From an uncultured Clostridia bacterium (GTDB lineage: Bacteria > Bacillota > Clostridia > Christensenellales > UBA1242): a stretch of DNA of 61,586 bases. The notes beneath the pieces were generated by a model. It was given only the letters and a program-made list of their open reading frames with translations. It was not told where the DNA came from and did no database searches. This document shows positions 1 through 61,586 of this stretch, in pieces. The DNA lies in NCBI GenBank assembly GCA_945928645.1, contig CAMENR010000004.1:1-61586 (forward strand), written 5' to 3'. The position numbers and the translations under genes are program-made. Numbering within the stretch: position 1 is the first letter of the stretch; each line of letters starts with the position of its first letter.

Positions 1-144
1 TTGTATATTAGAAAAATTGCACAAAAATATTGTCAAATGTTGTCATTTAGTTGATTTTTTTTAGAAAAAAAACTATACTATATTTGGCATATACGACGTA
101 TGGCAAAAAATAAAAAATTTTATAAATAATTTAGGGGAAAAATT

Positions 145-1038
145 ATGAATAAATTTGAAATATCGGCCGACAGCACATGTGATTTGTATGCTAGCGAATA
201 CAAGCAACTTAATGTGTTTGTCGCACCATTGGAATATACAATGGCAGATGGTGATAACATTGTTGTTGAACAAGATGAATACACCAAGGAGTCGCAATAC
301 ATAGAGTTTTATGAAAAATTGAGAAAGGGATTTATTGCAAAGACTTCTATTCTTAATGTTGATTCTCACATAAGGCTTTTTACAAAAATGTTGGAAAGTG
401 GAATAAGAAATATCTTGCATATTTCGCAGGGTTATGGGCTTAGTCCAACAGTTGACAATGCAAACAAGGCAATAGAAGAAGTAAAAAAATCTTATCCAGA
501 TGCTAATATTATTGCTATCGAAAGCGACACCACAACTGTGGGCGAGGGAATGGTAGTTAGAGGTGCATGCAAACTTCGAGATGAAGGAGAGAGCCTTGAG
601 GAAGCAGTTAAGCAAATAGAAGGTTTTAAGCACCACATACAACATTTTGTGTTGGTAAACGACCTAAAATTTCTTGCACGTGGTGGCAGAATAAGCAAAG
701 CCTCTGCTAGCATTGGCTCTATGCTTCAGGTAAAGCCAATACTGGAGTTTGGCAGAGATGGAAAGTTGAAAGTTTGCAGAAAGGAAATTGGACTAAAAAA
801 GGCTATGAATTCTATCGTTTCAGACTATGCAAAATTTACAAGGAACGAGAAATTTCCTTTTATATATATTGTTCACACAGACAATTTGTCATTGGCACAA
901 CAATTGCAGGATATGCTTGCAGAAAGATATGATGTAAGACCAGAAATTCGCATAATGGGGCCAATAATTGGTGCTCATGTAGGGCCAGGTGCTGTGGCAT
1001 ATGCCTTTGTCAGCAACGAGGATAGACCATATGACTAA
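145..1038 (+). CDS. DegV family fatty-acid-binding protein
   Basis: 297-aa ORF with a purine-rich SD (AGGGGAAAA) before ATG 145. N-terminal ISADSTCDL motif and length/architecture are typical of DegV (EDD-fold lipid-binding) proteins. Confidence 0.85.
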   Translation: MNKFEISADSTCDLYASEYKQLNVFVAPLEYTMADGDNIVVEQDEYTKESQYIEFYEKLRKGFIAKTSILNVDSHIRLFTKMLESGIRNILHISQGYGLSPTVDNANKAIEEVKKSYPDANIIAIESDTTTVGEGMVVRGACKLRDEGESLEEAVKQIEGFKHHIQHFVLVNDLKFLARGGRISKASASIGSMLQVKPILEFGRDGKLKVCRKEIGLKKAMNSIVSDYAKFTRNEKFPFIYIVHTDNLSLAQQLQDMLAERYDVRPEIRIMGPIIGAHVGPGAVAYAFVSNEDRPYD

Positions 1039-1924
1039 TGATTTTTCAAAACAAAATCGCTGTTTGGATTGCCCAAGGGGTTGCCCTTTGGGCAAATCTT
1101 TTTGTGGCAAAAGTCAAGAATTTGTGCGTGTAGCAAAAGTTATGAGGCATCGTTTTGAAGAGCCTATAATTTGCCCAGATAACGGTAGTGGTGCAATATT
1201 CTTTTCCTATTGTTCGCTTAAATGTTGTTTTTGTCAAAATTATCAGATATCTCATCAAGGGCAGGGCAAAGATTTTTCTGTTTTGCAACTTGCCGAGTTG
1301 TTTGAAAGGGTGGAAAATAGCGGAGTTGCCAATCTCAATTTGGTTACACCAACCCATTACACTTCAAAGATTATTGAAGCATTAAAAATCGCCAAACCAA
1401 AAATTCCTGTCGTTTGGAATACCAGTGGATATGAGCGAAAGGAAAACATCTTAAAACTAAAAGATTATGTAGATATATTTTTGTTTGATTTTAAGTATTT
1501 TGACCAAGGGCTTGCCCAAAAATATTCAAAGGCAGGGGATTATTTTGAGGTGTGTTGCCAAGCACTCAAAACAGCAAGGAAAATTGTGCCAGAAGATATT
1601 ATTGAAAACGGAGTGATGAAAAAAGGTATAATTGTTAGACACCTTGTCTTACCCAATGCCTATGAGGATAGCCTGAAGATTTTGGACAAGATTGCAGAAC
1701 TTTTGGGGAACAATACAATTATAAGTATTATGAGTCAATTTGTTCCTTGTTATAAGGCAAATAATTTTAGCGAACTTCAAGATAAAATTTCGTTGTTGCA
1801 ATACAAAAAAGTGCTTGCCCACGCAAAAAAATTGGGATTTGAAAATGGATTTATCCAAGACTTGACCAGCGCAACGTTAGATTATACGCCAGACTTTTCG
1901 TTGGATAGATTTGAAGAATTGTAA
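1031..1924 (+). CDS. Radical SAM protein (PflX/activase-like family)
   Basis: CxxxCxxC cluster in FSYCSLKCCFCQNY, plus an N-terminal Cys-rich segment CLDCPRGCPLGKSFCG. I place the start at ATG 1031 (MTNDFSK), overlapping the degV-like stop by 8 nt, rather than the track start 989. Confidence 0.75.
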   Translation: MTNDFSKQNRCLDCPRGCPLGKSFCGKSQEFVRVAKVMRHRFEEPIICPDNGSGAIFFSYCSLKCCFCQNYQISHQGQGKDFSVLQLAELFERVENSGVANLNLVTPTHYTSKIIEALKIAKPKIPVVWNTSGYERKENILKLKDYVDIFLFDFKYFDQGLAQKYSKAGDYFEVCCQALKTARKIVPEDIIENGVMKKGIIVRHLVLPNAYEDSLKILDKIAELLGNNTIISIMSQFVPCYKANNFSELQDKISLLQYKKVLAHAKKLGFENGFIQDLTSATLDYTPDFSLDRFEEL

Positions 1925-2101
1925 AGCGAGTAAAATTTTATTAGTAATCTTTTCAAAATTTAACATATATTTAGTTTATATACGGTATTGTTTGATTTGA
2001 GAAAATGACAACAAAAATAACTCTTTATAGGTGTTTTCATCATAAAAATTGCAAGATAAACCGATAAAGGTTGTCGTTTTGCCCAAATTTATTTTTCAAT
2101 A

Positions 2102-2130
2102 TTGACAACAACTAGTCGTTGTGGTAAAAT
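2102..2130 (+). promoter_or_regulatory. Sigma-A-type promoter (TTGACA, 17-nt spacer, TGgTAAAAT)
   Basis: TTGACA at 2102-2107, 17-nt spacer, extended -10 TGnTAAAAT ending at 2130, about 35 nt upstream of ATG 2166. Confidence 0.5.
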
Positions 2131-2165
2131 CTTGTTAATTATAAAGAAAGTGAGGTAAAAGGATA

Positions 2166-3386
2166 ATGTTGGATACTTTTTTGAACATTCTAGGGGTTAT
2201 CGGAATTATCGTAGTTGCGGCATTTATTATTGTTTTTTTGTCAGACCTCTTCATTTCTATAGTTGATGGCACCAACGGAATATTCTTCAAACGCCACAAA
2301 CAAAGTGAAGACAAACCTGTTACAAGACCAAAACTCCTCAATGCTCCAAATGAAGAACAAGAACGACCTGTTGTAAAACCAATACAACAAGAACAACCTG
2401 CAGAAGAATCTACTCCAAAGGTAGAAGAACCTGCAAAAGAAGAACCTGAAACTCCATCTGATGTAGATATGGAGCAGGCAAAGGCTGAGGAAGAAGCCTT
2501 GAAAGCAAGAAACATTCAACCACAACAACCAATAGTTGTGCCTGTGGAAGAAGAGGACTTGGATTCTATCGTAAGCGAAATAACTGAAGAAACAAAGAAA
2601 GTGGTTGCTCAACTAGATGAAGAGAGGAAATCTCAAAAAGAACTTGATGAAGCAAAGAAAAGTGCAGAAGATGCGTTGACACAAGCACAAGAAGCACAAA
2701 AACAAGCAGAAGATGCACAAAAGCAAGCAGAAGATGCAGAAAATCGTCAAAGAGAATTGGAAGAAAAGATTGCAGAATTACAAAAACAAATTGAGGACGA
2801 CCAAAAGACAATAAAAGATTTGGAAGAAAAATCTGCAGAACAATCAGCCACAGTTGCATTGCCAACTGCCAGCAAAGAAGAATTGCAACAAAGGTTGGAA
2901 GTGCTAAAACAAAGACTTAAAGAGAACGAAAAAGAACTTTCTGCCAACAAAAAAGAATTTTTGCCACTTAGAAGAGTAAATATGACACTTGACAGTGACA
3001 AGAGGAAACTTCGCAGAAAAGAAGCCATTGTTGCAAAACAAAAAGTTGTGCTGTATGGTGTAAATAACTATGTGGATATAGACGAAGAAAAAGCAAACAA
3101 ACTTACACAAGAACTTGACCTTTTGGAAGGACTTAGACTTTCTGTTCAACATTGTGAAGAAGTAATGCAAAAGAACAAGGATAGATATCCAATACTAGAA
3201 AGAGCAAACGCATTCCTAAACAAAAACCATGATGAACTAAAGAGTGACATCGCAGACCTAGAAGAAAAAATTAGACTTATTGAAGAACAGCAAGCAAAAG
3301 AAGCAGAACAAGCAGAACAAACAGAAACAGAAGTAAAAGAAAATGCAACAGACAACGGCAATAATGACAACTCTGTAAACAACTAA
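2166..3386 (+). CDS. Membrane-anchored coiled-coil protein, E/K/Q-rich, function unknown
   Basis: 406-aa ORF with SD GTGAGGT. One N-terminal TM helix (VIGIIVVAAFIIVFLSDLFI), then a P/E-rich linker and long heptad-like AEDAQKQAEDA / EEKIAELQKQIED stretches. Followed by a strong terminator. Confidence 0.6.
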   Translation: MLDTFLNILGVIGIIVVAAFIIVFLSDLFISIVDGTNGIFFKRHKQSEDKPVTRPKLLNAPNEEQERPVVKPIQQEQPAEESTPKVEEPAKEEPETPSDVDMEQAKAEEEALKARNIQPQQPIVVPVEEEDLDSIVSEITEETKKVVAQLDEERKSQKELDEAKKSAEDALTQAQEAQKQAEDAQKQAEDAENRQRELEEKIAELQKQIEDDQKTIKDLEEKSAEQSATVALPTASKEELQQRLEVLKQRLKENEKELSANKKEFLPLRRVNMTLDSDKRKLRRKEAIVAKQKVVLYGVNNYVDIDEEKANKLTQELDLLEGLRLSVQHCEEVMQKNKDRYPILERANAFLNKNHDELKSDIADLEEKIRLIEEQQAKEAEQAEQTETEVKENATDNGNNDNSVNN

Positions 3387-3397
3387 ATATTATTAAA

Positions 3398-3441
3398 AAC
3401 AAGAGAATTTTGAAGAAAACACTATTCTCTTGTTTTTTTTA
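3398..3441 (+). terminator. Rho-independent terminator
   Basis: AACAAGAGAAT (3398-3408) pairs with ATTCTCTTGTT (3424-3434), followed by a T-run. Confidence 0.7.
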
Positions 3442-3568
3442 TTTTTATACTCTTGTTTAGGGCTTTTTTGTTTTGATAATTTGAAATTATGTGATAATAT
3501 TTAGTCTGTGTATAATAGTGGTTACAGTTTGATTTTAGAAGAAATAAAGGTTGGTATTAGGGGGTAAA

Positions 3569-4438
3569 ATGAAATTTTTTGAAAAAAAACGAGATATCCC
3601 AGTAAAGAATAAAAAAGTTAAACTCGGTCTTGCTCTTGGTGGCGGTGGGGCAAGGGGTGTAGCTCATATCGGTGTTCTTAAGGCTTTTGAAGAAAACGGA
3701 ATAACGTTTGATTTCGTTGCAGGGACTAGTGCCGGCTCTATTGTGGGAGCAATGTATTCCTTTGGAAAAACTCCAGAGGAAATGCTAAAAATAGCGAGAA
3801 CACTAGATGTAAAAGATATAAGAAAGAGCAAATTTTTTATGCCATCAAAGACTGATGGAATTGAAGATTTGATAAAGCAAAATTTGGGTGATGTAGATGT
3901 TTCGCAGTCAAAAATTCCTTTTTCTGCTATTGCTGTGGATTTGATTTCTTCACGAGAGATTGCCTTTACTCGTGGCAACCTTTCCAAGGTAGTTGCTGGA
4001 AGTTGTGCAGTGCCGGCAGTTTTTGTCCCTGTGGAGTATGAAGATATGCATTTAAGTGATGGCGGACTTCAAAACAACATTCCTAGCGATGTGCCAAGGC
4101 ATTTTGGCTGTGATTATGTAGTTGCAGTAGATGTAAATTCTACAAGAGGATATGGCACATCTTCTCTTAAGGTGCTAGATGTTATTTTGGCAACAATAAG
4201 AATAATGAGCAAGAGTAATTGCAACAAGGGTTATCTAAATGCAGATATTGTGGTCGCACCAAGTATGAAGGAATATAAATCTACCAAAATTGATGATATT
4301 GATGCGATGTATGCAGAGGGCTATCAAGCAGGGCTAGAAGCAGTGCCAAAGATTTTGGAACTGATATCCAAAAAACCTAAAAAAGCACATAAAATTAGAT
4401 TTAAGATTGCTAGTGAACAAAAACAAAAGATAGTGTGA
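3569..4438 (+). CDS. Patatin-like phospholipase
   Basis: GGGGARG oxyanion motif, GTSAG (GxSxG nucleophile) and the DGG Asp dyad motif (LSDGGLQNN). ATG 3569 follows SD AGGGGG; track start 3551 rejected. Confidence 0.85.
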   Translation: MKFFEKKRDIPVKNKKVKLGLALGGGGARGVAHIGVLKAFEENGITFDFVAGTSAGSIVGAMYSFGKTPEEMLKIARTLDVKDIRKSKFFMPSKTDGIEDLIKQNLGDVDVSQSKIPFSAIAVDLISSREIAFTRGNLSKVVAGSCAVPAVFVPVEYEDMHLSDGGLQNNIPSDVPRHFGCDYVVAVDVNSTRGYGTSSLKVLDVILATIRIMSKSNCNKGYLNADIVVAPSMKEYKSTKIDDIDAMYAEGYQAGLEAVPKILELISKKPKKAHKIRFKIASEQKQKIV

Positions 4439-4445
4439 GGTTGTT

Positions 4446-5678
4446 ATGAACAAAAAACAAGATGATGATTTAAGAAATTTTGCAAAGAAACAAATAAACA
4501 AACAGATTAACAAAGGGAAAAAGAAAGCAGTAAAAAACATTGAAAAGATTGCTCGTGGCGAAAAGGTGCAAACCAGGGCAATGAGTGAAAAAACTAAGGC
4601 AAAGACTGCTTTTAAGTTGGTTATATACTCTATATTGTGGGTTGCGCTTATAGTCAGTTTGTTTTTCTCGTCAACTATCGAAAGACAAATAAACAAAACA
4701 ACATTTCAATTTGAAACCGCAGTTGCAACTGGGGAGTATAAGGTTCACTTTATTGATGTAGGTCAGGGAGATTCTACACTTATCCAACTGCCAGACAATA
4801 AAACGATGCTTATAGACACAGGTGATCCAAGCGCCAAAAACGCCCTTGTTAGATACATAGATGCACTTAACATAACAACTATAGACTATTTTATTGCCAC
4901 CCATACAGACAATGACCATATTGGCAACGCACCAACAGTGTTCAGCCTGTATGAAATTAAAAATTTTTATGCACCAAAATGCTATTCCAATTATGAAACT
5001 AAAAATAACAAAATAGAAAATCCAAATTATAAAGTTGTAACAACAAAAATTTGGGAAAACACCATAACCAGTGCTTATCAAGAAGAAGGACTAACATTAA
5101 AGCGCAACGAGGCAGACGAACAAATTACTGGAGAAGACTATTCTTTTGTATTTTATGGTCCAAGTGAAGTTAAATATACTGATGTCAACGACTATAGCCC
5201 AATTATAATAGCCAACATTTGTGGAATAAAATATGTATTTACGGGTGATGCTAGTGTAGACACAGAAGAAGAGTTTTTGAACAACTACAGTTCTGCAATT
5301 TTATCAACACCAAGTGTTTTTGATTGCAATATACTCAAGGTAGGGCATCATGGCAGTGATACATCTACTAGCCAGGAGTTTTTGGATGTTATTCTACCAG
5401 AAATTGCAGTGATAAGTGTAGGAAAGGATAATAAATATGGCCATCCAAAACAAGAAGTGTGTGAGAGAATGGAAGATATGAATATAGAAATTCGCAGAAC
5501 AGATGAAGAGGGAAGTATAGTCTTTTCTTCCAACGAAAGTATGCCTGTTTCGCAAAGCAACTTCAACCACGTATCAGACTCTTATGTAGAGTGGAAATAT
5601 ATCGTTATAGTTGGTGGAATTGTGCTTGCAATATCTTGGTTTGCATTTTTCAGTAGGAGCAAAAAGAAGGCAAAATAA
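4446..5678 (+). CDS. ComEC C-terminal-domain-like MBL-fold metallo-hydrolase, membrane anchored
   Basis: FIDVGQGDSTLI, ATHTDNDHIGN and VGHHGSDTS motifs are typical of the ComEC/Rec2 beta-lactamase-fold domain. TM helices at both N- and C-terminus; the ComEC channel domain is absent. Confidence 0.75.
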   Translation: MNKKQDDDLRNFAKKQINKQINKGKKKAVKNIEKIARGEKVQTRAMSEKTKAKTAFKLVIYSILWVALIVSLFFSSTIERQINKTTFQFETAVATGEYKVHFIDVGQGDSTLIQLPDNKTMLIDTGDPSAKNALVRYIDALNITTIDYFIATHTDNDHIGNAPTVFSLYEIKNFYAPKCYSNYETKNNKIENPNYKVVTTKIWENTITSAYQEEGLTLKRNEADEQITGEDYSFVFYGPSEVKYTDVNDYSPIIIANICGIKYVFTGDASVDTEEEFLNNYSSAILSTPSVFDCNILKVGHHGSDTSTSQEFLDVILPEIAVISVGKDNKYGHPKQEVCERMEDMNIEIRRTDEEGSIVFSSNESMPVSQSNFNHVSDSYVEWKYIVIVGGIVLAISWFAFFSRSKKKAK

Positions 5679-5757
5679 TAGCAATCTTGTGCCAAAACAC
5701 CTTGTTATTGAAAAATATAACTTTCAAAAATTGGGTCTTTATTTTTCAATTTATATA

Positions 5758-5766
5758 TGCTATAAT
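5758..5766 (+). promoter_or_regulatory. Extended -10 element TGcTATAAT immediately upstream of floA
   Basis: TG at 5758-5759, TATAAT at 5761-5766. The floA ATG is at 5776 with no SD in between, which suggests a leaderless or near-leaderless mRNA. Confidence 0.4.
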
Positions 5767-5775
5767 GCTTTTAGT

Positions 5776-6819
5776 ATGGAAAAGTTAATTGGTATTTCAA
5801 CTTCAAATATTATAACATTGAGTATCACATTGGCTATTTTGATTGCTTTGGTGGTGGCTTTTTGTATTGCAGTGCCTGTAAAAACATGGTGGAGTGCCTT
5901 GTGGGCTGGCGCCTATGTTTCTGCTCGCAAACTATCTTCGCTGAAGTGGCGAAAGGTTGATTATAGAACATTGACATCTTGTTATATCAAGGCAAAGAAG
6001 GCAAATTTGCCTATTAGTTTTGACGACCTAGAAAGTCATCTTTTGTCTGGTGGAAATGTTGTAGGATTGGTGGACGGAATGTCACTAGCTATTGCAAGTG
6101 ATATTGTTTTGTCATTGGATACAGCAAAGGCTATAGATTTGGCTGGGCAAAATATTTGCAAAGTAGTAAACGAAACCATCAAGCCAAAAGTGGTAGAAAG
6201 TGAAACAATTTGCGCTACAACGTGTGATGGGAGAGAGGTTAAAGTGGTTGTGTCTATTGGATTGAAGGCTAGGATATCAAACACAATTGGTGGCTTGGGA
6301 GAAGATGTAATATTGTCTAGAGTTAGGGAAGGTGTTTTGAGTGTTATTGGTGGTGCAAAATCATACAACGACCTTATGCAAAACCCTGACCTTATCTCAA
6401 AATCAGTTTTGGCAAAGGGCTTTGCCAAAGAATGTGCATTTGATGTGGTGTCTTTGGATATCAAATCTATTGAACTAGGCAGAGATTTTGTGGCAGAAAA
6501 AAGAGTAGAACAAGACAAGCGAGATAGAGCAATAGCCCTTTCAAAAGCAGAAGAAACACGACTTTTGGCAGAGGCAAAGACGGAAGAGATGAGAGCCAAA
6601 GCTGAGGAATTGAACGTAGAAAAATTGCAGGCAGAAGCAGAGATACCAAAAGCACTTATAAAGGCATTTGACGAAGGCAAAATTGGGGTTATGGACTATT
6701 ACAAATTGCAAAATATGATAGCAGATACCAATATGCGTAACACCATAACAAAAGACTATGTAAAGCCAGAAAAAGATGACGATGATGACGATGACGATTT
6801 TTTCGATATTAAAAATTAA
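5776..6819 (+). CDS. floA: Flotillin-like protein FloA (SPFH/UPF0365 family)
   Basis: LESHLLSGGNV, AIDLAGQN, PKVVES, VMDYYKLQNM and the EEMRAKAEE coiled coil match my memory of B. subtilis FloA/YqfA along the whole length. Start at ATG 5776 (MEKLIG), since the N-terminal TM begins right after. Asp8 tail at the C-terminus. Confidence 0.85.
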   Translation: MEKLIGISTSNIITLSITLAILIALVVAFCIAVPVKTWWSALWAGAYVSARKLSSLKWRKVDYRTLTSCYIKAKKANLPISFDDLESHLLSGGNVVGLVDGMSLAIASDIVLSLDTAKAIDLAGQNICKVVNETIKPKVVESETICATTCDGREVKVVVSIGLKARISNTIGGLGEDVILSRVREGVLSVIGGAKSYNDLMQNPDLISKSVLAKGFAKECAFDVVSLDIKSIELGRDFVAEKRVEQDKRDRAIALSKAEETRLLAEAKTEEMRAKAEELNVEKLQAEAEIPKALIKAFDEGKIGVMDYYKLQNMIADTNMRNTITKDYVKPEKDDDDDDDDFFDIKN

Positions 6820-6893
6820 AATATAGATAAACAACTATTGATAATAATTCTCAAACAAAAATTGTTCAAATTAACATCAAAAAGGAGGGAAGA

Positions 6894-7721
6894 ATGGATA
6901 TACTTTTTTATATTTGTTGTGCAACTTTTTTGCTCTCTCTTTTTATTCTAAAATTTAAGTGGTTTAAGAAAATTGGCAGTTTACTTGCAAAACCCTTCAT
7001 AAGTTTAATGAAGAAAAATCGTGAGAAAAAAAGAAAGAAAGAGGTTGGAAAGGGAGAAAAAGGTGATAGATTTGGCAAAAGTGAAATGCAGATTAGACCG
7101 GTGGTTTTGCCTCCACAACTAAACCCACCAAAAAAGGAAAATACACAAGAGGTAAAGCCAGCACAAGAAAATGAAGTTAAGTCAAACAATGTTCCACTGA
7201 CCCGTGAAGAAGCATTTGGCAGTGAATCTTTTGCCCCAATGCCAACCAGTGCAACAAGTGTAAAGAAAGACAACTCCTCTTTTGGCACGAAATTTGTTCA
7301 AAAGACAGCTGACAACAGTGCTAATGGGCAAGATAGGATAAAAATTGAAATTCCAAATAATGTTCTAAAAGCAGATAGCAGACAAGAATTTTTTGCCTCT
7401 AAAAAACCTACTCAACCTAGCGGAAAGGTAAAACCTAGTTCGCCATTTTCAACAAGTGATTTGGAAATAAATGATGAATATATAAGGCGAAATTCAACGT
7501 CAAGGGGCTTTTTTGAAAAGGGAAATAACACAGCAAGGGGATTTAGTAATAGTAGGGATAGAGATGCAATTATGGCAAAAAGACAAAAAGAATTTGAATC
7601 CTACAAGCGACAAAAGGACAGCCTTAATATAGACAACAAGGAAATTGACGTAAGCAACCTACCACCAAAACTAAAACGCTTGCTAGTTATGGGCATTTTG
7701 GACAAAAAGAATTATGACTGA
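6894..7721 (+). CDS. Hypothetical membrane-anchored protein, K/P/S-rich disordered
   Basis: 275-aa ORF with a good SD (AAGGAGGG) before ATG 6894. N-terminal TM helix; the remainder is low complexity. No recognisable domain. Confidence 0.55.
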   Translation: MDILFYICCATFLLSLFILKFKWFKKIGSLLAKPFISLMKKNREKKRKKEVGKGEKGDRFGKSEMQIRPVVLPPQLNPPKKENTQEVKPAQENEVKSNNVPLTREEAFGSESFAPMPTSATSVKKDNSSFGTKFVQKTADNSANGQDRIKIEIPNNVLKADSRQEFFASKKPTQPSGKVKPSSPFSTSDLEINDEYIRRNSTSRGFFEKGNNTARGFSNSRDRDAIMAKRQKEFESYKRQKDSLNIDNKEIDVSNLPPKLKRLLVMGILDKKNYD

Positions 7722-7949
7722 AACTTTATTAATTATGTAGGGTTTGTAGCATCCAAAAAAGTTGAAAATCCTTTATAAAATATTATTTTTGCAGAAATCA
7801 AGCAGAAATATTTATATCGAAATATGTAAAAAGTGGAGTAAGATTTTGCTTATTTATATAAGAAAGCATAAAACTATGCTGTGCAAAAAGCCCTGCGCAG
7901 ATTTTTTGCGTAAAATTTTGCTTATTGAAATAATATAAGACATATTTAT

Positions 7950-7978
7950 TTGACAAAATGGCTTATATTTTCTATTAT
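7950..7978 (+). promoter_or_regulatory. Sigma-A-type promoter (TTGACA-17-TATTAT)
   Basis: TTGACA at 7950-7955, 17-nt spacer, TATTAT at 7973-7978, about 80 nt upstream of ATG 8059. Confidence 0.45.
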
Positions 7979-8058
7979 TATGTTGTATGTAAAAGAAATT
8001 TTGATAAAAAATATTTTTGTATTGCATATCAAATTTTCAAAGATAAAGGGGGATAGTT

Positions 8059-8757
8059 ATGCCTGAAGAAAGTAAGGAAATGGAGTCAGAAAGAAATAGA
8101 AGGTCTTTGGTTGTTAATCACACAAAGAATATCTTGGGGGCAGACAATAGTCAGGTGCATATTTTCAAAACAAGTGCAGAATACGACAATTTGTTCCCAG
8201 TAGATGTGGCTGTGTTTGAACCAACAGAAGCCTTTAATGGTTATGTGGTGTCCACTGTGGGTTTAAGCGACTACAGATTTTCTGACAACGTTGCTAGGGC
8301 AGAACTTGTTATGGTTTTGCCATCAAGTTATAAGATGTCTTTTGAAAAGCCGGAATATGGTTGGGTGGTTAGGTTTATGGCACAGATGGCTCAGGCATGC
8401 ATATCAGACAACAGTGGCGTCGTGATAGGACAAGTGTTCACATTTTCCAAAGATGGCAAGCCTTGCTTTGCAGGGACCGATTGTATAAGTGGTGTGATAT
8501 CTTTTCCAGAGATGTTTCCATTGGAGTTTTTTGAGGAAAAGATCGGGCTAACTTACACTCATTTTTTGCAAGTTGTTCCACTTAATCAAAATAGATTGGA
8601 GAAGTTAAGGAGTGTGGGGTTTGAAACATTTTTGGACTTTGACTTGCACGATGCAGACGGCCCTGTGATGTTTGCGCCAGAACCACAAAAAGCAAAAGGG
8701 AATTCGCCAATAGACAAAATTATTTCGCACAATGAAGATATTCTTAATGACAAGTGA
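8059..8757 (+). CDS. Suppressor-of-fused (SUFU)-like domain protein
   Basis: The pattern VDVAVFEP..GYVVSTVGLSDYRF...AELVMVLPSSY...GWVVRFMAQMA....HFLQVVPL resembles bacterial SUFU-like proteins. SD AAGGGGGA before the ATG. The family call is from memory of the motif pattern only. Confidence 0.55.
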   Translation: MPEESKEMESERNRRSLVVNHTKNILGADNSQVHIFKTSAEYDNLFPVDVAVFEPTEAFNGYVVSTVGLSDYRFSDNVARAELVMVLPSSYKMSFEKPEYGWVVRFMAQMAQACISDNSGVVIGQVFTFSKDGKPCFAGTDCISGVISFPEMFPLEFFEEKIGLTYTHFLQVVPLNQNRLEKLRSVGFETFLDFDLHDADGPVMFAPEPQKAKGNSPIDKIISHNEDILNDK

Positions 8758-8854
8758 GTTTTGAATTTGTCAAGATTAGTTGTGTTTATACAAAAAGAAT
8801 AAAACTGTTGCCACAAGGTTGTTCCTTGTGGTTAAACATATAATAAGGAAAAAT

Positions 8855-9349
8855 ATGAGAAGAATTTTAGGGATAGACCCCGGATTTGCACTGTTGGGTT
8901 TTGGAGTTGTTGATGAAGATGGTGGCAGACAGACTGCTGTGGATTATGGGGTGATATCTACTCCAAAAGAGCAGAGCATATCTCAAAGGCTTTTGACTAT
9001 TCATCAAGGCATTTTGGCACTGATTGACAAATATCAGCCAGACTGTATGGCGATAGAAGAGTTGTTCTTTTTTCGCAATCAAACTACAATAATACCTGTT
9101 GCAGAGGCTAGGGGAATAATAATTTTGTGTGGGATAGAAAGAAATTTGCCTATGTATGAATATACCCCATTGCAGATAAAACAAGCATTAACTGGCAATG
9201 GCAGGGCAGAAAAGAAACAAATTCAGTTTATGGTCAAAAATATCTTGGGGTTGGAAAAAGCACCAAAACCAGACGATGCGGCAGATGCTGTGGCAGTGGC
9301 ACTTACTCATTTGCAATTTAATGACCAATTAAGTGATAATTCGATATAA
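8855..9349 (+). CDS. ruvC: Crossover junction endodeoxyribonuclease RuvC
   Basis: MRRILGIDPG start and DAADAVAVAL catalytic-Asp region; directly upstream of ruvA-ruvB. ATG 8855 chosen over track start 8780. Confidence 0.9.
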   Translation: MRRILGIDPGFALLGFGVVDEDGGRQTAVDYGVISTPKEQSISQRLLTIHQGILALIDKYQPDCMAIEELFFFRNQTTIIPVAEARGIIILCGIERNLPMYEYTPLQIKQALTGNGRAEKKQIQFMVKNILGLEKAPKPDDAADAVAVALTHLQFNDQLSDNSI

Positions 9350-9365
9350 AACTTTGGAGAAAGAG

Positions 9366-9950
9366 ATGTTTAGTTATTTAACAGGCAGGATAACAGATAG
9401 TGGCGAAGGGTGGATAACCCTTGACAATGGAGGTGTTGGTTATGAAATTTTTGTTTCGGCACTGGCACAAAAGACTTTGCTTGAAGCAGAGGGTGAAGTT
9501 AAAGTTTGGACATATTTTCAGGTGAAAGAAGACGGAATAAGCCTTTTTGGTTTTTTTTCTAAGGAAGAAAAAGAGGTCTTTCTCAAGCTTATCAGCGTTA
9601 GTGGTGTAGGACCAAAGGGTGCAATGGGTATGCTTTCTGGCATTTCTTACAATGATTTGTGTTCTATAATTGCGACTGGAGATGCAAAGACGTTGTCCAG
9701 TATCAAGGGGGTTGGCAAAAAGACAGCAGAGAGAATAATTGTTGATCTAAAAGACAAGGTTACCTTTGTTGGTGGAATGCCACAAACAGTGGCGGATAGC
9801 CTTTCGCAAGAGGTTGTTGATGCAGTGGAAGTGTTGTGCAGTTTGGGCATAACAAGGCCAGAAGCAGTTAAACTGGCAAACAATGTTTTTGTTGCAGGCG
9901 ACACTGCAGAGGATATTATATCCAAGTCTTTTGCACAGATAAGAAGATAG
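9366..9950 (+). CDS. ruvA: Holliday junction branch migration complex subunit RuvA
   Basis: MFSYLTGRI N-terminus and HhH motifs (VSGVGPKGAMGML, IKGVGKKTAERI). SD GGAGAAAGAG before ATG 9366. Confidence 0.9.
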   Translation: MFSYLTGRITDSGEGWITLDNGGVGYEIFVSALAQKTLLEAEGEVKVWTYFQVKEDGISLFGFFSKEEKEVFLKLISVSGVGPKGAMGMLSGISYNDLCSIIATGDAKTLSSIKGVGKKTAERIIVDLKDKVTFVGGMPQTVADSLSQEVVDAVEVLCSLGITRPEAVKLANNVFVAGDTAEDIISKSFAQIRR

Positions 9951-9966
9951 AAAGTAGGAATAAATT

Positions 9967-10975
9967 ATGAACGATTTTATCAAAAGCACAAAAATATCAA
10001 GTGATGTGGAGATTGAGAATTCACTTAGACCAGCAGTGTTGAATGATTATGTTGGGCAAGAAAAAGTGAAGGAAAGTCTGTCTATTTTTATACAGGCAGC
10101 AAAGGTGCGAAAAGAACCGCTTGACCATGTATTATTGTATGGACCTCCAGGACTAGGGAAAACAACTCTTTCGCATATTATTGCCACAGAATTGGGCACT
10201 CAACTAAAAGTTACCAGTGGTCCTGCAATAGAACATGCCGCTGACCTTGCCGCAATTCTTACCAATTTGCAAAAAAATGATGTATTATTTATAGACGAAA
10301 TTCACAGACTAAATCATTCTGTGGAGGAAATTTTGTATCCTGCTATGGAAGATTTTTCGTTGGATTTTATCGTAGGCAAAGGTCCAAGTGCAAGAAATAT
10401 GAGGCTAAAACTTCAACCTTTTACTCTTGTTGGAGCGACTACCAAGGCGGGTAATATATCTTCTCCACTAAGGGATAGATTTGGTATTATTCAGAGGTTG
10501 GAACTCTATGACGAGAAAGACTTGTCCAAGATTATCTCTAGAAGTTCAAAAATATTGAATGTGGATATAACTGATGAAGCAATTTTGGAAATTGCAAAAC
10601 GCAGTAGGGGGACTCCAAGAATAGCCAATAGACTGCTAAAAAGGGTGCGAGATTATGCACAAGTAAGGTCTGGTGGAAAGGTTACACTGGATATTTCAAG
10701 AGAAGCCCTAAAATTGATGGATGTGGACGAAAGAGGGTTAGATTTTGTGGATAGACGACTGCTAGAAAGGCTTATCACCACATTTGGTGGCGGGCCTGTA
10801 GGGGTGGAAACCCTTGCAACTGCTATTGGGGAAGAAGTGGCAACTGTGGAAGATGTGTATGAACCATATCTTATAAGACTGGGGTTTGTTGCACGAACTC
10901 CCAGAGGGAGAATTGCTCTTGAGGGGGCATACAAACATTTGGGGCTGGAAGCCCTTTTGCCTAAGGACGTGAAGA

Positions 10976-10995
<20 letters not shown>
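9967..10995 (+). CDS. ruvB: Holliday junction DNA helicase RuvB
   Basis: [15 protein letters not shown], Walker [14 protein letters not shown], Walker [11 protein letters not shown] and [11 protein letters not shown]. Confidence 0.95.
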
Positions 10996-13170
<2,175 letters not shown>

Positions 13171-13282
13171 TGTTTTTTGATAAAAAAAATAAAAAAATAG
13201 CATAAAATGAGTTAAAATTATTTGCTTAAAAAGAAAAACTGAAATATAATATATTTATTAAAAAAATGAGGAGAAAAAGATT

Positions 13283-13930
13283 ATGTTATTTATGTTGGGT
13301 GCAGAAGCAAACGGAAACGGAATAGGAATGACTATCTTGTTGGGCATTTTGGTAGTTCTTATGATTGTTTATCTTATATTTGGAACAATCAACAGAAAGA
13401 AACAACAAGAGCAAGCAATGAAGATGATGAACGAACTAAAAGCAGGGGATAAGGTTGTTACCAATGCAGGCGTGTATGGGACAATAGTTTCTATGAGAGA
13501 AACAAATATGGGCAGAGTGGTTGTTCTAAAAACTGGTAGTGATGACAACGAAAAAAATGCTAGTTACATCACAATCAACGCATCTGTTATTTTGGGGATT
13601 GATAAGAAGGAAGACCTTATTCTAGACGAAAATGGCAATGTTATTGACCCAAGCGAAAAACTCAAAGAAGAAGTTATGGGCGATGCTGAAAAAGGTGTAG
13701 AAGCACAAAAATCAGAAGAAGTAGCCCCTGTTGAAGAAAAGGCTGAAAATGTTGAAGAAAAGAAACCTGCAAAGAAGACTGCTAGCAAAAAATCTTCGGC
13801 AAAGAAACCAACTACAGCAAAAAAAGAATCAGCGGAAAAGAAAACTGCAGAGAAAAAAACTACAGCCAAGAAAACAACTGCTAAAAAATCTACAGCAAAA
13901 AAGCCTGCAACAAAGAAATCTGAAAACTAA
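13283..13930 (+). CDS. yajC: Preprotein translocase subunit YajC with a long K/A/T-rich C-terminal extension
   Basis: TM helix plus LKAGDKVVTNAGVYGTIVS core typical of YajC in the first 100 aa or so. The last 110 aa or so are acidic and then AKK/TAKK repeats. SD GAGGAG; terminator follows. Confidence 0.8.
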   Translation: MLFMLGAEANGNGIGMTILLGILVVLMIVYLIFGTINRKKQQEQAMKMMNELKAGDKVVTNAGVYGTIVSMRETNMGRVVVLKTGSDDNEKNASYITINASVILGIDKKEDLILDENGNVIDPSEKLKEEVMGDAEKGVEAQKSEEVAPVEEKAENVEEKKPAKKTASKKSSAKKPTTAKKESAEKKTAEKKTTAKKTTAKKSTAKKPATKKSEN

Positions 13931-13937
13931 AAAAATG

Positions 13938-13968
13938 TAGCATCTCTTTTGAGGTGCTAATTTTTTTT
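13938..13968 (+). terminator. Rho-independent terminator after yajC
   Basis: TAGCATCTC / GAGGTGCTA 9-bp stem (one G-U pair), TTTT loop, T8 run. Confidence 0.7.
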
Positions 13969-14047
13969 GAATAAAATCAAAATGCCTTTCATACATATTA
14001 ACTAGCAGTAAAATCAAGCAATAGTCTATGAAATATTGGAGGAAGAT

Positions 14048-14434
14048 ATGGAAGGAGTTTTGGATAAAAAAGCAAATATCCTAGGTGTTTTGAAGGGTGT
14101 TCTTGTAGCAGTTTGTATATCCATTGTAGGGGTGTTATTATTTGCAGTGGTATATAAATTTGTTGCGATGAATGGCACTACAATAAAGATAGTAAATCAA
14201 GTTATAAAAGTTTTAAGCGTTTTACTTGGGGTTAATGTGGCTCTAAATGGGAACAAAACCAAAGGGGCAGTTAAGGGGTTGCTGATTGGGGTGATATATA
14301 GCATTGTCGCTTATGCAATTTTTGGGCTTTTATCTTCTACATTTACTTTTAATTTGAGCATACTTTATGATGCCATTTTTGCAGGACTTGTTGGACTAAT
14401 TGCAGGTATTTTCTTGGTTAACCTCAAAAAATAG
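14048..14434 (+). CDS. Small polytopic membrane protein (YrzE/TIGR04086-like by position and shape)
   Basis: 128-aa, about 4 TM segments. SD GGAGG at 14038-14042 before ATG 14048. Sits between yajC and secDF, where Bacilli carry a similar small membrane protein. The family name is tentative. Confidence 0.6.
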   Translation: MEGVLDKKANILGVLKGVLVAVCISIVGVLLFAVVYKFVAMNGTTIKIVNQVIKVLSVLLGVNVALNGNKTKGAVKGLLIGVIYSIVAYAIFGLLSSTFTFNLSILYDAIFAGLVGLIAGIFLVNLKK

Positions 14435-14644
14435 CCCAAAAATATTTAATTATAAAACCATCTAACAAAATAACCTATAAAACAACCACAGTTATATTTT
14501 TTAACTTTTTATTCCATTGTGTATTATCATTCTTTCATACACACTCATTCTTTCAAAGCGAATTTGAACAAAAATTATTGAGAAAATTTTACTTTATGAA
14601 GAAATTTTGAAAAGATTTGAGAATAAATTATGTTTGTGTTGTAA

Positions 14645-14770
14645 TAGAATTTTTAAGGGAAATGTTATACTAATAAGAATAATTAGAAATGTTAGGGAAA
14701 AGCTATACTAATAAGAACAAACAGAATTTTAAGGGGAATGTTATACTATATAGAGCAAATAGAAATTTTA
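14645..14770 (+). repeat. Degenerate tandem repeat of about 39 bp (3-4 copies), each with a TATACT -10-like core
   Basis: Units start at 14645, 14684, 14723 and 14761. The shared core is AGAAWTTTWAGGGRAAWGYTATACTAWWWAGA. Units 1 and 3 contain TGtTATACT. Confidence 0.6.
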
Positions 14771-14862
14771 CCCAGAAAAAAATATAGGGAATACAAAAAA
14801 CAACCTAGATAGTTTTATTCTACATATTAAATGTAATATAAAATTGCAGAGGAGTGGACTAA

Positions 14863-14887
14863 AAATCCACTTTTTTTGTTTTGAAAG
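14863..14887 (+). terminator. Orphan rho-independent terminator in the yrzE-like/secD spacer
   Basis: AGTGGA (14863-14868) pairs with TCCACT (14876-14881), 7-nt loop, T7 run. No annotated ORF ends here. Confidence 0.45.
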
Positions 14888-14959
14888 ACAATTTTTGGTC
14901 AAAAATATGATAACTTTCAAAATTTTCAATAAAAAATCTCAACGAAATTGAAATTGTGA

Positions 14960-14988
14960 TTGACTTAATTAGTTTTCTTTTATATAAT
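14960..14988 (+). promoter_or_regulatory. Sigma-A-type promoter of secDF (TTGACT-17-TATAAT)
   Basis: TTGACT at 14960-14965, 17-nt spacer, TATAAT at 14983-14988. SD AAAGGAGA and ATG 15019 lie downstream. Confidence 0.5.
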
Positions 14989-15018
14989 AAAATGCATATT
15001 GAAAGGAGAAGGGCTTTA

Positions 15019-16404
15019 ATGACCAAAACTAGTTCTAGAATTAAACTTGTGCTTGTGGCAATTTTGACAATAGTAGGTATGCTCCTTACTTTTGTTAGTT
15101 TTGTTATTCCAACCACCAATACCACTTTTCGTGGTTTTATTGGGGCAATAAACTATGGATACGACATCGCAGGGGGCAGATTGTCTATTTTTGAGGCGCA
15201 GAAAGAAGAAGGTATGAGTGATGCCGAGTTTGAAATGGCAGTTAACTCTACAGTTAGTAGATATCAAGAGGCTTTTGCTTCATACGGATTGGAAGTTTCT
15301 GGGCATGTGGATACATTGGGTGACAGCGAAAAAAGAACAATAAGGATCGTCTTGTCCAATTATGATGATGATAGACTTTCGGAAATGTTTTCTAAAAGTG
15401 GGTTGGGTTCAGACTTATTTTCATCTATATCATCAGAAAGTGGGATAAGCCTAAACACCAGCACATCAAGCACTGCCGAAGGGAGCATCACAGGAAAATA
15501 TTTCAAAAAATGCTATGTCCAATCTGCTAGTTATGGCTCAACTGACTTTTGGTCTGTAGTTATTGAATTTAATGACGAAGGTCAACAGATGTTGAGAGAT
15601 TTTACAGCAGATCACGAAAGTTCGGACAAACTATATTTGCATGTAAATGGGCAGAATATTTTGTATGATTCAGAAGGAAATGCTGGCAGGGCAATAAGCG
15701 AAACTGGGACGATATCCAGCCTAACATTGTCCTATCAGAATGAGGAGTTTGCAAAGACTTTAGCACTGCAAATTGCTAGCCTTTCCAAACCTATTACTCT
15801 AAAAAAGGTTGTTGACGACGACATTTCTAGTGGTTTGTCCACTTCTGTTGTAGGAATATTTGGTGATGCTAAGACAATGCTAGCAGTAGGGCTTGTTGCT
15901 ATCGTTTTGGCTGTGATGATTTTCCTTTCTATAAGATACAGAATGTTTGGTGCACTTGCTAGTTGGAGTATGCTTGCTTTTGTTGCGATTTATGCCTTCT
16001 TGTTACAATCTATACCTCTAGTTGTTATGGATCTAAACGGCGTTTTGGGTGTAGTTGCTGTGTTTGCTATTCTTACTGCTTCAATGGTTCAAATTTTTGA
16101 AAGAATACGAACAGAATATGCTTCTGGCAAGAAAATTCCAAATGCTATAAGGGCTGGGTTCAAAAAGAATCTTTTGCCTACACTCGAAAAATATTCCTTT
16201 ATGCTTATTGTGCTAGCCGTAGCTTATATCTTTGGCACACAGGGTATTAAGCATTTGGCAGTGGCAATGTTTGTAGGTCTTTTTGTAAACTACTTTATTC
16301 TGTTTGTTATGTTGCGAGGTGTTTGCTCATGTTATATGGTCTTAAACAGCACCAAAAAGAATTTGTATAATCTTAAAAGGGAGGCTGTGAAAAATGAAAT
16401 CTAA
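15019..16404 (+). CDS. secD: Protein translocase subunit SecD
   Basis: N-terminal TM, large periplasmic-type domain, C-terminal 5-TM bundle ending in RIRTEYASGK. Followed by an overlapping secF. ATG 15019 after SD AAAGGAGA. Confidence 0.9.
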   Translation: MTKTSSRIKLVLVAILTIVGMLLTFVSFVIPTTNTTFRGFIGAINYGYDIAGGRLSIFEAQKEEGMSDAEFEMAVNSTVSRYQEAFASYGLEVSGHVDTLGDSEKRTIRIVLSNYDDDRLSEMFSKSGLGSDLFSSISSESGISLNTSTSSTAEGSITGKYFKKCYVQSASYGSTDFWSVVIEFNDEGQQMLRDFTADHESSDKLYLHVNGQNILYDSEGNAGRAISETGTISSLTLSYQNEEFAKTLALQIASLSKPITLKKVVDDDISSGLSTSVVGIFGDAKTMLAVGLVAIVLAVMIFLSIRYRMFGALASWSMLAFVAIYAFLLQSIPLVVMDLNGVLGVVAVFAILTASMVQIFERIRTEYASGKKIPNAIRAGFKKNLLPTLEKYSFMLIVLAVAYIFGTQGIKHLAVAMFVGLFVNYFILFVMLRGVCSCYMVLNSTKKNLYNLKREAVKNEI

Positions 16405-17449
16405 AAGCAAAAATCCTCAATTTGATATTATGAAGTTTTTCAAACCTGCACTGATTATTATGATGGCTGTGGTGTTGGTGGCTGGGCTTTTGGTTGGCCT
16501 TGTTGGCTTTAATAAGGGAATGGACTTCTGTGGTGGGACTCAACTGGTTGTCCAATTTGAAAACAGCATAATAGATATCGAAAACGAATCAAATTTTAGA
16601 ATTGCTTCAAATGGAATAAAAGAAATTCTGGCAGAAAATAATGTTAGGATAGAATCATTCCAAACTCAAGGGGAATATGGCACAAAAACTTTTGTTATTA
16701 CATTCAAAAAAACTACCAACAAAACTTTGCAAGATATCAGAGTTGCGATAAACAAACACTTTAATGCATCTGAGGCATTTGATGAAGTTAAGAATGATGA
16801 TATTAAGGTGGTGGAATTTTTGGGTGATGCATTTGATATGACCAGGCAAACAACTGAAATCAATGCCACTCAAAATTCATACTCTTGGTTTATAGTTGGT
16901 GCTGGATTGCTGTTTGCGCTTGTATTGGCTGTGGTGTATGCTTGCATAAGGTTTAAGACTTTGGGTGGGCTAACTATGGCAATCTCTGGCATTGTTGATG
17001 TGCTTTTGGCTCTTTCATTTGTGGCACTTGCTAGGATAGAAATCAACACCTATATATTTGCGGTAACTGCAGTTATCCTTTGTGTAAGTGTCTTTTCTAC
17101 AGCAGATTTGTTGTTTGCAATAAAGGAAAAAGGAGCAGACCCAACATTAAAGATAAAATCTAACAAAGACCTTGTATCTTATGCAGTAGATGGCTTGTGG
17201 AAGAAAAATCAAATAGCATATTCCATTGCCTTGGTTATATGCTTGATAATTGGTATTTTAACCGTTCAAAACATTCTTCACGTTGCACTTGCTTGCATTG
17301 CAGGGCTAGCAGTGGTGTATGCAACACATTTGTTCTTTGTGCCAGCACTTTGGAGTGTTATGGTAAGACAAAGACACTATGTCCTTGCACACAATCTTCA
17401 ATCAAAACAAGAAGAAGATGATGAAGATGAAGAAGTGGAAGAAGAATAA
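16394..17449 (+). CDS. secF: Protein translocase subunit SecF (acidic C-terminal tail)
   Basis: NKGMDFCGGTQL motif and C-terminal multi-TM bundle. 11-nt overlap with secD. Ends in EEDDEDEEVEEE. Confidence 0.9.
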   Translation: MKSKSKNPQFDIMKFFKPALIIMMAVVLVAGLLVGLVGFNKGMDFCGGTQLVVQFENSIIDIENESNFRIASNGIKEILAENNVRIESFQTQGEYGTKTFVITFKKTTNKTLQDIRVAINKHFNASEAFDEVKNDDIKVVEFLGDAFDMTRQTTEINATQNSYSWFIVGAGLLFALVLAVVYACIRFKTLGGLTMAISGIVDVLLALSFVALARIEINTYIFAVTAVILCVSVFSTADLLFAIKEKGADPTLKIKSNKDLVSYAVDGLWKKNQIAYSIALVICLIIGILTVQNILHVALACIAGLAVVYATHLFFVPALWSVMVRQRHYVLAHNLQSKQEEDDEDEEVEEE

Positions 17450-17561
17450 AATTCAAGCCGAATATCAGTTAACTATTAGTAGAGTATGTCAATTTTAGTG
17501 ATATAAAACTAGCAAGTGTTGCCTGCAAATTGCGAATATTAGAGATTAAATGTAATTATCA

Positions 17562-17593
17562 AAACCTATCGCATAAAGTGGTAGGTTTTTTTG
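17562..17593 (+). terminator. Rho-independent terminator after secF
   Basis: AAACCTATC / GGTAGGTTT stem with a 9-nt loop, followed by a T-run. Confidence 0.65.
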
Positions 17594-17642
17594 TTGTTAA
17601 AAAAAATTGTGCAAAAAGGTTGTTGTCAGCTAGGCAAAAATA

Positions 17643-17651
17643 TGATAATAT
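17643..17651 (+). promoter_or_regulatory. Extended -10 TGaTAATAT 7 nt upstream of the recJ ATG
   Basis: TG at 17643-17644, TAATAT at 17646-17651, ATG at 17658, no SD. Candidate leaderless transcript. Confidence 0.35.
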
Positions 17652-17657
17652 TTATGT

Positions 17658-20024
17658 ATGAGTAATATAGAATATAAAAAAGAGGAGATTGCAAAAAAAT
17701 ATAACATCTCGCCTATTGTTTTGGAATTGATGGCAGGCCGAGGTGTTACCTCAGAAGAAAAATTAAAACAATACCTAAACCCAACTGATAGTAGTTTTTA
17801 TAATCCATTTTTGTTAAGCGGAATGAAGGAACTGGTTGAAAGGATTAAGTTGGCTATCAAAAACAACGAAAAAGTCCTCATTTTTGGTGATTATGATGTT
17901 GATGGAGTTAGTGCAAGTGCAATTCTTATTAAATACTTTGCAGAAAGAAATTTTTATGTAGATTATTTTTTGCCCAATAGATATGTAGATGGCTACGGAC
18001 TTACAAAAGACTCTATTTTGAGGGTAAAAGACAAATTTAATCCATCTCTTATTATTACTGTTGACTGTGGCATATCTTGTCACGAAGAGGTGGAATTTGC
18101 CAAAGCGCTTGGCATTGATATTGTTATCACCGACCATCATGACATACCAGAAATCTTGCCAAATACTATTGTTGTTGACCCAAAACTTCCTAATCAGCAA
18201 TATCCATTTAAGTCATTGTGTGGGACAGGGGTTGCTTTTAAGGTGGTGCAGGCATTGTCTGGTTTGGAGGAAGCAAAAAAATATCTTGGCATAACCGCAA
18301 TAGCAACGATAGCAGATATTGTTCCCTTGGAAGATGAAAATAGGGCAATTGTAAAGTTGGGTATGGCTACTTTCGAGAAAACTTTGCCACTAGGGATAAA
18401 GATGCTATTTGAGGAAAATAAAATGCAACTTAACTGTTCTTCTACAGATATTGCATACAAACTTTCGCCAAAAATCAATGCCGCTGGCAGAATGGGAGAT
18501 GCTGGAGTTGCACTAAAACTTTATATAAAAGACGATAAACTCTTGCTCAAAAACACCATTGCAAGCCTTGGCAATCTTAATACCGAAAGGCAGGCTCTTT
18601 GCAACAGAATTTATGATGATGTGGTGGATAAACTTTCTCAAATAAACATTGCAAATTATAAATCCATTGTTCTTTTTAGCAAAAAATGGGATAGTGGAGT
18701 TTTGGGAATTGTGGCAGCAAAAATTGCAGGGGAATACAATCGTCCAACAATACTCTTATCTGATATGGGGGAGGAGTTGCGAGGAAGTGCAAGAAGCATT
18801 AATGACATAGATATATTTAGCGCAATATCCAGCACCAAGGAAACACTGGAAACTTTTGGTGGGCATAAAATGGCAGCGGGACTCACAATTAGGAAAAAGC
18901 AGTTTTCTGATTTTCTGTCTAGCCTCAACAATTATTTGGATAAACATTATTCTCCAGATGACTTTTTGCCATGTGAAAAGTTTGATATGGAAATTAAGCC
19001 AGAGCAAATCTGTGACAAACTTATCTCTGATTTGGAACTTATTGAGCCTTGTGGTTGTGGTAATCCAAAGCCTGTGTTCAAAATGGAATTGTGTGATGGA
19101 GCAACTTTTTCCACTATGCCAAAACACCCAAGTCATTTGACAATTTTTAATAAAAATCTCAATATTATTGCCTTTAACAGTTACAAATATTTGCCACTGC
19201 TAAAATCTTCTACAGATAGAAGTGTTCAGATGGAATTTCAAAATTCAAGTTATAAAGGGAAAAAATATTATAAGGGGATTGCAAAGGACATCTCAACAGG
19301 CAAATTGACCAAACCAAAGAGTGATGATGTCCTATTAGGAGAATATCTAAAACAAATGTCTTATGGCTCTTGTGGCACCAAAAAGACACAATTTTGGGAC
19401 AAAAACAAACTTAAACAAATTATAAAACAAGCCAAACAAGATGCATTTGGCACATTATTTGTGAGTTATTCTTATGGAGCATACAGGGAGTTTTGCATAG
19501 AAAATGCAGACTTAAAAATCAATCACTGTCTGTATGAGATAATCAAAAATAGTGGTATGAATAGCATAGTTTTGTGCCCAACCAGTTTTGACAATTTTGG
19601 CTCTTACAAGAGGATAGTTTTTCTAGATGGTGTGCTGTCTAGTGGGTTTTTGACAGAGATTGCAAAACATTCTGGGGCAACTCTTTTTGTGCCTGCGGAT
19701 AAAAAAATTGACAGAAAAATATTTGCTGGGCTTTCTACCGACAGAAAAGTTTTTGGCAGATATTTCAAACTACTCAGCGACTTTGCATCAAAGCAAGAAA
19801 GTTTTTTGAGTGATATTTCACTTTTCAAACAACTTCAAAGTAAGGATAGGAGTATCAACTTCAAACAATTTATATTCAGTCTGTATGTATTTTTGGAGCT
19901 TAAAATATTTGAGATTCAAGATGATTTGGGATTAAAATCGTTAAAAGAAAACAAGAAAGTTGTTTCGCCATTGACCAATTCTTCTTTTTACAATGAGGTG
20001 TGCCTAACACTAAAATCGGTGTAA
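17658..20024 (+). CDS. recJ: Single-stranded-DNA-specific exonuclease RecJ
   Basis: DHH-family motifs: FGDYDVDGVSA, TVDCG, ITDHHD and the DHHA1-type GGHKMAAG. 788 aa. Confidence 0.9.
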   Translation: MSNIEYKKEEIAKKYNISPIVLELMAGRGVTSEEKLKQYLNPTDSSFYNPFLLSGMKELVERIKLAIKNNEKVLIFGDYDVDGVSASAILIKYFAERNFYVDYFLPNRYVDGYGLTKDSILRVKDKFNPSLIITVDCGISCHEEVEFAKALGIDIVITDHHDIPEILPNTIVVDPKLPNQQYPFKSLCGTGVAFKVVQALSGLEEAKKYLGITAIATIADIVPLEDENRAIVKLGMATFEKTLPLGIKMLFEENKMQLNCSSTDIAYKLSPKINAAGRMGDAGVALKLYIKDDKLLLKNTIASLGNLNTERQALCNRIYDDVVDKLSQINIANYKSIVLFSKKWDSGVLGIVAAKIAGEYNRPTILLSDMGEELRGSARSINDIDIFSAISSTKETLETFGGHKMAAGLTIRKKQFSDFLSSLNNYLDKHYSPDDFLPCEKFDMEIKPEQICDKLISDLELIEPCGCGNPKPVFKMELCDGATFSTMPKHPSHLTIFNKNLNIIAFNSYKYLPLLKSSTDRSVQMEFQNSSYKGKKYYKGIAKDISTGKLTKPKSDDVLLGEYLKQMSYGSCGTKKTQFWDKNKLKQIIKQAKQDAFGTLFVSYSYGAYREFCIENADLKINHCLYEIIKNSGMNSIVLCPTSFDNFGSYKRIVFLDGVLSSGFLTEIAKHSGATLFVPADKKIDRKIFAGLSTDRKVFGRYFKLLSDFASKQESFLSDISLFKQLQSKDRSINFKQFIFSLYVFLELKIFEIQDDLGLKSLKENKKVVSPLTNSSFYNEVCLTLKSV

Positions 20025-20061
20025 TAAGCATTTTATAGTCAAAATTTTGATGTAAAAGTGC

Positions 20062-20090
20062 TTGACAAATTGTTAAAAATAATGTATTAT
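20062..20090 (+). promoter_or_regulatory. Sigma-A-type promoter of rpsO (TTGACA-17-TATTAT)
   Basis: TTGACA at 20062-20067, 17-nt spacer, TATTAT at 20085-20090. Confidence 0.55.
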
Positions 20091-20105
20091 CCTACTATAC
20101 CTACA

Positions 20106-20141
20106 GCAAGGGAGTTCGCGTTTATACTCCAAACGACTTGC
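20106..20141 (+). promoter_or_regulatory. Structured rpsO 5' leader hairpin (possible S15 autoregulatory site)
   Basis: GCAAGGGAGT (20106-20115) pairs with ACTCC (20126-20130) and, across a 6-nt bulge, with CTTGC (20137-20141). Lies between the promoter and the rpsO SD. Confidence 0.3.
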
Positions 20142-20174
20142 TTTGTTGTGTGGTGAATATAAAAGGAGAATAAA

Positions 20175-20435
20175 ATGGACAAACAAGTTAAAGACGAAAT
20201 TATCAAGAAGTATGCAAGAAATGAAAAAGACACTGGTTCAACAGAAGTCCAAATTGCAATTTTGACAGAGAGAATCAATCATTTGACTGAACACCTCAAG
20301 CAAAATCCAGCCGACAAACATTCCAGTCGTGGACTTATGAAAATTGTTGGACAAAGAAAAGGTCTTTTGAATTATCTTGAAAAACAGGACCTTGAGAAAT
20401 TTAGAAGTTTGAAAAAATCTTTGAATATAAGATAA
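20175..20435 (+). CDS. rpsO: 30S ribosomal protein S15
   Basis: 86 aa; [30 protein letters not shown] is a canonical S15 sequence. SD AAAAGGAGA. Confidence 0.97.
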
Positions 20436-20443
20436 TTTAATAG

Positions 20444-20482
20444 CGGGTTTGAGATAGACAATCTATTTCTGCCCGTTTTTTT
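20444..20482 (+). terminator. Rho-independent terminator/attenuator between rpsO and pnp
   Basis: CGGG (20444-20447) pairs with CCCG (20472-20475), with an inner GAGATAG/CTATTTC helix, then T7. Confidence 0.65.
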
Positions 20483-20554
20483 AACTAGACTTGTAATATA
20501 ATTGACATTTATCCTTTGTTGTGTCAAACTAAAATAAATTTATAGGAGAGAAAA

Positions 20555-22645
20555 ATGAGTATTAGTGAAAGTATTTTTGAAACTACCGTTGGTGGAAGAA
20601 AATTGACCGTTAAGACAGGCAAATACAGCGAACAAGCCAATGGAACTTGCTGGGTTAAATGTGGAGATACTGTTATTCAGTGCAGTGTAACCATGGCAGA
20701 AAGTCCAAGAGATGGGATAGACTTTTTCCCACTTGGTGTAGATTTTGAAGAAAAAATGTATTCTGTGGGCAAAATCCCTGGTGGATACAAAAAGAGAGAA
20801 GGTAGACCAAGCGACAAGGCTATCCTTACATCAAGACTTATAGATAGACCATTAAGACCACTTTTCCCAAAAGGGTTTTACAATGATGTCGCTGTTGTAT
20901 GCACAGCATTATCTGTGGACCCAGATATTGCACCAGAGCCTTTGGCAATGATTGCCTCTAGTGTGGCATTGTCTATTTCAGATATTCCATGGGCTGGCCC
21001 AACAGGTAGTGTTGTGGTTGGTTGTGTTGACGGGAAGTTTATCATCAACCCAACTCAAGCAGAAAGAGAAAAAAGTGATATGCATGTAACTGTTTCTGGC
21101 ACAAATGAAGCAATTCTTATGGTGGAAGCAGGAGCAAAAGAAGTGAGTGAACAAGAAATGCTAGATGCAATTATGTTTGCACACGAGGAAATTAAAAAAT
21201 TGGTTGCTTTCCAGAAAGATATCGTTGCAAAGATTGGCAAGACAAAGAGAACTGACCTACCAATTTTCGTCCCAACAGAAGATATTGACAAGGCTGTTAG
21301 AGAATATGCAGACAGCAAACTTGACTATGCTCTGGACACAACAGACAGAGAAACTCGTCAAGCCAGACAAGAAGCACTAAACGAAGAAGTATTTGAGCAT
21401 TTTGCAGAGATTTTCCCAGAGGGAAAGAAAATGATAGCTGATGTTCTTTACAAAATGACAAAAGAGAAGGTTAGAAGCAAAATCATCAACAAAGGGCAAA
21501 GACCAGACGGTAGAACACTAAAAGAGATTAGGCCTATTTGGTGTGAAGTTGGAGTGCTTCCAAGAGTTCATGGCAGTGCAGTGTTTACTCGTGGTCAAAC
21601 ACAAGTGCTTAATTGCTTGACTTTGGGGACTATTGCAGATGTTCAAAAACTGGAAGGCCTTGATGACGAAGATGCCAAAAGATATATTCATCAATACAAT
21701 ATGCCACCATATGCAACAGGTGAGGCAAGACCTCTAAAAAGCCCTGGCAGAAGGGAAATTGGGCATGGTGCATTGGCAGAAAGAGCATTGGAACCTGTTA
21801 TACCAAGTGAAGAGGAATTTCCATATGCATTGCGTCTTGTAAGTGAAGTGCTTAGTTCCAATGGTTCATCTTCTATGGCTAGTGTTTGTGGTTCTACACT
21901 TTCTCTTATGGATGCTGGTGTAAAAATTAAAGCCCCAGTTGCAGGTATCGCTATGGGACTTATCAAAGACGAACAAAGTGGCAAGGTTGCTGTTATGAGC
22001 GATATTCAGGGAATGGAAGATTTCCTTGGAGATATGGACTTTAAGGTTGCTGGCACAGAAAAAGGCATAACTGCTATCCAAATGGATATTAAGATTAAGG
22101 GAATAGACAAAAACATCTTGACAACAGCCCTAAACCAAGCCAAAGAAGGTCGTATGCATATCCTTGGAATTATGCTTGATACAATCAAAGAGCCAAGAGA
22201 AAGTCTTTCCAAATATGCTCCAAAAATAATAACATTCAATATTGACCCAGACAAAATAAGAGATGTTATTGGCACTGGTGGAAAGGTTATCAACAAGATT
22301 ATTGACGAAACTGGTGTAAAAATTGATATTGACGATGATGGCAAGGTGTTTATTGCAACCTGTGATGAAGATATGAGCAAGAGAGCCAAAGAAATTATTA
22401 TGAATATTGTTACTGACGTTGAGGTCGGTCAGAAATTTGTGGGCAAGGTTGTAAGAATAATGCAATTTGGTGCATTTGTAGAACTTGCTCCAAACAAGGA
22501 CGGAATGATACACATCTCCAAACTCTCCAAAGAAAGAGTAGAAAAAGTAACAGATGTAGTAAACATAGGCGATTCTGTTAGGGTGGAGGTTATCAAAGTA
22601 GATGACAAGGGCAGAGTAGACCTTAAACTTATTGAAAAACTTTGA
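20555..22645 (+). CDS. pnp: Polyribonucleotide nucleotidyltransferase (PNPase)
   Basis: 696 aa. Two RNase PH domains (RPLFPKGF, GRREIGHGALAERAL), a KH domain (IGTGGKVINKI) and an S1 domain (GKVVRIMQFGAFVEL). Confidence 0.97.
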   Translation: MSISESIFETTVGGRKLTVKTGKYSEQANGTCWVKCGDTVIQCSVTMAESPRDGIDFFPLGVDFEEKMYSVGKIPGGYKKREGRPSDKAILTSRLIDRPLRPLFPKGFYNDVAVVCTALSVDPDIAPEPLAMIASSVALSISDIPWAGPTGSVVVGCVDGKFIINPTQAEREKSDMHVTVSGTNEAILMVEAGAKEVSEQEMLDAIMFAHEEIKKLVAFQKDIVAKIGKTKRTDLPIFVPTEDIDKAVREYADSKLDYALDTTDRETRQARQEALNEEVFEHFAEIFPEGKKMIADVLYKMTKEKVRSKIINKGQRPDGRTLKEIRPIWCEVGVLPRVHGSAVFTRGQTQVLNCLTLGTIADVQKLEGLDDEDAKRYIHQYNMPPYATGEARPLKSPGRREIGHGALAERALEPVIPSEEEFPYALRLVSEVLSSNGSSSMASVCGSTLSLMDAGVKIKAPVAGIAMGLIKDEQSGKVAVMSDIQGMEDFLGDMDFKVAGTEKGITAIQMDIKIKGIDKNILTTALNQAKEGRMHILGIMLDTIKEPRESLSKYAPKIITFNIDPDKIRDVIGTGGKVINKIIDETGVKIDIDDDGKVFIATCDEDMSKRAKEIIMNIVTDVEVGQKFVGKVVRIMQFGAFVELAPNKDGMIHISKLSKERVEKVTDVVNIGDSVRVEVIKVDDKGRVDLKLIEKL

Positions 22646-22684
22646 TAAATTCTACTGTAATAGCTATATCATCATAATTTGAAT

Positions 22685-22762
22685 AAATGGCTATTTGCAT
22701 TGCAATAAGTGCGATTATTTTGAAAATGGCTATTTGCATTGCAATAAATATGATAATTTTGA
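22685..22762 (+). repeat. Two tandem 39-bp direct repeats, each containing the palindrome TTGCATTGCAA
   Basis: Copy 1 at 22685-22723 and copy 2 at 22724-22762 differ at about 4 positions. The palindrome in copy 1 is at 22695-22705. Confidence 0.7.
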
Positions 22763-22792
22763 AAAATTGAAAGTTTGTATAACGATAAAAAA

Positions 22793-22826
22793 ATAAGTCA
22801 AGAGATATCTCCTGGCTTATTTTTTG
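22793..22826. terminator. Hairpin terminator between convergent pnp and the minus-strand orphan
   Basis: ATAAGTCAAGAGAT / ATCTCCTGGCTTAT imperfect palindrome flanked by an A-run (5') and a T-run (3'), so it could act in both directions. Confidence 0.5.
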
Positions 22827-22984
22827 TTAAATAATATTGTTCTACACAATTTACATTATGAGTAGTTGCGAGAGAAACAAAAGTTGACTTTTGGGTATTT
22901 AGGCAACAAAAATATTACTTATGATTTATATTAAATTTTACATCATATATTATTTTGTTGTAAATTTTGCTTTTTTAATAGGAA

Positions 22985-23614
22985 TTACATATATTGTGCA
23001 TTTCTTTCTTCATTGCTGTATTCGCTAAGGCATTTTAGCAATTTGTATGCCCTTTGCTTGTGTTCAAAAAGAGAGTATTCTTCTTCTGATAGGGGATAAT
23101 ATGCCTCTTTTGAATTGTCGGCTCTTATAGATAGCAACTTGTCAAAGTTATCTTTGTCTTTTGCATCCAAGCAGTCAATTTCATCCTTTATCTGTTTGCT
23201 TGCCAGTCTATAATCTTCTTCCGAACTGCACCATAATGCATTGGATGCTTTCTCGGCAAACTGGTCTAGCATATGGTTGTAGTATAAAGGTTGGATATTT
23301 TTAATAGAAAACATTTTGAGAGATAGGAATGCAAACATATCAAACATATTGCTGGAAGAACATTTATTTCTTTCGCAAAGACCTAGCATATATTGATATT
23401 TGTTTTCTAGGTAGGCAAAAGTAGATTGCCTATCTTGAGGAGATATTTCTTTTAGCATATCATATATTTCTTGCTTGGTCGAATCATACACCCATTTGAT
23501 GTCTAATTCCTTCTTTTTTTTGTTAACAAAATTTGATGTCAGACTTTCTTTTGCGATAATATTTTGTTTTGACAATCTGACCAATTTTTCCAAAAATTCT
23601 TCTTCATTTTTCAT
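22985..23614 (-). CDS. Hypothetical protein (orphan, alpha-helical by composition)
   Basis: 209 aa from ATG 23614, preceded on the minus strand by SD AAGGAAGTG (track start 23623 is a GTG inside the SD). No recognisable motif. It is the only minus-strand gene in the first 35 kb. Confidence 0.6.
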   Translation of the reverse strand: MKNEEEFLEKLVRLSKQNIIAKESLTSNFVNKKKKELDIKWVYDSTKQEIYDMLKEISPQDRQSTFAYLENKYQYMLGLCERNKCSSSNMFDMFAFLSLKMFSIKNIQPLYYNHMLDQFAEKASNALWCSSEEDYRLASKQIKDEIDCLDAKDKDNFDKLLSIRADNSKEAYYPLSEEEYSLFEHKQRAYKLLKCLSEYSNEERNAQYM

Positions 23615-23786
23615 AGGATTCACTTCCTTTTTATTTTATAACACAAATATATCACATAATATTTTGGATTTCAATGGACAAAATGCCAAAAAAAATGTTT
23701 TTTTGTGCTATTTATAAAGGAAAATGTTACAAAAATATCCTTATTATTCCTGTTTATTTGCAAAAGTTGTTGCATATATATGAGGT

Positions 23787-24524
23787 ATGAAGATTTTTGG
23801 ATTCTTAAGCCCACGAGGTGAAAAAAGTTTTGTTCATGGCACTTGCAATGTCATTTTGGCATTGACTGTGATATGTGTATTTGCTATAAGTATTTTTGCA
23901 CCAATTTTGCCATCTACTACCACCACTTCTGCACCTATTTACAATGGCAATAGACAAGGCAATATGGTTAGCCTAATGGTCAATGTTTATTGGGGAACAG
24001 AATATCTAGATGATATGCTAAACACATTGGAAGAAGAAAATGTAAAGACCACTTTTTTTGTTGGTGGGTGTTGGGTAAGTAAAAATGGAGATATGCTAGA
24101 AAAAATATACAATGCCGGGCACGAAATTGGCAATCATGGATATAATCATAAGGACCACAAAAAACTTTCACAAGAGGCACAAAGAAGGGAAATTGAAACT
24201 AATCATAAATTGGTAAAAAGCATTATTGGCATAGAAATGAATCTTTTTGCCCCTCCATCAGGGAGTTATAACAACACAACTCTTGCAGTTGCTGAAGAGT
24301 TGGGATACAAAACAATTATGTGGAGCAAGGATACTATAGATTGGCGAGATAAAGATGAAAACACAACATTTGTTCGTGCGACCAAAGATATAAAGGCGGG
24401 CGACCTTGTGCTTATGCACCCAACACAACACACAGCAAATGCCCTTAGCAAAATAATTAAAACACTAAAAGAAAAGGGCCTTAGTGTTGCTACTGTTTCG
24501 CAAGTGTTGGGGAATACTGTTTGA
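23787..24524 (+). CDS. Polysaccharide deacetylase (NodB fold; YlxY/PdaB-like sporulation type)
   Basis: TFFVGGCWV and HEIGNHGYNH, with an N-terminal TM. Its position after pnp and before an M16 peptidase mirrors B. subtilis pnpA-ylxY-mlpA. Start-codon context is poor (GAGG only 1 nt from the ATG). Confidence 0.8.
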   Translation: MKIFGFLSPRGEKSFVHGTCNVILALTVICVFAISIFAPILPSTTTTSAPIYNGNRQGNMVSLMVNVYWGTEYLDDMLNTLEEENVKTTFFVGGCWVSKNGDMLEKIYNAGHEIGNHGYNHKDHKKLSQEAQRREIETNHKLVKSIIGIEMNLFAPPSGSYNNTTLAVAEELGYKTIMWSKDTIDWRDKDENTTFVRATKDIKAGDLVLMHPTQHTANALSKIIKTLKEKGLSVATVSQVLGNTV

Positions 24525-24693
24525 AAACAATTGTTTATAAGTCAAAAAAAAGTTGGAATTTCAATCAATTTGCAAAAAAAAGTAATATCTGTTGTTAAAA
24601 GGCGAATAAAGGGAAAAAATATTTTATTTGATAACCAATTTAATTTTCAATTTGAATAATAAGTGATATACTTAACCTTGTAAGGAGAAGATA

Positions 24694-25959
24694 ATGAAAC
24701 CAATTTGCAAGGTATTTGACAGTGGACTAAGAGCAGTGTTTACGAAGGTGGGCAAAAACAGACCAACCTCTATTTTTGTCGCAGTTGGAGTGGGGAGCAA
24801 CAAAGAAAATTTGTCAAACAATGGCATTTCTCACTTTGTAGAACATCTAAATTTTAAGGGGACATCCAAGAGAACAGCCCAACAAATTAGTATGGAGTTT
24901 GAGGACATTGGCGCTGGCGCAAATGCATGGACTAGCAAAGTTGCCACTTGTTTTTATGCAACAACACTGCCAGAAAATATGGAGCATTGCTGTGAAATTT
25001 TAAGTGATATTGTGTTAAATTCCACGTATAGTAAGGAGGATATCGACAAAGAACGCAAAGTGGTGTATGAGGAGATTGATATGACCTCAGACGACCCAGA
25101 AAGTGTTGCTTTTGATATCTTTTGCAAGCAATTTTTTGAGGGAAATACCCTTTCTCAATCTGTTTTGGGTAGCAAGGAATCATTATCTAAAATAACAAGA
25201 GAAGACATAATAGATTTTGTCAACAAAAACTACACTCCGGATAATATGGTCGTGTCTATTGTGGGAGATTATGATAAGGAATATGTTTTTGATACAGTAG
25301 CAAAGATTTTTGACTCAAAGTTTAATAGCAAAAATAAGGTTTTGAAAAAGGCTCACAATCAAAATTTTATCCCACAAAAATCTTTTTTGCAGACGCAAGC
25401 AGATTTTAATCAAACACAGGTTGCAGTGGGTTTTCCATGTGATAACTGTTTTACAAAAGACAAAATGAATTATGCTCTTTTGTGCTTTATCCTAGGCGGA
25501 AGTATGAGTTCGAGATTGTTTCAAAAAGTTAGAGAGGAAAATAGCCTTGTGTATAGTATTTCTTGTGTGCCAGAATATTACACAAATGCAGGTGATATTT
25601 GCATAGCGTTTGGGACAAGCGAAAAAAATGTAAAAAAGGCATTGGAACTTGTGAGAGATGAAGTAAAATTGTTGGTGCAAAAAGGAATAACAGATGAAGA
25701 ACTTGCAAGGGCAAAAACTTTTTGCAAAAGTTTATTGTTGTCCTCTTTTGAAAGCACTTCTAGCATCGCTAGGGCAGTGGCTACTAGTTATTTGACTTTT
25801 GATAGATTTATCTCTGTGGACGAAAGGCTTCAATCTTTGCAAAAAGCGAACAAGGAAGATATAAATGCCTTGGCAAAGAGGACTTTTGATTTTGATAAGT
25901 CTGTTACTGTCGTTTTGACCAAAAATAAAGTGAAAGGATTGGAGAATATTTTTGACTAA
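24694..25959 (+). CDS. M16 family (pitrilysin/insulinase) zinc peptidase
   Basis: HFVEHLNFKGT (inverted HxxEH zinc motif), 421 aa, SD AAGGAGAAG. Confidence 0.85.
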   Translation: MKPICKVFDSGLRAVFTKVGKNRPTSIFVAVGVGSNKENLSNNGISHFVEHLNFKGTSKRTAQQISMEFEDIGAGANAWTSKVATCFYATTLPENMEHCCEILSDIVLNSTYSKEDIDKERKVVYEEIDMTSDDPESVAFDIFCKQFFEGNTLSQSVLGSKESLSKITREDIIDFVNKNYTPDNMVVSIVGDYDKEYVFDTVAKIFDSKFNSKNKVLKKAHNQNFIPQKSFLQTQADFNQTQVAVGFPCDNCFTKDKMNYALLCFILGGSMSSRLFQKVREENSLVYSISCVPEYYTNAGDICIAFGTSEKNVKKALELVRDEVKLLVQKGITDEELARAKTFCKSLLLSSFESTSSIARAVATSYLTFDRFISVDERLQSLQKANKEDINALAKRTFDFDKSVTVVLTKNKVKGLENIFD

Positions 25960-26055
25960 AGCAAAAATTTTTGTTCGCAAAATCGGTGTAAGGATTTTGA
26001 AAGTGGAAAACATTGTGTTATACTCTCTATATAAATAGTATTAAGTGGGGAAATA

Positions 26056-29000
26056 ATGGAAGAACGGGAGAAAAATTTGTCGGTTATAAAAAAACAACTA
26101 GGCATCGTCATGATTGTTGTGGCGAGTATTTTGTTGTTTCTTACGACATTTGAATTTTTGCCAAGTGTAAAGTGGTTTTTCTTAGGCTCTTTTGGCATAA
26201 TGATATATCCAATTTTGATTATGTCAATGCTTGCAGGTGTCGCCCTTACTATGAATCAAAAATTTGTTTATTCACCTATTTACGTAGTTTATTTGGGGCT
26301 TTGCTTTTTCTTTTTTGTTTGCGTCCTGCACACTATTTTTGCTGGAACGGGCGGGGCAAATATTTCTTATGGTGAATATCTAAGTAGTTGCTACAATGCT
26401 CACTATACCCCAGGTGGAGTGGTTATTGGTGTGTTCACTTATCCACTCTCAATGCTTTTTCACGATATCGCAGGGGTGGTTATCTATGGCATTGGGCTTG
26501 TTATGTCGCTTTATTTTGTTGCTTCATATCTCGACAGTGTCAAAAAACAAAACACCAGAAAGGCTCAAGTTAAACCTATTGCACCTGTGCAGAGAGAAGT
26601 GGCTACAGCGCAAACTGTTAAGGTCCAGCAAACTCCTATTGCAGAACAACCTCAAAAATCTGATATTTTGGCGAGCGAAATAAAAGAAAACCAGTCGGAC
26701 GAAGATATTTTTATTAAGGATGAAAAAATAGCAGAACCATCGGTCAGTGAGATTGCAAAGCAGAAATTGGGGTTAAGCAAGCAAGATTTGGAGCAAAATC
26801 CTGCCGAACAAGAGGTCAGCGCCGAGAGTAAATTGTTTGGAGATAGCAAGGACAATGCAACATGGCAATCTAGGGCTTTTTATCAAGATAGACCACAAAA
26901 ATTTGTGTATGACGAGCAAGAAGGCATAAAGTCAAAAAAGAAAAATCCTATGTTTGAAAAGAATAAGGAATATCTATCCACCATACACGACATAAACAAT
27001 GTAAACGAAAATCCTATTATAAATGCAGAAGATTATGAAGACTACAAGCAAAAAATGAAGTTGTTTGGTGAGAAAAACAATGCCCCAATTTCTAGAGAAA
27101 ACACAACGGGTGGCTATGATGCAACAAGGCAAGGCAACCTTAATGACGGAGTGATAAGAGCAGAAAGAAAAGGTTATTATGATGGGAATGATAGAAACTA
27201 TGGCAATCAAAACTTTAATATTCATCAAGGGGTAGAGCCAGACGATGACAACTTTGGGATAGAGCCAGAAAGGGATAATTTCTCCAACATATCTGGCATT
27301 GATTCCATAAACTCTGATGTAACATTTGAGGAGAATAGACCAAACAATGTGTTTGATTTGGACAATACTTTTTCTCCTTCCAATTTTGACCTGCCAGATG
27401 ACAACGAAGATGATTTTATTAAGCCAGATGAAACATTTCCAAAGACAAGAAAGGTTGGTTCTGCCAGCAATTTTGAAATTGGTTCAAAGCCTCCTTATAA
27501 TGATTTAAGAGATACAAGAAGTGAAAGATTTATGGATAAGGTGGGAGATGATTCTGTAGAAGAAAGTCTTGGCAAGACGGTAAACCTATCTAATGTGCCA
27601 CCAAGGACATTTAACTTTGAGGCCATAGGGGGAGGGCAATCTACTGCTAAGAAAGTTGAACCAAATTTTGAGTATAATTCCAATTATATAAGACCACCAG
27701 TGGAAATGCTAAAAACATACACCAATGAGGCAGAAAATATTGATTATCAAGAAAAAATTGATATTTTGGAAAGGCTTCTAGAGGATTTCCGAGTGCCAGC
27801 AAAAGTGGAGGCTGTAAGACGAGGGGCAGCAGTTACTAGATACGAACTGCATATGCCAACGGGTATTTCTGTAAAGAAAATCCAAGCCCAATCGTCAGAC
27901 ATTGCTATGGCTCTTGCTGCACGTGGTGAGGTGAGGATAGAAGCTCCAATCAAAGGCAAGAGTGCTGTTGGGGTGGAAGTGCCAAACGACACAATAGACA
28001 CTGTTGGGCTAAAAGATATTATCGAGTCTGACAATTTCCAAATGGCGAAAGCACCTCTTACTTTTGCCTTGGGCAAGGATATTGACGGCAATGTAAAACT
28101 TTGCAACCTTGCAAAGATGCCACACCTTTTGGTAGCAGGTTCTACCGGTAGTGGTAAGAGTGTGTGTCTCAATTCGCTGGTTTTGAGTTTGATATACAGA
28201 ACAAGCCCAGAAGATTTGCGACTAATTATGGTTGACCCAAAGAAAGTGGAATTTACCGTATTTAACGATTTGCCACATTTGCTTATGCCAAAGGCGATAA
28301 CAGAACCAAGGAAAGCACTAGTTGCTTTTGATTGGTTGATTGATGAAATGGAACGCAGATACAGTTTGTTCCAAGGGGTATATGCAAGAAACATTGAGGA
28401 GTATAACTCTCAACCAGAAGTCAAAAACAAGCAAAAGCCAAAACTTCCTTATATTGTGCTTATTGTTGACGAACTGGCAGATCTTGTTGTTACAACAGGC
28501 AAAAAGGAATTGGAAGAAAGAATTATTAGGCTTACTCAAAAGGCAAGGGCGGCAGGTATTCACCTTATACTTGCTACACAAAGACCTTCTGTGGATATTA
28601 TCACAGGAAGTATCAAAATTAACCTTCCAAGCAGAATTGCATTCGCAGTGTCCAGCGGTTTTGACTCCAAGACCATTTTGGATAGACCTGGTGCTGAGAA
28701 ATTGCTGGGCAGAGGGGATATGCTGTATATGCCACCAGACGGAGAGATGATTCGTGTGCAAGGGGCATTTGTTGATACGCCTGAAGTAAAGGCAGTGTGT
28801 GATTTTATCAGAGATCACAACCCTTGTGTGTATGATGAAAACATAGAAAAGGCAATTATGAATGATGGTGCTCCAAATGGTGGAGATGCTGGTGGTGGGT
28901 TGTCATCCACTCCAAGTATGGACTCTCTGTTGCCTGATGCACTAAAACATGCAATAGAAAGCAGGCAAGTGTCTATTTCTATGCTTCAACGAAGGTTTGC

Positions 29001-29136
29001 CATTGGCTATCAAAGAGCCGCAAAAATTATTGATCAAATGGAAGCGGCAGGATTTATATCTGGCTCAGACGGTAGCAAACCTCGAACTGTCTTTGCAACA
29101 ATGGAAGACTACAATAAATTGTTTGGTGGAGTATAA
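26056..29136 (+). CDS. ftsK: DNA translocase FtsK/SpoIIIE
   Basis: N-terminal 4-5 TM helices and a linker of about 430 aa that is low complexity. Motor has Walker A AGSTGSGKS, Walker B IVDELADL and ATQRPSVD. C-terminal gamma wHTH (ISMLQRRFAIGYQRAAKIIDQME). Confidence 0.93.
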   Translation: MEEREKNLSVIKKQLGIVMIVVASILLFLTTFEFLPSVKWFFLGSFGIMIYPILIMSMLAGVALTMNQKFVYSPIYVVYLGLCFFFFVCVLHTIFAGTGGANISYGEYLSSCYNAHYTPGGVVIGVFTYPLSMLFHDIAGVVIYGIGLVMSLYFVASYLDSVKKQNTRKAQVKPIAPVQREVATAQTVKVQQTPIAEQPQKSDILASEIKENQSDEDIFIKDEKIAEPSVSEIAKQKLGLSKQDLEQNPAEQEVSAESKLFGDSKDNATWQSRAFYQDRPQKFVYDEQEGIKSKKKNPMFEKNKEYLSTIHDINNVNENPIINAEDYEDYKQKMKLFGEKNNAPISRENTTGGYDATRQGNLNDGVIRAERKGYYDGNDRNYGNQNFNIHQGVEPDDDNFGIEPERDNFSNISGIDSINSDVTFEENRPNNVFDLDNTFSPSNFDLPDDNEDDFIKPDETFPKTRKVGSASNFEIGSKPPYNDLRDTRSERFMDKVGDDSVEESLGKTVNLSNVPPRTFNFEAIGGGQSTAKKVEPNFEYNSNYIRPPVEMLKTYTNEAENIDYQEKIDILERLLEDFRVPAKVEAVRRGAAVTRYELHMPTGISVKKIQAQSSDIAMALAARGEVRIEAPIKGKSAVGVEVPNDTIDTVGLKDIIESDNFQMAKAPLTFALGKDIDGNVKLCNLAKMPHLLVAGSTGSGKSVCLNSLVLSLIYRTSPEDLRLIMVDPKKVEFTVFNDLPHLLMPKAITEPRKALVAFDWLIDEMERRYSLFQGVYARNIEEYNSQPEVKNKQKPKLPYIVLIVDELADLVVTTGKKELEERIIRLTQKARAAGIHLILATQRPSVDIITGSIKINLPSRIAFAVSSGFDSKTILDRPGAEKLLGRGDMLYMPPDGEMIRVQGAFVDTPEVKAVCDFIRDHNPCVYDENIEKAIMNDGAPNGGDAGGGLSSTPSMDSLLPDALKHAIESRQVSISMLQRRFAIGYQRAAKIIDQMEAAGFISGSDGSKPRTVFATMEDYNKLFGGV

Positions 29137-29155
29137 ATTTGGAGTAAAAGATAAA

Positions 29156-30496
29156 ATGCAAAAAACTGATGAAAAACTAAAAGTTGGATTTGTTTCGCTG
29201 GGATGCGACAAAAACAGAGTGGACACCGAGAGGGTTGTGTCCATTTTGTCCTGTTATGACCGCTTTGAATTTTCGCCCAAAGCAGATCAATGCGATATAA
29301 TATTTATAAACACCTGTGCCTTTTTGAAAGCCTCTCGTGATGAAGCAGAGAGCATTATAAAGGAAATGAGTGAATATAAAAAACGGGGTTCTCTAAAATT
29401 TCTCATTGTTATGGGTTGCCTTCCTATGCTGGGGCCTGACGAAATGCTCAAAAAATTTCCACTGGTGGACAAGGCAATGGTGGCTGATGAATATGACAAG
29501 GTGGACAAAATAGTATTTGACCTTTTAGCAGAAAAGATGCCAAAGGGCAAGCGAAATGATGATTTTCGCAACAAGACAACCACAGGGCATTATGCCTATC
29601 TAAAGATTGCTGATGGTTGCTCCAATAGATGCGCCTTTTGTAAAATACCATATATAAGAGGCAATTATAAATCCGAAAAAATGGACAAGGTAGTTGCCGA
29701 AGGGGAGTATTTGTGCGAAAATGGGGCAAAAGAATTGATACTCGTTGCACAAGATATTACAAGGTTTGGTTGTGAAACCAATGGCAAAGAATCCTTGCCT
29801 TTGCTACTAAAAAAATTATCTAAAATAAAAAAATTAAGTTGGATAAGGTTGTTGTATTGCTATCCGGAGAAGGTAACTGACGAATTGATAGAGGAAATAA
29901 AGAACAACCCAAAAGTTTTGCACTATATTGATATGCCACTTCAACATATCAGCGATAATGTGTTGCACGCAATGAACAGGCAAAGCACTAGCGAGAGCAT
30001 AAAAAATCTTATTGAAAAATTGAGAAAGGAAATACCTGACATAGCAATAAGGTCAACCTTTATGGTGGGCTTCCCAGGGGAAACTGATGAAGATGTAAAG
30101 GAACTTATCAAATTTTTGAAAAAGGCAAAACTTGATAATGTAGGCTTCTTCAAATACTCTAGAGAAGAAGGGACACCTGCTTACTTGATGAAAGACCAAA
30201 TATCAGAAACAAAGAAAGATGAAAGGCTAGCATTGGTTCAAAAGACACAAAAAGCAGTGGCAACAAAAATCAACAAATCTAGGGTAGGAAAAACCTTTAA
30301 GGTGTTAATAGACAGATTTGACAGCGAACTAAATTGTTATGTGGGAAGGGCATATTTTTGTGCCCCAGATGTAGATTTCGAGATATACTTTTCTTCCTTT
30401 AAGAAGCACAAAATAGGTTCGTTTGCTGATGTTAAGATTATTAAGTATGTAGACGAAGTTTTTGTTGGGGAAGTGGAGCAAACAACAACATATTAA
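29156..30496 (+). CDS. rimO: Ribosomal protein S12 methylthiotransferase RimO
   Basis: VGFVSLGCDKNRVDTE (UPF0004 domain), radical SAM CSNRCAFC and a C-terminal TRAM domain. ATG 29156 chosen; the track start 28997 lies inside ftsK. Confidence 0.9.
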   Translation: MQKTDEKLKVGFVSLGCDKNRVDTERVVSILSCYDRFEFSPKADQCDIIFINTCAFLKASRDEAESIIKEMSEYKKRGSLKFLIVMGCLPMLGPDEMLKKFPLVDKAMVADEYDKVDKIVFDLLAEKMPKGKRNDDFRNKTTTGHYAYLKIADGCSNRCAFCKIPYIRGNYKSEKMDKVVAEGEYLCENGAKELILVAQDITRFGCETNGKESLPLLLKKLSKIKKLSWIRLLYCYPEKVTDELIEEIKNNPKVLHYIDMPLQHISDNVLHAMNRQSTSESIKNLIEKLRKEIPDIAIRSTFMVGFPGETDEDVKELIKFLKKAKLDNVGFFKYSREEGTPAYLMKDQISETKKDERLALVQKTQKAVATKINKSRVGKTFKVLIDRFDSELNCYVGRAYFCAPDVDFEIYFSSFKKHKIGSFADVKIIKYVDEVFVGEVEQTTTY

Positions 30497-30532
30497 ATTT
30501 TTGTTGGGGAAGTGGAGAAACAACATATTAAA
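30459..30532 (+). repeat. Tandem duplication of the last 12 codons or so plus stop of rimO
   Basis: TTTTTGTTGGGGAAGTGGAGCAAACAACAACATATTAAA (30459-30497) is followed directly by TTTTTGTTGGGGAAGTGGAGAAACAACATATTAAA (30498-30532). Confidence 0.85.
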
Positions 30533-30546
30533 TTTTGGAGGGAAAA

Positions 30547-31167
30547 ATGAATTTGCCAAATAAAATAACTTTGTTAAGGATTATGCTTATTCCATTTGTA
30601 ATATTTTTCTATCTAGCAAGCAGTTTTATACCAGGTGCAAAACTTATTGCAACGATACTATTTATAGTTGCAGTGTTGACTGATTTTGTAGATGGAAAGA
30701 TTGCTCGTGGACAAAATCTTGTAACAGTGCTGGGGACTTTTTTAGACTCTATTGCAGACAAAATGCTTGTGTCAACAGGCTTGTTGCTGGTTGTGTGTGA
30801 CGGCACAATTCTTGCACCTATAGGGGTCATTTCGGCAATTATTGTTATTTGCAGAGAGTTTTTGGTCAGTGCATTAAGGCAACTTGGTGCTAGCAAAAAT
30901 GTTATTATTTCTGCAGATATGTGGGGAAAGGTTAAGGCAACAGTGCAATTTGTTACTGTGGCAATGTTTATGTTTGTTGCCTATTTGCACAGCATATCTA
31001 TATTCGAAGGGTGGTTTGCTGTGGCATTGAATATTGTTAGTTATATAGGTCTAGCCCTTACAGTTTTGCTTACAATAATGTCTTGTGTGCATTATTGCTT
31101 GGCGAATAAAGGGTTGTTTAGAGAGGATACTCCAAACAAAAAAATAGAACAAGGGAATGAAGAATGA
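30547..31167 (+). CDS. pgsA: CDP-diacylglycerol--glycerol-3-phosphate 3-phosphatidyltransferase
   Basis: NKITLLRI and the CDP-alcohol phosphatidyltransferase motif DFVDGKIARGQNLVTVLGTFLDSIADK. SD GGAGGG before ATG 30547. Confidence 0.92.
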   Translation: MNLPNKITLLRIMLIPFVIFFYLASSFIPGAKLIATILFIVAVLTDFVDGKIARGQNLVTVLGTFLDSIADKMLVSTGLLLVVCDGTILAPIGVISAIIVICREFLVSALRQLGASKNVIISADMWGKVKATVQFVTVAMFMFVAYLHSISIFEGWFAVALNIVSYIGLALTVLLTIMSCVHYCLANKGLFREDTPNKKIEQGNEE

Positions 31168-32393
31168 AGATTGGGTTGATTGTTGTTTCGCAAAGCGAAA
31201 TAATCTCGCAACACAAAAACAACACAACCAGCCTCATATGCTCTGCACTTGCTAAAAATGGACAAGAAGTCATTTTTTGTAAGGTAATAAAACCTCTATC
31301 CAAACTTGTTCAGACGGAATTGAAAGATGGCTTAGACGAGGTTGATTGTCTTATTGTTGCGTGCGAAAATGAATTTGAAAAAGTTTATATGTGCAAAAAA
31401 ATTTTGTGTGAGATGTTTTCCTGTCAAATGTCGAGCAGTGTTTTTGCAAAAAATAATATAGAAGAATATTCTCAAAAAAATAACATCGTTCTTAAAAAAG
31501 ATGATGTAACATATGCGCAAATGCCAGAGTTTGCTAGGACAATCAAAAATCCAAAAGGGGTGTTTCAGGGGCTTTTGCTTGAAAAGGAAAACAAATCTCT
31601 CTTTCTTTTGCCTTTGGAGCATGGAGAATTGAGTTATATATTCTTTTCTTCTGTTTTGCCATATATTTTGAAGTTTCAACCAGCAACTAGCAAGACTTTT
31701 GTGTTAAAAACCTTTGGGATAAGTCTTTTGGAAATGACTTCTCTGCTTAGGGAAAATATAAAGAATAAATATGGGATAGAAGTGGTGTGTAGCGAGTATC
31801 TTTTGGCTGGAGAGGTGGTTTTTTATGTGCCAAAAGGGGTGCGAAATGACTATGTCAACAATCTGATTATGACTGCCTACTCCAAATTGTTGCCTTATAT
31901 TTATTCCGACAAAGACGAGTCGGAAGTGGAGTTTGTATATTCACTGCTCAGTTTGAGGCATCAAAAAGTGGCTTTTGCAGAAGATTTCACTGCAGGTCAG
32001 ATGTGCCAGATGATGTTTGCTAATATAAAAGATGCAAACAGTGTGCTTGCCGAGAGTTATATCGCGACCACTGGAGAAAGCAAAACAAAACTGCTGGGAG
32101 TGGAAGAAAAACTATTCAAAAAGCCAAAAATAGATTTTGCCGAAGTGGCTTATCAAATGGCACTAGGTGTGCTAGAAAATTCTGGAGCAGATGTTGTTGT
32201 GTCTAATTGTGGCGACATAGAGGAGGGAGAAGTATTCTTCGCTGTAGGCAACAGTGAGGGGATTCACGTCTTTTCTAGGAAAGTAGAAGGCTCTAGAGAG
32301 CAAAAAATAATGATTGCTAGCAACGCAATTTTTTTTGAAATGATAAAAAAAATTAGGCAAAATGATTTTCATTTGGGGCAAACTGTTGTATAA
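31164..32393 (+). CDS. cinA: CinA-family protein (MoCF-like N-domain plus divergent PncC-like C-domain)
   Basis: 409 aa. ATGA overlap with pgsA and located immediately upstream of recA (classic pgsA-cinA-recA order). C-terminal FAEDFTAGQ replaces the usual AESCTGG. Confidence 0.72.
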   Translation: MKIGLIVVSQSEIISQHKNNTTSLICSALAKNGQEVIFCKVIKPLSKLVQTELKDGLDEVDCLIVACENEFEKVYMCKKILCEMFSCQMSSSVFAKNNIEEYSQKNNIVLKKDDVTYAQMPEFARTIKNPKGVFQGLLLEKENKSLFLLPLEHGELSYIFFSSVLPYILKFQPATSKTFVLKTFGISLLEMTSLLRENIKNKYGIEVVCSEYLLAGEVVFYVPKGVRNDYVNNLIMTAYSKLLPYIYSDKDESEVEFVYSLLSLRHQKVAFAEDFTAGQMCQMMFANIKDANSVLAESYIATTGESKTKLLGVEEKLFKKPKIDFAEVAYQMALGVLENSGADVVVSNCGDIEEGEVFFAVGNSEGIHVFSRKVEGSREQKIMIASNAIFFEMIKKIRQNDFHLGQTVV

Positions 32394-32425
32394 TATAGGT
32401 GTAAAAATTTACAAGGGAGAGTCTT

Positions 32426-33433
32426 ATGGACAGAGAAAAAAGTGTAGAACAAGCAATATTGCAGATAGAAAAACAATTTGGCAAAGGTGCTATTATGAAG
32501 TTGGGCGAGCAACCTATGGAAAAGGTTGACGTCATCCCAACAGGTTGCTTGGTGCTAGATAATGCGCTCGGTATCGGTGGAGTGCCAAGAGGGAGAATTG
32601 TGGAGATATATGGACCAGAATCCTCTGGCAAGACAACAGTTTCGTTGCATATTATTGCCGAAGCACAAAAACTTGGTGGAACAGCCGCTTTTATTGATGC
32701 AGAACACGCCCTAGACCCTGTGTATGCAGGACATTTGGGGGTGGATTTGGACGAATTGTATGTTTCCCAACCAGACAACGGAGAGCAAGCATTGGACATT
32801 TGCGAAACACTAGTAAAAAGTGGCGCATTTGACTTGGTTGTTATCGACTCGGTCGCAGCCTTAACCCCAAAAGCAGAAATTGAAGGTGAAATGGGCGAGA
32901 GTTTTATTGGATTGCAAGCAAGGCTTATGAGCCAGGCATTAAGAAAATTGGCTGGCATAACCAACAAAAGTAAATCTTGTGTTATATTTATCAACCAACT
33001 TAGAGATAAGGTGGGTGTTATGTTTGGTTCTCCAGAAACAACAACAGGAGGCAAGGCTCTTAAGTTTTATGCAAGTATTAGGCTGGATGTAAGGAGAGTG
33101 GACGCACTGAAAGATGGTAGCGACATAGTGGGCAACAGGACAAGGGTTAAGGTTGTCAAAAACAAACTTGCTCCACCATTTAAGACTGCTGAGTTTGACA
33201 TCATCTATGGCAAGGGAATTTCTAATGAGGGGTGCATAATTGATCTTGCTGTGGAGCATAATATTATTGCAAAGAGTGGTTCTTGGTTCTCTTACAATGA
33301 CGAAAAGATTGGTCAAGGAAAGGAAAATGTAAAATCCTTCCTAGAAAGACATACAGATATTCGTGATGAGATAGAGCAAAAAATCAAAGAAAAACTCTCT
33401 GCGCAAAATGAATATTCCGCTGAAGAAGAATAA
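32426..33433 (+). CDS. recA: Recombinase RecA
   Basis: [35 protein letters not shown] and VVIDSVAAL; canonical throughout. Confidence 0.98.
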
Positions 33434-33440
33434 ATACAAA

Positions 33441-33468
33441 AATGAGGGCGGTTGCTCTCATTTATTTT
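33441..33468 (+). terminator. Rho-independent terminator after recA
   Basis: AATGAGGGC / GCTCTCATT stem, GGTT loop, T-rich tail. Confidence 0.65.
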
Positions 33469-33481
33469 GGAGGAAGAAATT

Positions 33482-34966
33482 ATGAATAAATTGGGAAAAG
33501 TATTGCTGTCTGTAGTTCTGTGCCTAACTGTTATGTTCACACTTACAGCGTGCACAGGGCTGGGCGGACAGATTGTCGTAAACAAGAATGGAAAATCAGC
33601 ATACGAAATAGCAGTAGATAATGGTTTTGAAGGCACAGAGCAGGAGTGGTTGGCATCGTTAAAGGGCGAAAAGGGAGAAGATGGAACATCGGGCAAAAAT
33701 GGCTCTGACCTCACAGCAGAAAGTTTGTTTCAATTCGCAGTGTCCAAAGGTTTGTATGAAAACACAGAGGAAGGTTACAAACAATTTTTGAAAGATTATG
33801 GCTCGAATGTTATTGCAGAAGATTCATCTTCTATTCAAGAAACAGTTGCAGAGTGCATAAATGAGGTTGTTAGCATATATTGCCCTATAGATGGTGGGGT
33901 TCAACTAGGTGCTGGTGTGTGTTATAGTATGGATAGGACAAACAAAATAGCATACTTTATTACAAACTATCACGTGGTTTCGGTGGAAAGCAACGGGACT
34001 ATTGCTCCAGCAACCACAATCAAACTATACACTTATGGCAATGAAACATTGTTGCTAAGTAATGGGGTAATAGATTATGGCAATGGGGCTATAGATGCAA
34101 CCTATGTTGGTGGCAGTGCAGCATATGACTTGGCTGTGTTAAAAGTGAAAGGTGATGCTTTCGCCAAATTGTCTGCTACTCCAATTAGAGAGGTAAAATT
34201 TGCAAACACCAACAACATTCAACCAGGAAGCAGTGCTATTGCAATAGGCAACCCAATGGGTGAGGGAATATCTGTTACAAGTGGGGTTGTTAGCGTAGAT
34301 AGTGAATATGTTATTATAAGTTATGCAGGTTATTCAAGAAGAATTAGAACAATAAGAATAGATACATCTATCAATTCTGGAAATAGTGGCGGTGGAGTAT
34401 TTAACGATAAGGGCGAACTTATTGGCATAGCCAACTCAAAATACTCAACTTCTAGTTATGAAAATGTTGCCAATGCAATTCCAGCAAGCAATGTCAAGGT
34501 TGTGTGCGAAAATATTATATATTTCCACGAACAAAAGTTGCAAACAGAAGAACTAGATAAGACGGTCGGTGTCCACAGGTTTATAGTTGGATTTAAGTCA
34601 ATTATTGGAGATACAAGCAATAGTTACGACGTAATTACAAAAACAAACATTAGAACAGAACAAATTATTGTGGTAGAAGTTCTAGAAGACTCCAAAGCAA
34701 GCGAAATAGGTATGCAAGTAAATGATGTTGTGCTTGGTATTAATATAACACGTGCAAGCGGTGAGGTAGAGGAAGTAAGATTCTCCAAATTATTTGAAAT
34801 GACAGACATAATGCTTACTGTAAGACCAGGAGATAAGGTGCAATTGGTTGTTTCAAGGGTTGTGGAACAAGAGGGTGTTTCAACTACCAACACAGTAACA
34901 CTTGATGAAATACTAATTGAAGTTGAGGGATTTACAGAATACAAAAACAATGATTCTATGGCATAA
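33482..34966 (+). CDS. S1C (HtrA/trypsin-like) serine protease lipoprotein with C-terminal PDZ-like region
   Basis: Lipobox LTAC. Catalytic His (ITNYHVV), Asp (YDLAVLKV) and Ser (GNSGGGVF). ATG 33482 after SD GGAGGAAG. N-terminal SAYEIAVDNGF...GEKGEDG motif. Confidence 0.8.
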   Translation: MNKLGKVLLSVVLCLTVMFTLTACTGLGGQIVVNKNGKSAYEIAVDNGFEGTEQEWLASLKGEKGEDGTSGKNGSDLTAESLFQFAVSKGLYENTEEGYKQFLKDYGSNVIAEDSSSIQETVAECINEVVSIYCPIDGGVQLGAGVCYSMDRTNKIAYFITNYHVVSVESNGTIAPATTIKLYTYGNETLLLSNGVIDYGNGAIDATYVGGSAAYDLAVLKVKGDAFAKLSATPIREVKFANTNNIQPGSSAIAIGNPMGEGISVTSGVVSVDSEYVIISYAGYSRRIRTIRIDTSINSGNSGGGVFNDKGELIGIANSKYSTSSYENVANAIPASNVKVVCENIIYFHEQKLQTEELDKTVGVHRFIVGFKSIIGDTSNSYDVITKTNIRTEQIIVVEVLEDSKASEIGMQVNDVVLGINITRASGEVEEVRFSKLFEMTDIMLTVRPGDKVQLVVSRVVEQEGVSTTNTVTLDEILIEVEGFTEYKNNDSMA

Positions 34967-35068
34967 TTAGTTGATTCAAAACAATTTACTTGTATTTAAT
35001 AGTTTCTATTGGATGCAAGTGCCTATAAGCATTATATAAATGCCTAATTTACACTTTATATTGATAAA

Positions 35069-35098
35069 AACAAGACCAGTTTTGGCCTTGTTTTTTTG
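35069..35098 (+). terminator. Rho-independent terminator
   Basis: AACAAGACCA / TGGCCTTGTT stem (one mismatch), GTTT loop, T7. Confidence 0.65.
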
Positions 35099-35229
35099 AT
35101 TTTTATAAACTTAAAATATATTTAATTGTTGCTAATATATATATGAAAATATAAAAGGTAACAAAATTAGAAGATTGTGTAGCAATAGATACAGGAAGTT
35201 AACAAAAGACAAATTGCAATAATTAAAAT

Positions 35230-35544
35230 TTAGTTGGTGTTTAGCCTAAGTTTGTTCTCTAGTAGCATTTGATTTTCTGCTGACAATGTAGATATTGCTT
35301 GAGATAGCAATGCCTTATCTTCAGGAGTTAATAACATACTTTCCAAAGCAGAAGTCTTGATTATGCTCACACCACCACCTTTTCCTCTTTTTGTGATTGT
35401 TGGGATACCTGCACTCTCAAATTCGCTAAGATATCTATATACTGTTCTTGTAGAAATTTCAAATTTTTCTGCTAGTTGTTGGGCTGTTATGCAATCCTTA
35501 TTGCACAATTCAAGCAAAATCCCTAGGGAAATATATTGTTTCAT
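35230..35544 (-). CDS. Small HTH (DeoR/HTH_11-type) DNA-binding protein
   Basis: 104 aa; ITAQQLAEKFEISTRTVYRYLSEFESAGIP is a typical wHTH. SD GGAGG 7 nt before the ATG. No effector domain. Confidence 0.65.
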   Translation of the reverse strand: MKQYISLGILLELCNKDCITAQQLAEKFEISTRTVYRYLSEFESAGIPTITKRGKGGGVSIIKTSALESMLLTPEDKALLSQAISTLSAENQMLLENKLRLNTN

Positions 35545-35935
35545 CTTTTACCCTCCTATTACTGTAACTGATTATATCATCTATGTTTTTATTTGTCAAA
35601 CATATGTTTTATAAACAATAAAATTTGTTTTTTGGTATATATATTTTTTGCTACTGAAATCAATTTTACTGATAAATAATACATAAAGTTGTCTTAGAGT
35701 TTTTGTAAATCTTTTTTGAATACATATTATTCTAAAGTTTTTTATTTATTGTAAAATATTTTAATTGAAGTATAAAAATTTTTTGTAAACCTTGTTTGAT
35801 ATAAATTCTTGGTATTTGGATATATTAACAACAAATTCATAAAATAGTAATAATGTTTGAAAAAGAATAAAGAGTAATGGTTTTGTAGAAAATCTTTGTT
35901 TTGGCAACAAAATAATGTTTTTGAGGGGGTAAAAT

Positions 35936-38659
35936 TTGAATAATAAAGGCAAGAATATTTTGAAATTTATAACACCTGCTGTATGCAAAGAGGAGGCTCT
36001 GCTATCAGCCAATGGTGAAATGGGGGTATTGGTATATGGAGGGGCAAAGAGGGATACCATAAGATTTTGCCAGGCGGGTTTGTGTGAAACAAAGTGTGTG
36101 GACGAACTCCAAAGTCTTTGCAACTTTGATTGTAATAAAAATTGTGATTGTTGCAACTGTGGGGAGGATTGCCCTTGTATATGTGGCAAAAACAACGAGA
36201 GATACAAAGCATCAGATTTTACAACTAACAGAGGGGAGAATCTAAGTGAGAATAAGGATATAGAGCAACTTTGTGATGAATTTCCTGATCTGACTAAGGA
36301 ATTTGATGAGATGAAAGTTTTGGTTGCAAAAGGGGAGTATGTAAAGGCTCAAAATTTAATGACGGAGAAAATATTGTCCCTTGGCAAGAAAAACATAAAA
36401 AAAAGGCCTATTGCTGTGTGCAATTTGAATTTTGACTTTGATGTGGAGAGTTCTGTTGAAGATTATTATCGTGCATTGGATATGGATAGCGGAGAAATAA
36501 AGGTTTTGTTTGAGGATAACAAAGGCATAATAGAAAGGAATATGTTTGTATCAAGCAAGACAGGTCTTTTTGTGTGTAAAATATCTGCAAGAGGTGGTAA
36601 GAAGATTGATTTTTCCTTTTGGATTTCTAATGCAGTGGAATATGATGAAAGAGATGAGATTGATTTGACAGATAATATTATGACATATTCAACATATGCT
36701 CCTAATGGACAAAAAATTGGTGTAGTATTAAAGTTTGTTCTTAGAGGTGGGAGTTTTGAACAGCATGGCAAAAAGATTGTTGTAGACGGAGCAGATGAGG
36801 TAAACATTTTTGCAAAAACCTTTGTGTGTGAGAAGATTGAGAAAAATAATTCTGGTGTGAACGAAAAAAAACAAAAAAATAAAAAACAAGAAATTGATAA
36901 AAATGAAAATGTTGTGACAAAAAATAGTGATGAAATAAATAAAAATAGCAATGATATAAATGAAAACGGTGATGAAAAGATAAATGTTGATACAAAAAGG
37001 GGACTTTTGGTTGAAAATACCAAAACAACAGAAGTAAAGATTGCAGGTAATGATAATGTTAGTGGAATTGATAAATTTGACAACAATCAAAAATATTTGG
37101 AGCAACATTTTTTTGATGCTCAAAGGCTGATTGGTAGGGCAAGGGGAAATTATGAAGATTTTTTATTGGAGCAAAAAGAAGTTTTTAGTAGCAAAATGAG
37201 TTTTCCTCAGGTGGAACTGGGAGATGGCGAAGTGGAGAGTGTTGAGAAAATGATTTTTCTCGCCCGTCAAGGAGAAATTATCCCTGACCTTGTTGAAAAA
37301 CTTTGTAAATTTGGCTGTTATTTATTCGCTATATCTTCTGGCAGTTTGTTTGACTTTCCAAGTGGTGTTTTTGACTTGTGTTTGGGGCAAACCAATCATT
37401 ATCTTCAAGTAGAAAACTTAATGTTTCCTTGTTTTTTTGGTGGAGATATCAGTGCAGAGGTGTTTTTTGACAAATATTTTGATAGACTTTCTGTGTATGA
37501 AGATTTATGCAAAAAAATGTTTGGATTTGAAGGGATTTTTGTTCCAAGTTTGCAGAATAGCAAGGGCTACCCAAGTTTTATTGAGGGGCAAAATTTACAC
37601 AACAACAATGTAGCTGGTTTGATTTGTTTTTTTATCTACAAATATTATCTAAAATCATACGACCAAAATTTTTTGAAAAAGTCTTATAATTTTTTAACAA
37701 AAACTGGGGATTTTTATGCCAATTTCTTTGTTGAAAATGTCCAAGCAAAAACTTTGGAATCTCCTTTTGGCATTTCACCATATTCAAGGCCAAAGGGAAA
37801 AGTTTTTTATATTTCGCCCAATCCTATGGTGGATTTTGCTACTGCGAAGGGAGTATTTAAGATATTGGTTGAGGTTTGCAACATCTTGGGGGAAAAGGAA
37901 CAAAAAGAAAAGTTTGAGAGATTGCTTTCTTTGGTTCCAGATGTTCAAGTGGATAATAACGGACTAATAAAGGAATACAACTTAAACGGTTTGCTTGCAG
38001 ATGAAACTTCACCATTTATTTCTCACCTTGTGCCATATTGCATAGGAGCAAAGCGCTTTGAGACAAAGAAAGATTTTGAGGCATTGGTTGCCAATTCCAT
38101 AAAGAGCAGATACCTCAATGCCACAGGTAAATATCGTTCCAATGACTTGTGCAGAATGGCTCTGGGGCTTTTTGCTTGTGGAGAAGGGGCTGATGGCTAT
38201 GAAATATTGAAAACACTTATCAAAAACTTTCTGTCAAACAACTTACTATTTAGTCTATATGACCATCTTGGTTTTGGAATGGGGTTGATTGGGAGTAAAA
38301 ACGACCTTCCATTTGACACAAATATTATGTTGTTTTCCTGCATAAAGAATATGTTTGTTAAATCATGCAAAAGTGATATATTTCTGTTTGACTCCTTTCC
38401 ACAAGAACTGAGAAGATGCTCTATAAAATCTGTAATTTTGGACGAAGGAGTAATGTGTGATATGTGGGTAATCAATCGTAGAGTAGTAAGATTGCTCCTT
38501 AGGTCAAACAAGGACACATCTGTCAATGTCTATATGCCTCGTGGCACAAAAAAAGTAAAGGTAAGGGGTGCTTTGTTTGATTATCATCAAAATGCAATTT
38601 TTGGATTAGGGCTCAAGAAGAATAAAAAGAAAAAATTAAAAATTTATTTTGAGGGTTGA
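35936..38659 (+). CDS. Highly divergent GH95-like (six-hairpin glycosidase fold) protein with Cys-rich and N/K-rich insertions
   Basis: 907 aa, TTG start after SD GAGGGGG. N-terminal NGEMGVLVYGGAKRDTIRF, then YYRALDMDSGEIKV...ERNMFVSS, then C-terminal SPFISHL ... LPFDTN ... LFDSFPQEL. This order mirrors the GH95 layout as I remember it, but the canonical catalytic-region motifs are not conserved. Confidence 0.45.
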   Translation: MNNKGKNILKFITPAVCKEEALLSANGEMGVLVYGGAKRDTIRFCQAGLCETKCVDELQSLCNFDCNKNCDCCNCGEDCPCICGKNNERYKASDFTTNRGENLSENKDIEQLCDEFPDLTKEFDEMKVLVAKGEYVKAQNLMTEKILSLGKKNIKKRPIAVCNLNFDFDVESSVEDYYRALDMDSGEIKVLFEDNKGIIERNMFVSSKTGLFVCKISARGGKKIDFSFWISNAVEYDERDEIDLTDNIMTYSTYAPNGQKIGVVLKFVLRGGSFEQHGKKIVVDGADEVNIFAKTFVCEKIEKNNSGVNEKKQKNKKQEIDKNENVVTKNSDEINKNSNDINENGDEKINVDTKRGLLVENTKTTEVKIAGNDNVSGIDKFDNNQKYLEQHFFDAQRLIGRARGNYEDFLLEQKEVFSSKMSFPQVELGDGEVESVEKMIFLARQGEIIPDLVEKLCKFGCYLFAISSGSLFDFPSGVFDLCLGQTNHYLQVENLMFPCFFGGDISAEVFFDKYFDRLSVYEDLCKKMFGFEGIFVPSLQNSKGYPSFIEGQNLHNNNVAGLICFFIYKYYLKSYDQNFLKKSYNFLTKTGDFYANFFVENVQAKTLESPFGISPYSRPKGKVFYISPNPMVDFATAKGVFKILVEVCNILGEKEQKEKFERLLSLVPDVQVDNNGLIKEYNLNGLLADETSPFISHLVPYCIGAKRFETKKDFEALVANSIKSRYLNATGKYRSNDLCRMALGLFACGEGADGYEILKTLIKNFLSNNLLFSLYDHLGFGMGLIGSKNDLPFDTNIMLFSCIKNMFVKSCKSDIFLFDSFPQELRRCSIKSVILDEGVMCDMWVINRRVVRLLLRSNKDTSVNVYMPRGTKKVKVRGALFDYHQNAIFGLGLKKNKKKKLKIYFEG

Positions 38660-38762
38660 AAATTTTTTTTATAAATCTATGTTTCTGCTTGTGGACTTTG
38701 ATAAAATATGATACAATATGTATGATAAAACTTTGGGTTTTGCCAAAGACTTTGGAGAAAAT

Positions 38763-39254
38763 ATGGAGAAAGTTTTTGAAGAATACAGCAACTGGGCTGG
38801 GTTGAATGTAACACAAAGGATAGAAGCATTGAAGGACTGTGTTAAGTTTTATGAAATAAAAACTGTGCAGTTTATTATGACTAAGGTTGTGCCACAAAGG
38901 CGTATGTCTTACAAAAAAGTCCCTGTAAAACTGGAGATTACCACAGAGCAAGTAGGCGGTAGAGATGTGTCATTTTCGGATAATATTGTTTATGTTGTCC
39001 AGACATCTTTGCTTGCAGACAAAAAACAACTGTTTTATGATGTAGCAAAAAACACCATATGCGCTGTCTTTTTGAATATGTTTTCCAACACTTCCACTGA
39101 CCCAAATTCCAAGACAAGATTTGGGACATTGGCATCTAACTTTCTTGCAACAATTACCAGTGAATTTGGGCAGGGTACTGCATTTGAGCAGGACATAATG
39201 CAGGCTTTTGAGATGTCTATGTCTATGGCTACAGAGATGACTGCTGGCGAATGA
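38763..39254 (+). CDS. Hypothetical protein
   Basis: ORF 38718-39254. I prefer ATG 38763 (SD GGAG at 38754-38757, 5-nt spacer), because ATG 38718 abuts a -10-like TGaTACAAT with no SD. No recognisable domain. Confidence 0.5.
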   Translation: MEKVFEEYSNWAGLNVTQRIEALKDCVKFYEIKTVQFIMTKVVPQRRMSYKKVPVKLEITTEQVGGRDVSFSDNIVYVVQTSLLADKKQLFYDVAKNTICAVFLNMFSNTSTDPNSKTRFGTLASNFLATITSEFGQGTAFEQDIMQAFEMSMSMATEMTAGE

Positions 39255-39340
39255 CCAACTCTAAAATTAAAACGACCATCTATAATTGAAGCAACAGTCA
39301 ATAATTAAAATAATAACATTATAAAAAAACAACTAAAAAT

Positions 39341-39401
39341 CCTCGCAAATTGTCATGTGAATGTTTTTTTGCAAAAATTCACTTGATTGCGAGGTTTTTT
39401 T
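39341..39401. terminator. Long bidirectional hairpin terminator between convergent genes
   Basis: CCTCGCAA (39341-39348) pairs with TTGCGAGG (39387-39394), with an inner GTGAAT/ATTCAC helix. A-run upstream, T7 downstream. Confidence 0.65.
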
Positions 39402-39499
39402 GAAATAGTTTATCAAAAAAGAAGTTAGTTTTGCCAATTTAAGTCTATGCTAATTTACTTTTTGTGTGTAGATAATTGGACATAAGTGCCAAGGCAGAT

Positions 39500-40585
39500 T
39501 TATCTTTTATTTGACGATTTTGGTGCGGTTATTTTTAGGATTTGGTGCATAATGTTCTCCGTTCCGTGTGTGAGCGTAGAGGCAGTTTGATTGCTCATTG
39601 CAGTGGCTATTGTTATGGAGTTTTGTAGAGTTTTTTCTATTTCCAACATCAACGACTGTGGAGTTAGGTCTTTTTGTTGTATTACACTTGCAAAGTTTTG
39701 CGATTTGAAATATTCTGCATTTTCTACTTGGTCACCACGAGAATTGCCCTTTGGTAGTGGAATGAGTATCATTGGCTTTTTGAGTGCAAGCAGTTCGCAA
39801 ATTGCACCAGAGCCACTGCGAGAAACTACAAGATCGGCAAGGGCAAAAAGATGCTCTATCTCAAAGCAAAATTCTGCTTGAAAATAGTTTGGATGCTTGA
39901 TATTAGGGTTAAATTTTCCTTTGCCTACAAGGTGAATTATATTGTATTTTTTGCAAAGGGTAGGCAGTGAAGAAAAAATCACATCATTCAAATCTTTTGC
40001 CCCAGTAGACCCTCCTGTTACAAGAATAAAAGGTTTGTTAGAAGGAGCAAGAGAGGAGATTTCTAAGCCTTTTTGCTTGTCGCCATAGAAGAGTTGTTCT
40101 CTTATTGGAGAACCTGTGAATACTCCATTTTTTAACTTTTTGGCAGTGGTTGGAAAGGTGGTGCAAAAAACTTTGGACATTCTCGCAATACACTTGTTTG
40201 CTAATCCAAGAGTAAGGTCAGATTCGTGCCCAATTATAGAGATTTTTTGAAGTTTTGCCCCTATGCAAACAGGCACTGCAACATATCCTCCCTTAGAAAA
40301 TACTAATTGAGGAGAAAGGTTTTTTAGTATTTTTTTGCATTTGAGGCTGGATTTTATTACTTTGAATGGCAAGAGGAGATTTTTGAAGATATTTTGTCTA
40401 ACAAACTTGCATGTAGGCACTTCAAAATATTCCACATCTTTTTGATGAGAAATCAGTTCTTTTTCTATTCCATTTCCACCAATATAGCAGATTCGGTCAA
40501 AATACTTTCGCAAGTGGGGGAGTAGGCTGATGTTTGGGATAACATGACCTCCTGTGCCACCGCCAGTTAACACAATAGTTTTCAT
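39500..40585 (-). CDS. murG: UDP-N-acetylglucosamine--N-acetylmuramyl-(pentapeptide) pyrophosphoryl-undecaprenol GlcNAc transferase MurG
   Basis: MKTIVLTGGGTGGHVIP N-terminus, GGSTGA, and RSGSGAICELLALKKPMILIP. Confidence 0.93.
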   Translation of the reverse strand: MKTIVLTGGGTGGHVIPNISLLPHLRKYFDRICYIGGNGIEKELISHQKDVEYFEVPTCKFVRQNIFKNLLLPFKVIKSSLKCKKILKNLSPQLVFSKGGYVAVPVCIGAKLQKISIIGHESDLTLGLANKCIARMSKVFCTTFPTTAKKLKNGVFTGSPIREQLFYGDKQKGLEISSLAPSNKPFILVTGGSTGAKDLNDVIFSSLPTLCKKYNIIHLVGKGKFNPNIKHPNYFQAEFCFEIEHLFALADLVVSRSGSGAICELLALKKPMILIPLPKGNSRGDQVENAEYFKSQNFASVIQQKDLTPQSLMLEIEKTLQNSITIATAMSNQTASTLTHGTENIMHQILKITAPKSSNKR

Positions 40586-40916
40586 AACTATAGTTTATGA
40601 ATTTTTTGCAAAAAAATTTAATAAACATACAACTTTGTTATAAAAAACTGTATAAATATAATAAAAAATGCATAAATATTTGAAAAATTGTGTGTAGGCG
40701 AGTTTTTGAGGGATTTTATAGCAAAAACTTTGCATAAAAAAACAAAAAAATTCAATTATTGGTTGGACAAAATAAATTTGTGTGCTAAACTTTTGTTGTA
40801 AAAGAGTTGAAAATTGCTTGATTAGTGGGTTTCGTTGGGGTTTTGTGGTTTGATGATAAGACAAGTAAAAGCACACTAATTATTGAGCATTTTCGGTATA
40901 AACTTTGGAGGAAATT

Positions 40917-42860
40917 GTGGCAAAAAGTTATGATTCAAAAGACCTAGTAGTGTTGGAAGGGTTAGATGCAGTTAGGTTAAGGCCTGGTATGTATATTGGC
41001 TCTACGGGGAGCAAAGGCGTCCATCATATCTTGTGGGAGATTGTAGATAATGCTATTGATGAGATAACCAATGGTTATGGTTCAAAAATAGAGGTTACAT
41101 TGCACAAGGACGGTTCTGCAACAGTAGAAGATGACGGTAGGGGTATACCTGTGGATATTCACCCAGCATACAAAATTTCTGGGGCGGAACTTGTCTTTAC
41201 AAAGTTGCATGCAGGGGGCAAGTTTGACTCTAGCAACTATAATTATTCTGGCGGGTTGCATGGTGTGGGGGCTTCTGTTACCAATGCACTGTCTACTTAT
41301 CTAGAGGCAGAGATTTGCAGAGGAGGGAAGAAGTATGAAATCCGTTTTGAAAGTTTGGAGGACAAAAAGGGTAAAGTTCATGGTGGTGTAGTTACCAAAC
41401 CTCTTACAGAGATTGGGAAAACTAATAAAACAGGGAGTAAGATTACGTTTATGCCAGACAAAAGGATATTTTTGGACAATATCCTTGATGGCAGTGTAAT
41501 AAGGCGTAGGCTTAAGGAGTTGGCTTTTCTTAACAAAGGGCTGGAAATAGTTTTTGATGACGAAAAGGACGACATAACACAAACTTATAAATATGACGGT
41601 GGATTGGTGGACTTTATTGAATATCTCAACGAGGCAAAGACACCACTATTTAGACCTGCTCTTTATATAGAAAGTGAGAACGACAGGCTTAAGATGTCGG
41701 CATCTATAGAATATACAGATAGTTATACCGAGAGTTTTTTCTCCTATGTCAATAATATCCCAACCACAGAAGGTGGAACACACGAACTGGGTTTTAAGAC
41801 AGGGCTTACAAAGGTGATGAATGATGTGGCAAGAAAGTTAGGCCTCCTAAAAGACAAAGAGGATAATTTGCTGGGGGAAGATTACAGAGAAGGTATTTCG
41901 GCAGTGTTGTCAGTCAAGATGAGGGATATAGAATTTGAAGGTCAAACAAAGACCAAACTTGGTAATCCAGAAGTTAAGGGGATTGTTGAGGGTATGGTAA
42001 TAAAGGAACTCTCTCGTTTTTTTGAAAAGAAAGAAAATGCAAAGATTGCTTCTATTATACTAGAAAAGGCAAAAGGGGCATCTAGAGTAAGGCTGGCAGC
42101 CAAGAAAGCCAAAGAATTGACAAGGCAAAAAAATAGCATAGAAAATAGTAGCCTTGTGGGAAAACTTTCCAACTGCACTGGCAAAAAGCCAGAACTAAAT
42201 GAACTGTTTATAGTGGAAGGAGATAGTGCTGGTGGGAGTGCAAAACAGGCAAGAGATAGAGGTTTTCAGGCTATATTGCCACTGAGAGGAAAACCTTTGA
42301 ATGCAGAAAAAAAGAGATTGGACCAAGTGCTTGCCAACGAGGAGATTAGGTCTATTATTGGCTCTCTGGGGACAAGCATTGGGGAAGATTTTGATATTTC
42401 CAACTTAAAATTTCACAAGGTTATTATTCTTTCAGATGCTGACCAAGATGGAGCGCACATAAGGGCTATTTTGCTAACATTTTTCTTCCGTTATATGAAG
42501 GAACTGATAACCAACGGAAACGTTTATATTGGCTTGCCACCACTTTATAAGGTGGAAAAGAAAGGTCAAGTGGAATATGTGTATTCGGACAAGGAACTGC
42601 CAGATGCAATAAAGAGATTTGGCAAAGGTTATACTATACAGAGATACAAAGGACTAGGCGAAATGAATGCCGAACAGTTGTGGGAAACTACTATGAACCC
42701 ACAAACAAGGACTCTGGTGAAAGTGGGAGTTGATGATGTGGCGAATGCAGAGTTGCTGATAACTACTCTGATGGGCAATGACATAGAGGCAAGAAAGAAA
42801 TATCTTTCGGAATATGTGGACTTTAATAAGGTAGATAACTTTATGAAGTTGGACAAATAA
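40917..42860 (+). CDS. parE: Type IIA topoisomerase B subunit, most likely topoisomerase IV ParE
   Basis: GHKL ATPase (LEGLDAVRLRPGMYIGS, EIVDNAIDE, GGLHGVGAS), Toprim (ELFIVEGDSAGGSAKQ, LSDADQDGAHI). GTG 40917 follows SD GGAGG at 40907-40911. ParE rather than GyrB is inferred from the partner lacking a GyrA box and from the non-origin context. Confidence 0.82.
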   Translation: MAKSYDSKDLVVLEGLDAVRLRPGMYIGSTGSKGVHHILWEIVDNAIDEITNGYGSKIEVTLHKDGSATVEDDGRGIPVDIHPAYKISGAELVFTKLHAGGKFDSSNYNYSGGLHGVGASVTNALSTYLEAEICRGGKKYEIRFESLEDKKGKVHGGVVTKPLTEIGKTNKTGSKITFMPDKRIFLDNILDGSVIRRRLKELAFLNKGLEIVFDDEKDDITQTYKYDGGLVDFIEYLNEAKTPLFRPALYIESENDRLKMSASIEYTDSYTESFFSYVNNIPTTEGGTHELGFKTGLTKVMNDVARKLGLLKDKEDNLLGEDYREGISAVLSVKMRDIEFEGQTKTKLGNPEVKGIVEGMVIKELSRFFEKKENAKIASIILEKAKGASRVRLAAKKAKELTRQKNSIENSSLVGKLSNCTGKKPELNELFIVEGDSAGGSAKQARDRGFQAILPLRGKPLNAEKKRLDQVLANEEIRSIIGSLGTSIGEDFDISNLKFHKVIILSDADQDGAHIRAILLTFFFRYMKELITNGNVYIGLPPLYKVEKKGQVEYVYSDKELPDAIKRFGKGYTIQRYKGLGEMNAEQLWETTMNPQTRTLVKVGVDDVANAELLITTLMGNDIEARKKYLSEYVDFNKVDNFMKLDK

Positions 42861-42929
42861 GCAAGGACTAGCCCTTGCGAATTTGGTCAAAATTAGCCAA
42901 CATAAAAGATTGAAATTACGGGGATTATT

Positions 42930-45900
42930 ATGGATGATGAAGAAGAATTTCTTCCGCCAGGCGCAATAGATGGGCAGATTGAGATTGGCGAACTGTTTGT
43001 GCATGAGGAAGAAAAACCTAAAAATGATGATGATGAAAGGGAAAAAATAGAGGTTGCCGATGGGCAAATGTCTATATTAGATGAACTGTTGGCTAAATGC
43101 AAAAAGGATAGTTTGCAAACAAAAAATGTTGACGAAAATCAAACACAAAAGGAAGATGAAAATTTGAAAAGTAAAGACAGCAAAGACAAATCGAAAACAC
43201 TAAACTCACTGCTTGCTAAGATTGGTGGAGAACCATCAAAAGTGGTAAAAAATATAACAAGCGAGAACAAAACACCAAGCAAAGACGCAAAAGCCCCTAA
43301 TAAACCTGCAAAAGTGGAGAAAAATGTAGAAAAAGCCACAAAAAAGACTGAAAAAGACGAAAAATTAACAACAAAATCGCAAAAAAGCAGTTCAAAATCA
43401 ACTAAAAGTGCCACAAAAGACAGTGAAAAAGGCAAAAAAGGGACAAAGGCAACAAAAGTTGAGAAAGAGCAAGTTTTGAAAGGTTCAAAATCGGCAAAAG
43501 GCAAAAAGGGTAATGAAGAGGAATTAACTTCAACCAAAAAAGAAGCAAAAGTTGATAAGGAAGCAAAAAATAGTAAAAAAGAGCCTGAAATTAAGAAATC
43601 AAAGTCATCTTCACGCAAAAAAACAGAGGAAGTTGACCCTGATATTTTCTTTGACAGTGATGAAAACCAAAAAGTTAGGCATGATGTGGAAGATTTGAAC
43701 AAGGGCTTTGAAGAAGTTGATAGAAATGTTGGAAGAAATGTTTTTGCTGACCTTGGAGATAGAGATGATTACAAAAATTTGAACAGAGTTGACATAGAAG
43801 AAAAAGTGTATATGGAGAACTCTGGCGAAAATATTGGCGATGGTCTGTTGTATAAAAACCTGGACACAGTGCTACATGAGAGTATGATACCTTATTCTGA
43901 GCATGTTATTTTGGATAGGGCTTTGCCACGAGTGGAAGATGGGTTGAAACCTGTTCAGAGAAGGATTTTGTTTGCTATGCACGAATTGGGCAACACTCCA
44001 GACAAACCATTCAAAAAGTCTGCTCGTATCGTGGGTGAAACTTTGGGTAAATATCACCCTCATGGTGATGCTTCTGTGTATGATGCAATGGTCAGATTGG
44101 CGCAAAACTTTAATATGCGTAATATTTTGGTGGAGGGAAACGGAAACTTTGGTAGTGTTGATGGCGACCCACCAGCAGCGGCTCGTTATACAGAGGTTAG
44201 GCTAGCACCAATAGCATTGGAGTTGCTACGAGATTTGGACAAAAACACTGTAAAGTGGGGGCTTAACTTTGATGACACTCAAAAAGAACCTCAGATGTTA
44301 CCTGGTAGATTTCCAAATATTTTAGTTAATGGTTCATCGGGTATTGCAGTGGGGCTGGCTACAAATATCCCTACCCACAACCTTGCAGAAACGATAGATG
44401 GTGTGGTGGCATATATTGACAACCCAAACATAACACTAAAACAAATGATGAAGATTATCAAAGGGCCGGACTTCCCAACAGGTGGGTATATTTTGGAGAG
44501 TTCGGAACTGTATAAGGCGTACGAAACTGGTCGAGGCAAAATATATATTAGGGCAAAGATGCATATTGAAGGAGCGGGAACAGATAGAAAGAGCATTGTA
44601 ATAACGGAATTGCCATATCAAGTGAACAAGGCTAGTCTTCTTCAAAAAATTGCTGGATTTAAGGATGAAGGGAAGTTTGGTTTTGAGGGCATTGCAGAGA
44701 TAAGGGACGAGTCGGATAGGCATGGGCAAAGGGCTGTTTTGCGACTTAAGAAAGATGTGAGTGTCAACAAAATTTATGAGTCACTGCTAAAAAATACCGA
44801 ACTTCAAGGCACTTTTGGAGTGAATATGGTGGCTATTGCTGGTGGTAAGCCAAAGCAAATGGGTCTGTTGGACATTATTTCTTATTACAGTGAGTATCAG
44901 CGAGAAGTTGTGTTAAGAAGAAGCAAGTATGACCTAGAACAAGCGGAAGAAAGGGCTCATATTTTGGAAGGGCTTATCATTGCAATCAAAAATATTGATG
45001 CAGTGGTCAAAATTATCAAGACTTCTCCAAACACCACAGAAGCAAAGAAAAGGTTAAGAGAAAAGTTTATCCTTGACGACAGGCAAGCACAGGCAATACT
45101 GGATATGAGGCTGGCAAGATTGACAAGTCTTGAAGTGAACAAACTTCAGGAGGAGTTGAAAGGGTTAAAAATTCTTATTAAGGAATTGAGGTCTATTGTG
45201 GAAAGCCCAAGAAAACAGTATGAAGTGGTCAAATCCGAATTGTTGCAAATAAAGAAGCAATATAAGAGCGAAAGGCTTACCAAATTCCTAAAAGATGATG
45301 AAAAATTGGTAACAGCGGAAGAAATTGCCGAAAAGGAAAATGATGTAAAGGAATTGGTTCTTCTAAAAACTGCAGAAGAAACCTTTAAGGCTGTGCCATT
45401 AAAACAATACAATTTGAGTGGAAAAGAGTTGGAAGAAGGCTCTACGTTATCACAAGTCCACACCCTCAAACTTAATGTTACTTCAACCTCAAATATTATT
45501 GCTTTTACCAATTTTGGAAATTGTCTTAAGATGGCTGTTTCATCTTTTGGAGAAAGCAGATATAGGGATAAAGGCTCGGTGGATTATTCTATATTTAGGG
45601 ATCTTGGCAAAGACGAGCATATTGTGGCATTGTTTGATGAAAAAGATGTGAAGGGGAAAGAAAATCTTATATTCCTAACCAAATTTGGTATGATAAAAAA
45701 GACTGCTAGGGAGGAATATACTCTGCTAAAAAAGACCTATCAAGCAATCAAACTGAAAGAGGGAGATGAACTATTGTCCGTTGTGCCAGAGCCAAAGGAA
45801 GACTGGACAATAATGTTTGTTACAAAAGACGGAATGGTTCTTAATGCAAAGACTGATGATATACCTTTGCAGGGACGTGTGGCAGGTGGTGTTAAGGGGG

Positions 45901-46250
45901 TTGCTCTTGGTGCAAAGGATATATGTGTGTGTGCTAGCATTTGTCAAAAAGATGCTGGCGAGGTGTTGATTGTCTGCGATAAAGGATTGGCAAAACGAAC
46001 AACTGTAAAATCTATTGAGCAGAGTGTGAGATATAGAAAAGGGCAAAAAATTGTTGGAACAGGCAACAATGTTGTGTTTGCAGATGTGATAACTGAGCCA
46101 AAAACCTTGTGTGTGATAGATAGTAGCAACGAACTTCACTTCAAAACCACTGACCTTGTGGCAATAGATAGTAGAACGGGTAAGGGTAAGCCATTTGACA
46201 AACAGCAGAAAAACCTTGCTCCAAAGAAAGCCTTTTTGCCGATAACATAA
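42930..46250 (+). CDS. parC: Type IIA topoisomerase A subunit, ParC-like, with an N-terminal lysine-rich extension of about 290 aa
   Basis: Core starts near [29 protein letters not shown], with [17 protein letters not shown] and the active-site AAARYTE. I saw no QRRGGKG-type GyrA box at the start of the C-terminal beta-pinwheel. The frame is open from ATG 42930, 69 nt after parE. Confidence 0.8.
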
Positions 46251-46480
46251 TGGACCTTTTGGGCAAAAACAAAAGAAGTGATTGTTATATTTGATTAAAA
46301 TATTTACAAATTATTAGTTTACAAATAACTATTACAAAAAGTGTGTGTCGTGTGATGCATACTTTTTTTTGTAATATTTGTTTGAGATAATCAATAAAAA
46401 TATATAAGTAAAAGTGTTTCTACAAAACAAGACACATAAGGACAAAATTGGCTTAAATAAAAAAGGAGAAAAGAGGTATT

Positions 46481-47260
46481 ATGAAGAAGCATTCAAGAGT
46501 ATGGTTTGTTGTTTTGAAAAGCAAAACTATGAAGATTGCGTTTTTTGTTTTGTGCTGTGCTATGTTGCTTAGTTTTAACTTTGGTGGAGAGAGCCTTGCA
46601 AGTGTTTTTGTTCAAAAAAGTCGCAAATTGCCTATTTATTGCGTGCAGAATGAGAAGAAGGAAATTGCACTAAGTTTTGACGCTGCCTGGGGTAGTGATA
46701 AGACGGAAAAGATATTACAAATACTAGATGAACAAGGTATAAAGGCAAATTTCTTTTTGGTGGGAATGTGGGTGGATAAAAATGAAGAACTGGTAAAAGA
46801 AATTGACCAAAAAGGACATGAAATTGGTACACATAGCAACACTCATCCAGATTTTGTAAAGTTGTCTAAGGAGCAGATGGAGTTGGAACTTGCTACATCA
46901 AAAAAGAAGATAAGCAACATAACTGGCAAAGAAGTAACACTTTTTAGGGCTCCATATGGCTCTTATAACAACACAGTTTTGACCATTGCAGAAAATAAAG
47001 GGCTAAAAACTATTCAATGGGATGTGGATAGCCTAGACTGGAAGGGTATTTCTGCAGGGCAAATAGCTGGCAATGTGATAAAAAAGGTGCAGAGTGGCTC
47101 GATTATTCTTTGTCATAACAACGCAGAGCATATTGTGGAGGCTTTGCCATCAATTTTGACAACTTTGAAGGTCAATGGATATAAGTTTGTTACTATAGGA
47201 GAGCTTTTGTTGGATGGAAATACAAAAATTGACCACACAGGGCGACAAATTGCATGCTGA
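46481..47260 (+). CDS. Polysaccharide deacetylase (NodB fold), secreted or membrane anchored
   Basis: IALSFDAAWG, NFFLVGMWV, HEIGTHSNTH and LFRAPYGSYN, with an N-terminal hydrophobic signal/anchor. SD AAAAGGAGAAAAGAGG. Confidence 0.85.
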   Translation: MKKHSRVWFVVLKSKTMKIAFFVLCCAMLLSFNFGGESLASVFVQKSRKLPIYCVQNEKKEIALSFDAAWGSDKTEKILQILDEQGIKANFFLVGMWVDKNEELVKEIDQKGHEIGTHSNTHPDFVKLSKEQMELELATSKKKISNITGKEVTLFRAPYGSYNNTVLTIAENKGLKTIQWDVDSLDWKGISAGQIAGNVIKKVQSGSIILCHNNAEHIVEALPSILTTLKVNGYKFVTIGELLLDGNTKIDHTGRQIAC

Positions 47261-47287
47261 TGCAAAAAAAACAAAGGGAGATTGAAA

Positions 47288-47938
47288 ATGAATTACGAAT
47301 TGATGGAAAACAACAAGGTTTTCCTTAAGGGGATTGTTTCTTCTGAAGCAAAATTTAGTCATGAGGTTTTTGGAGAGGGCTTTTATGAATTGAATATCAA
47401 AGTTGCTCGACTTTCTGACAACTTTGACATTGTGCCTGTTACTGTTTCCGAAAAACTATTGGCAGGGGATTGTTTTGCATTGGGCAAGGAGGTTGCTATT
47501 AGGGGACAATTTAGGAGTTATAACAAGATGGTTGACGGTAAAAGTAAGTTATTGCTGACTGTTTTTGTGCGAAATATTATAGAAATGGACGATTCTATCA
47601 ATCCAAATATTGTAGAATTGACTGGGTTTGTGTGCAAAGAACCTGTGTTTAGGACGACCCCTTTTGGCAGGGAGATATGTGATGTGTTGTTGGCAGTTAA
47701 TAGGGCTTATAACAAGTCAGATTATTTGCCTTGTATTGCTTGGGGAAGAAATGCTAGATATGTAAAAACAATAAAAGTAGGTCAAAAGGTAGATGTGGTC
47801 GGCAGGATTCAGAGTAGAGAATATCAAAAGAAATTGTCTGACACAGAAGTGGAAACTCGGGTTGCATACGAACTTTCTATCGGCAAAATTCATCTTTCGC
47901 AAGATGAGCAAAGAGAAGGCGACATACAACTTGCATAA
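47288..47938 (+). CDS. SSB-family protein with two tandem OB folds, no acidic C-terminal tip
   Basis: Both halves follow the SSB pattern. The second half especially: VELTGFVCKEPVFRTTPFGREICDVLLAVNR....CIAWGRNARYV..IKVGQKVDVVGRIQSREY. ATG 47288 after SD GGGAGA. Ends in REGDIQLA rather than a DDDIPF-like tip. Confidence 0.6.
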   Translation: MNYELMENNKVFLKGIVSSEAKFSHEVFGEGFYELNIKVARLSDNFDIVPVTVSEKLLAGDCFALGKEVAIRGQFRSYNKMVDGKSKLLLTVFVRNIIEMDDSINPNIVELTGFVCKEPVFRTTPFGREICDVLLAVNRAYNKSDYLPCIAWGRNARYVKTIKVGQKVDVVGRIQSREYQKKLSDTEVETRVAYELSIGKIHLSQDEQREGDIQLA

Positions 47939-48143
47939 GTTATAAGTTTGAAAAAATATTATGTAATATAAATGTAAAATATATATCAAGTTAGAGTGAT
48001 ATAAAAAAGTTAAATTGTAATAAAAAAAGTATATAATTGTTTTATACTTATAAAGATTGCATATAACAACATGTTTGTATCAAGGTATTTTATTGATTAA
48101 AGATAAAAGTATAAGAGAAAAATTAAGAGAATAATTTATGCAT

Positions 48144-48177
48144 AAACCTTTGGATTGCGTGTCTGAAGGTTTTTTGT
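48144..48177 (+). terminator. Rho-independent terminator about 200 nt downstream of the SSB-like gene
   Basis: AAACCTT (48144-48150) pairs with AAGGTTT (48165-48171), 14-nt loop, T-run. Confidence 0.5.
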
Positions 48178-48454
48178 TATATAAAAGCGCTTGTAGCAAA
48201 AGAGAGGGGATAAAATAAAAACTTTGAAAAGAATAAACTCGTTTTGCAATGAATTTTCGCTTATTGATTCAATATTTTAACAAATATCGAACAAATGTTT
48301 GATAAAAATGATATTGTGGACTCACACTGACATATTTTGGGTTGTATCATTGGCTAACAAAATGATTTTTTGCTTAAAACTGGTGCTATTTTGAGCAAAA
48401 AAAATAATTTTGTAAAAAAATATTAAAAAATATTAAAAAATGTGTCACTACTTC

Positions 48455-48483
48455 TTGACTTTTGAAAATATGGCTTATAAAAT
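48455..48483 (+). promoter_or_regulatory. Candidate promoter (TTGACT-17-TAAAAT)
   Basis: TTGACT at 48455-48460, TAAAAT at 48478-48483, upstream of ATG 48529 (SD AGAGAGGA). Confidence 0.4.
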
Positions 48484-48528
48484 GAAAATGTAGGGTGGCG
48501 AAAAATGTAGAAAAAGAGAGGATTTTTT

Positions 48529-49062
48529 ATGGATATTGAAATTTGTTGTAAGGCGCTATTGTCTATATATAAGTTGCTACCAGCATTGTGTGATAGTATA
48601 GACAAGATTGTGGTAGCAAGGGCGATTGCTCCTGTTACGGTGGAAAATGAAGGGACGTTTAGACAAACCAACTCGGTAATTGCCTTGTCATCACAAAAGG
48701 TTAATTTGATAAATGTAAAAGTAATGATGGACAAGACCTTGGCTCAGATGGATGAAAGTTTGGCAAGAATTATTATCAATCATTTTATAGACGGAGTGAA
48801 AAGTGATGAATGCGCAAAGTTATTAGGCTGGTCTAGAAGGGAATATTTTAGAAAGTCAAAACAAGCTCTTAAAAGTTTTCAATGGGGGTTTTTAACAAAT
48901 CTTTTGAAGGAAAGGAAGGTTTATGACGAATTTTTTAAGGGACTGTTTTGGCAAGACACAATGGAAAGAATTGGCACTTTTGCAAATTCTGGTGGCAAAA
49001 TAGAAAGTTGTCCAGATATGGTTTGCAACCTAATTTTGAAGAGATTGAGGAGAATATTGTAA
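48529..49062 (+). CDS. Sigma-70 region-4-like HTH protein, resembling phage late-gene activators (RinA/ArpU/DUF1492-type)
   Basis: LARIIINHFIDGVKSDECAKLLGWSRREYFRKSKQALKSF has the shape of a sigma region-4 HTH. It lies upstream of a terminase remnant. The family call is tentative. Confidence 0.4.
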   Translation: MDIEICCKALLSIYKLLPALCDSIDKIVVARAIAPVTVENEGTFRQTNSVIALSSQKVNLINVKVMMDKTLAQMDESLARIIINHFIDGVKSDECAKLLGWSRREYFRKSKQALKSFQWGFLTNLLKERKVYDEFFKGLFWQDTMERIGTFANSGGKIESCPDMVCNLILKRLRRIL

Positions 49063-49100
49063 AAGTCCTGCAAATGTAACAAATTTTTGTGTGGTTGTCG

Positions 49101-50075
49101 TTAAATGGTGTGGTCTGTGATGTCTTCTATTTGGCGTATTGTTTTGGAGTTAAGTTTGTTTTTGGGGGTGTGAGATGTAAGGGATTTTTCTATTTTATAA
49201 GGTTTTAGCAGTAGGTATATAAGCAGTAGAACTGGGAGTGTGGTGAATAATATTATCAATATCTTTGATAAAAGAGAGATGTTTACCAAATTGTATAGAT
49301 AGTCGTTGCTTTCGCCAAAAGGGGTTGAAAGAGGGGTTGTTTGCTCGGTGTTGAGGGGAATATGTGACAGTTGGTCGGTAAGACCTTTGTAGATGTAACC
49401 ACTCTCGCCAGTTGGAGTAGTGCCAAAATACCACGTAGAACCTCTGCCAGAAATATTTTCTTGCCCTATAGACTTGCCATAATACTTAATAATTGTGTTT
49501 TGCTCAACGGTCGTTATGACTGTTGGGCTTTTTGATGTGGGGTTGGCAACCATTTCTGTTCCACCTGGGGTATAAACCCTAAAAGTTACACCCTCGAGAT
49601 AAGGTGTTTCTGGGGTTTCTTTTACGGGAGTTACAGAACTTTTGAGGACAAAGCCTGTGAGGTCTTGATACATAACTTTGTAGAACAAATTGTTGTAATC
49701 GGAAAGTAGCCCTACAAAGTAACTTTCTGGGATTTCAAAAAGAATATTAGATTGTTCTGTGCTTTGGGCAGACTTATAAAGATACACTCCACTGGTTTCT
49801 GCACGAGCATAGACATAACTTGTAAGTGAAGGGGTAAGGCGAGGTTGAAAGGTGGCATATACGGGGTGGTGGAGGAGGGAAAAAGTGCCAAAGATAGTTG
49901 CAATAATGGATAAGATTGCAACTGCCAAAATAAAAAACCTTGTGCGAGAGGTTGAGTTGTGTTTGCTGAAAGTGTTTTTCAATTCTTTAACTCCTTTTGA
50001 GCAAGTTTTGAACGAAAATTTTGTTCGGCTTTGTCTTAAGAAGTTGAGATGTTTTGATAAGTTTTGTATCAACAT
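49101..50075 (-). CDS. Membrane protein with two SH3b-like repeats between N- and C-terminal TM helices
   Basis: TM (FFILAVAILSIIATIFGTF), then two segments with an SH3b-like pattern (VYARAETSGVYLYKS...FYKVMYQDLTGFVLKSSV and VTFRVYTPGG...WYFGTTPTGESGYIYKGL), then a C-terminal TM. The start is uncertain (ATG 50075 or TTG 50093) and no SD is present. Confidence 0.5.
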   Translation of the reverse strand: MLIQNLSKHLNFLRQSRTKFSFKTCSKGVKELKNTFSKHNSTSRTRFFILAVAILSIIATIFGTFSLLHHPVYATFQPRLTPSLTSYVYARAETSGVYLYKSAQSTEQSNILFEIPESYFVGLLSDYNNLFYKVMYQDLTGFVLKSSVTPVKETPETPYLEGVTFRVYTPGGTEMVANPTSKSPTVITTVEQNTIIKYYGKSIGQENISGRGSTWYFGTTPTGESGYIYKGLTDQLSHIPLNTEQTTPLSTPFGESNDYLYNLVNISLLSKILIILFTTLPVLLLIYLLLKPYKIEKSLTSHTPKNKLNSKTIRQIEDITDHTI

Positions 50076-50129
50076 TTTAGCAAAGAAAAACAAAAAATTG
50101 AACGGAGAGATTGTCGAAAGGAATGGATT

Positions 50130-51149
50130 ATGGAAGAAAAAGATGAGAAAACAGAAAACCTAAGAGAAATTGTTGTCAAATTGCGTGATATTTATAACAT
50201 TTTGCAATCTCGCAAAAATGATAAACTGGCAAATTACAACAAAGGGGAAAAGATACACAAAAAACAATTGGCTTTTCATCAATGCCAGAAGAAAAATAGG
50301 TGGGTTTTTGGTGGAAATAGAACGGGCAAAACAGAATGTGGTGCAGTGGAATGTGTTTGGCTGGCAAGGGGGATACACCCATATAGGACAAATAAAAAGG
50401 ATTGTTGTGGTTGGGTGGTTAGTGTATCACAGCAAGTGCAAAGAGATGTGGCTCAGAAGAAGATTTTGAGTTATATCCGACCAGAGTGGATTGTAGATAT
50501 TGTTATGTTGTCTGGCAGGAAAGATTTTGCAGAAGGTGGGGTAATAGATTTTATTAAGATAAAGAATGTGTTTGGTGGAGAGAGTGTGATTGGGTTTAAG
50601 AGTTGCGACCAAGGCAGAGAAAAGTTTCAGGGGGCAAGTTTGGACTATGTTTGGTTTGATGAGGAACCGTCAAAGGATATTTATCTAGAGTGCAAGATGA
50701 GAGTTATGGATAGGTGCGGAGAAATATTTGCAACTATGACTCCACTAAAAAATCTTTCGTGGGTTTATGATGAAATATTTATGAACAGAAATGGTGATGA
50801 TGAGGTTTGGTATGAGCAGATGCAGTGGGAGGATAATCCCTTTTTAGATGCAAAAGAGGTGGAATATTTTGAAAAATCTATGAGTGCAGACGACCTTGAA
50901 AGCAGGAAATATGGACATTTTATTGGTGCTTGTGGCTTGGTGTATAAAGATTTTGACCAAAATGTGAATGTAATTGAGCCTTTTGATGTGCCAAAGGAAT
51001 GGTTTGATACTATGTCTATCGACCCTGGTCTTAATAATCCTCTCTCTTGCCATTGGTATGCTGTGGATTACGATGGCAATGTGTTTGTGGTGGCGGAACA
51101 TCTTTACGCACCAGAAGTCTGGTGCTTTTTTATATCAAAAATGGGGTAA
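50130..51149 (+). pseudogene. Phage terminase large subunit, truncated after the ATPase domain
   Basis: Walker A GGNRTGKTE, Walker B LDYVWFDEEP and ATMTPL coupling motif. The frame ends about 25 aa after SIDPGLNNP, the first acidic motif of the nuclease domain. No continuation in any frame. Confidence 0.7.
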
Positions 51150-51295
51150 AACAGGGGTGTTTGGCGGTGTTTCAGGGTGGAAGTAAGGCAAATCAGACAA
51201 ATTTTAATCTTTGTTTGGTTTTATGATATTTCTGGTGCGTTAATTCTTGCATAGTTTTAGGGTGCAACACATACACAAAAAAGTCTGATTTTTTC

Positions 51296-51322
51296 AACAA
51301 AAAAGCACCGGTTGACCGGTGC
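51296..51322 (-). terminator. Rho-independent terminator of the repeat-protein gene
   Basis: GCACCGG / CCGGTGC perfect 7-bp GC-rich stem (51305-51322), 4-nt loop, followed on the minus strand by a T-run (the A-run at 51298-51304 on plus). Confidence 0.7.
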
Positions 51323-51327
51323 AGTTA

Positions 51328-51591
51328 TTAACTTATTTTTGCCATGTTTGGATATAACATTTGCAAGAATAGGTTGCCTCTGCCGACTTGATGACCATAT
51401 CTATCATAGGTGTAATTGCCGTCAAATTTGGCAATTTGATGTCCATAGCCGTCATACAAATAATATGTAGAGCCAGAACTTTGTATTTTGCCAATTTGAT
51501 GACCATACCCATCATAGCACATGGTATTACTGCCACTTTCCTGAATTTTGCCGATTTGGTGACCGTATCTGTCGTAAACTGTTTTTGACAT
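51328..51591 (-). CDS. 87-aa tandem-repeat protein (four YD-x-YGHQ[IV][GA][KR] units), function unknown
   Basis: Strong SD GGAGG (51597-51601 on minus), TGcTATACT extended -10 at 51615-51623 (minus) and its own terminator. Repeats are spaced 20, 20 and 16 aa apart and are also visible as DNA repeats. Confidence 0.7.
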   Translation of the reverse strand: MSKTVYDRYGHQIGKIQESGSNTMCYDGYGHQIGKIQSSGSTYYLYDGYGHQIAKFDGNYTYDRYGHQVGRGNLFLQMLYPNMAKIS

Positions 51592-51687
51592 AAAAACCTC
51601 CTTTAATTATTAAAAGTATAGCACAATTATTTAATTCAAAGCAAGAAAATAAAGTCGCTATGTGTCCGGTTTTTAGTACATTAGTTT

Positions 51688-51696
51688 TGATATACT
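51688..51696 (+). promoter_or_regulatory. Extended -10 TGaTATACT upstream of the mini-ATPase gene
   Basis: TG at 51688-51689, TATACT at 51691-51696. SD TAGGAGG and ATG 51718 lie downstream. Divergent from the repeat-gene promoter in a 126-bp spacer. Confidence 0.4.
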
Positions 51697-51717
51697 ATAA
51701 AAACACTAGGAGGCAAT

Positions 51718-52296
51718 ATGAAACCATACAAAGTAGAATTTGATGAAGTTATATCAGACAAAGACATTAAAGATGGGAATGTTATTATGCTTACAGGGAG
51801 ACCTGGAACAGGGAAAACTTTGACTTGTTGTAGGTTGATAAAGAAATATGAAGGCAAATATAAAAGTCTCTATTTTAATTTGTCAGGCGATGGTTTGTCA
51901 TACTGGTTTAAAAATAAAATCCCTGACAATATACTCAACAGGTATCACACTTCAGTTGAAATTATAAAAAAGGTTGAGGATGTTCTTTCAACTGAAAATT
52001 TGAAATTTGTTTTTATTGATTATTGGCAGTTGATAAATGACCAAGAAGAGTGGTTTATACGAAAGTTAATCGAATTCTCATACAACAATAAAATTGTATT
52101 TATTATTACGACACAATTGCCTAGAAAAATTGTAAAAGGGAAATATCAAATGACTATAAAGAAAAAATTGGCTAAAATGAATAATTTAAGCATCTGGGCA
52201 AGAAAGCACATTGTAATTTGCAGAAAATATGTATATGAATCAAGTGGCGTTGAAGATGATCTGGAGTATTTCGTGTATAGACATGGTTTTGAATAA
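51718..52296 (+). CDS. Stand-alone DnaB-helicase-C-terminal-like (RecA-fold) P-loop ATPase, 192 aa
   Basis: Walker A GRPGTGKT. FVFIDYWQLI matches the DnaB Walker B block (..IDYLQL.). IITTQLPRKI matches the DnaB SQLSR block. No N-terminal DnaB domain. Strong SD. Confidence 0.65.
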   Translation: MKPYKVEFDEVISDKDIKDGNVIMLTGRPGTGKTLTCCRLIKKYEGKYKSLYFNLSGDGLSYWFKNKIPDNILNRYHTSVEIIKKVEDVLSTENLKFVFIDYWQLINDQEEWFIRKLIEFSYNNKIVFIITTQLPRKIVKGKYQMTIKKKLAKMNNLSIWARKHIVICRKYVYESSGVEDDLEYFVYRHGFE

Positions 52297-52322
52297 AATT
52301 TGCCATTTCAATGTACGATTTG

Positions 52323-52351
52323 TTGGATATTGCGAAAAAATATGTTATACT
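52323..52351 (+). promoter_or_regulatory. Candidate promoter of the WYL-nuclease pair (TTGGAT-17-TGtTATACT)
   Basis: TTGGAT at 52323-52328, 17-nt spacer including TG at 52343-52344, TATACT at 52346-52351, 19 nt before ATG 52370. Confidence 0.4.
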
Positions 52352-52369
52352 TACAAAAGAGGTAATATT

Positions 52370-53353
52370 ATGGCAAGTGAGTCAAATAAAAAACTTTCAA
52401 TAATATACACACTTGAAATATTAAAAGAATATAGTGACGAAAACCATTTGTTAACTCAAGCCGATATTGCAAAACTTATATCACAAGTTTATGGTATGGA
52501 GTGCGAAAGGAAGTCTATCGCAACGAATATTGAATCGTTAATTGATTTAGGTATTGATATCATAAAAGTAGCACATAAAGGTTGCTATATCGGGGAGAGA
52601 GTTTTAGAGCCGAGTGAAATTTCGTTCATTATAGATGCGTTGTTTACAAGTAAATCGATAAATGGAAAGCAAGCAAAAGACTTATCTCAAAAATTATCGA
52701 ATTTATTAAGTAGGCATCAACGCAAAAAATATAACTTCATTTATAAGGCAGACAAAGTAACCAGAACAGGGAATTATGACCTTTTCTATAATATTGAGAT
52801 GATACAAGAGGCTATAAGTAACAACAAAAAAATTTCTTTTGTTTATAACAGACCAGGAATAGAAAACAAAAAGAAACCTTATGTTGTAAATCCATATTTT
52901 CTGATAAGCAGTCAGGGAAGATATTATTTGGTTTGCAATTTTGATTATTATAATGAGATTAGCAATTATAAGGTTGATTTCATCAACGATATAAAAATTC
53001 TTGATGAAGAACGCAAACCTATAACTGAAGTAGAGAATTATGAGAATGGCATCGATATAGCGAAGTATGCTAATGAGCACATATATGCATTCAGTGATAA
53101 GACAGTGACGGCAACTTTAAAACTTGCTGACGAAGGGTCGGCTTCGTACATAATTGAATGGTTTGGTAAAGACTCAAAGATATACAAAAAGGGTGATATA
53201 ACTTTTGCGGAAGTTGTATCTAACGAGCAGGCTTTGATTTATTGGTGCATTCAATATGGCGAAAATGTTGAGTTAATACAGCCAAACGACACTAGAAACA
53301 AAATAAAAAATCTAATATCGATGATAAACGATAAATACAATGGAGGTAAGTAA
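52370..53353 (+). CDS. WYL-domain transcriptional regulator (wHTH-WYL-WCX; BrxR/CapW-like architecture)
   Basis: N-terminal wHTH (LSIIYTLEILKEYSDENHLLTQADIAKLI...ERKSIATNIESLIDLGIDI), WYL-type core (GRYYLVCNFDYYNEISNYKVDFINDIKIL), C-terminal extension (LIYWCIQYGENVELIQP). ATG 52370 chosen; track start 52229 lies inside the ATPase gene. Confidence 0.8.
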   Translation: MASESNKKLSIIYTLEILKEYSDENHLLTQADIAKLISQVYGMECERKSIATNIESLIDLGIDIIKVAHKGCYIGERVLEPSEISFIIDALFTSKSINGKQAKDLSQKLSNLLSRHQRKKYNFIYKADKVTRTGNYDLFYNIEMIQEAISNNKKISFVYNRPGIENKKKPYVVNPYFLISSQGRYYLVCNFDYYNEISNYKVDFINDIKILDEERKPITEVENYENGIDIAKYANEHIYAFSDKTVTATLKLADEGSASYIIEWFGKDSKIYKKGDITFAEVVSNEQALIYWCIQYGENVELIQPNDTRNKIKNLISMINDKYNGGK

Positions 53354-53354
53354 T

Positions 53355-55184
53355 ATGGAGAGTGGTAAAAAACCTTTAGACGAGATTTTTAATGGTAACA
53401 AATATTTTTGTATACCTTATTATCAAAGGAGTTACTCTTGGGAAGAAAAACAACTAAAAGATTTTTATGATGATTTTGAAACGCAATATGTAAGTAATTA
53501 CTATTATGGTACTATACTTTTGCAATCAAAAGAAAAAATAAAGAGTAGGGAAATCTTTGATATTGTTGATGGCCAACAAAGATTGACAACATTAATAATT
53601 TTCGTTTCATGTCTTATAAAGCGAATGAGAGAATTAAATTTCAAAGAAAAAGACTGTATCGACCTCGAAAGTTGTTATATTAAAGACGATGAGGGGAGAT
53701 TTATATTGTCTTTGCAAGATGAGGACAACGATTTCTTTAATACTTATGTTCTTGGTGACAAAAATCCAACATCAAAAGAAACACCTTCACAAAAGAGATT
53801 GTTCGATGCGAAAGAGTATTTTACTAACGCACTTAACAATGTTGATGAAGGAAAAATAAACGAATTTATCGATAAAATCTATACAACAAATGTTTTAGTT
53901 TATTTGATGGTAAACGAGATTGAATCATCAATGATTTTTGAAACAACAAACGACCGAGGAAAAGCATTGACAAATCTTGAAAAAACAAAAAGTTTTCTTA
54001 TGTATAAGGCGTGTGTACTTTCGGATGATGCATCGCAAATAATAAACAAAATTCGTTCAAGATTTAATGAAATTTATAGAGACTATTCAGATATTGAAAA
54101 CGATGTCAAAGATGAGAATGCTATATTATACTATTCTTTCATCGCAAATGAAAAATGGGCATCTACAGGCAAAAAGAAAGATTATCAGCACTATATGGAA
54201 ATAATGAAACAAAATGTTGATAAATTTATTACTAAAAAAGACTCAAAAGGATTGCTAAATTATATCGAGAATTATACTCTTCACATTAAAGAGTCTTTTG
54301 CAATCATGAAAAGTATATTGTTAAATAGATGCGATGAATTTCAAGATGTTTTAGCATTAGAGCGTGTTGCGAATTTTTATCCACTTTTTATAAAATGTTA
54401 TGGATTAGATGAAACAGAAGGTAAAGACAACTTTAAATTGATTTGCAGACTTTGTGAAATTTTTAGTTTTAGAATCTATGTTATTCTTGGAAACTTATCA
54501 AACAAAGCACAAACAACATGGTATGCGCTAGCAAGAGATTTTAATGGTGATTTTCAAAAACTTGCAAGTGATATAGTAAAACTTATAAAAAGTATTGATA
54601 CAGAGGATTCGTTTATTGAAAAGTTGCAAGATAAAAAGTTCTATACAACATATGAAACAAGTGAAAGAAATTATTTCTTCTGGAAGTATGAAAACTATCT
54701 TCGAGAAAATGAACAACCAACAGCGACACCTATGTCACATGACGATTTGTTTGAAAAGAAAAATAAAAAGTTAAAATTGTCTATTGAACATATAGTAGCA
54801 CAAAGTAATAATGGGGAGCAAAGCAGGATCATAAGTGATGAATCTGTCATAAAGGTTGGTGTCGCAAGTAAGTTCGAAAAGGAATATTTGCACAGCATTG
54901 GAAATTTGACCATTGATCCTCAATCTGCAAATTCAAGCAAAGGCAAGCAAGATGTTGAGGCTAAAATGACTAAATATTTTGTAAAAGCACCATACAAATG
55001 TCAGAATGAACTTTCTGATTTCCTTATAAAAGAAAAAAAGTCAGAGAGATGGACTATTGAAAGTATTGAAAAACGAAGGGATAAAATTTTGGATTTTGCA
55101 AGAGCAACTTGGTGTGATATTGATAAATATGAAATAGCAGATCAAGATACCAATATTGTGGTTGAAGACGGAGAGGAAGAATAA
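53355..55184 (+). CDS. DUF262-DUF1524 (GmrSD/BrxU-type) type IV restriction-like nuclease
   Basis: N-terminal DUF262 motifs (FCIPYYQRSYSWEEKQ, DIVDGQQRLTTL). C-terminal His-Me/DUF1524 motifs (LSIEHIVAQS, HSIGNLTIDPQSANSSKGKQD). ATG 53355 is 1 nt after the WYL stop, and its SD GGAGG lies inside the WYL gene. Confidence 0.85.
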   Translation: MESGKKPLDEIFNGNKYFCIPYYQRSYSWEEKQLKDFYDDFETQYVSNYYYGTILLQSKEKIKSREIFDIVDGQQRLTTLIIFVSCLIKRMRELNFKEKDCIDLESCYIKDDEGRFILSLQDEDNDFFNTYVLGDKNPTSKETPSQKRLFDAKEYFTNALNNVDEGKINEFIDKIYTTNVLVYLMVNEIESSMIFETTNDRGKALTNLEKTKSFLMYKACVLSDDASQIINKIRSRFNEIYRDYSDIENDVKDENAILYYSFIANEKWASTGKKKDYQHYMEIMKQNVDKFITKKDSKGLLNYIENYTLHIKESFAIMKSILLNRCDEFQDVLALERVANFYPLFIKCYGLDETEGKDNFKLICRLCEIFSFRIYVILGNLSNKAQTTWYALARDFNGDFQKLASDIVKLIKSIDTEDSFIEKLQDKKFYTTYETSERNYFFWKYENYLRENEQPTATPMSHDDLFEKKNKKLKLSIEHIVAQSNNGEQSRIISDESVIKVGVASKFEKEYLHSIGNLTIDPQSANSSKGKQDVEAKMTKYFVKAPYKCQNELSDFLIKEKKSERWTIESIEKRRDKILDFARATWCDIDKYEIADQDTNIVVEDGEEE

Positions 55185-55287
55185 CAGATTATAATATAGA
55201 AAGTTTAGTTTTTTACGGTAAATGGCTTGTTTTTCGAATTAATATGTTTTATAATATAACATGTATTAGAATGCGAGGAGAGTGTCT

Positions 55288-58200
55288 ATGAAATCTAAAA
55301 AACTATGGATGTTTATATCACTTATATTTGTTTTTTCTTTGGTATTTGGACTCACTGGTTGTGGTGGAAATGGAGGCGGAGGAAAGCCAACTGCAACTTT
55401 AGATTACACAATTGAGTTTGTTGTTAATGACCAAGTATATCATAAAGAAGACAAATACTCAAACATGGATTCTATTAACTTGCCAACAAATCCCACTAGG
55501 CAAGGATATTCTTTTGATGGATGGTTTTTGGATAGGTATTCACTAACCGAACAATTTGATGGGACTAATCTTCCTGAAAATGTAGAGAATGGTAAGCTAA
55601 AAGTTTGGGCTAAATGGTCGGAAGTCTTAATTTCAAATATATATTTGGATCAAGATAATATAACAATGATAGAAGGAACAACGTCAGAATTAAATGTTTC
55701 TGTTTATCCTTCTAATGCACTAAATAAATACTTTATCTGGACAAGTTCAGATGAAGAAGTTGTGACAGTTAATAATGGAATTATACAGGCGATAAACGAA
55801 GGGGTAGCCACTATAACTGTAAAAACTTTTGATGGAAAAATTTCAGACACCTGTACAGTAACAGTTAACCCAGTTGTTAATGTGGAAAACATAACATTGG
55901 ATAAGTCTGATTTAACTATAAATACAGGGGACAGCGACACACTTAATGTTTCATTTATGCCCGTTAATGCATCTTTTAAAGAAGTGGAATGGTCTAGTTC
56001 AAATCCTTCAGTAGTTACTGTTAACAATGGAAAGATTACAGGTGTGTCTGGTGGTACTGCCACAATTACTGCGAAAGCGATTCGTGATAACAAAACAGCA
56101 CAATGCGTTGTAACGGTCTTGGATGTCGGTGATTTTGACTTTGTACCATATGGAAATGGTTATGCATTAGCAGGATACTATGGAACTGATACAAATGTAA
56201 CTGTTCCAGAAAAATATAATGGAAAACCTGTTGTTGCAATTGGAGTATCGGGGTCAACAACAAATCCAGGTGGATTTTATAAGTGCTCAAATATAATTTC
56301 GATCAGTTTGCCAACGACTATAAATGAGATCAGTAGCGGTGCATTTGCTTATTGTACATCTCTTGAAAACTTATCTATACCAAATTGCAAAATAATTGGT
56401 AGTTATGCTTTTCAAGATTGTAGTAGTTTAAATAGCATTACTTTGCCTGAAGATTGCCAAACTATATCTAGTGCTGTATTTTATAGATGCAACAGATTAA
56501 AAAATGTTACGATAAATGGTGGAGATATAAATTCATCAATATTTTTGGGTAACACAACAATAGAAGATTTAACTATTGGTGATAAAGTTACTAAAATTGA
56601 CAATGGCAGTTTTACAAATTGTACTTCTTTAAAAAGTTTAACAATTCCTTACATACAATCAAATTTCGGTGATTTATTTGGTTCTGTAATGGTATCGGCA
56701 TCAGTTAAAGATAATTGCGATTGTGAGTCATATATTGGAAGAGAATATAATTATGGAGGCACTCACTATATATTCCAAGTGCCAAATGGTAGCATATGGT
56801 ATGCAAACGAGAGATGGTTTACTTACGGGAATAGAGATGTTATGTATCAGATGGAACCTATAGAGGTGTCATCTTGGAGTAATTATGAAATTTATGCTAC
56901 ACTATACGGAAGTAAAATTACACTTGATACATATAAAGCTCCAAGTTACGCTAGGATGAAGTGCTATTATATCCCTCGTTCACTTTCATTGTTGACTATT
57001 ACAAATCAAGCTATTTCAAAGAGAAGTCCATATTTTAATAATTGTCCTTTTGAAATAGACATTTTAAAGAAATTACCAATATCAAAAATAGAATTAAATG
57101 GAAATACTGAAGTATTTATTGATGAGTTTGATTTTTCAAATTACAGTTTCACTGTAACTAGGTCGGATGATACGAAAGAAACGGTTAAATCATTCAAAGA
57201 TTATATTAGTGAGACAGATCAAGAATTATTAAAAACGCTTGGAACACATTCTGTCACTATAACTTATGAAAATTTTGAGAGTGTGGTAAATTTTGTTGTA
57301 AAGAATCATTCTTTTGACAACGCTGTCTTTAATTCAGATACTGTAGTTTACGATGGAAATGCTAAAAGCATATTTGTTACAAACATCCCAGAGGGAACAG
57401 ATGTCGTTTATGAAAATAATGGTCAGACAGAAAATGGTGAATATACTGTTAAGGCAACATTATCAAAGGACAATTATGATACAAAAGTTTTAACAGCTAA
57501 ATTAACTATTGAAAAGGCAACATACGACATGAGTAAGGTTGTTTTTAACAATAAAACTGTAACTTACAACAAAGAAGTCCAGAGCTTAGATGTTGAGAAC
57601 TTACCTGAAGGAGTTTACGTAACTTACGAAAACAATAATAAAATAGATGCAGGAACATATAATGTAGTTGCAAAATTTTCATCAAGCAATCCAAATTATA
57701 ATGAAATTGCAGATAAAAGAGCGACATTAACTATTGAACAGTTAGAGCTACAGGTGCGCTTTGAAGGAAGTACAACCGTAAAATATACAGGTGAAGTGCA
57801 AAAAACAATTTCGGTATATGCTACTAATGTAATTGATGGCGATGATCTTGAAATCGATTTGGATTACAGCGGTGCTATGGTAAATGCGGGAACTTATACA
57901 GTAACAGCATCTATTTGGCATAAAAATTATAAATTAACAACAAACAATACAACGAGAGTTAGAATCACACGAGAAGTACATACGATAACATTTAGACAAG
58001 AAGGTCAAAAAGATAAAGTTCTGTCAGTATATGATTTGGCTTCTTGTAATAAGCCGGCATATATACCTGTTGAAGGATATACGATAGAGTGGGAGGATGT
58101 GGATTTATCGTGTGTTACTGAAGATAAAGTTGTTAATGCAATACTAACTCCTAATGAATATACAATTTCATTTGTTTCAAATGGTGGAAGTGAGACAGAC

Positions 58201-61053
58201 TCTATAACTCAAAATTATAAAACTACTGTAATTGAACCACAAAAACCGGTTTGGGAAGGTAAGTCATTTGCAGGATGGTATACAGATAGTAATTTTTCAA
58301 CTGCTTATGAATTTACAACAATGCCAGCACAAAATTTAACTTTATATGCAAAATGGGTTTCATATAGTTTAACTTTAAATTATACTGAAAAATATGCAAT
58401 TAAAGCTGATGATGAATTAGTACCCGCTTTTTTTGATGCGTCTGCAAGCGATACTGATGGTAGAAGTTTGGAAGTAAAATTAACAATATTAGCAGGTCAA
58501 CAAGTTGCAGGTGAAAAAATCTCAATTAGACTTGAGGCTAATGGATTATATTCAAAAAATGCATTCAAATCTTTTATAGACATAAAAGTTTATGATACAC
58601 CAACCATAAACTATGATAGCACTAAAGATTACATACTTATTTCAGATAAATTGAATCCTAAATTATTTAACTTGAGTGGTGTGAATTCTTTTGGAGAGGC
58701 GACAACTTGCAATGTGTCTGTTTTAGAAGGTGATTATGATGCGGGAGATATAATTACAATAATTCTTACATCAGAGGACCCTGCTGGCAATGTGGCACAG
58801 GTGGAAATACCAAATATAAAAGTATATGGAAAGCCAAACATTGATACAGGTGTTGAAAAAATAAAAGCATACAATACGAATGAGTTAACTCTTGATATGA
58901 TTAATGTTAGTGCAACAGATAATTTTGGAGAGTCAGTTGATTTAGAACTTGTGTCATGGGAAGTAAATTATAGTGGTTTATCAACAGGCTATGTAGATGG
59001 AAGTTTTTCTAAATACATTAAATTTGGAGAATCATTAACTTTCAAAGCATTTGCTACTGAAAAATATTCATTAGTTTGCACGGGACCTCAATCAGCGACT
59101 CATGGAACACAGACTGATTGGGTAAAGTGTCACGATGTTTATGGATATATATATGTGTATGATGTGGCAACTAATACTCAAATTAAATCGTTTACAATAC
59201 AAGAAGGGAAAAATACAACATTTACAATAGATGTAGTGGCAGGACAAGAATATAGGGTCACAACAAGCGTTCGTTGCAATAAGAGTAGTACGACACTTTA
59301 CGATAGTCACTATGGGGAATTAAGAGTAGTAAGTGAAACGCACACAGCAGATACTTCTATATTTGCTATCAGTGATTTTGTTGGAAAATATATTTATATA
59401 AACCTTAAGGCAACAGATAAATATGGTAATGAAACACAGGTAAGGAGACCTTTCTATGTTTGTTCAACACCAAAAATTTACTCTGGTAAAACAAAAGATT
59501 TCAGAGAAGATGATGAGATTACTCTTGAAAAACTAGGGGTTTTCGCTACTGATTCTACAGGAACTAGACTTACTGATGTTAAGTTAGAATTAATTGAGGG
59601 AACGCAGACCGCAGGTAGTGTATTGAAATATAGAGTTACAGCAACCGACTTTGTTGGAAATAGAGGAACGCTTATTATAAGTGGTATTAAGATATACGGT
59701 GCACCAACAATAGAATATTCGTGTGAAGGGTTGAAAAATACGGGAAATCCAGCGATTGATAAAACATCTTATACGGTATCATTTGACCTAAACGGTGGAA
59801 GTGGAACCGTAAAATCACAAGTTATTAATACTGAAGTTGGATTAGTTTATCCAAATATACCTGTTAAATCAAATTGTATTTTTACGGGATGGTATACTGA
59901 TAAAGAATGTACAAATCCTTTTGATTTTACTGCAACAGTGACAAAAGATTATAAACTTTATGCCGGATGGTTTTCAAGACCAACAGATTTGCTTAATCCA
60001 ACGACATTTAATCCATATTTATCAGACCAACAGGCTAAAAATGTTGTTAATAACAAAATTATAGGTAATTTTGATGTAATTTTTGCATCTTTGGAAAACA
60101 AAACATACAAAATAACAGGTACTGCAACTATGATGTCTGGATTGTTAGCCAATGATAGTTATTCTAATCATGGAGTTATATTTACATTAATTAATGCTCG
60201 AACATCTGAAGTAATTTCTTCCTATGTTGATTATCCAAATAAAAGTACAACAGGATTCAATTTTGATGCTAATATTGGGGATGTATTTATAATTACCGCT
60301 AGATATGAGAAAAATCGAAATGATACAAACATGACAGTAAGTATGAAACAAATTGATAAGCCTGTTGCAGGAGGAAAGACTGAACGACCTATTGTTGAAA
60401 CAGGCGCTCAAAATTATCTTAACGCAACAGCAACGGATAGTTTTGGTAATGAGTTGCAGGTATTTGCAACATTGAAATCAGGCATATTTGGAGCAGGCAA
60501 TACTGTAGTTTATACATTAATGGCAGAAGACCATCTTGGTAATGTGATTGAAATTGATACTGTGCCAATAAAGGTATATTCAGTAAATGATTTGAATCTT
60601 ACTTATAACGCTTATATAACTGACAGCATAAGCATAAATTCAAAAGGTGAGGAATTTTTAGCAAATACAAGCGATTCATTTGATGAAAAAGCAGATGTTT
60701 CAATTGAAATTGTTGACGGAATTTTTGAGCCTGGACAAGTAGTGTCTTTGAAACTGGTTGCAACTGATAAAGCTGGCAATACTAAAGAAAGTGATATAAT
60801 CAGTAATATAAAAGTATATGGGGATCCTACTATAACTTTTAATAGAAATGAATCAATTATTCACGAGACTGCTGATAATTGGATTTTACTATTCACTGCA
60901 GTAGATAGTTTTGGAGATGAACTTGAATGCGATGTGGAAATTATAGATGGCGAGAGAATTGCAGGTCAGCAAATAACAGTCAAAGTTACAGCAAGCGATG
61001 ATTTGGGTAATAAAGCAGAGCGAATCATTGTGTTGGATGTTATTGAAGATTAA
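55288..61053 (+). CDS. Giant mosaic cell-surface lipoprotein (Listeria-Bacteroides repeats, Big_2, BspA-type LRR, MBG-like, and seven ~60-aa Ig/HYR-like modules)
   Basis: Lipobox LTGC after a signal peptide. GYSFDGWF...WAKW and FAGWYTD...LYAKW / FTGWYTD...LYAGW (Listeria-Bacteroides repeat). Two Big_2-like units (SSNPSVVTVNNGKITGVSGGTATITA). LRR_5-type FAYCTSLENLSIP...FQDCSSLNSITLP. YDGNAKS...YTVKA MBG-like units. Repeated ..ATDSFGN...AGxxV...ATDxxGN....IKVYGxPTI modules from about 58430 onward. Confidence 0.85.
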   Translation: MKSKKLWMFISLIFVFSLVFGLTGCGGNGGGGKPTATLDYTIEFVVNDQVYHKEDKYSNMDSINLPTNPTRQGYSFDGWFLDRYSLTEQFDGTNLPENVENGKLKVWAKWSEVLISNIYLDQDNITMIEGTTSELNVSVYPSNALNKYFIWTSSDEEVVTVNNGIIQAINEGVATITVKTFDGKISDTCTVTVNPVVNVENITLDKSDLTINTGDSDTLNVSFMPVNASFKEVEWSSSNPSVVTVNNGKITGVSGGTATITAKAIRDNKTAQCVVTVLDVGDFDFVPYGNGYALAGYYGTDTNVTVPEKYNGKPVVAIGVSGSTTNPGGFYKCSNIISISLPTTINEISSGAFAYCTSLENLSIPNCKIIGSYAFQDCSSLNSITLPEDCQTISSAVFYRCNRLKNVTINGGDINSSIFLGNTTIEDLTIGDKVTKIDNGSFTNCTSLKSLTIPYIQSNFGDLFGSVMVSASVKDNCDCESYIGREYNYGGTHYIFQVPNGSIWYANERWFTYGNRDVMYQMEPIEVSSWSNYEIYATLYGSKITLDTYKAPSYARMKCYYIPRSLSLLTITNQAISKRSPYFNNCPFEIDILKKLPISKIELNGNTEVFIDEFDFSNYSFTVTRSDDTKETVKSFKDYISETDQELLKTLGTHSVTITYENFESVVNFVVKNHSFDNAVFNSDTVVYDGNAKSIFVTNIPEGTDVVYENNGQTENGEYTVKATLSKDNYDTKVLTAKLTIEKATYDMSKVVFNNKTVTYNKEVQSLDVENLPEGVYVTYENNNKIDAGTYNVVAKFSSSNPNYNEIADKRATLTIEQLELQVRFEGSTTVKYTGEVQKTISVYATNVIDGDDLEIDLDYSGAMVNAGTYTVTASIWHKNYKLTTNNTTRVRITREVHTITFRQEGQKDKVLSVYDLASCNKPAYIPVEGYTIEWEDVDLSCVTEDKVVNAILTPNEYTISFVSNGGSETDSITQNYKTTVIEPQKPVWEGKSFAGWYTDSNFSTAYEFTTMPAQNLTLYAKWVSYSLTLNYTEKYAIKADDELVPAFFDASASDTDGRSLEVKLTILAGQQVAGEKISIRLEANGLYSKNAFKSFIDIKVYDTPTINYDSTKDYILISDKLNPKLFNLSGVNSFGEATTCNVSVLEGDYDAGDIITIILTSEDPAGNVAQVEIPNIKVYGKPNIDTGVEKIKAYNTNELTLDMINVSATDNFGESVDLELVSWEVNYSGLSTGYVDGSFSKYIKFGESLTFKAFATEKYSLVCTGPQSATHGTQTDWVKCHDVYGYIYVYDVATNTQIKSFTIQEGKNTTFTIDVVAGQEYRVTTSVRCNKSSTTLYDSHYGELRVVSETHTADTSIFAISDFVGKYIYINLKATDKYGNETQVRRPFYVCSTPKIYSGKTKDFREDDEITLEKLGVFATDSTGTRLTDVKLELIEGTQTAGSVLKYRVTATDFVGNRGTLIISGIKIYGAPTIEYSCEGLKNTGNPAIDKTSYTVSFDLNGGSGTVKSQVINTEVGLVYPNIPVKSNCIFTGWYTDKECTNPFDFTATVTKDYKLYAGWFSRPTDLLNPTTFNPYLSDQQAKNVVNNKIIGNFDVIFASLENKTYKITGTATMMSGLLANDSYSNHGVIFTLINARTSEVISSYVDYPNKSTTGFNFDANIGDVFIITARYEKNRNDTNMTVSMKQIDKPVAGGKTERPIVETGAQNYLNATATDSFGNELQVFATLKSGIFGAGNTVVYTLMAEDHLGNVIEIDTVPIKVYSVNDLNLTYNAYITDSISINSKGEEFLANTSDSFDEKADVSIEIVDGIFEPGQVVSLKLVATDKAGNTKESDIISNIKVYGDPTITFNRNESIIHETADNWILLFTAVDSFGDELECDVEIIDGERIAGQQITVKVTASDDLGNKAERIIVLDVIED

Positions 61054-61065
61054 AAGGTAGTCTTT

Positions 61066-61500
61066 ATGGGAAATGTTATTGAAGATAGCCAACATGACGA
61101 AAAGTACTACACGCAATCTGATGAAAGTGTAGAAAGTTTGAAAATAGGACAGTTGGTGTTAATCACAAATAAGTCAGAAGAAAATAGAGTTAAGAAACTG
61201 CTTAATGAAACAGTTGAAGGAAATGCAATCATTCGTTTTGAATGGTACATTGTATATCATTTCTTCAAAACTGGATATAAGGCAAAATTTGAGTATATAG
61301 AGACTGATAACTTCAATACTTTTAATGATATTGGCAAAAAGTATGATGGCAAGAATAATTTGTGCATTCTTGAAATTAAGGATTATGATTCCGTAAATCA
61401 AGAACAGTTGCAATCATTATGGTCTAGTGTGGGAATTATGTCCGTGATGATTAATAAGGATATTCCATGTAAATTCAGATTTAACTATTTGTATAAATAA
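61066..61500 (+). CDS. Hypothetical protein
   Basis: 144-aa ORF starting 13 nt after the surface-protein stop. No recognisable motif. Confidence 0.5.
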   Translation: MGNVIEDSQHDEKYYTQSDESVESLKIGQLVLITNKSEENRVKKLLNETVEGNAIIRFEWYIVYHFFKTGYKAKFEYIETDNFNTFNDIGKKYDGKNNLCILEIKDYDSVNQEQLQSLWSSVGIMSVMINKDIPCKFRFNYLYK

Positions 61501-61586
61501 ATATTGTCGCAAGATAAGTCTAATTTCAGATACAGGCTAAAACCCCAGTAAAATCGGCACTTTCACGATTTCAAAAAATGCAAAAA

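Follow-up and report, generated by a model that had tools for sequence, protein, structure and literature searches.

A candidate WYL-centred defence cassette combining a GmrSD-family nuclease with a DnaB-like mini-ATPase in an uncultured Clostridia bacterium

Introduction

The closest described counterparts of the locus reported here are WYL regulators of the BrxR and CapW types and nucleases of the GmrSD family. BrxR homologues often accompany type IV restriction enzymes, which were found in 37 of 210 BrxR-associated systems in a survey covering mostly Proteobacteria (PMC9122601), and CapW-type repressors let go of DNA once single-stranded DNA (ssDNA) is bound (PMC11662680). A HEC-06 homologue, belonging to the GmrSD family, provides modification-dependent defence, HEC-06 homologues defend as single genes, and their DGQQR and EH motifs are essential (bioRxiv 10.1101/2024.01.29.577857).

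We analysed a 61,586-nucleotide stretch of DNA (the window) from an uncultured gut Clostridia bacterium, in which a WYL regulator gene lies between the genes for a mini-ATPase and a GmrSD-family nuclease. The survey of BrxR-associated systems supports the original prediction in calling the regulator-nuclease pair a known theme. As in the BrxR and CapW systems, the window regulator possesses a WYL domain and a WCX-like C-terminus, its gene is located directly upstream of, and apparently coupled to, that of a defence nuclease, and its own promoter carries a palindromic site. Nevertheless, the host is a Firmicute, and the regulator occupies the middle of a two-slot cassette, of which the upstream slot often holds an NTPase under the same operator. 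Our literature search found no description of this two-slot arrangement.

Results

Organisation of the cassette

The features of the locus, based on ORF checks for the four cassette genes and on motif scans for the extended -10 elements, are as follows.

50064-51149, (+): terminase large subunit, truncated to its N-terminal ATPase domain (Terminase_6N, 3.6e-15)
51108-51125, (+): GC-rich, terminator-like hairpin and T-run at the terminase break-point (terminator scan)
51305-51322, (-): terminator-like hairpin just 3' of the 87-aa gene (7-bp stem with 6 GC pairs, then T-run)
51328-51591, (-): 87-aa four-repeat gene
51615-51623, (-): extended -10 of the 87-aa gene, TGCTATACT
51663-51680, no strand assigned: operator-like palindrome in the ATPase promoter, TGTCCGGTTTTTAGTACA
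51688-51696, (+): extended -10 of the ATPase gene, TGATATACT, conserved in alignment A4
51718-52296, (+): mini-ATPase gene, 192 aa
52312-52329, (+): second operator-like site, TGTACGATTTGTTGGATA, 13 nt short of the TG in the WYL extended -10
52343-52351, (+): extended -10 of the WYL-nuclease operon, TGTTATACT
52370-53353, (+): WYL-WCX regulator gene, 327 aa
53355-55184, (+): GmrSD-family nuclease gene, 609 aa

All four ORFs of the original prediction were present with the coordinates and lengths it gave, and their translations contained GRPGTGKT, FVFIDYWQLI, TTQLPRKI, DGQQRLTTL, IEHIVAQS and GNLT..N..KG as claimed. The divergent control region (51592-51717) indeed measures 126 bp. The regulator stop codon TAA (53351-53353) is separated by a single base from the nuclease ATG at 53355, and GGAGGT at 53342-53347, the Shine-Dalgarno (SD) sequence of the nuclease gene, lies within the regulator gene, again as predicted; the nuclease gene is most likely translationally coupled to the regulator gene. 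A longer nuclease ORF starting at 53340 is unlikely, because the ATG there falls inside the SD sequence.

The neighbouring terminase ORF had been described as cut off. Its alignment covers only about residues 1-311 of a 468-aa phage TerL, so the truncation is real, and the hairpin at 51108-51125 takes part in the local inverted repeats I1 and I5. The truncated gene is context outside the cassette. While the prophage break-point proposed as the setting thus exists, it is incidental, as the flanks of the window are common to no other locus.

The extended -10 motif TGnTATACT was found at all three positions proposed for it, upstream of each transcription unit, but it does not deserve to be called unusual. 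The window contains nine copies, where 1.86 would be expected, and some of the remaining ones likewise lie just upstream of ORFs, which makes the motif a promoter type common in this genome rather than a signature of the cassette. The palindrome in the ATPase promoter stops 7 nt short of the TG in the extended -10 and accordingly spans about -40 to -23. A candidate operator consensus, TGTMC-N8-GKAYA, is present in both the ATPase and WYL promoters, and gave four strand-matches at three sites in the window (0.30 expected). In the comparison loci, which are cited by L numbers, the ATPase-promoter palindrome occurs with the same spacing in L003, L004, L034-L037, L069 and L074-L077, and the WYL-promoter palindrome at the same position in L003 and L004. 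In the interval 20-90 nt ahead of WYL starts the palindrome occurs 11 times, where 0.41 would be expected, and half of the 26 ATPase-type genes (13) have a copy (0.58 expected). In the WYL promoter, the candidate operator has its centre near -37.5, a position that would suit an activator as well and counts against the repressor reading.

The four gene products

The nuclease showed Pfam matches to GmrSD_N (8.7e-34) and GmrSD_C (2.9e-15), that is, the DUF262 and DUF1524 domains claimed for it, and the PADLOC HEC-06 models cover the whole protein (2e-45). Among solved chains, its N-terminal domain alone found a match (PDB 9jfl_B, 8e-12). [quoted passage not shown] It differs from HEC-06 in being transcribed behind a WYL regulator instead of being embedded in a Hachiman (Hma) system.

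The assignment of the regulator was corroborated by matches to Pfam WYL (1.5e-12) and to the PADLOC WYL model (2.1e-26); the match to WCX (2e-4) was under the Pfam cut-off, and the N-terminal wHTH is presumed. We detected 287 WYL relatives in gut Clostridia genomes. The solved structures of BrxR, CapW, DriD and PafBC include no sequence-detectable relative of the window protein, so that repressor behaviour and ssDNA sensing are extrapolated from them.

The mini-ATPase carries Walker A (GRPGTGKT), Walker B (FVFIDYWQL) and an H3-like block (TTQLPRK), and matched Pfam AAA_22 and DnaB_C, the latter at 9.6e-6 and 25.6 bits, just under the cut-off of 27. A profile search of PDB sequences retrieved SPP1 G40P and DnaB helicases (best 8.5e-9), and the top Foldseek matches of its AF2 model (pLDDT 87) were DnaB C-terminal domains (TMq 0.70-0.77). 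Both searches agree with the DnaB-C-like fold originally claimed, and the protein is probably a stand-alone DnaB C-terminal RecA-fold domain. It shares with SPP1 G40P and with V. cholerae, E. coli and Taq DnaB the RecA-type fold, Walker A RPxxGKT, Walker B IDYxQL and the H3-like SQLxR...P..DL. Unlike these helicases, however, the protein has (i) only 192 aa, lacking the N-terminal domain and the linker helix, (ii) no RESG(x)IEQDAD block (arginine finger and H4), and (iii) relatives in which the position aligned with the DnaB catalytic glutamate is not conserved. Among 38 family members, Walker A is retained in 33 and Walker B in 37, and the Walker A lysine is lost in four. Judged by these features, the mini-ATPase is most likely not a helicase. 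PADLOC v2 provided no system matching it, apart from partial matches to the P-loop region, consistent with the claim that it falls outside the named systems, and a literature search for a mini-ATPase partner of a WYL regulator matched nothing described.

Four repeats were recognised within the 87-aa gene as copies of 30 nt lying 48, 60 and 60 nt from one another. Its product was modelled by AF2 (pLDDT 95) with eight strands and a C-terminal helix, and is predicted to be a four-fold (four-petal) beta-flower. As in the beta-flowers of Durairaj et al. 2023, there are four beta-hairpin repeats that show the [DNEQ]xxG motif at the tip, as well as a hydrophobic helix at the C-terminus, albeit the Pfam Bflower matches (PF21784, PF21785) are weak and below the cut-offs. 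The second-ranked PDB match, 1ZXU, is the Tubby-like relative named in that fold-defining paper, whose consulted passages contain no mention of a defence-cassette context. Neither a signal peptide nor a lipobox was found. Homologues occur, besides the window, only in L001/L002, L003 and L004, and the protein is a lineage-specific companion of the cassette. Thus, while the repeats proved real, a fixed four-gene system is not conserved, since the repeat protein is confined to this one sub-clade.

Two slots around the WYL gene

In contexts collected with the ATPase as the seed, a WYL gene lies directly downstream at seven distinct places outside the window (L001/L002, L003, L004, L006/L007, L030, L032 and L034). 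When WYL served as the seed, a mini-ATPase gene stood directly upstream of each of the four closest WYL genes (L036-L039). The clade of the window in the WYL tree is uniformly preceded by DnaB_C-like genes, while the position after WYL is taken now by unrelated GmrSD lineages, now by PDDEXK_4. Fitch changes amounted to 33 (minimum 29) in the upstream slot and 44 (minimum 33) in the downstream slot.

L001 resembles the window in its ATPase (69% identity) and WYL protein (76%), and its GmrSD is 27% identical (39% over a 66-residue BLASTP segment); the corresponding values for L037 are 41%, 70% and 61%. L003 retains the beta-flower, ATPase and WYL genes with no nuclease gene adjacent, and the L001-type GmrSD lineage is also found behind WYL with an AAA+/M41 protease upstream in place of the mini-ATPase (L040, L042). 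The identities of WYL and downstream genes are uncorrelated (rho 0.05). Those of ATPase and WYL correlate overall (rho 0.70), which mainly reflects the split into two clades, and weakly inside the subfamilies (rho 0.31 and 0.41). It is the WYL regulator, and not GmrSD, with which the mini-ATPase is linked: of its expected recurrence beside GmrSD/WYL genes in unrelated genomes, the WYL linkage stood and the GmrSD linkage did not, as the nuclease is swapped. As for the suggested loader for the nuclease, a dedicated one is unlikely, because the nuclease changes beside a 69%-identical ATPase in L001, is not adjacent in L003, and, as the L001-type GmrSD, is also combined with AAA+/M41.

The upstream slot gave a DnaB_C match in 19 of 60 cases. 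Other WYL relatives have there a soluble AAA+/M41 protease (4 of 60; at least seven loci with L040 and L042 added) or a Metallophos enzyme. A remote, longer DnaB_C-type group also precedes WYL, followed by GIY-YIG (Uzume-like), Mrr-like or unassigned proteins. In the downstream slot, at least 24 of 64 genes encode PDDEXK_4, GmrSD, GIY-YIG or Mrr proteins.

Discussion

The locus is probably a modular defence cassette under WYL control, in which GmrSD suffices by itself as the effector. We tentatively prefer, at somewhat short of an even chance, the fuller reading of a compact, horizontally shuffled, WYL-centred two-slot anti-phage cassette, in which the ATPase belongs to the control or sensing module and not to that of the nuclease. 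With more reserve, we propose that the ATPase may be a sensor or relay partner of WYL. The downstream slot, coupled to the regulator, would hold a HEC-06-type GmrSD, a type IV modification-dependent DNA cutter needing no partner, and the upstream slot a DnaB C-terminal-domain-like mini P-loop protein under its own promoter. The candidate operators would cover the -35 and spacer region of both promoters. A WYL dimer bound to both in the uninfected cell might keep the ATPase gene and the regulator-nuclease operon low. Upon infection, a nucleic-acid signal, ssDNA if modelled on CapW, DriD and PafBC, would bind the WYL domain and release the repressor; both genes would be expressed, and derepressed GmrSD would cleave modified phage DNA. 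The mini-ATPase, a fast-evolving RecA-fold protein, could bind ATP together with ssDNA or, alternatively, with a phage replication protein, and could relay or amplify derepression. Such logic would be akin to RecA-LexA, in which recA itself is within the regulon, and to CapH-CapP and ImmR-ImmA, where the gene of the RecA-fold or protease partner adjoins that of the repressor and belongs to its regulon; here, too, a protease gene, AAA+/M41, is the alternative occupant of the upstream slot. These are analogies only, and WYL proteins are able to sense ssDNA alone.

The leading alternative, which we regard as less likely, is a mini defence island in which WYL co-regulates two unrelated single-gene defences, GmrSD acting separately. 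The ATPase would then be a stand-alone effector or decoy, e.g., a dominant-negative or decoy version of the C-terminal domain of the replicative helicase, trapping the loaders of phage helicases or poisoning phage replisomes. The upstream slot is very diverse (AAA+/M41 with an IetA-like AAA domain, Metallophos, SMC-like ATPase, DUF2779, Macro, reverse transcriptase), and the presence of non-NTPases in it (Metallophos, DUF2779, RNase H-like) is more in keeping with free cargo than with a dedicated co-sensor. The downstream genes match single-gene defences or candidates (HEC-06, UzuA at 2.8e-45, PDC-S26). The ATPase gene has its own promoter and operator-like site, and stands without an adjacent WYL gene in L031, L033 and L035, with another small gene next in line each time, nuclease-like in two cases. 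The ATPase also evolves much faster than WYL (30-87% versus 82-98% identity in one clade), as expected of a protein contacting phage factors, lacks the two parts on which DnaB hexamer assembly depends (N-terminal domain, linker helix), and has lost the Walker A lysine in some members. Nevertheless, the DnaB_C-like type closely follows the WYL clades and keeps a fixed spacing of 48-60 nt, its fold is in no known single-gene defence, and no relative was recovered by tblastn of the window ATPase against 50,697 phage records and 72,556 plasmids, by a pattern scan of IMG/VR, or inside any tested defence clone.

ATPase-plus-nuclease pairs are a common defence design. In an integrated system of this kind, as originally suggested, the ATPase could serve the downstream nuclease as a cofactor, whether sensor, loader or motor, with WYL merely an embedded regulator. 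Apart from L003, every context of sufficient length has a gene behind the ATPase, either immediately or beyond WYL. The products are GmrSD, PDDEXK_4, a DEDDh exonuclease (L035), a 157-aa protein with weak resemblance to PD-(D/E)XK (L033) or, in the long subfamily, GIY-YIG or Mrr-like proteins. We consider this integrated system improbable. At least five unrelated folds are represented among the nucleases, which makes a specific physical partnership unlikely, and single-gene defence by HEC-06 homologues, the protease replacement in L040 and L042, the arrangement of L003 and the uncorrelated WYL and downstream identities all speak against it. Less probable still is that the ATPase and HTH regulator are left-overs of prophage or mobile-element replication or regulation beside an unrelated type IV gene: the cassette adjoins the truncated terminase and other phage-like genes, and DnaB-type domains are typical in phage replication modules, but the phage, plasmid and IMG/VR searches were empty, the flanks are unrelated in other genomes, the association with nucleases and the shared operator-like motif are consistent, and no cassette gene is disrupted, SD sequences and promoters being good.

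The reading of a WYL-centred two-slot cassette remains the one we favour. Its regulator-nuclease pair is an already known theme; the element for which the defence database and literature searched gave no counterpart is the DnaB-like ATPase partner kept with WYL.

Gene organization and chromosomal surroundings

The cassette comprises four ORFs, and both their coordinates and the motifs quoted for them in the original prediction were recovered from the window sequence:

51328–51591, reverse strand, 87-aa repeat protein
51718–52296, forward strand, 192-aa DnaB C-terminal-domain-like protein (mini-ATPase)
52370–53353, forward strand, 327-aa WYL regulator
53355–55184, forward strand, 609-aa GmrSD-type nuclease

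The start of the nuclease (53355) lies one base past the TAA of the regulator (53351–53353), with GGAGGT at 53342–53347 inside the regulator gene, and the divergent control region measures 126 bp, as had been described. The extended -10 element TGnTATACT was present before all three transcription units, but it cannot serve as a signature of the cassette. Nine sites occur in the window versus 1.86 expected, and some of the others also precede ORFs; the element is therefore a general extended -10 form of this genome. The six sites outside the cassette are at 14663, 14739, 24664, 26016, 55434 (reverse strand) and 59890, of which at least those at 24664 and 26016 lie ~20–30 nt upstream of ORF starts. 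TGnTATACT appears to be the standard strong promoter form of the source organism.

The adjacent terminase ORF (50064–51149, forward strand) is genuinely truncated, as predicted: it carries the N-terminal ATPase domain only and aligns with approximately the first two-thirds of a phage TerL. The neighbourhood is chromosomal, with genes for GyrB/GyrA-type topoisomerases, a polysaccharide deacetylase, an SSB-domain protein, a sigma-r4/DUF1492-like protein and a 1923-aa surface protein. GyrB of the host, a member of an uncultured gut Clostridia lineage, is 81% identical to its best matches in metagenome-assembled genomes (MAGs). No convincing direct repeats or att-like sites were found to flank the cassette (51.1–55.3 kb). 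At the terminase break-point, a cluster of inverted repeats occupies 51103–51322. One pair of arms is 51103–51116 and 51230–51243 (14 nt, 93% complementary); another, 51108–51142 and 51288–51322 (35 nt, 71% complementary), joins two terminator-like hairpins. The cluster is possibly the scar of a recombination event. The region 47282–50093, which precedes the terminase fragment, holds possible further prophage remnants:

SSB-domain protein whose N-terminal extension of 108 aa lacks a Pfam match
sigma-70 region 4/DUF1492-like protein, a weak match (PHROG transcription regulator)
330-aa ORF, reverse strand, with a weak, sub-threshold SH3_3 match alone

Further upstream, the DNA_topoisoIV domain of a 1106-aa GyrA/ParC-type ORF (42930–46250) begins only at residue 330, and no Pfam model matched the first 340 residues; this suggests that the N-terminus is unusually extended or that an element has been inserted.

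Nuclease and regulator

Both domains expected of a GmrSD enzyme were detected by Pfam in the 609-aa protein, namely GmrSD_N (DUF262; 8.7e-34, 117.8 bits against a cut-off of 33.2) and the HNH-type GmrSD_C (DUF1524; 2.9e-15, 56.8 bits against 23). The translation contains DGQQRLTTL, DGQQR being the NTP-hydrolysis motif of DUF262, as well as IEHIVAQS and GNLT..N..KG, the counterpart of the EHICP motif of HEC-06. The PADLOC profile for HEC-06 (PDLC04154) matched residues 1–591 over profile positions 1–564 of 569 (2e-45). These profile matches place the nuclease within a known family (GmrSD/HEC-06 type). HEC-06 is a GmrSD-like single-gene defence that cannot work without its DGQQR and E-H motifs (bioRxiv 10.1101/2024.01.29.577857), and a homologue from gut Bacteroides acts in a modification-dependent manner.

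The regulator carries a WYL domain (PF13280, 47.7 bits against a cut-off of 21.8; PADLOC WYL 2.1e-26) and a putative WCX region at 22.0 bits, under the Pfam cut-off of 23.9. The PADLOC model PDLC01457 covered residues 26–307, and no Pfam HTH model matched the presumed N-terminal winged HTH at E ≤ 0.1. BrxR-type regulators are co-located with type IV enzymes (PMC9122601), and in CapW-type repressors, binding of single-stranded DNA (ssDNA) by the WYL domain leads to release from DNA (PMC11662680). The regulator would work in a manner similar to BrxR and CapW, yet it does not group with them by sequence homology: neither phmmer nor a six-sequence profile, run against all PDB sequences, yielded a relevant match to BrxR, CapW, DriD or PafBC.

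A reduced DnaB-like ATPase

In Pfam, the mini-ATPase matched AAA_22 above the cut-off, and DnaB_C at 25.6 bits, just under the cut-off of 27. A 23-sequence family profile searched against PDB retrieved SPP1 G40P (8.5e-9) and bacterial DnaB helicases, with alignments spanning the IDYLQL and SQLSR..P..DL blocks. The best Foldseek matches of an AlphaFold2 (AF2) model (pLDDT 87) were likewise DnaB C-terminal domains (E 1e-9, TMq 0.70–0.77). The RecA-fold C-terminal domain of DnaB, with its Walker A, Walker B and H3 motifs, is thus present according to profile, structural comparison and alignments alike. In contrast to DnaB, the parts required for a hexameric motor are missing: the N-terminal helical domain and linker helix are absent from the 192-aa protein, in which the match begins at the C-terminal domain, and the H4/arginine-finger block (equivalent of RESGxIEQDAD) was not conserved in the family alignment. 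The mini-ATPase is therefore not a helicase. Walker A is retained in 33 of the 38 family members and Walker B in 37; four have lost the Walker A lysine, and the catalytic glutamate is not conserved.

The family is rare. A word-indexed search of 5.8 billion proteins returned four relatives, and an exhaustive profile search gave ~22 clusters of 181–206 aa (E below 1e-19, most below 1e-27), below which scores fell to generic DnaB or RecA-type proteins. Metagenomes and MAGs are the source of every member, and most members are singletons; no relatives were found in phage records, plasmids or viral contigs. A scan of metagenome contigs yielded mainly proteins of 240 aa that matched the Walker A region only, and tblastn identified them as phage DnaC-like helicase loaders, not family members. 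As an iterated HMM drifted to such loaders, its scores were discarded, and membership was assigned by the original 23-sequence profile, DnaB_C matches of individual proteins and inspection of motifs. Patterns drawn from the ATPase alignment were too narrow and found none in GTDB; the scan seeded with the WYL gene later recovered members in loci L036–L039.

The original prediction had matched the ATPase and its small companion to no named system, and this stood against PADLOC-DB v2, where neither had a full-length match to any system component. The 87-aa protein had no match at all. The ATPase matched AbiO, mad8 and Nhi in part, through its P-loop and some of its core (E 7e-8 to 1.4e-6); the match to mad8 was weak, and the literature on MADS was uninformative about this component.

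The 87-aa protein

A repeat search revealed four internal repeats in the 87-aa protein, in agreement with its earlier description as a tandem-repeat gene; Tandem Repeats Finder reported none because the repeats are too diverged. The AF2 model (pLDDT 95) has eight strands and a C-terminal helix at residues 75–79, with D-G/R-Y-G tips in all four repeats. The beta-flower, as outlined in a 2023 account (PMC10584680), is a symmetric barrel of 4–6 beta-hairpin petals with [DNEQ]xxG tips, often arranged around a C-terminal helix. The modelled 87-aa protein fits a four-fold version of this fold. Its scores for PF21784 (16.9 bits against 25) and PF21785 (17.3 bits against 38) were below threshold, and a Foldseek search of PDB gave no significant match, 1zxu being second at E 0.18.

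Contexts of related genes

Relatives of the mini-ATPase were found in the following contexts. Nearly all related sequences, here and below, are from MAGs or metagenome contigs, and the genes of these loci are our own ORF calls.

Gene contexts of mini-ATPase relatives (locus handle; identity to the window ATPase; gene order)
L001/L002; 69%; beta-flower, ATPase, WYL, GmrSD
L003; 45%; beta-flower, ATPase, WYL, then reversed YpsA, HTH gene, type III R-M; no adjacent nuclease
L004; 47%; beta-flower, ATPase, WYL, contig end
L006/L007; 44%; unrelated 63-aa gene, ATPase, WYL, GmrSD
L030; 37%; ATPase, WYL, contig end
L032 and L034; 29% and 40%; ATPase, WYL, PDDEXK_4
L033; about 35%; ATPase, weak PD-(D/E)XK-like 157-aa protein, then type I R-M
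L035; about 43%; ATPase, DEDDh exonuclease; separate AAA+/M41-WYL-GIY-YIG cassette 2 kb upstream
L031; about 33%; ATPase, unknown 145-aa gene

A WYL gene follows the ATPase in seven of the ten distinct places outside the window, and the nuclease differs among them. Even at L001, where the ATPase and the WYL protein are 69% and 76% identical to those of the window, the two GmrSD proteins share only 27% identity across an alignment of ~500 residues (39% in a BLASTP segment of 66 residues). At L035, two cassettes lie side by side (755–6932). The first encodes an AAA+/M41 protease, a WYL protein 54% identical to that of the window and a GIY-YIG protein. It is followed by a reversed Nmad3 gene, the mini-ATPase gene with the palindrome described below upstream of it, and the exonuclease gene; one WYL protein may control both cassettes. 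Just after GmrSD, L006 (4047–4292) and L007 (4111–4356) encode an 81-aa short-repeat protein of HFGDxKVE type, which is a small beta-type protein unrelated in sequence to the 87-aa protein of the window; genes for Fic and a methyltransferase come next.

The scan with the WYL gene, with one genome per species, detected 287 relatives, of which 80 loci were retrieved, nearly all of them from gut or rumen Clostridia/Christensenellales MAGs. Most share a compact three-gene layout on a single strand: an upstream gene, ~50 nt, WYL, ~10 nt and a downstream gene. By Pfam, the immediate upstream genes were DnaB_C (19 of 60), AAA+/M41 (4), Metallophos (4) and assorted others, with further AAA+/M41 genes at slightly larger spacing. 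The downstream genes included PDDEXK_4 (8), GmrSD (7), GIY-YIG (7) and Mrr (2). In PADLOC v2, the GIY-YIG proteins matched UzuA (2.8e-45) and the PDDEXK_4 proteins PDC-S26; the downstream slot therefore holds known single-gene defences or candidates for such.

The mini-ATPase lies upstream of all four of the closest WYL genes (L036–L039, 68–72% identity). A WYL clade of 34–37% identity has a longer DnaB_C-type protein upstream (229–257 aa), whose BLASTP matches to the window ATPase cover Walker A only; we regard these remote proteins as a parallel group rather than orthologues. One of them (L069) still keeps IDYLQLL and SQISR. In a simple neighbour-joining tree of WYL, the upstream type changes 33 times (minimum 29, shuffled mean 42) and the downstream type 44 times (minimum 33, shuffled mean 53.7). 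Within the clade of the window, the upstream gene is uniformly DnaB_C-like and the downstream gene is sometimes GmrSD and sometimes PDDEXK_4; GmrSD of the L001 type also occurs behind WYL genes with AAA+/M41 upstream (L040 and L042). The overall correlation between ATPase and WYL identities (rho 0.70) is not strong evidence of co-evolution, as most of it stems from the separation of two clades (0.31 and 0.41 within clades). In one clade (L068–L080 and L108), the upstream DnaB_C-type proteins share 30–87% identity versus 82–98% for the adjacent WYL proteins. On these identities, the ATPase evolves much faster than WYL, by very fast divergence or repeated replacement of the upstream gene.

Two loci differ in arrangement. 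In L087 (5857–9259), the DnaB_C-type gene (8420–9259) is downstream of the pair of WYL and its downstream gene, so that the association persists with the genes arranged differently. In L050, two WYL-centred cassettes (5962–6993 and 10756–11751) are ~4 kb apart in one Clostridia MAG.

A shared palindrome in the promoters

Alignments of the intergenic regions revealed a conserved palindrome, TGTMC-N8-GKAYA, with operator-like copies at both forward promoters of the cassette:

51663–51680, ending 7 nt before the TG of the extended -10 of the ATPase gene
52312–52329, ending 13 nt before the TG of the extended -10 of the WYL gene

The window contains three sites (four strand-matches) versus 0.30 expected. 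Across 88 loci, 11 sites lie 20–90 nt upstream of WYL starts (0.41 expected), and 13 of 26 ATPase-type genes have one just upstream (0.58 expected), as do some AAA+/M41 genes. The beta-flower promoter is not overlapped by the copy that lies in the divergent region. It is natural to infer from these positions that the WYL protein binds the palindromes and controls both transcription units.

Putative function of the cassette

The WYL repressor is predicted to occupy both promoters until, by analogy with CapW, ssDNA arising from infection would free it; GmrSD would then cut modified phage DNA. As to the mini-ATPase, we tentatively favour a role in sensing or relay tied to the regulator, based on the analogy with RecA–LexA and on the AAA+/M41 alternative in the same slot. 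Nearly as likely, and possible at best, is that it acts as an independent effector or decoy, in keeping with the presence of non-NTPases in the upstream slot and with the three contexts in which the ATPase occurs without WYL. That it serves as a dedicated cofactor of the nuclease is improbable, because the nucleases next to it are unrelated to one another and self-sufficient.

Taking the sensing or relay role further, we can speculate, with considerable doubt, that the DnaB C-terminal-domain-like mini-ATPase and WYL form a new infection sensor, in which a fast-evolving mimic of the C-terminal domain of the replicative helicase would detect phage ssDNA or phage helicase loaders, inactivate WYL and free the downstream nuclease, with the beta-flower protein as an added modulator. 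The order NTPase–WYL–nuclease might then represent an unrecognized, widespread defence architecture of gut Clostridia. On the same speculative footing, its upstream slot would hold DnaB_C-like or AAA+/M41 proteins, and its downstream slot GmrSD, PDDEXK_4, Uzume-like GIY-YIG or Mrr nucleases. Neither PADLOC v2 nor the literature searched contained the ATPase family or its pairing with WYL, and the putative operator they share and the beta-flower companion were likewise absent from both.

How defence systems are silenced and switched on is far less understood than how they kill phages, and WYL repressors are now being characterized. The present locus suggests a recurrent partner of a Firmicute WYL clade, namely a stripped-down DnaB C-terminal domain, kept while the nuclease swaps among at least five types. 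The cassette also places the recently defined beta-flower fold in a genomic context, and it supplies a candidate operator sequence that can be tested, from gut bacteria of an uncultured group. Were the ATPase a sensor or relay, phage replication (helicase, ssDNA) would be tied through it to the transcriptional control of immune functions. Were it an effector, it would represent a new single-gene defence acting by mimicry of the replicative helicase.
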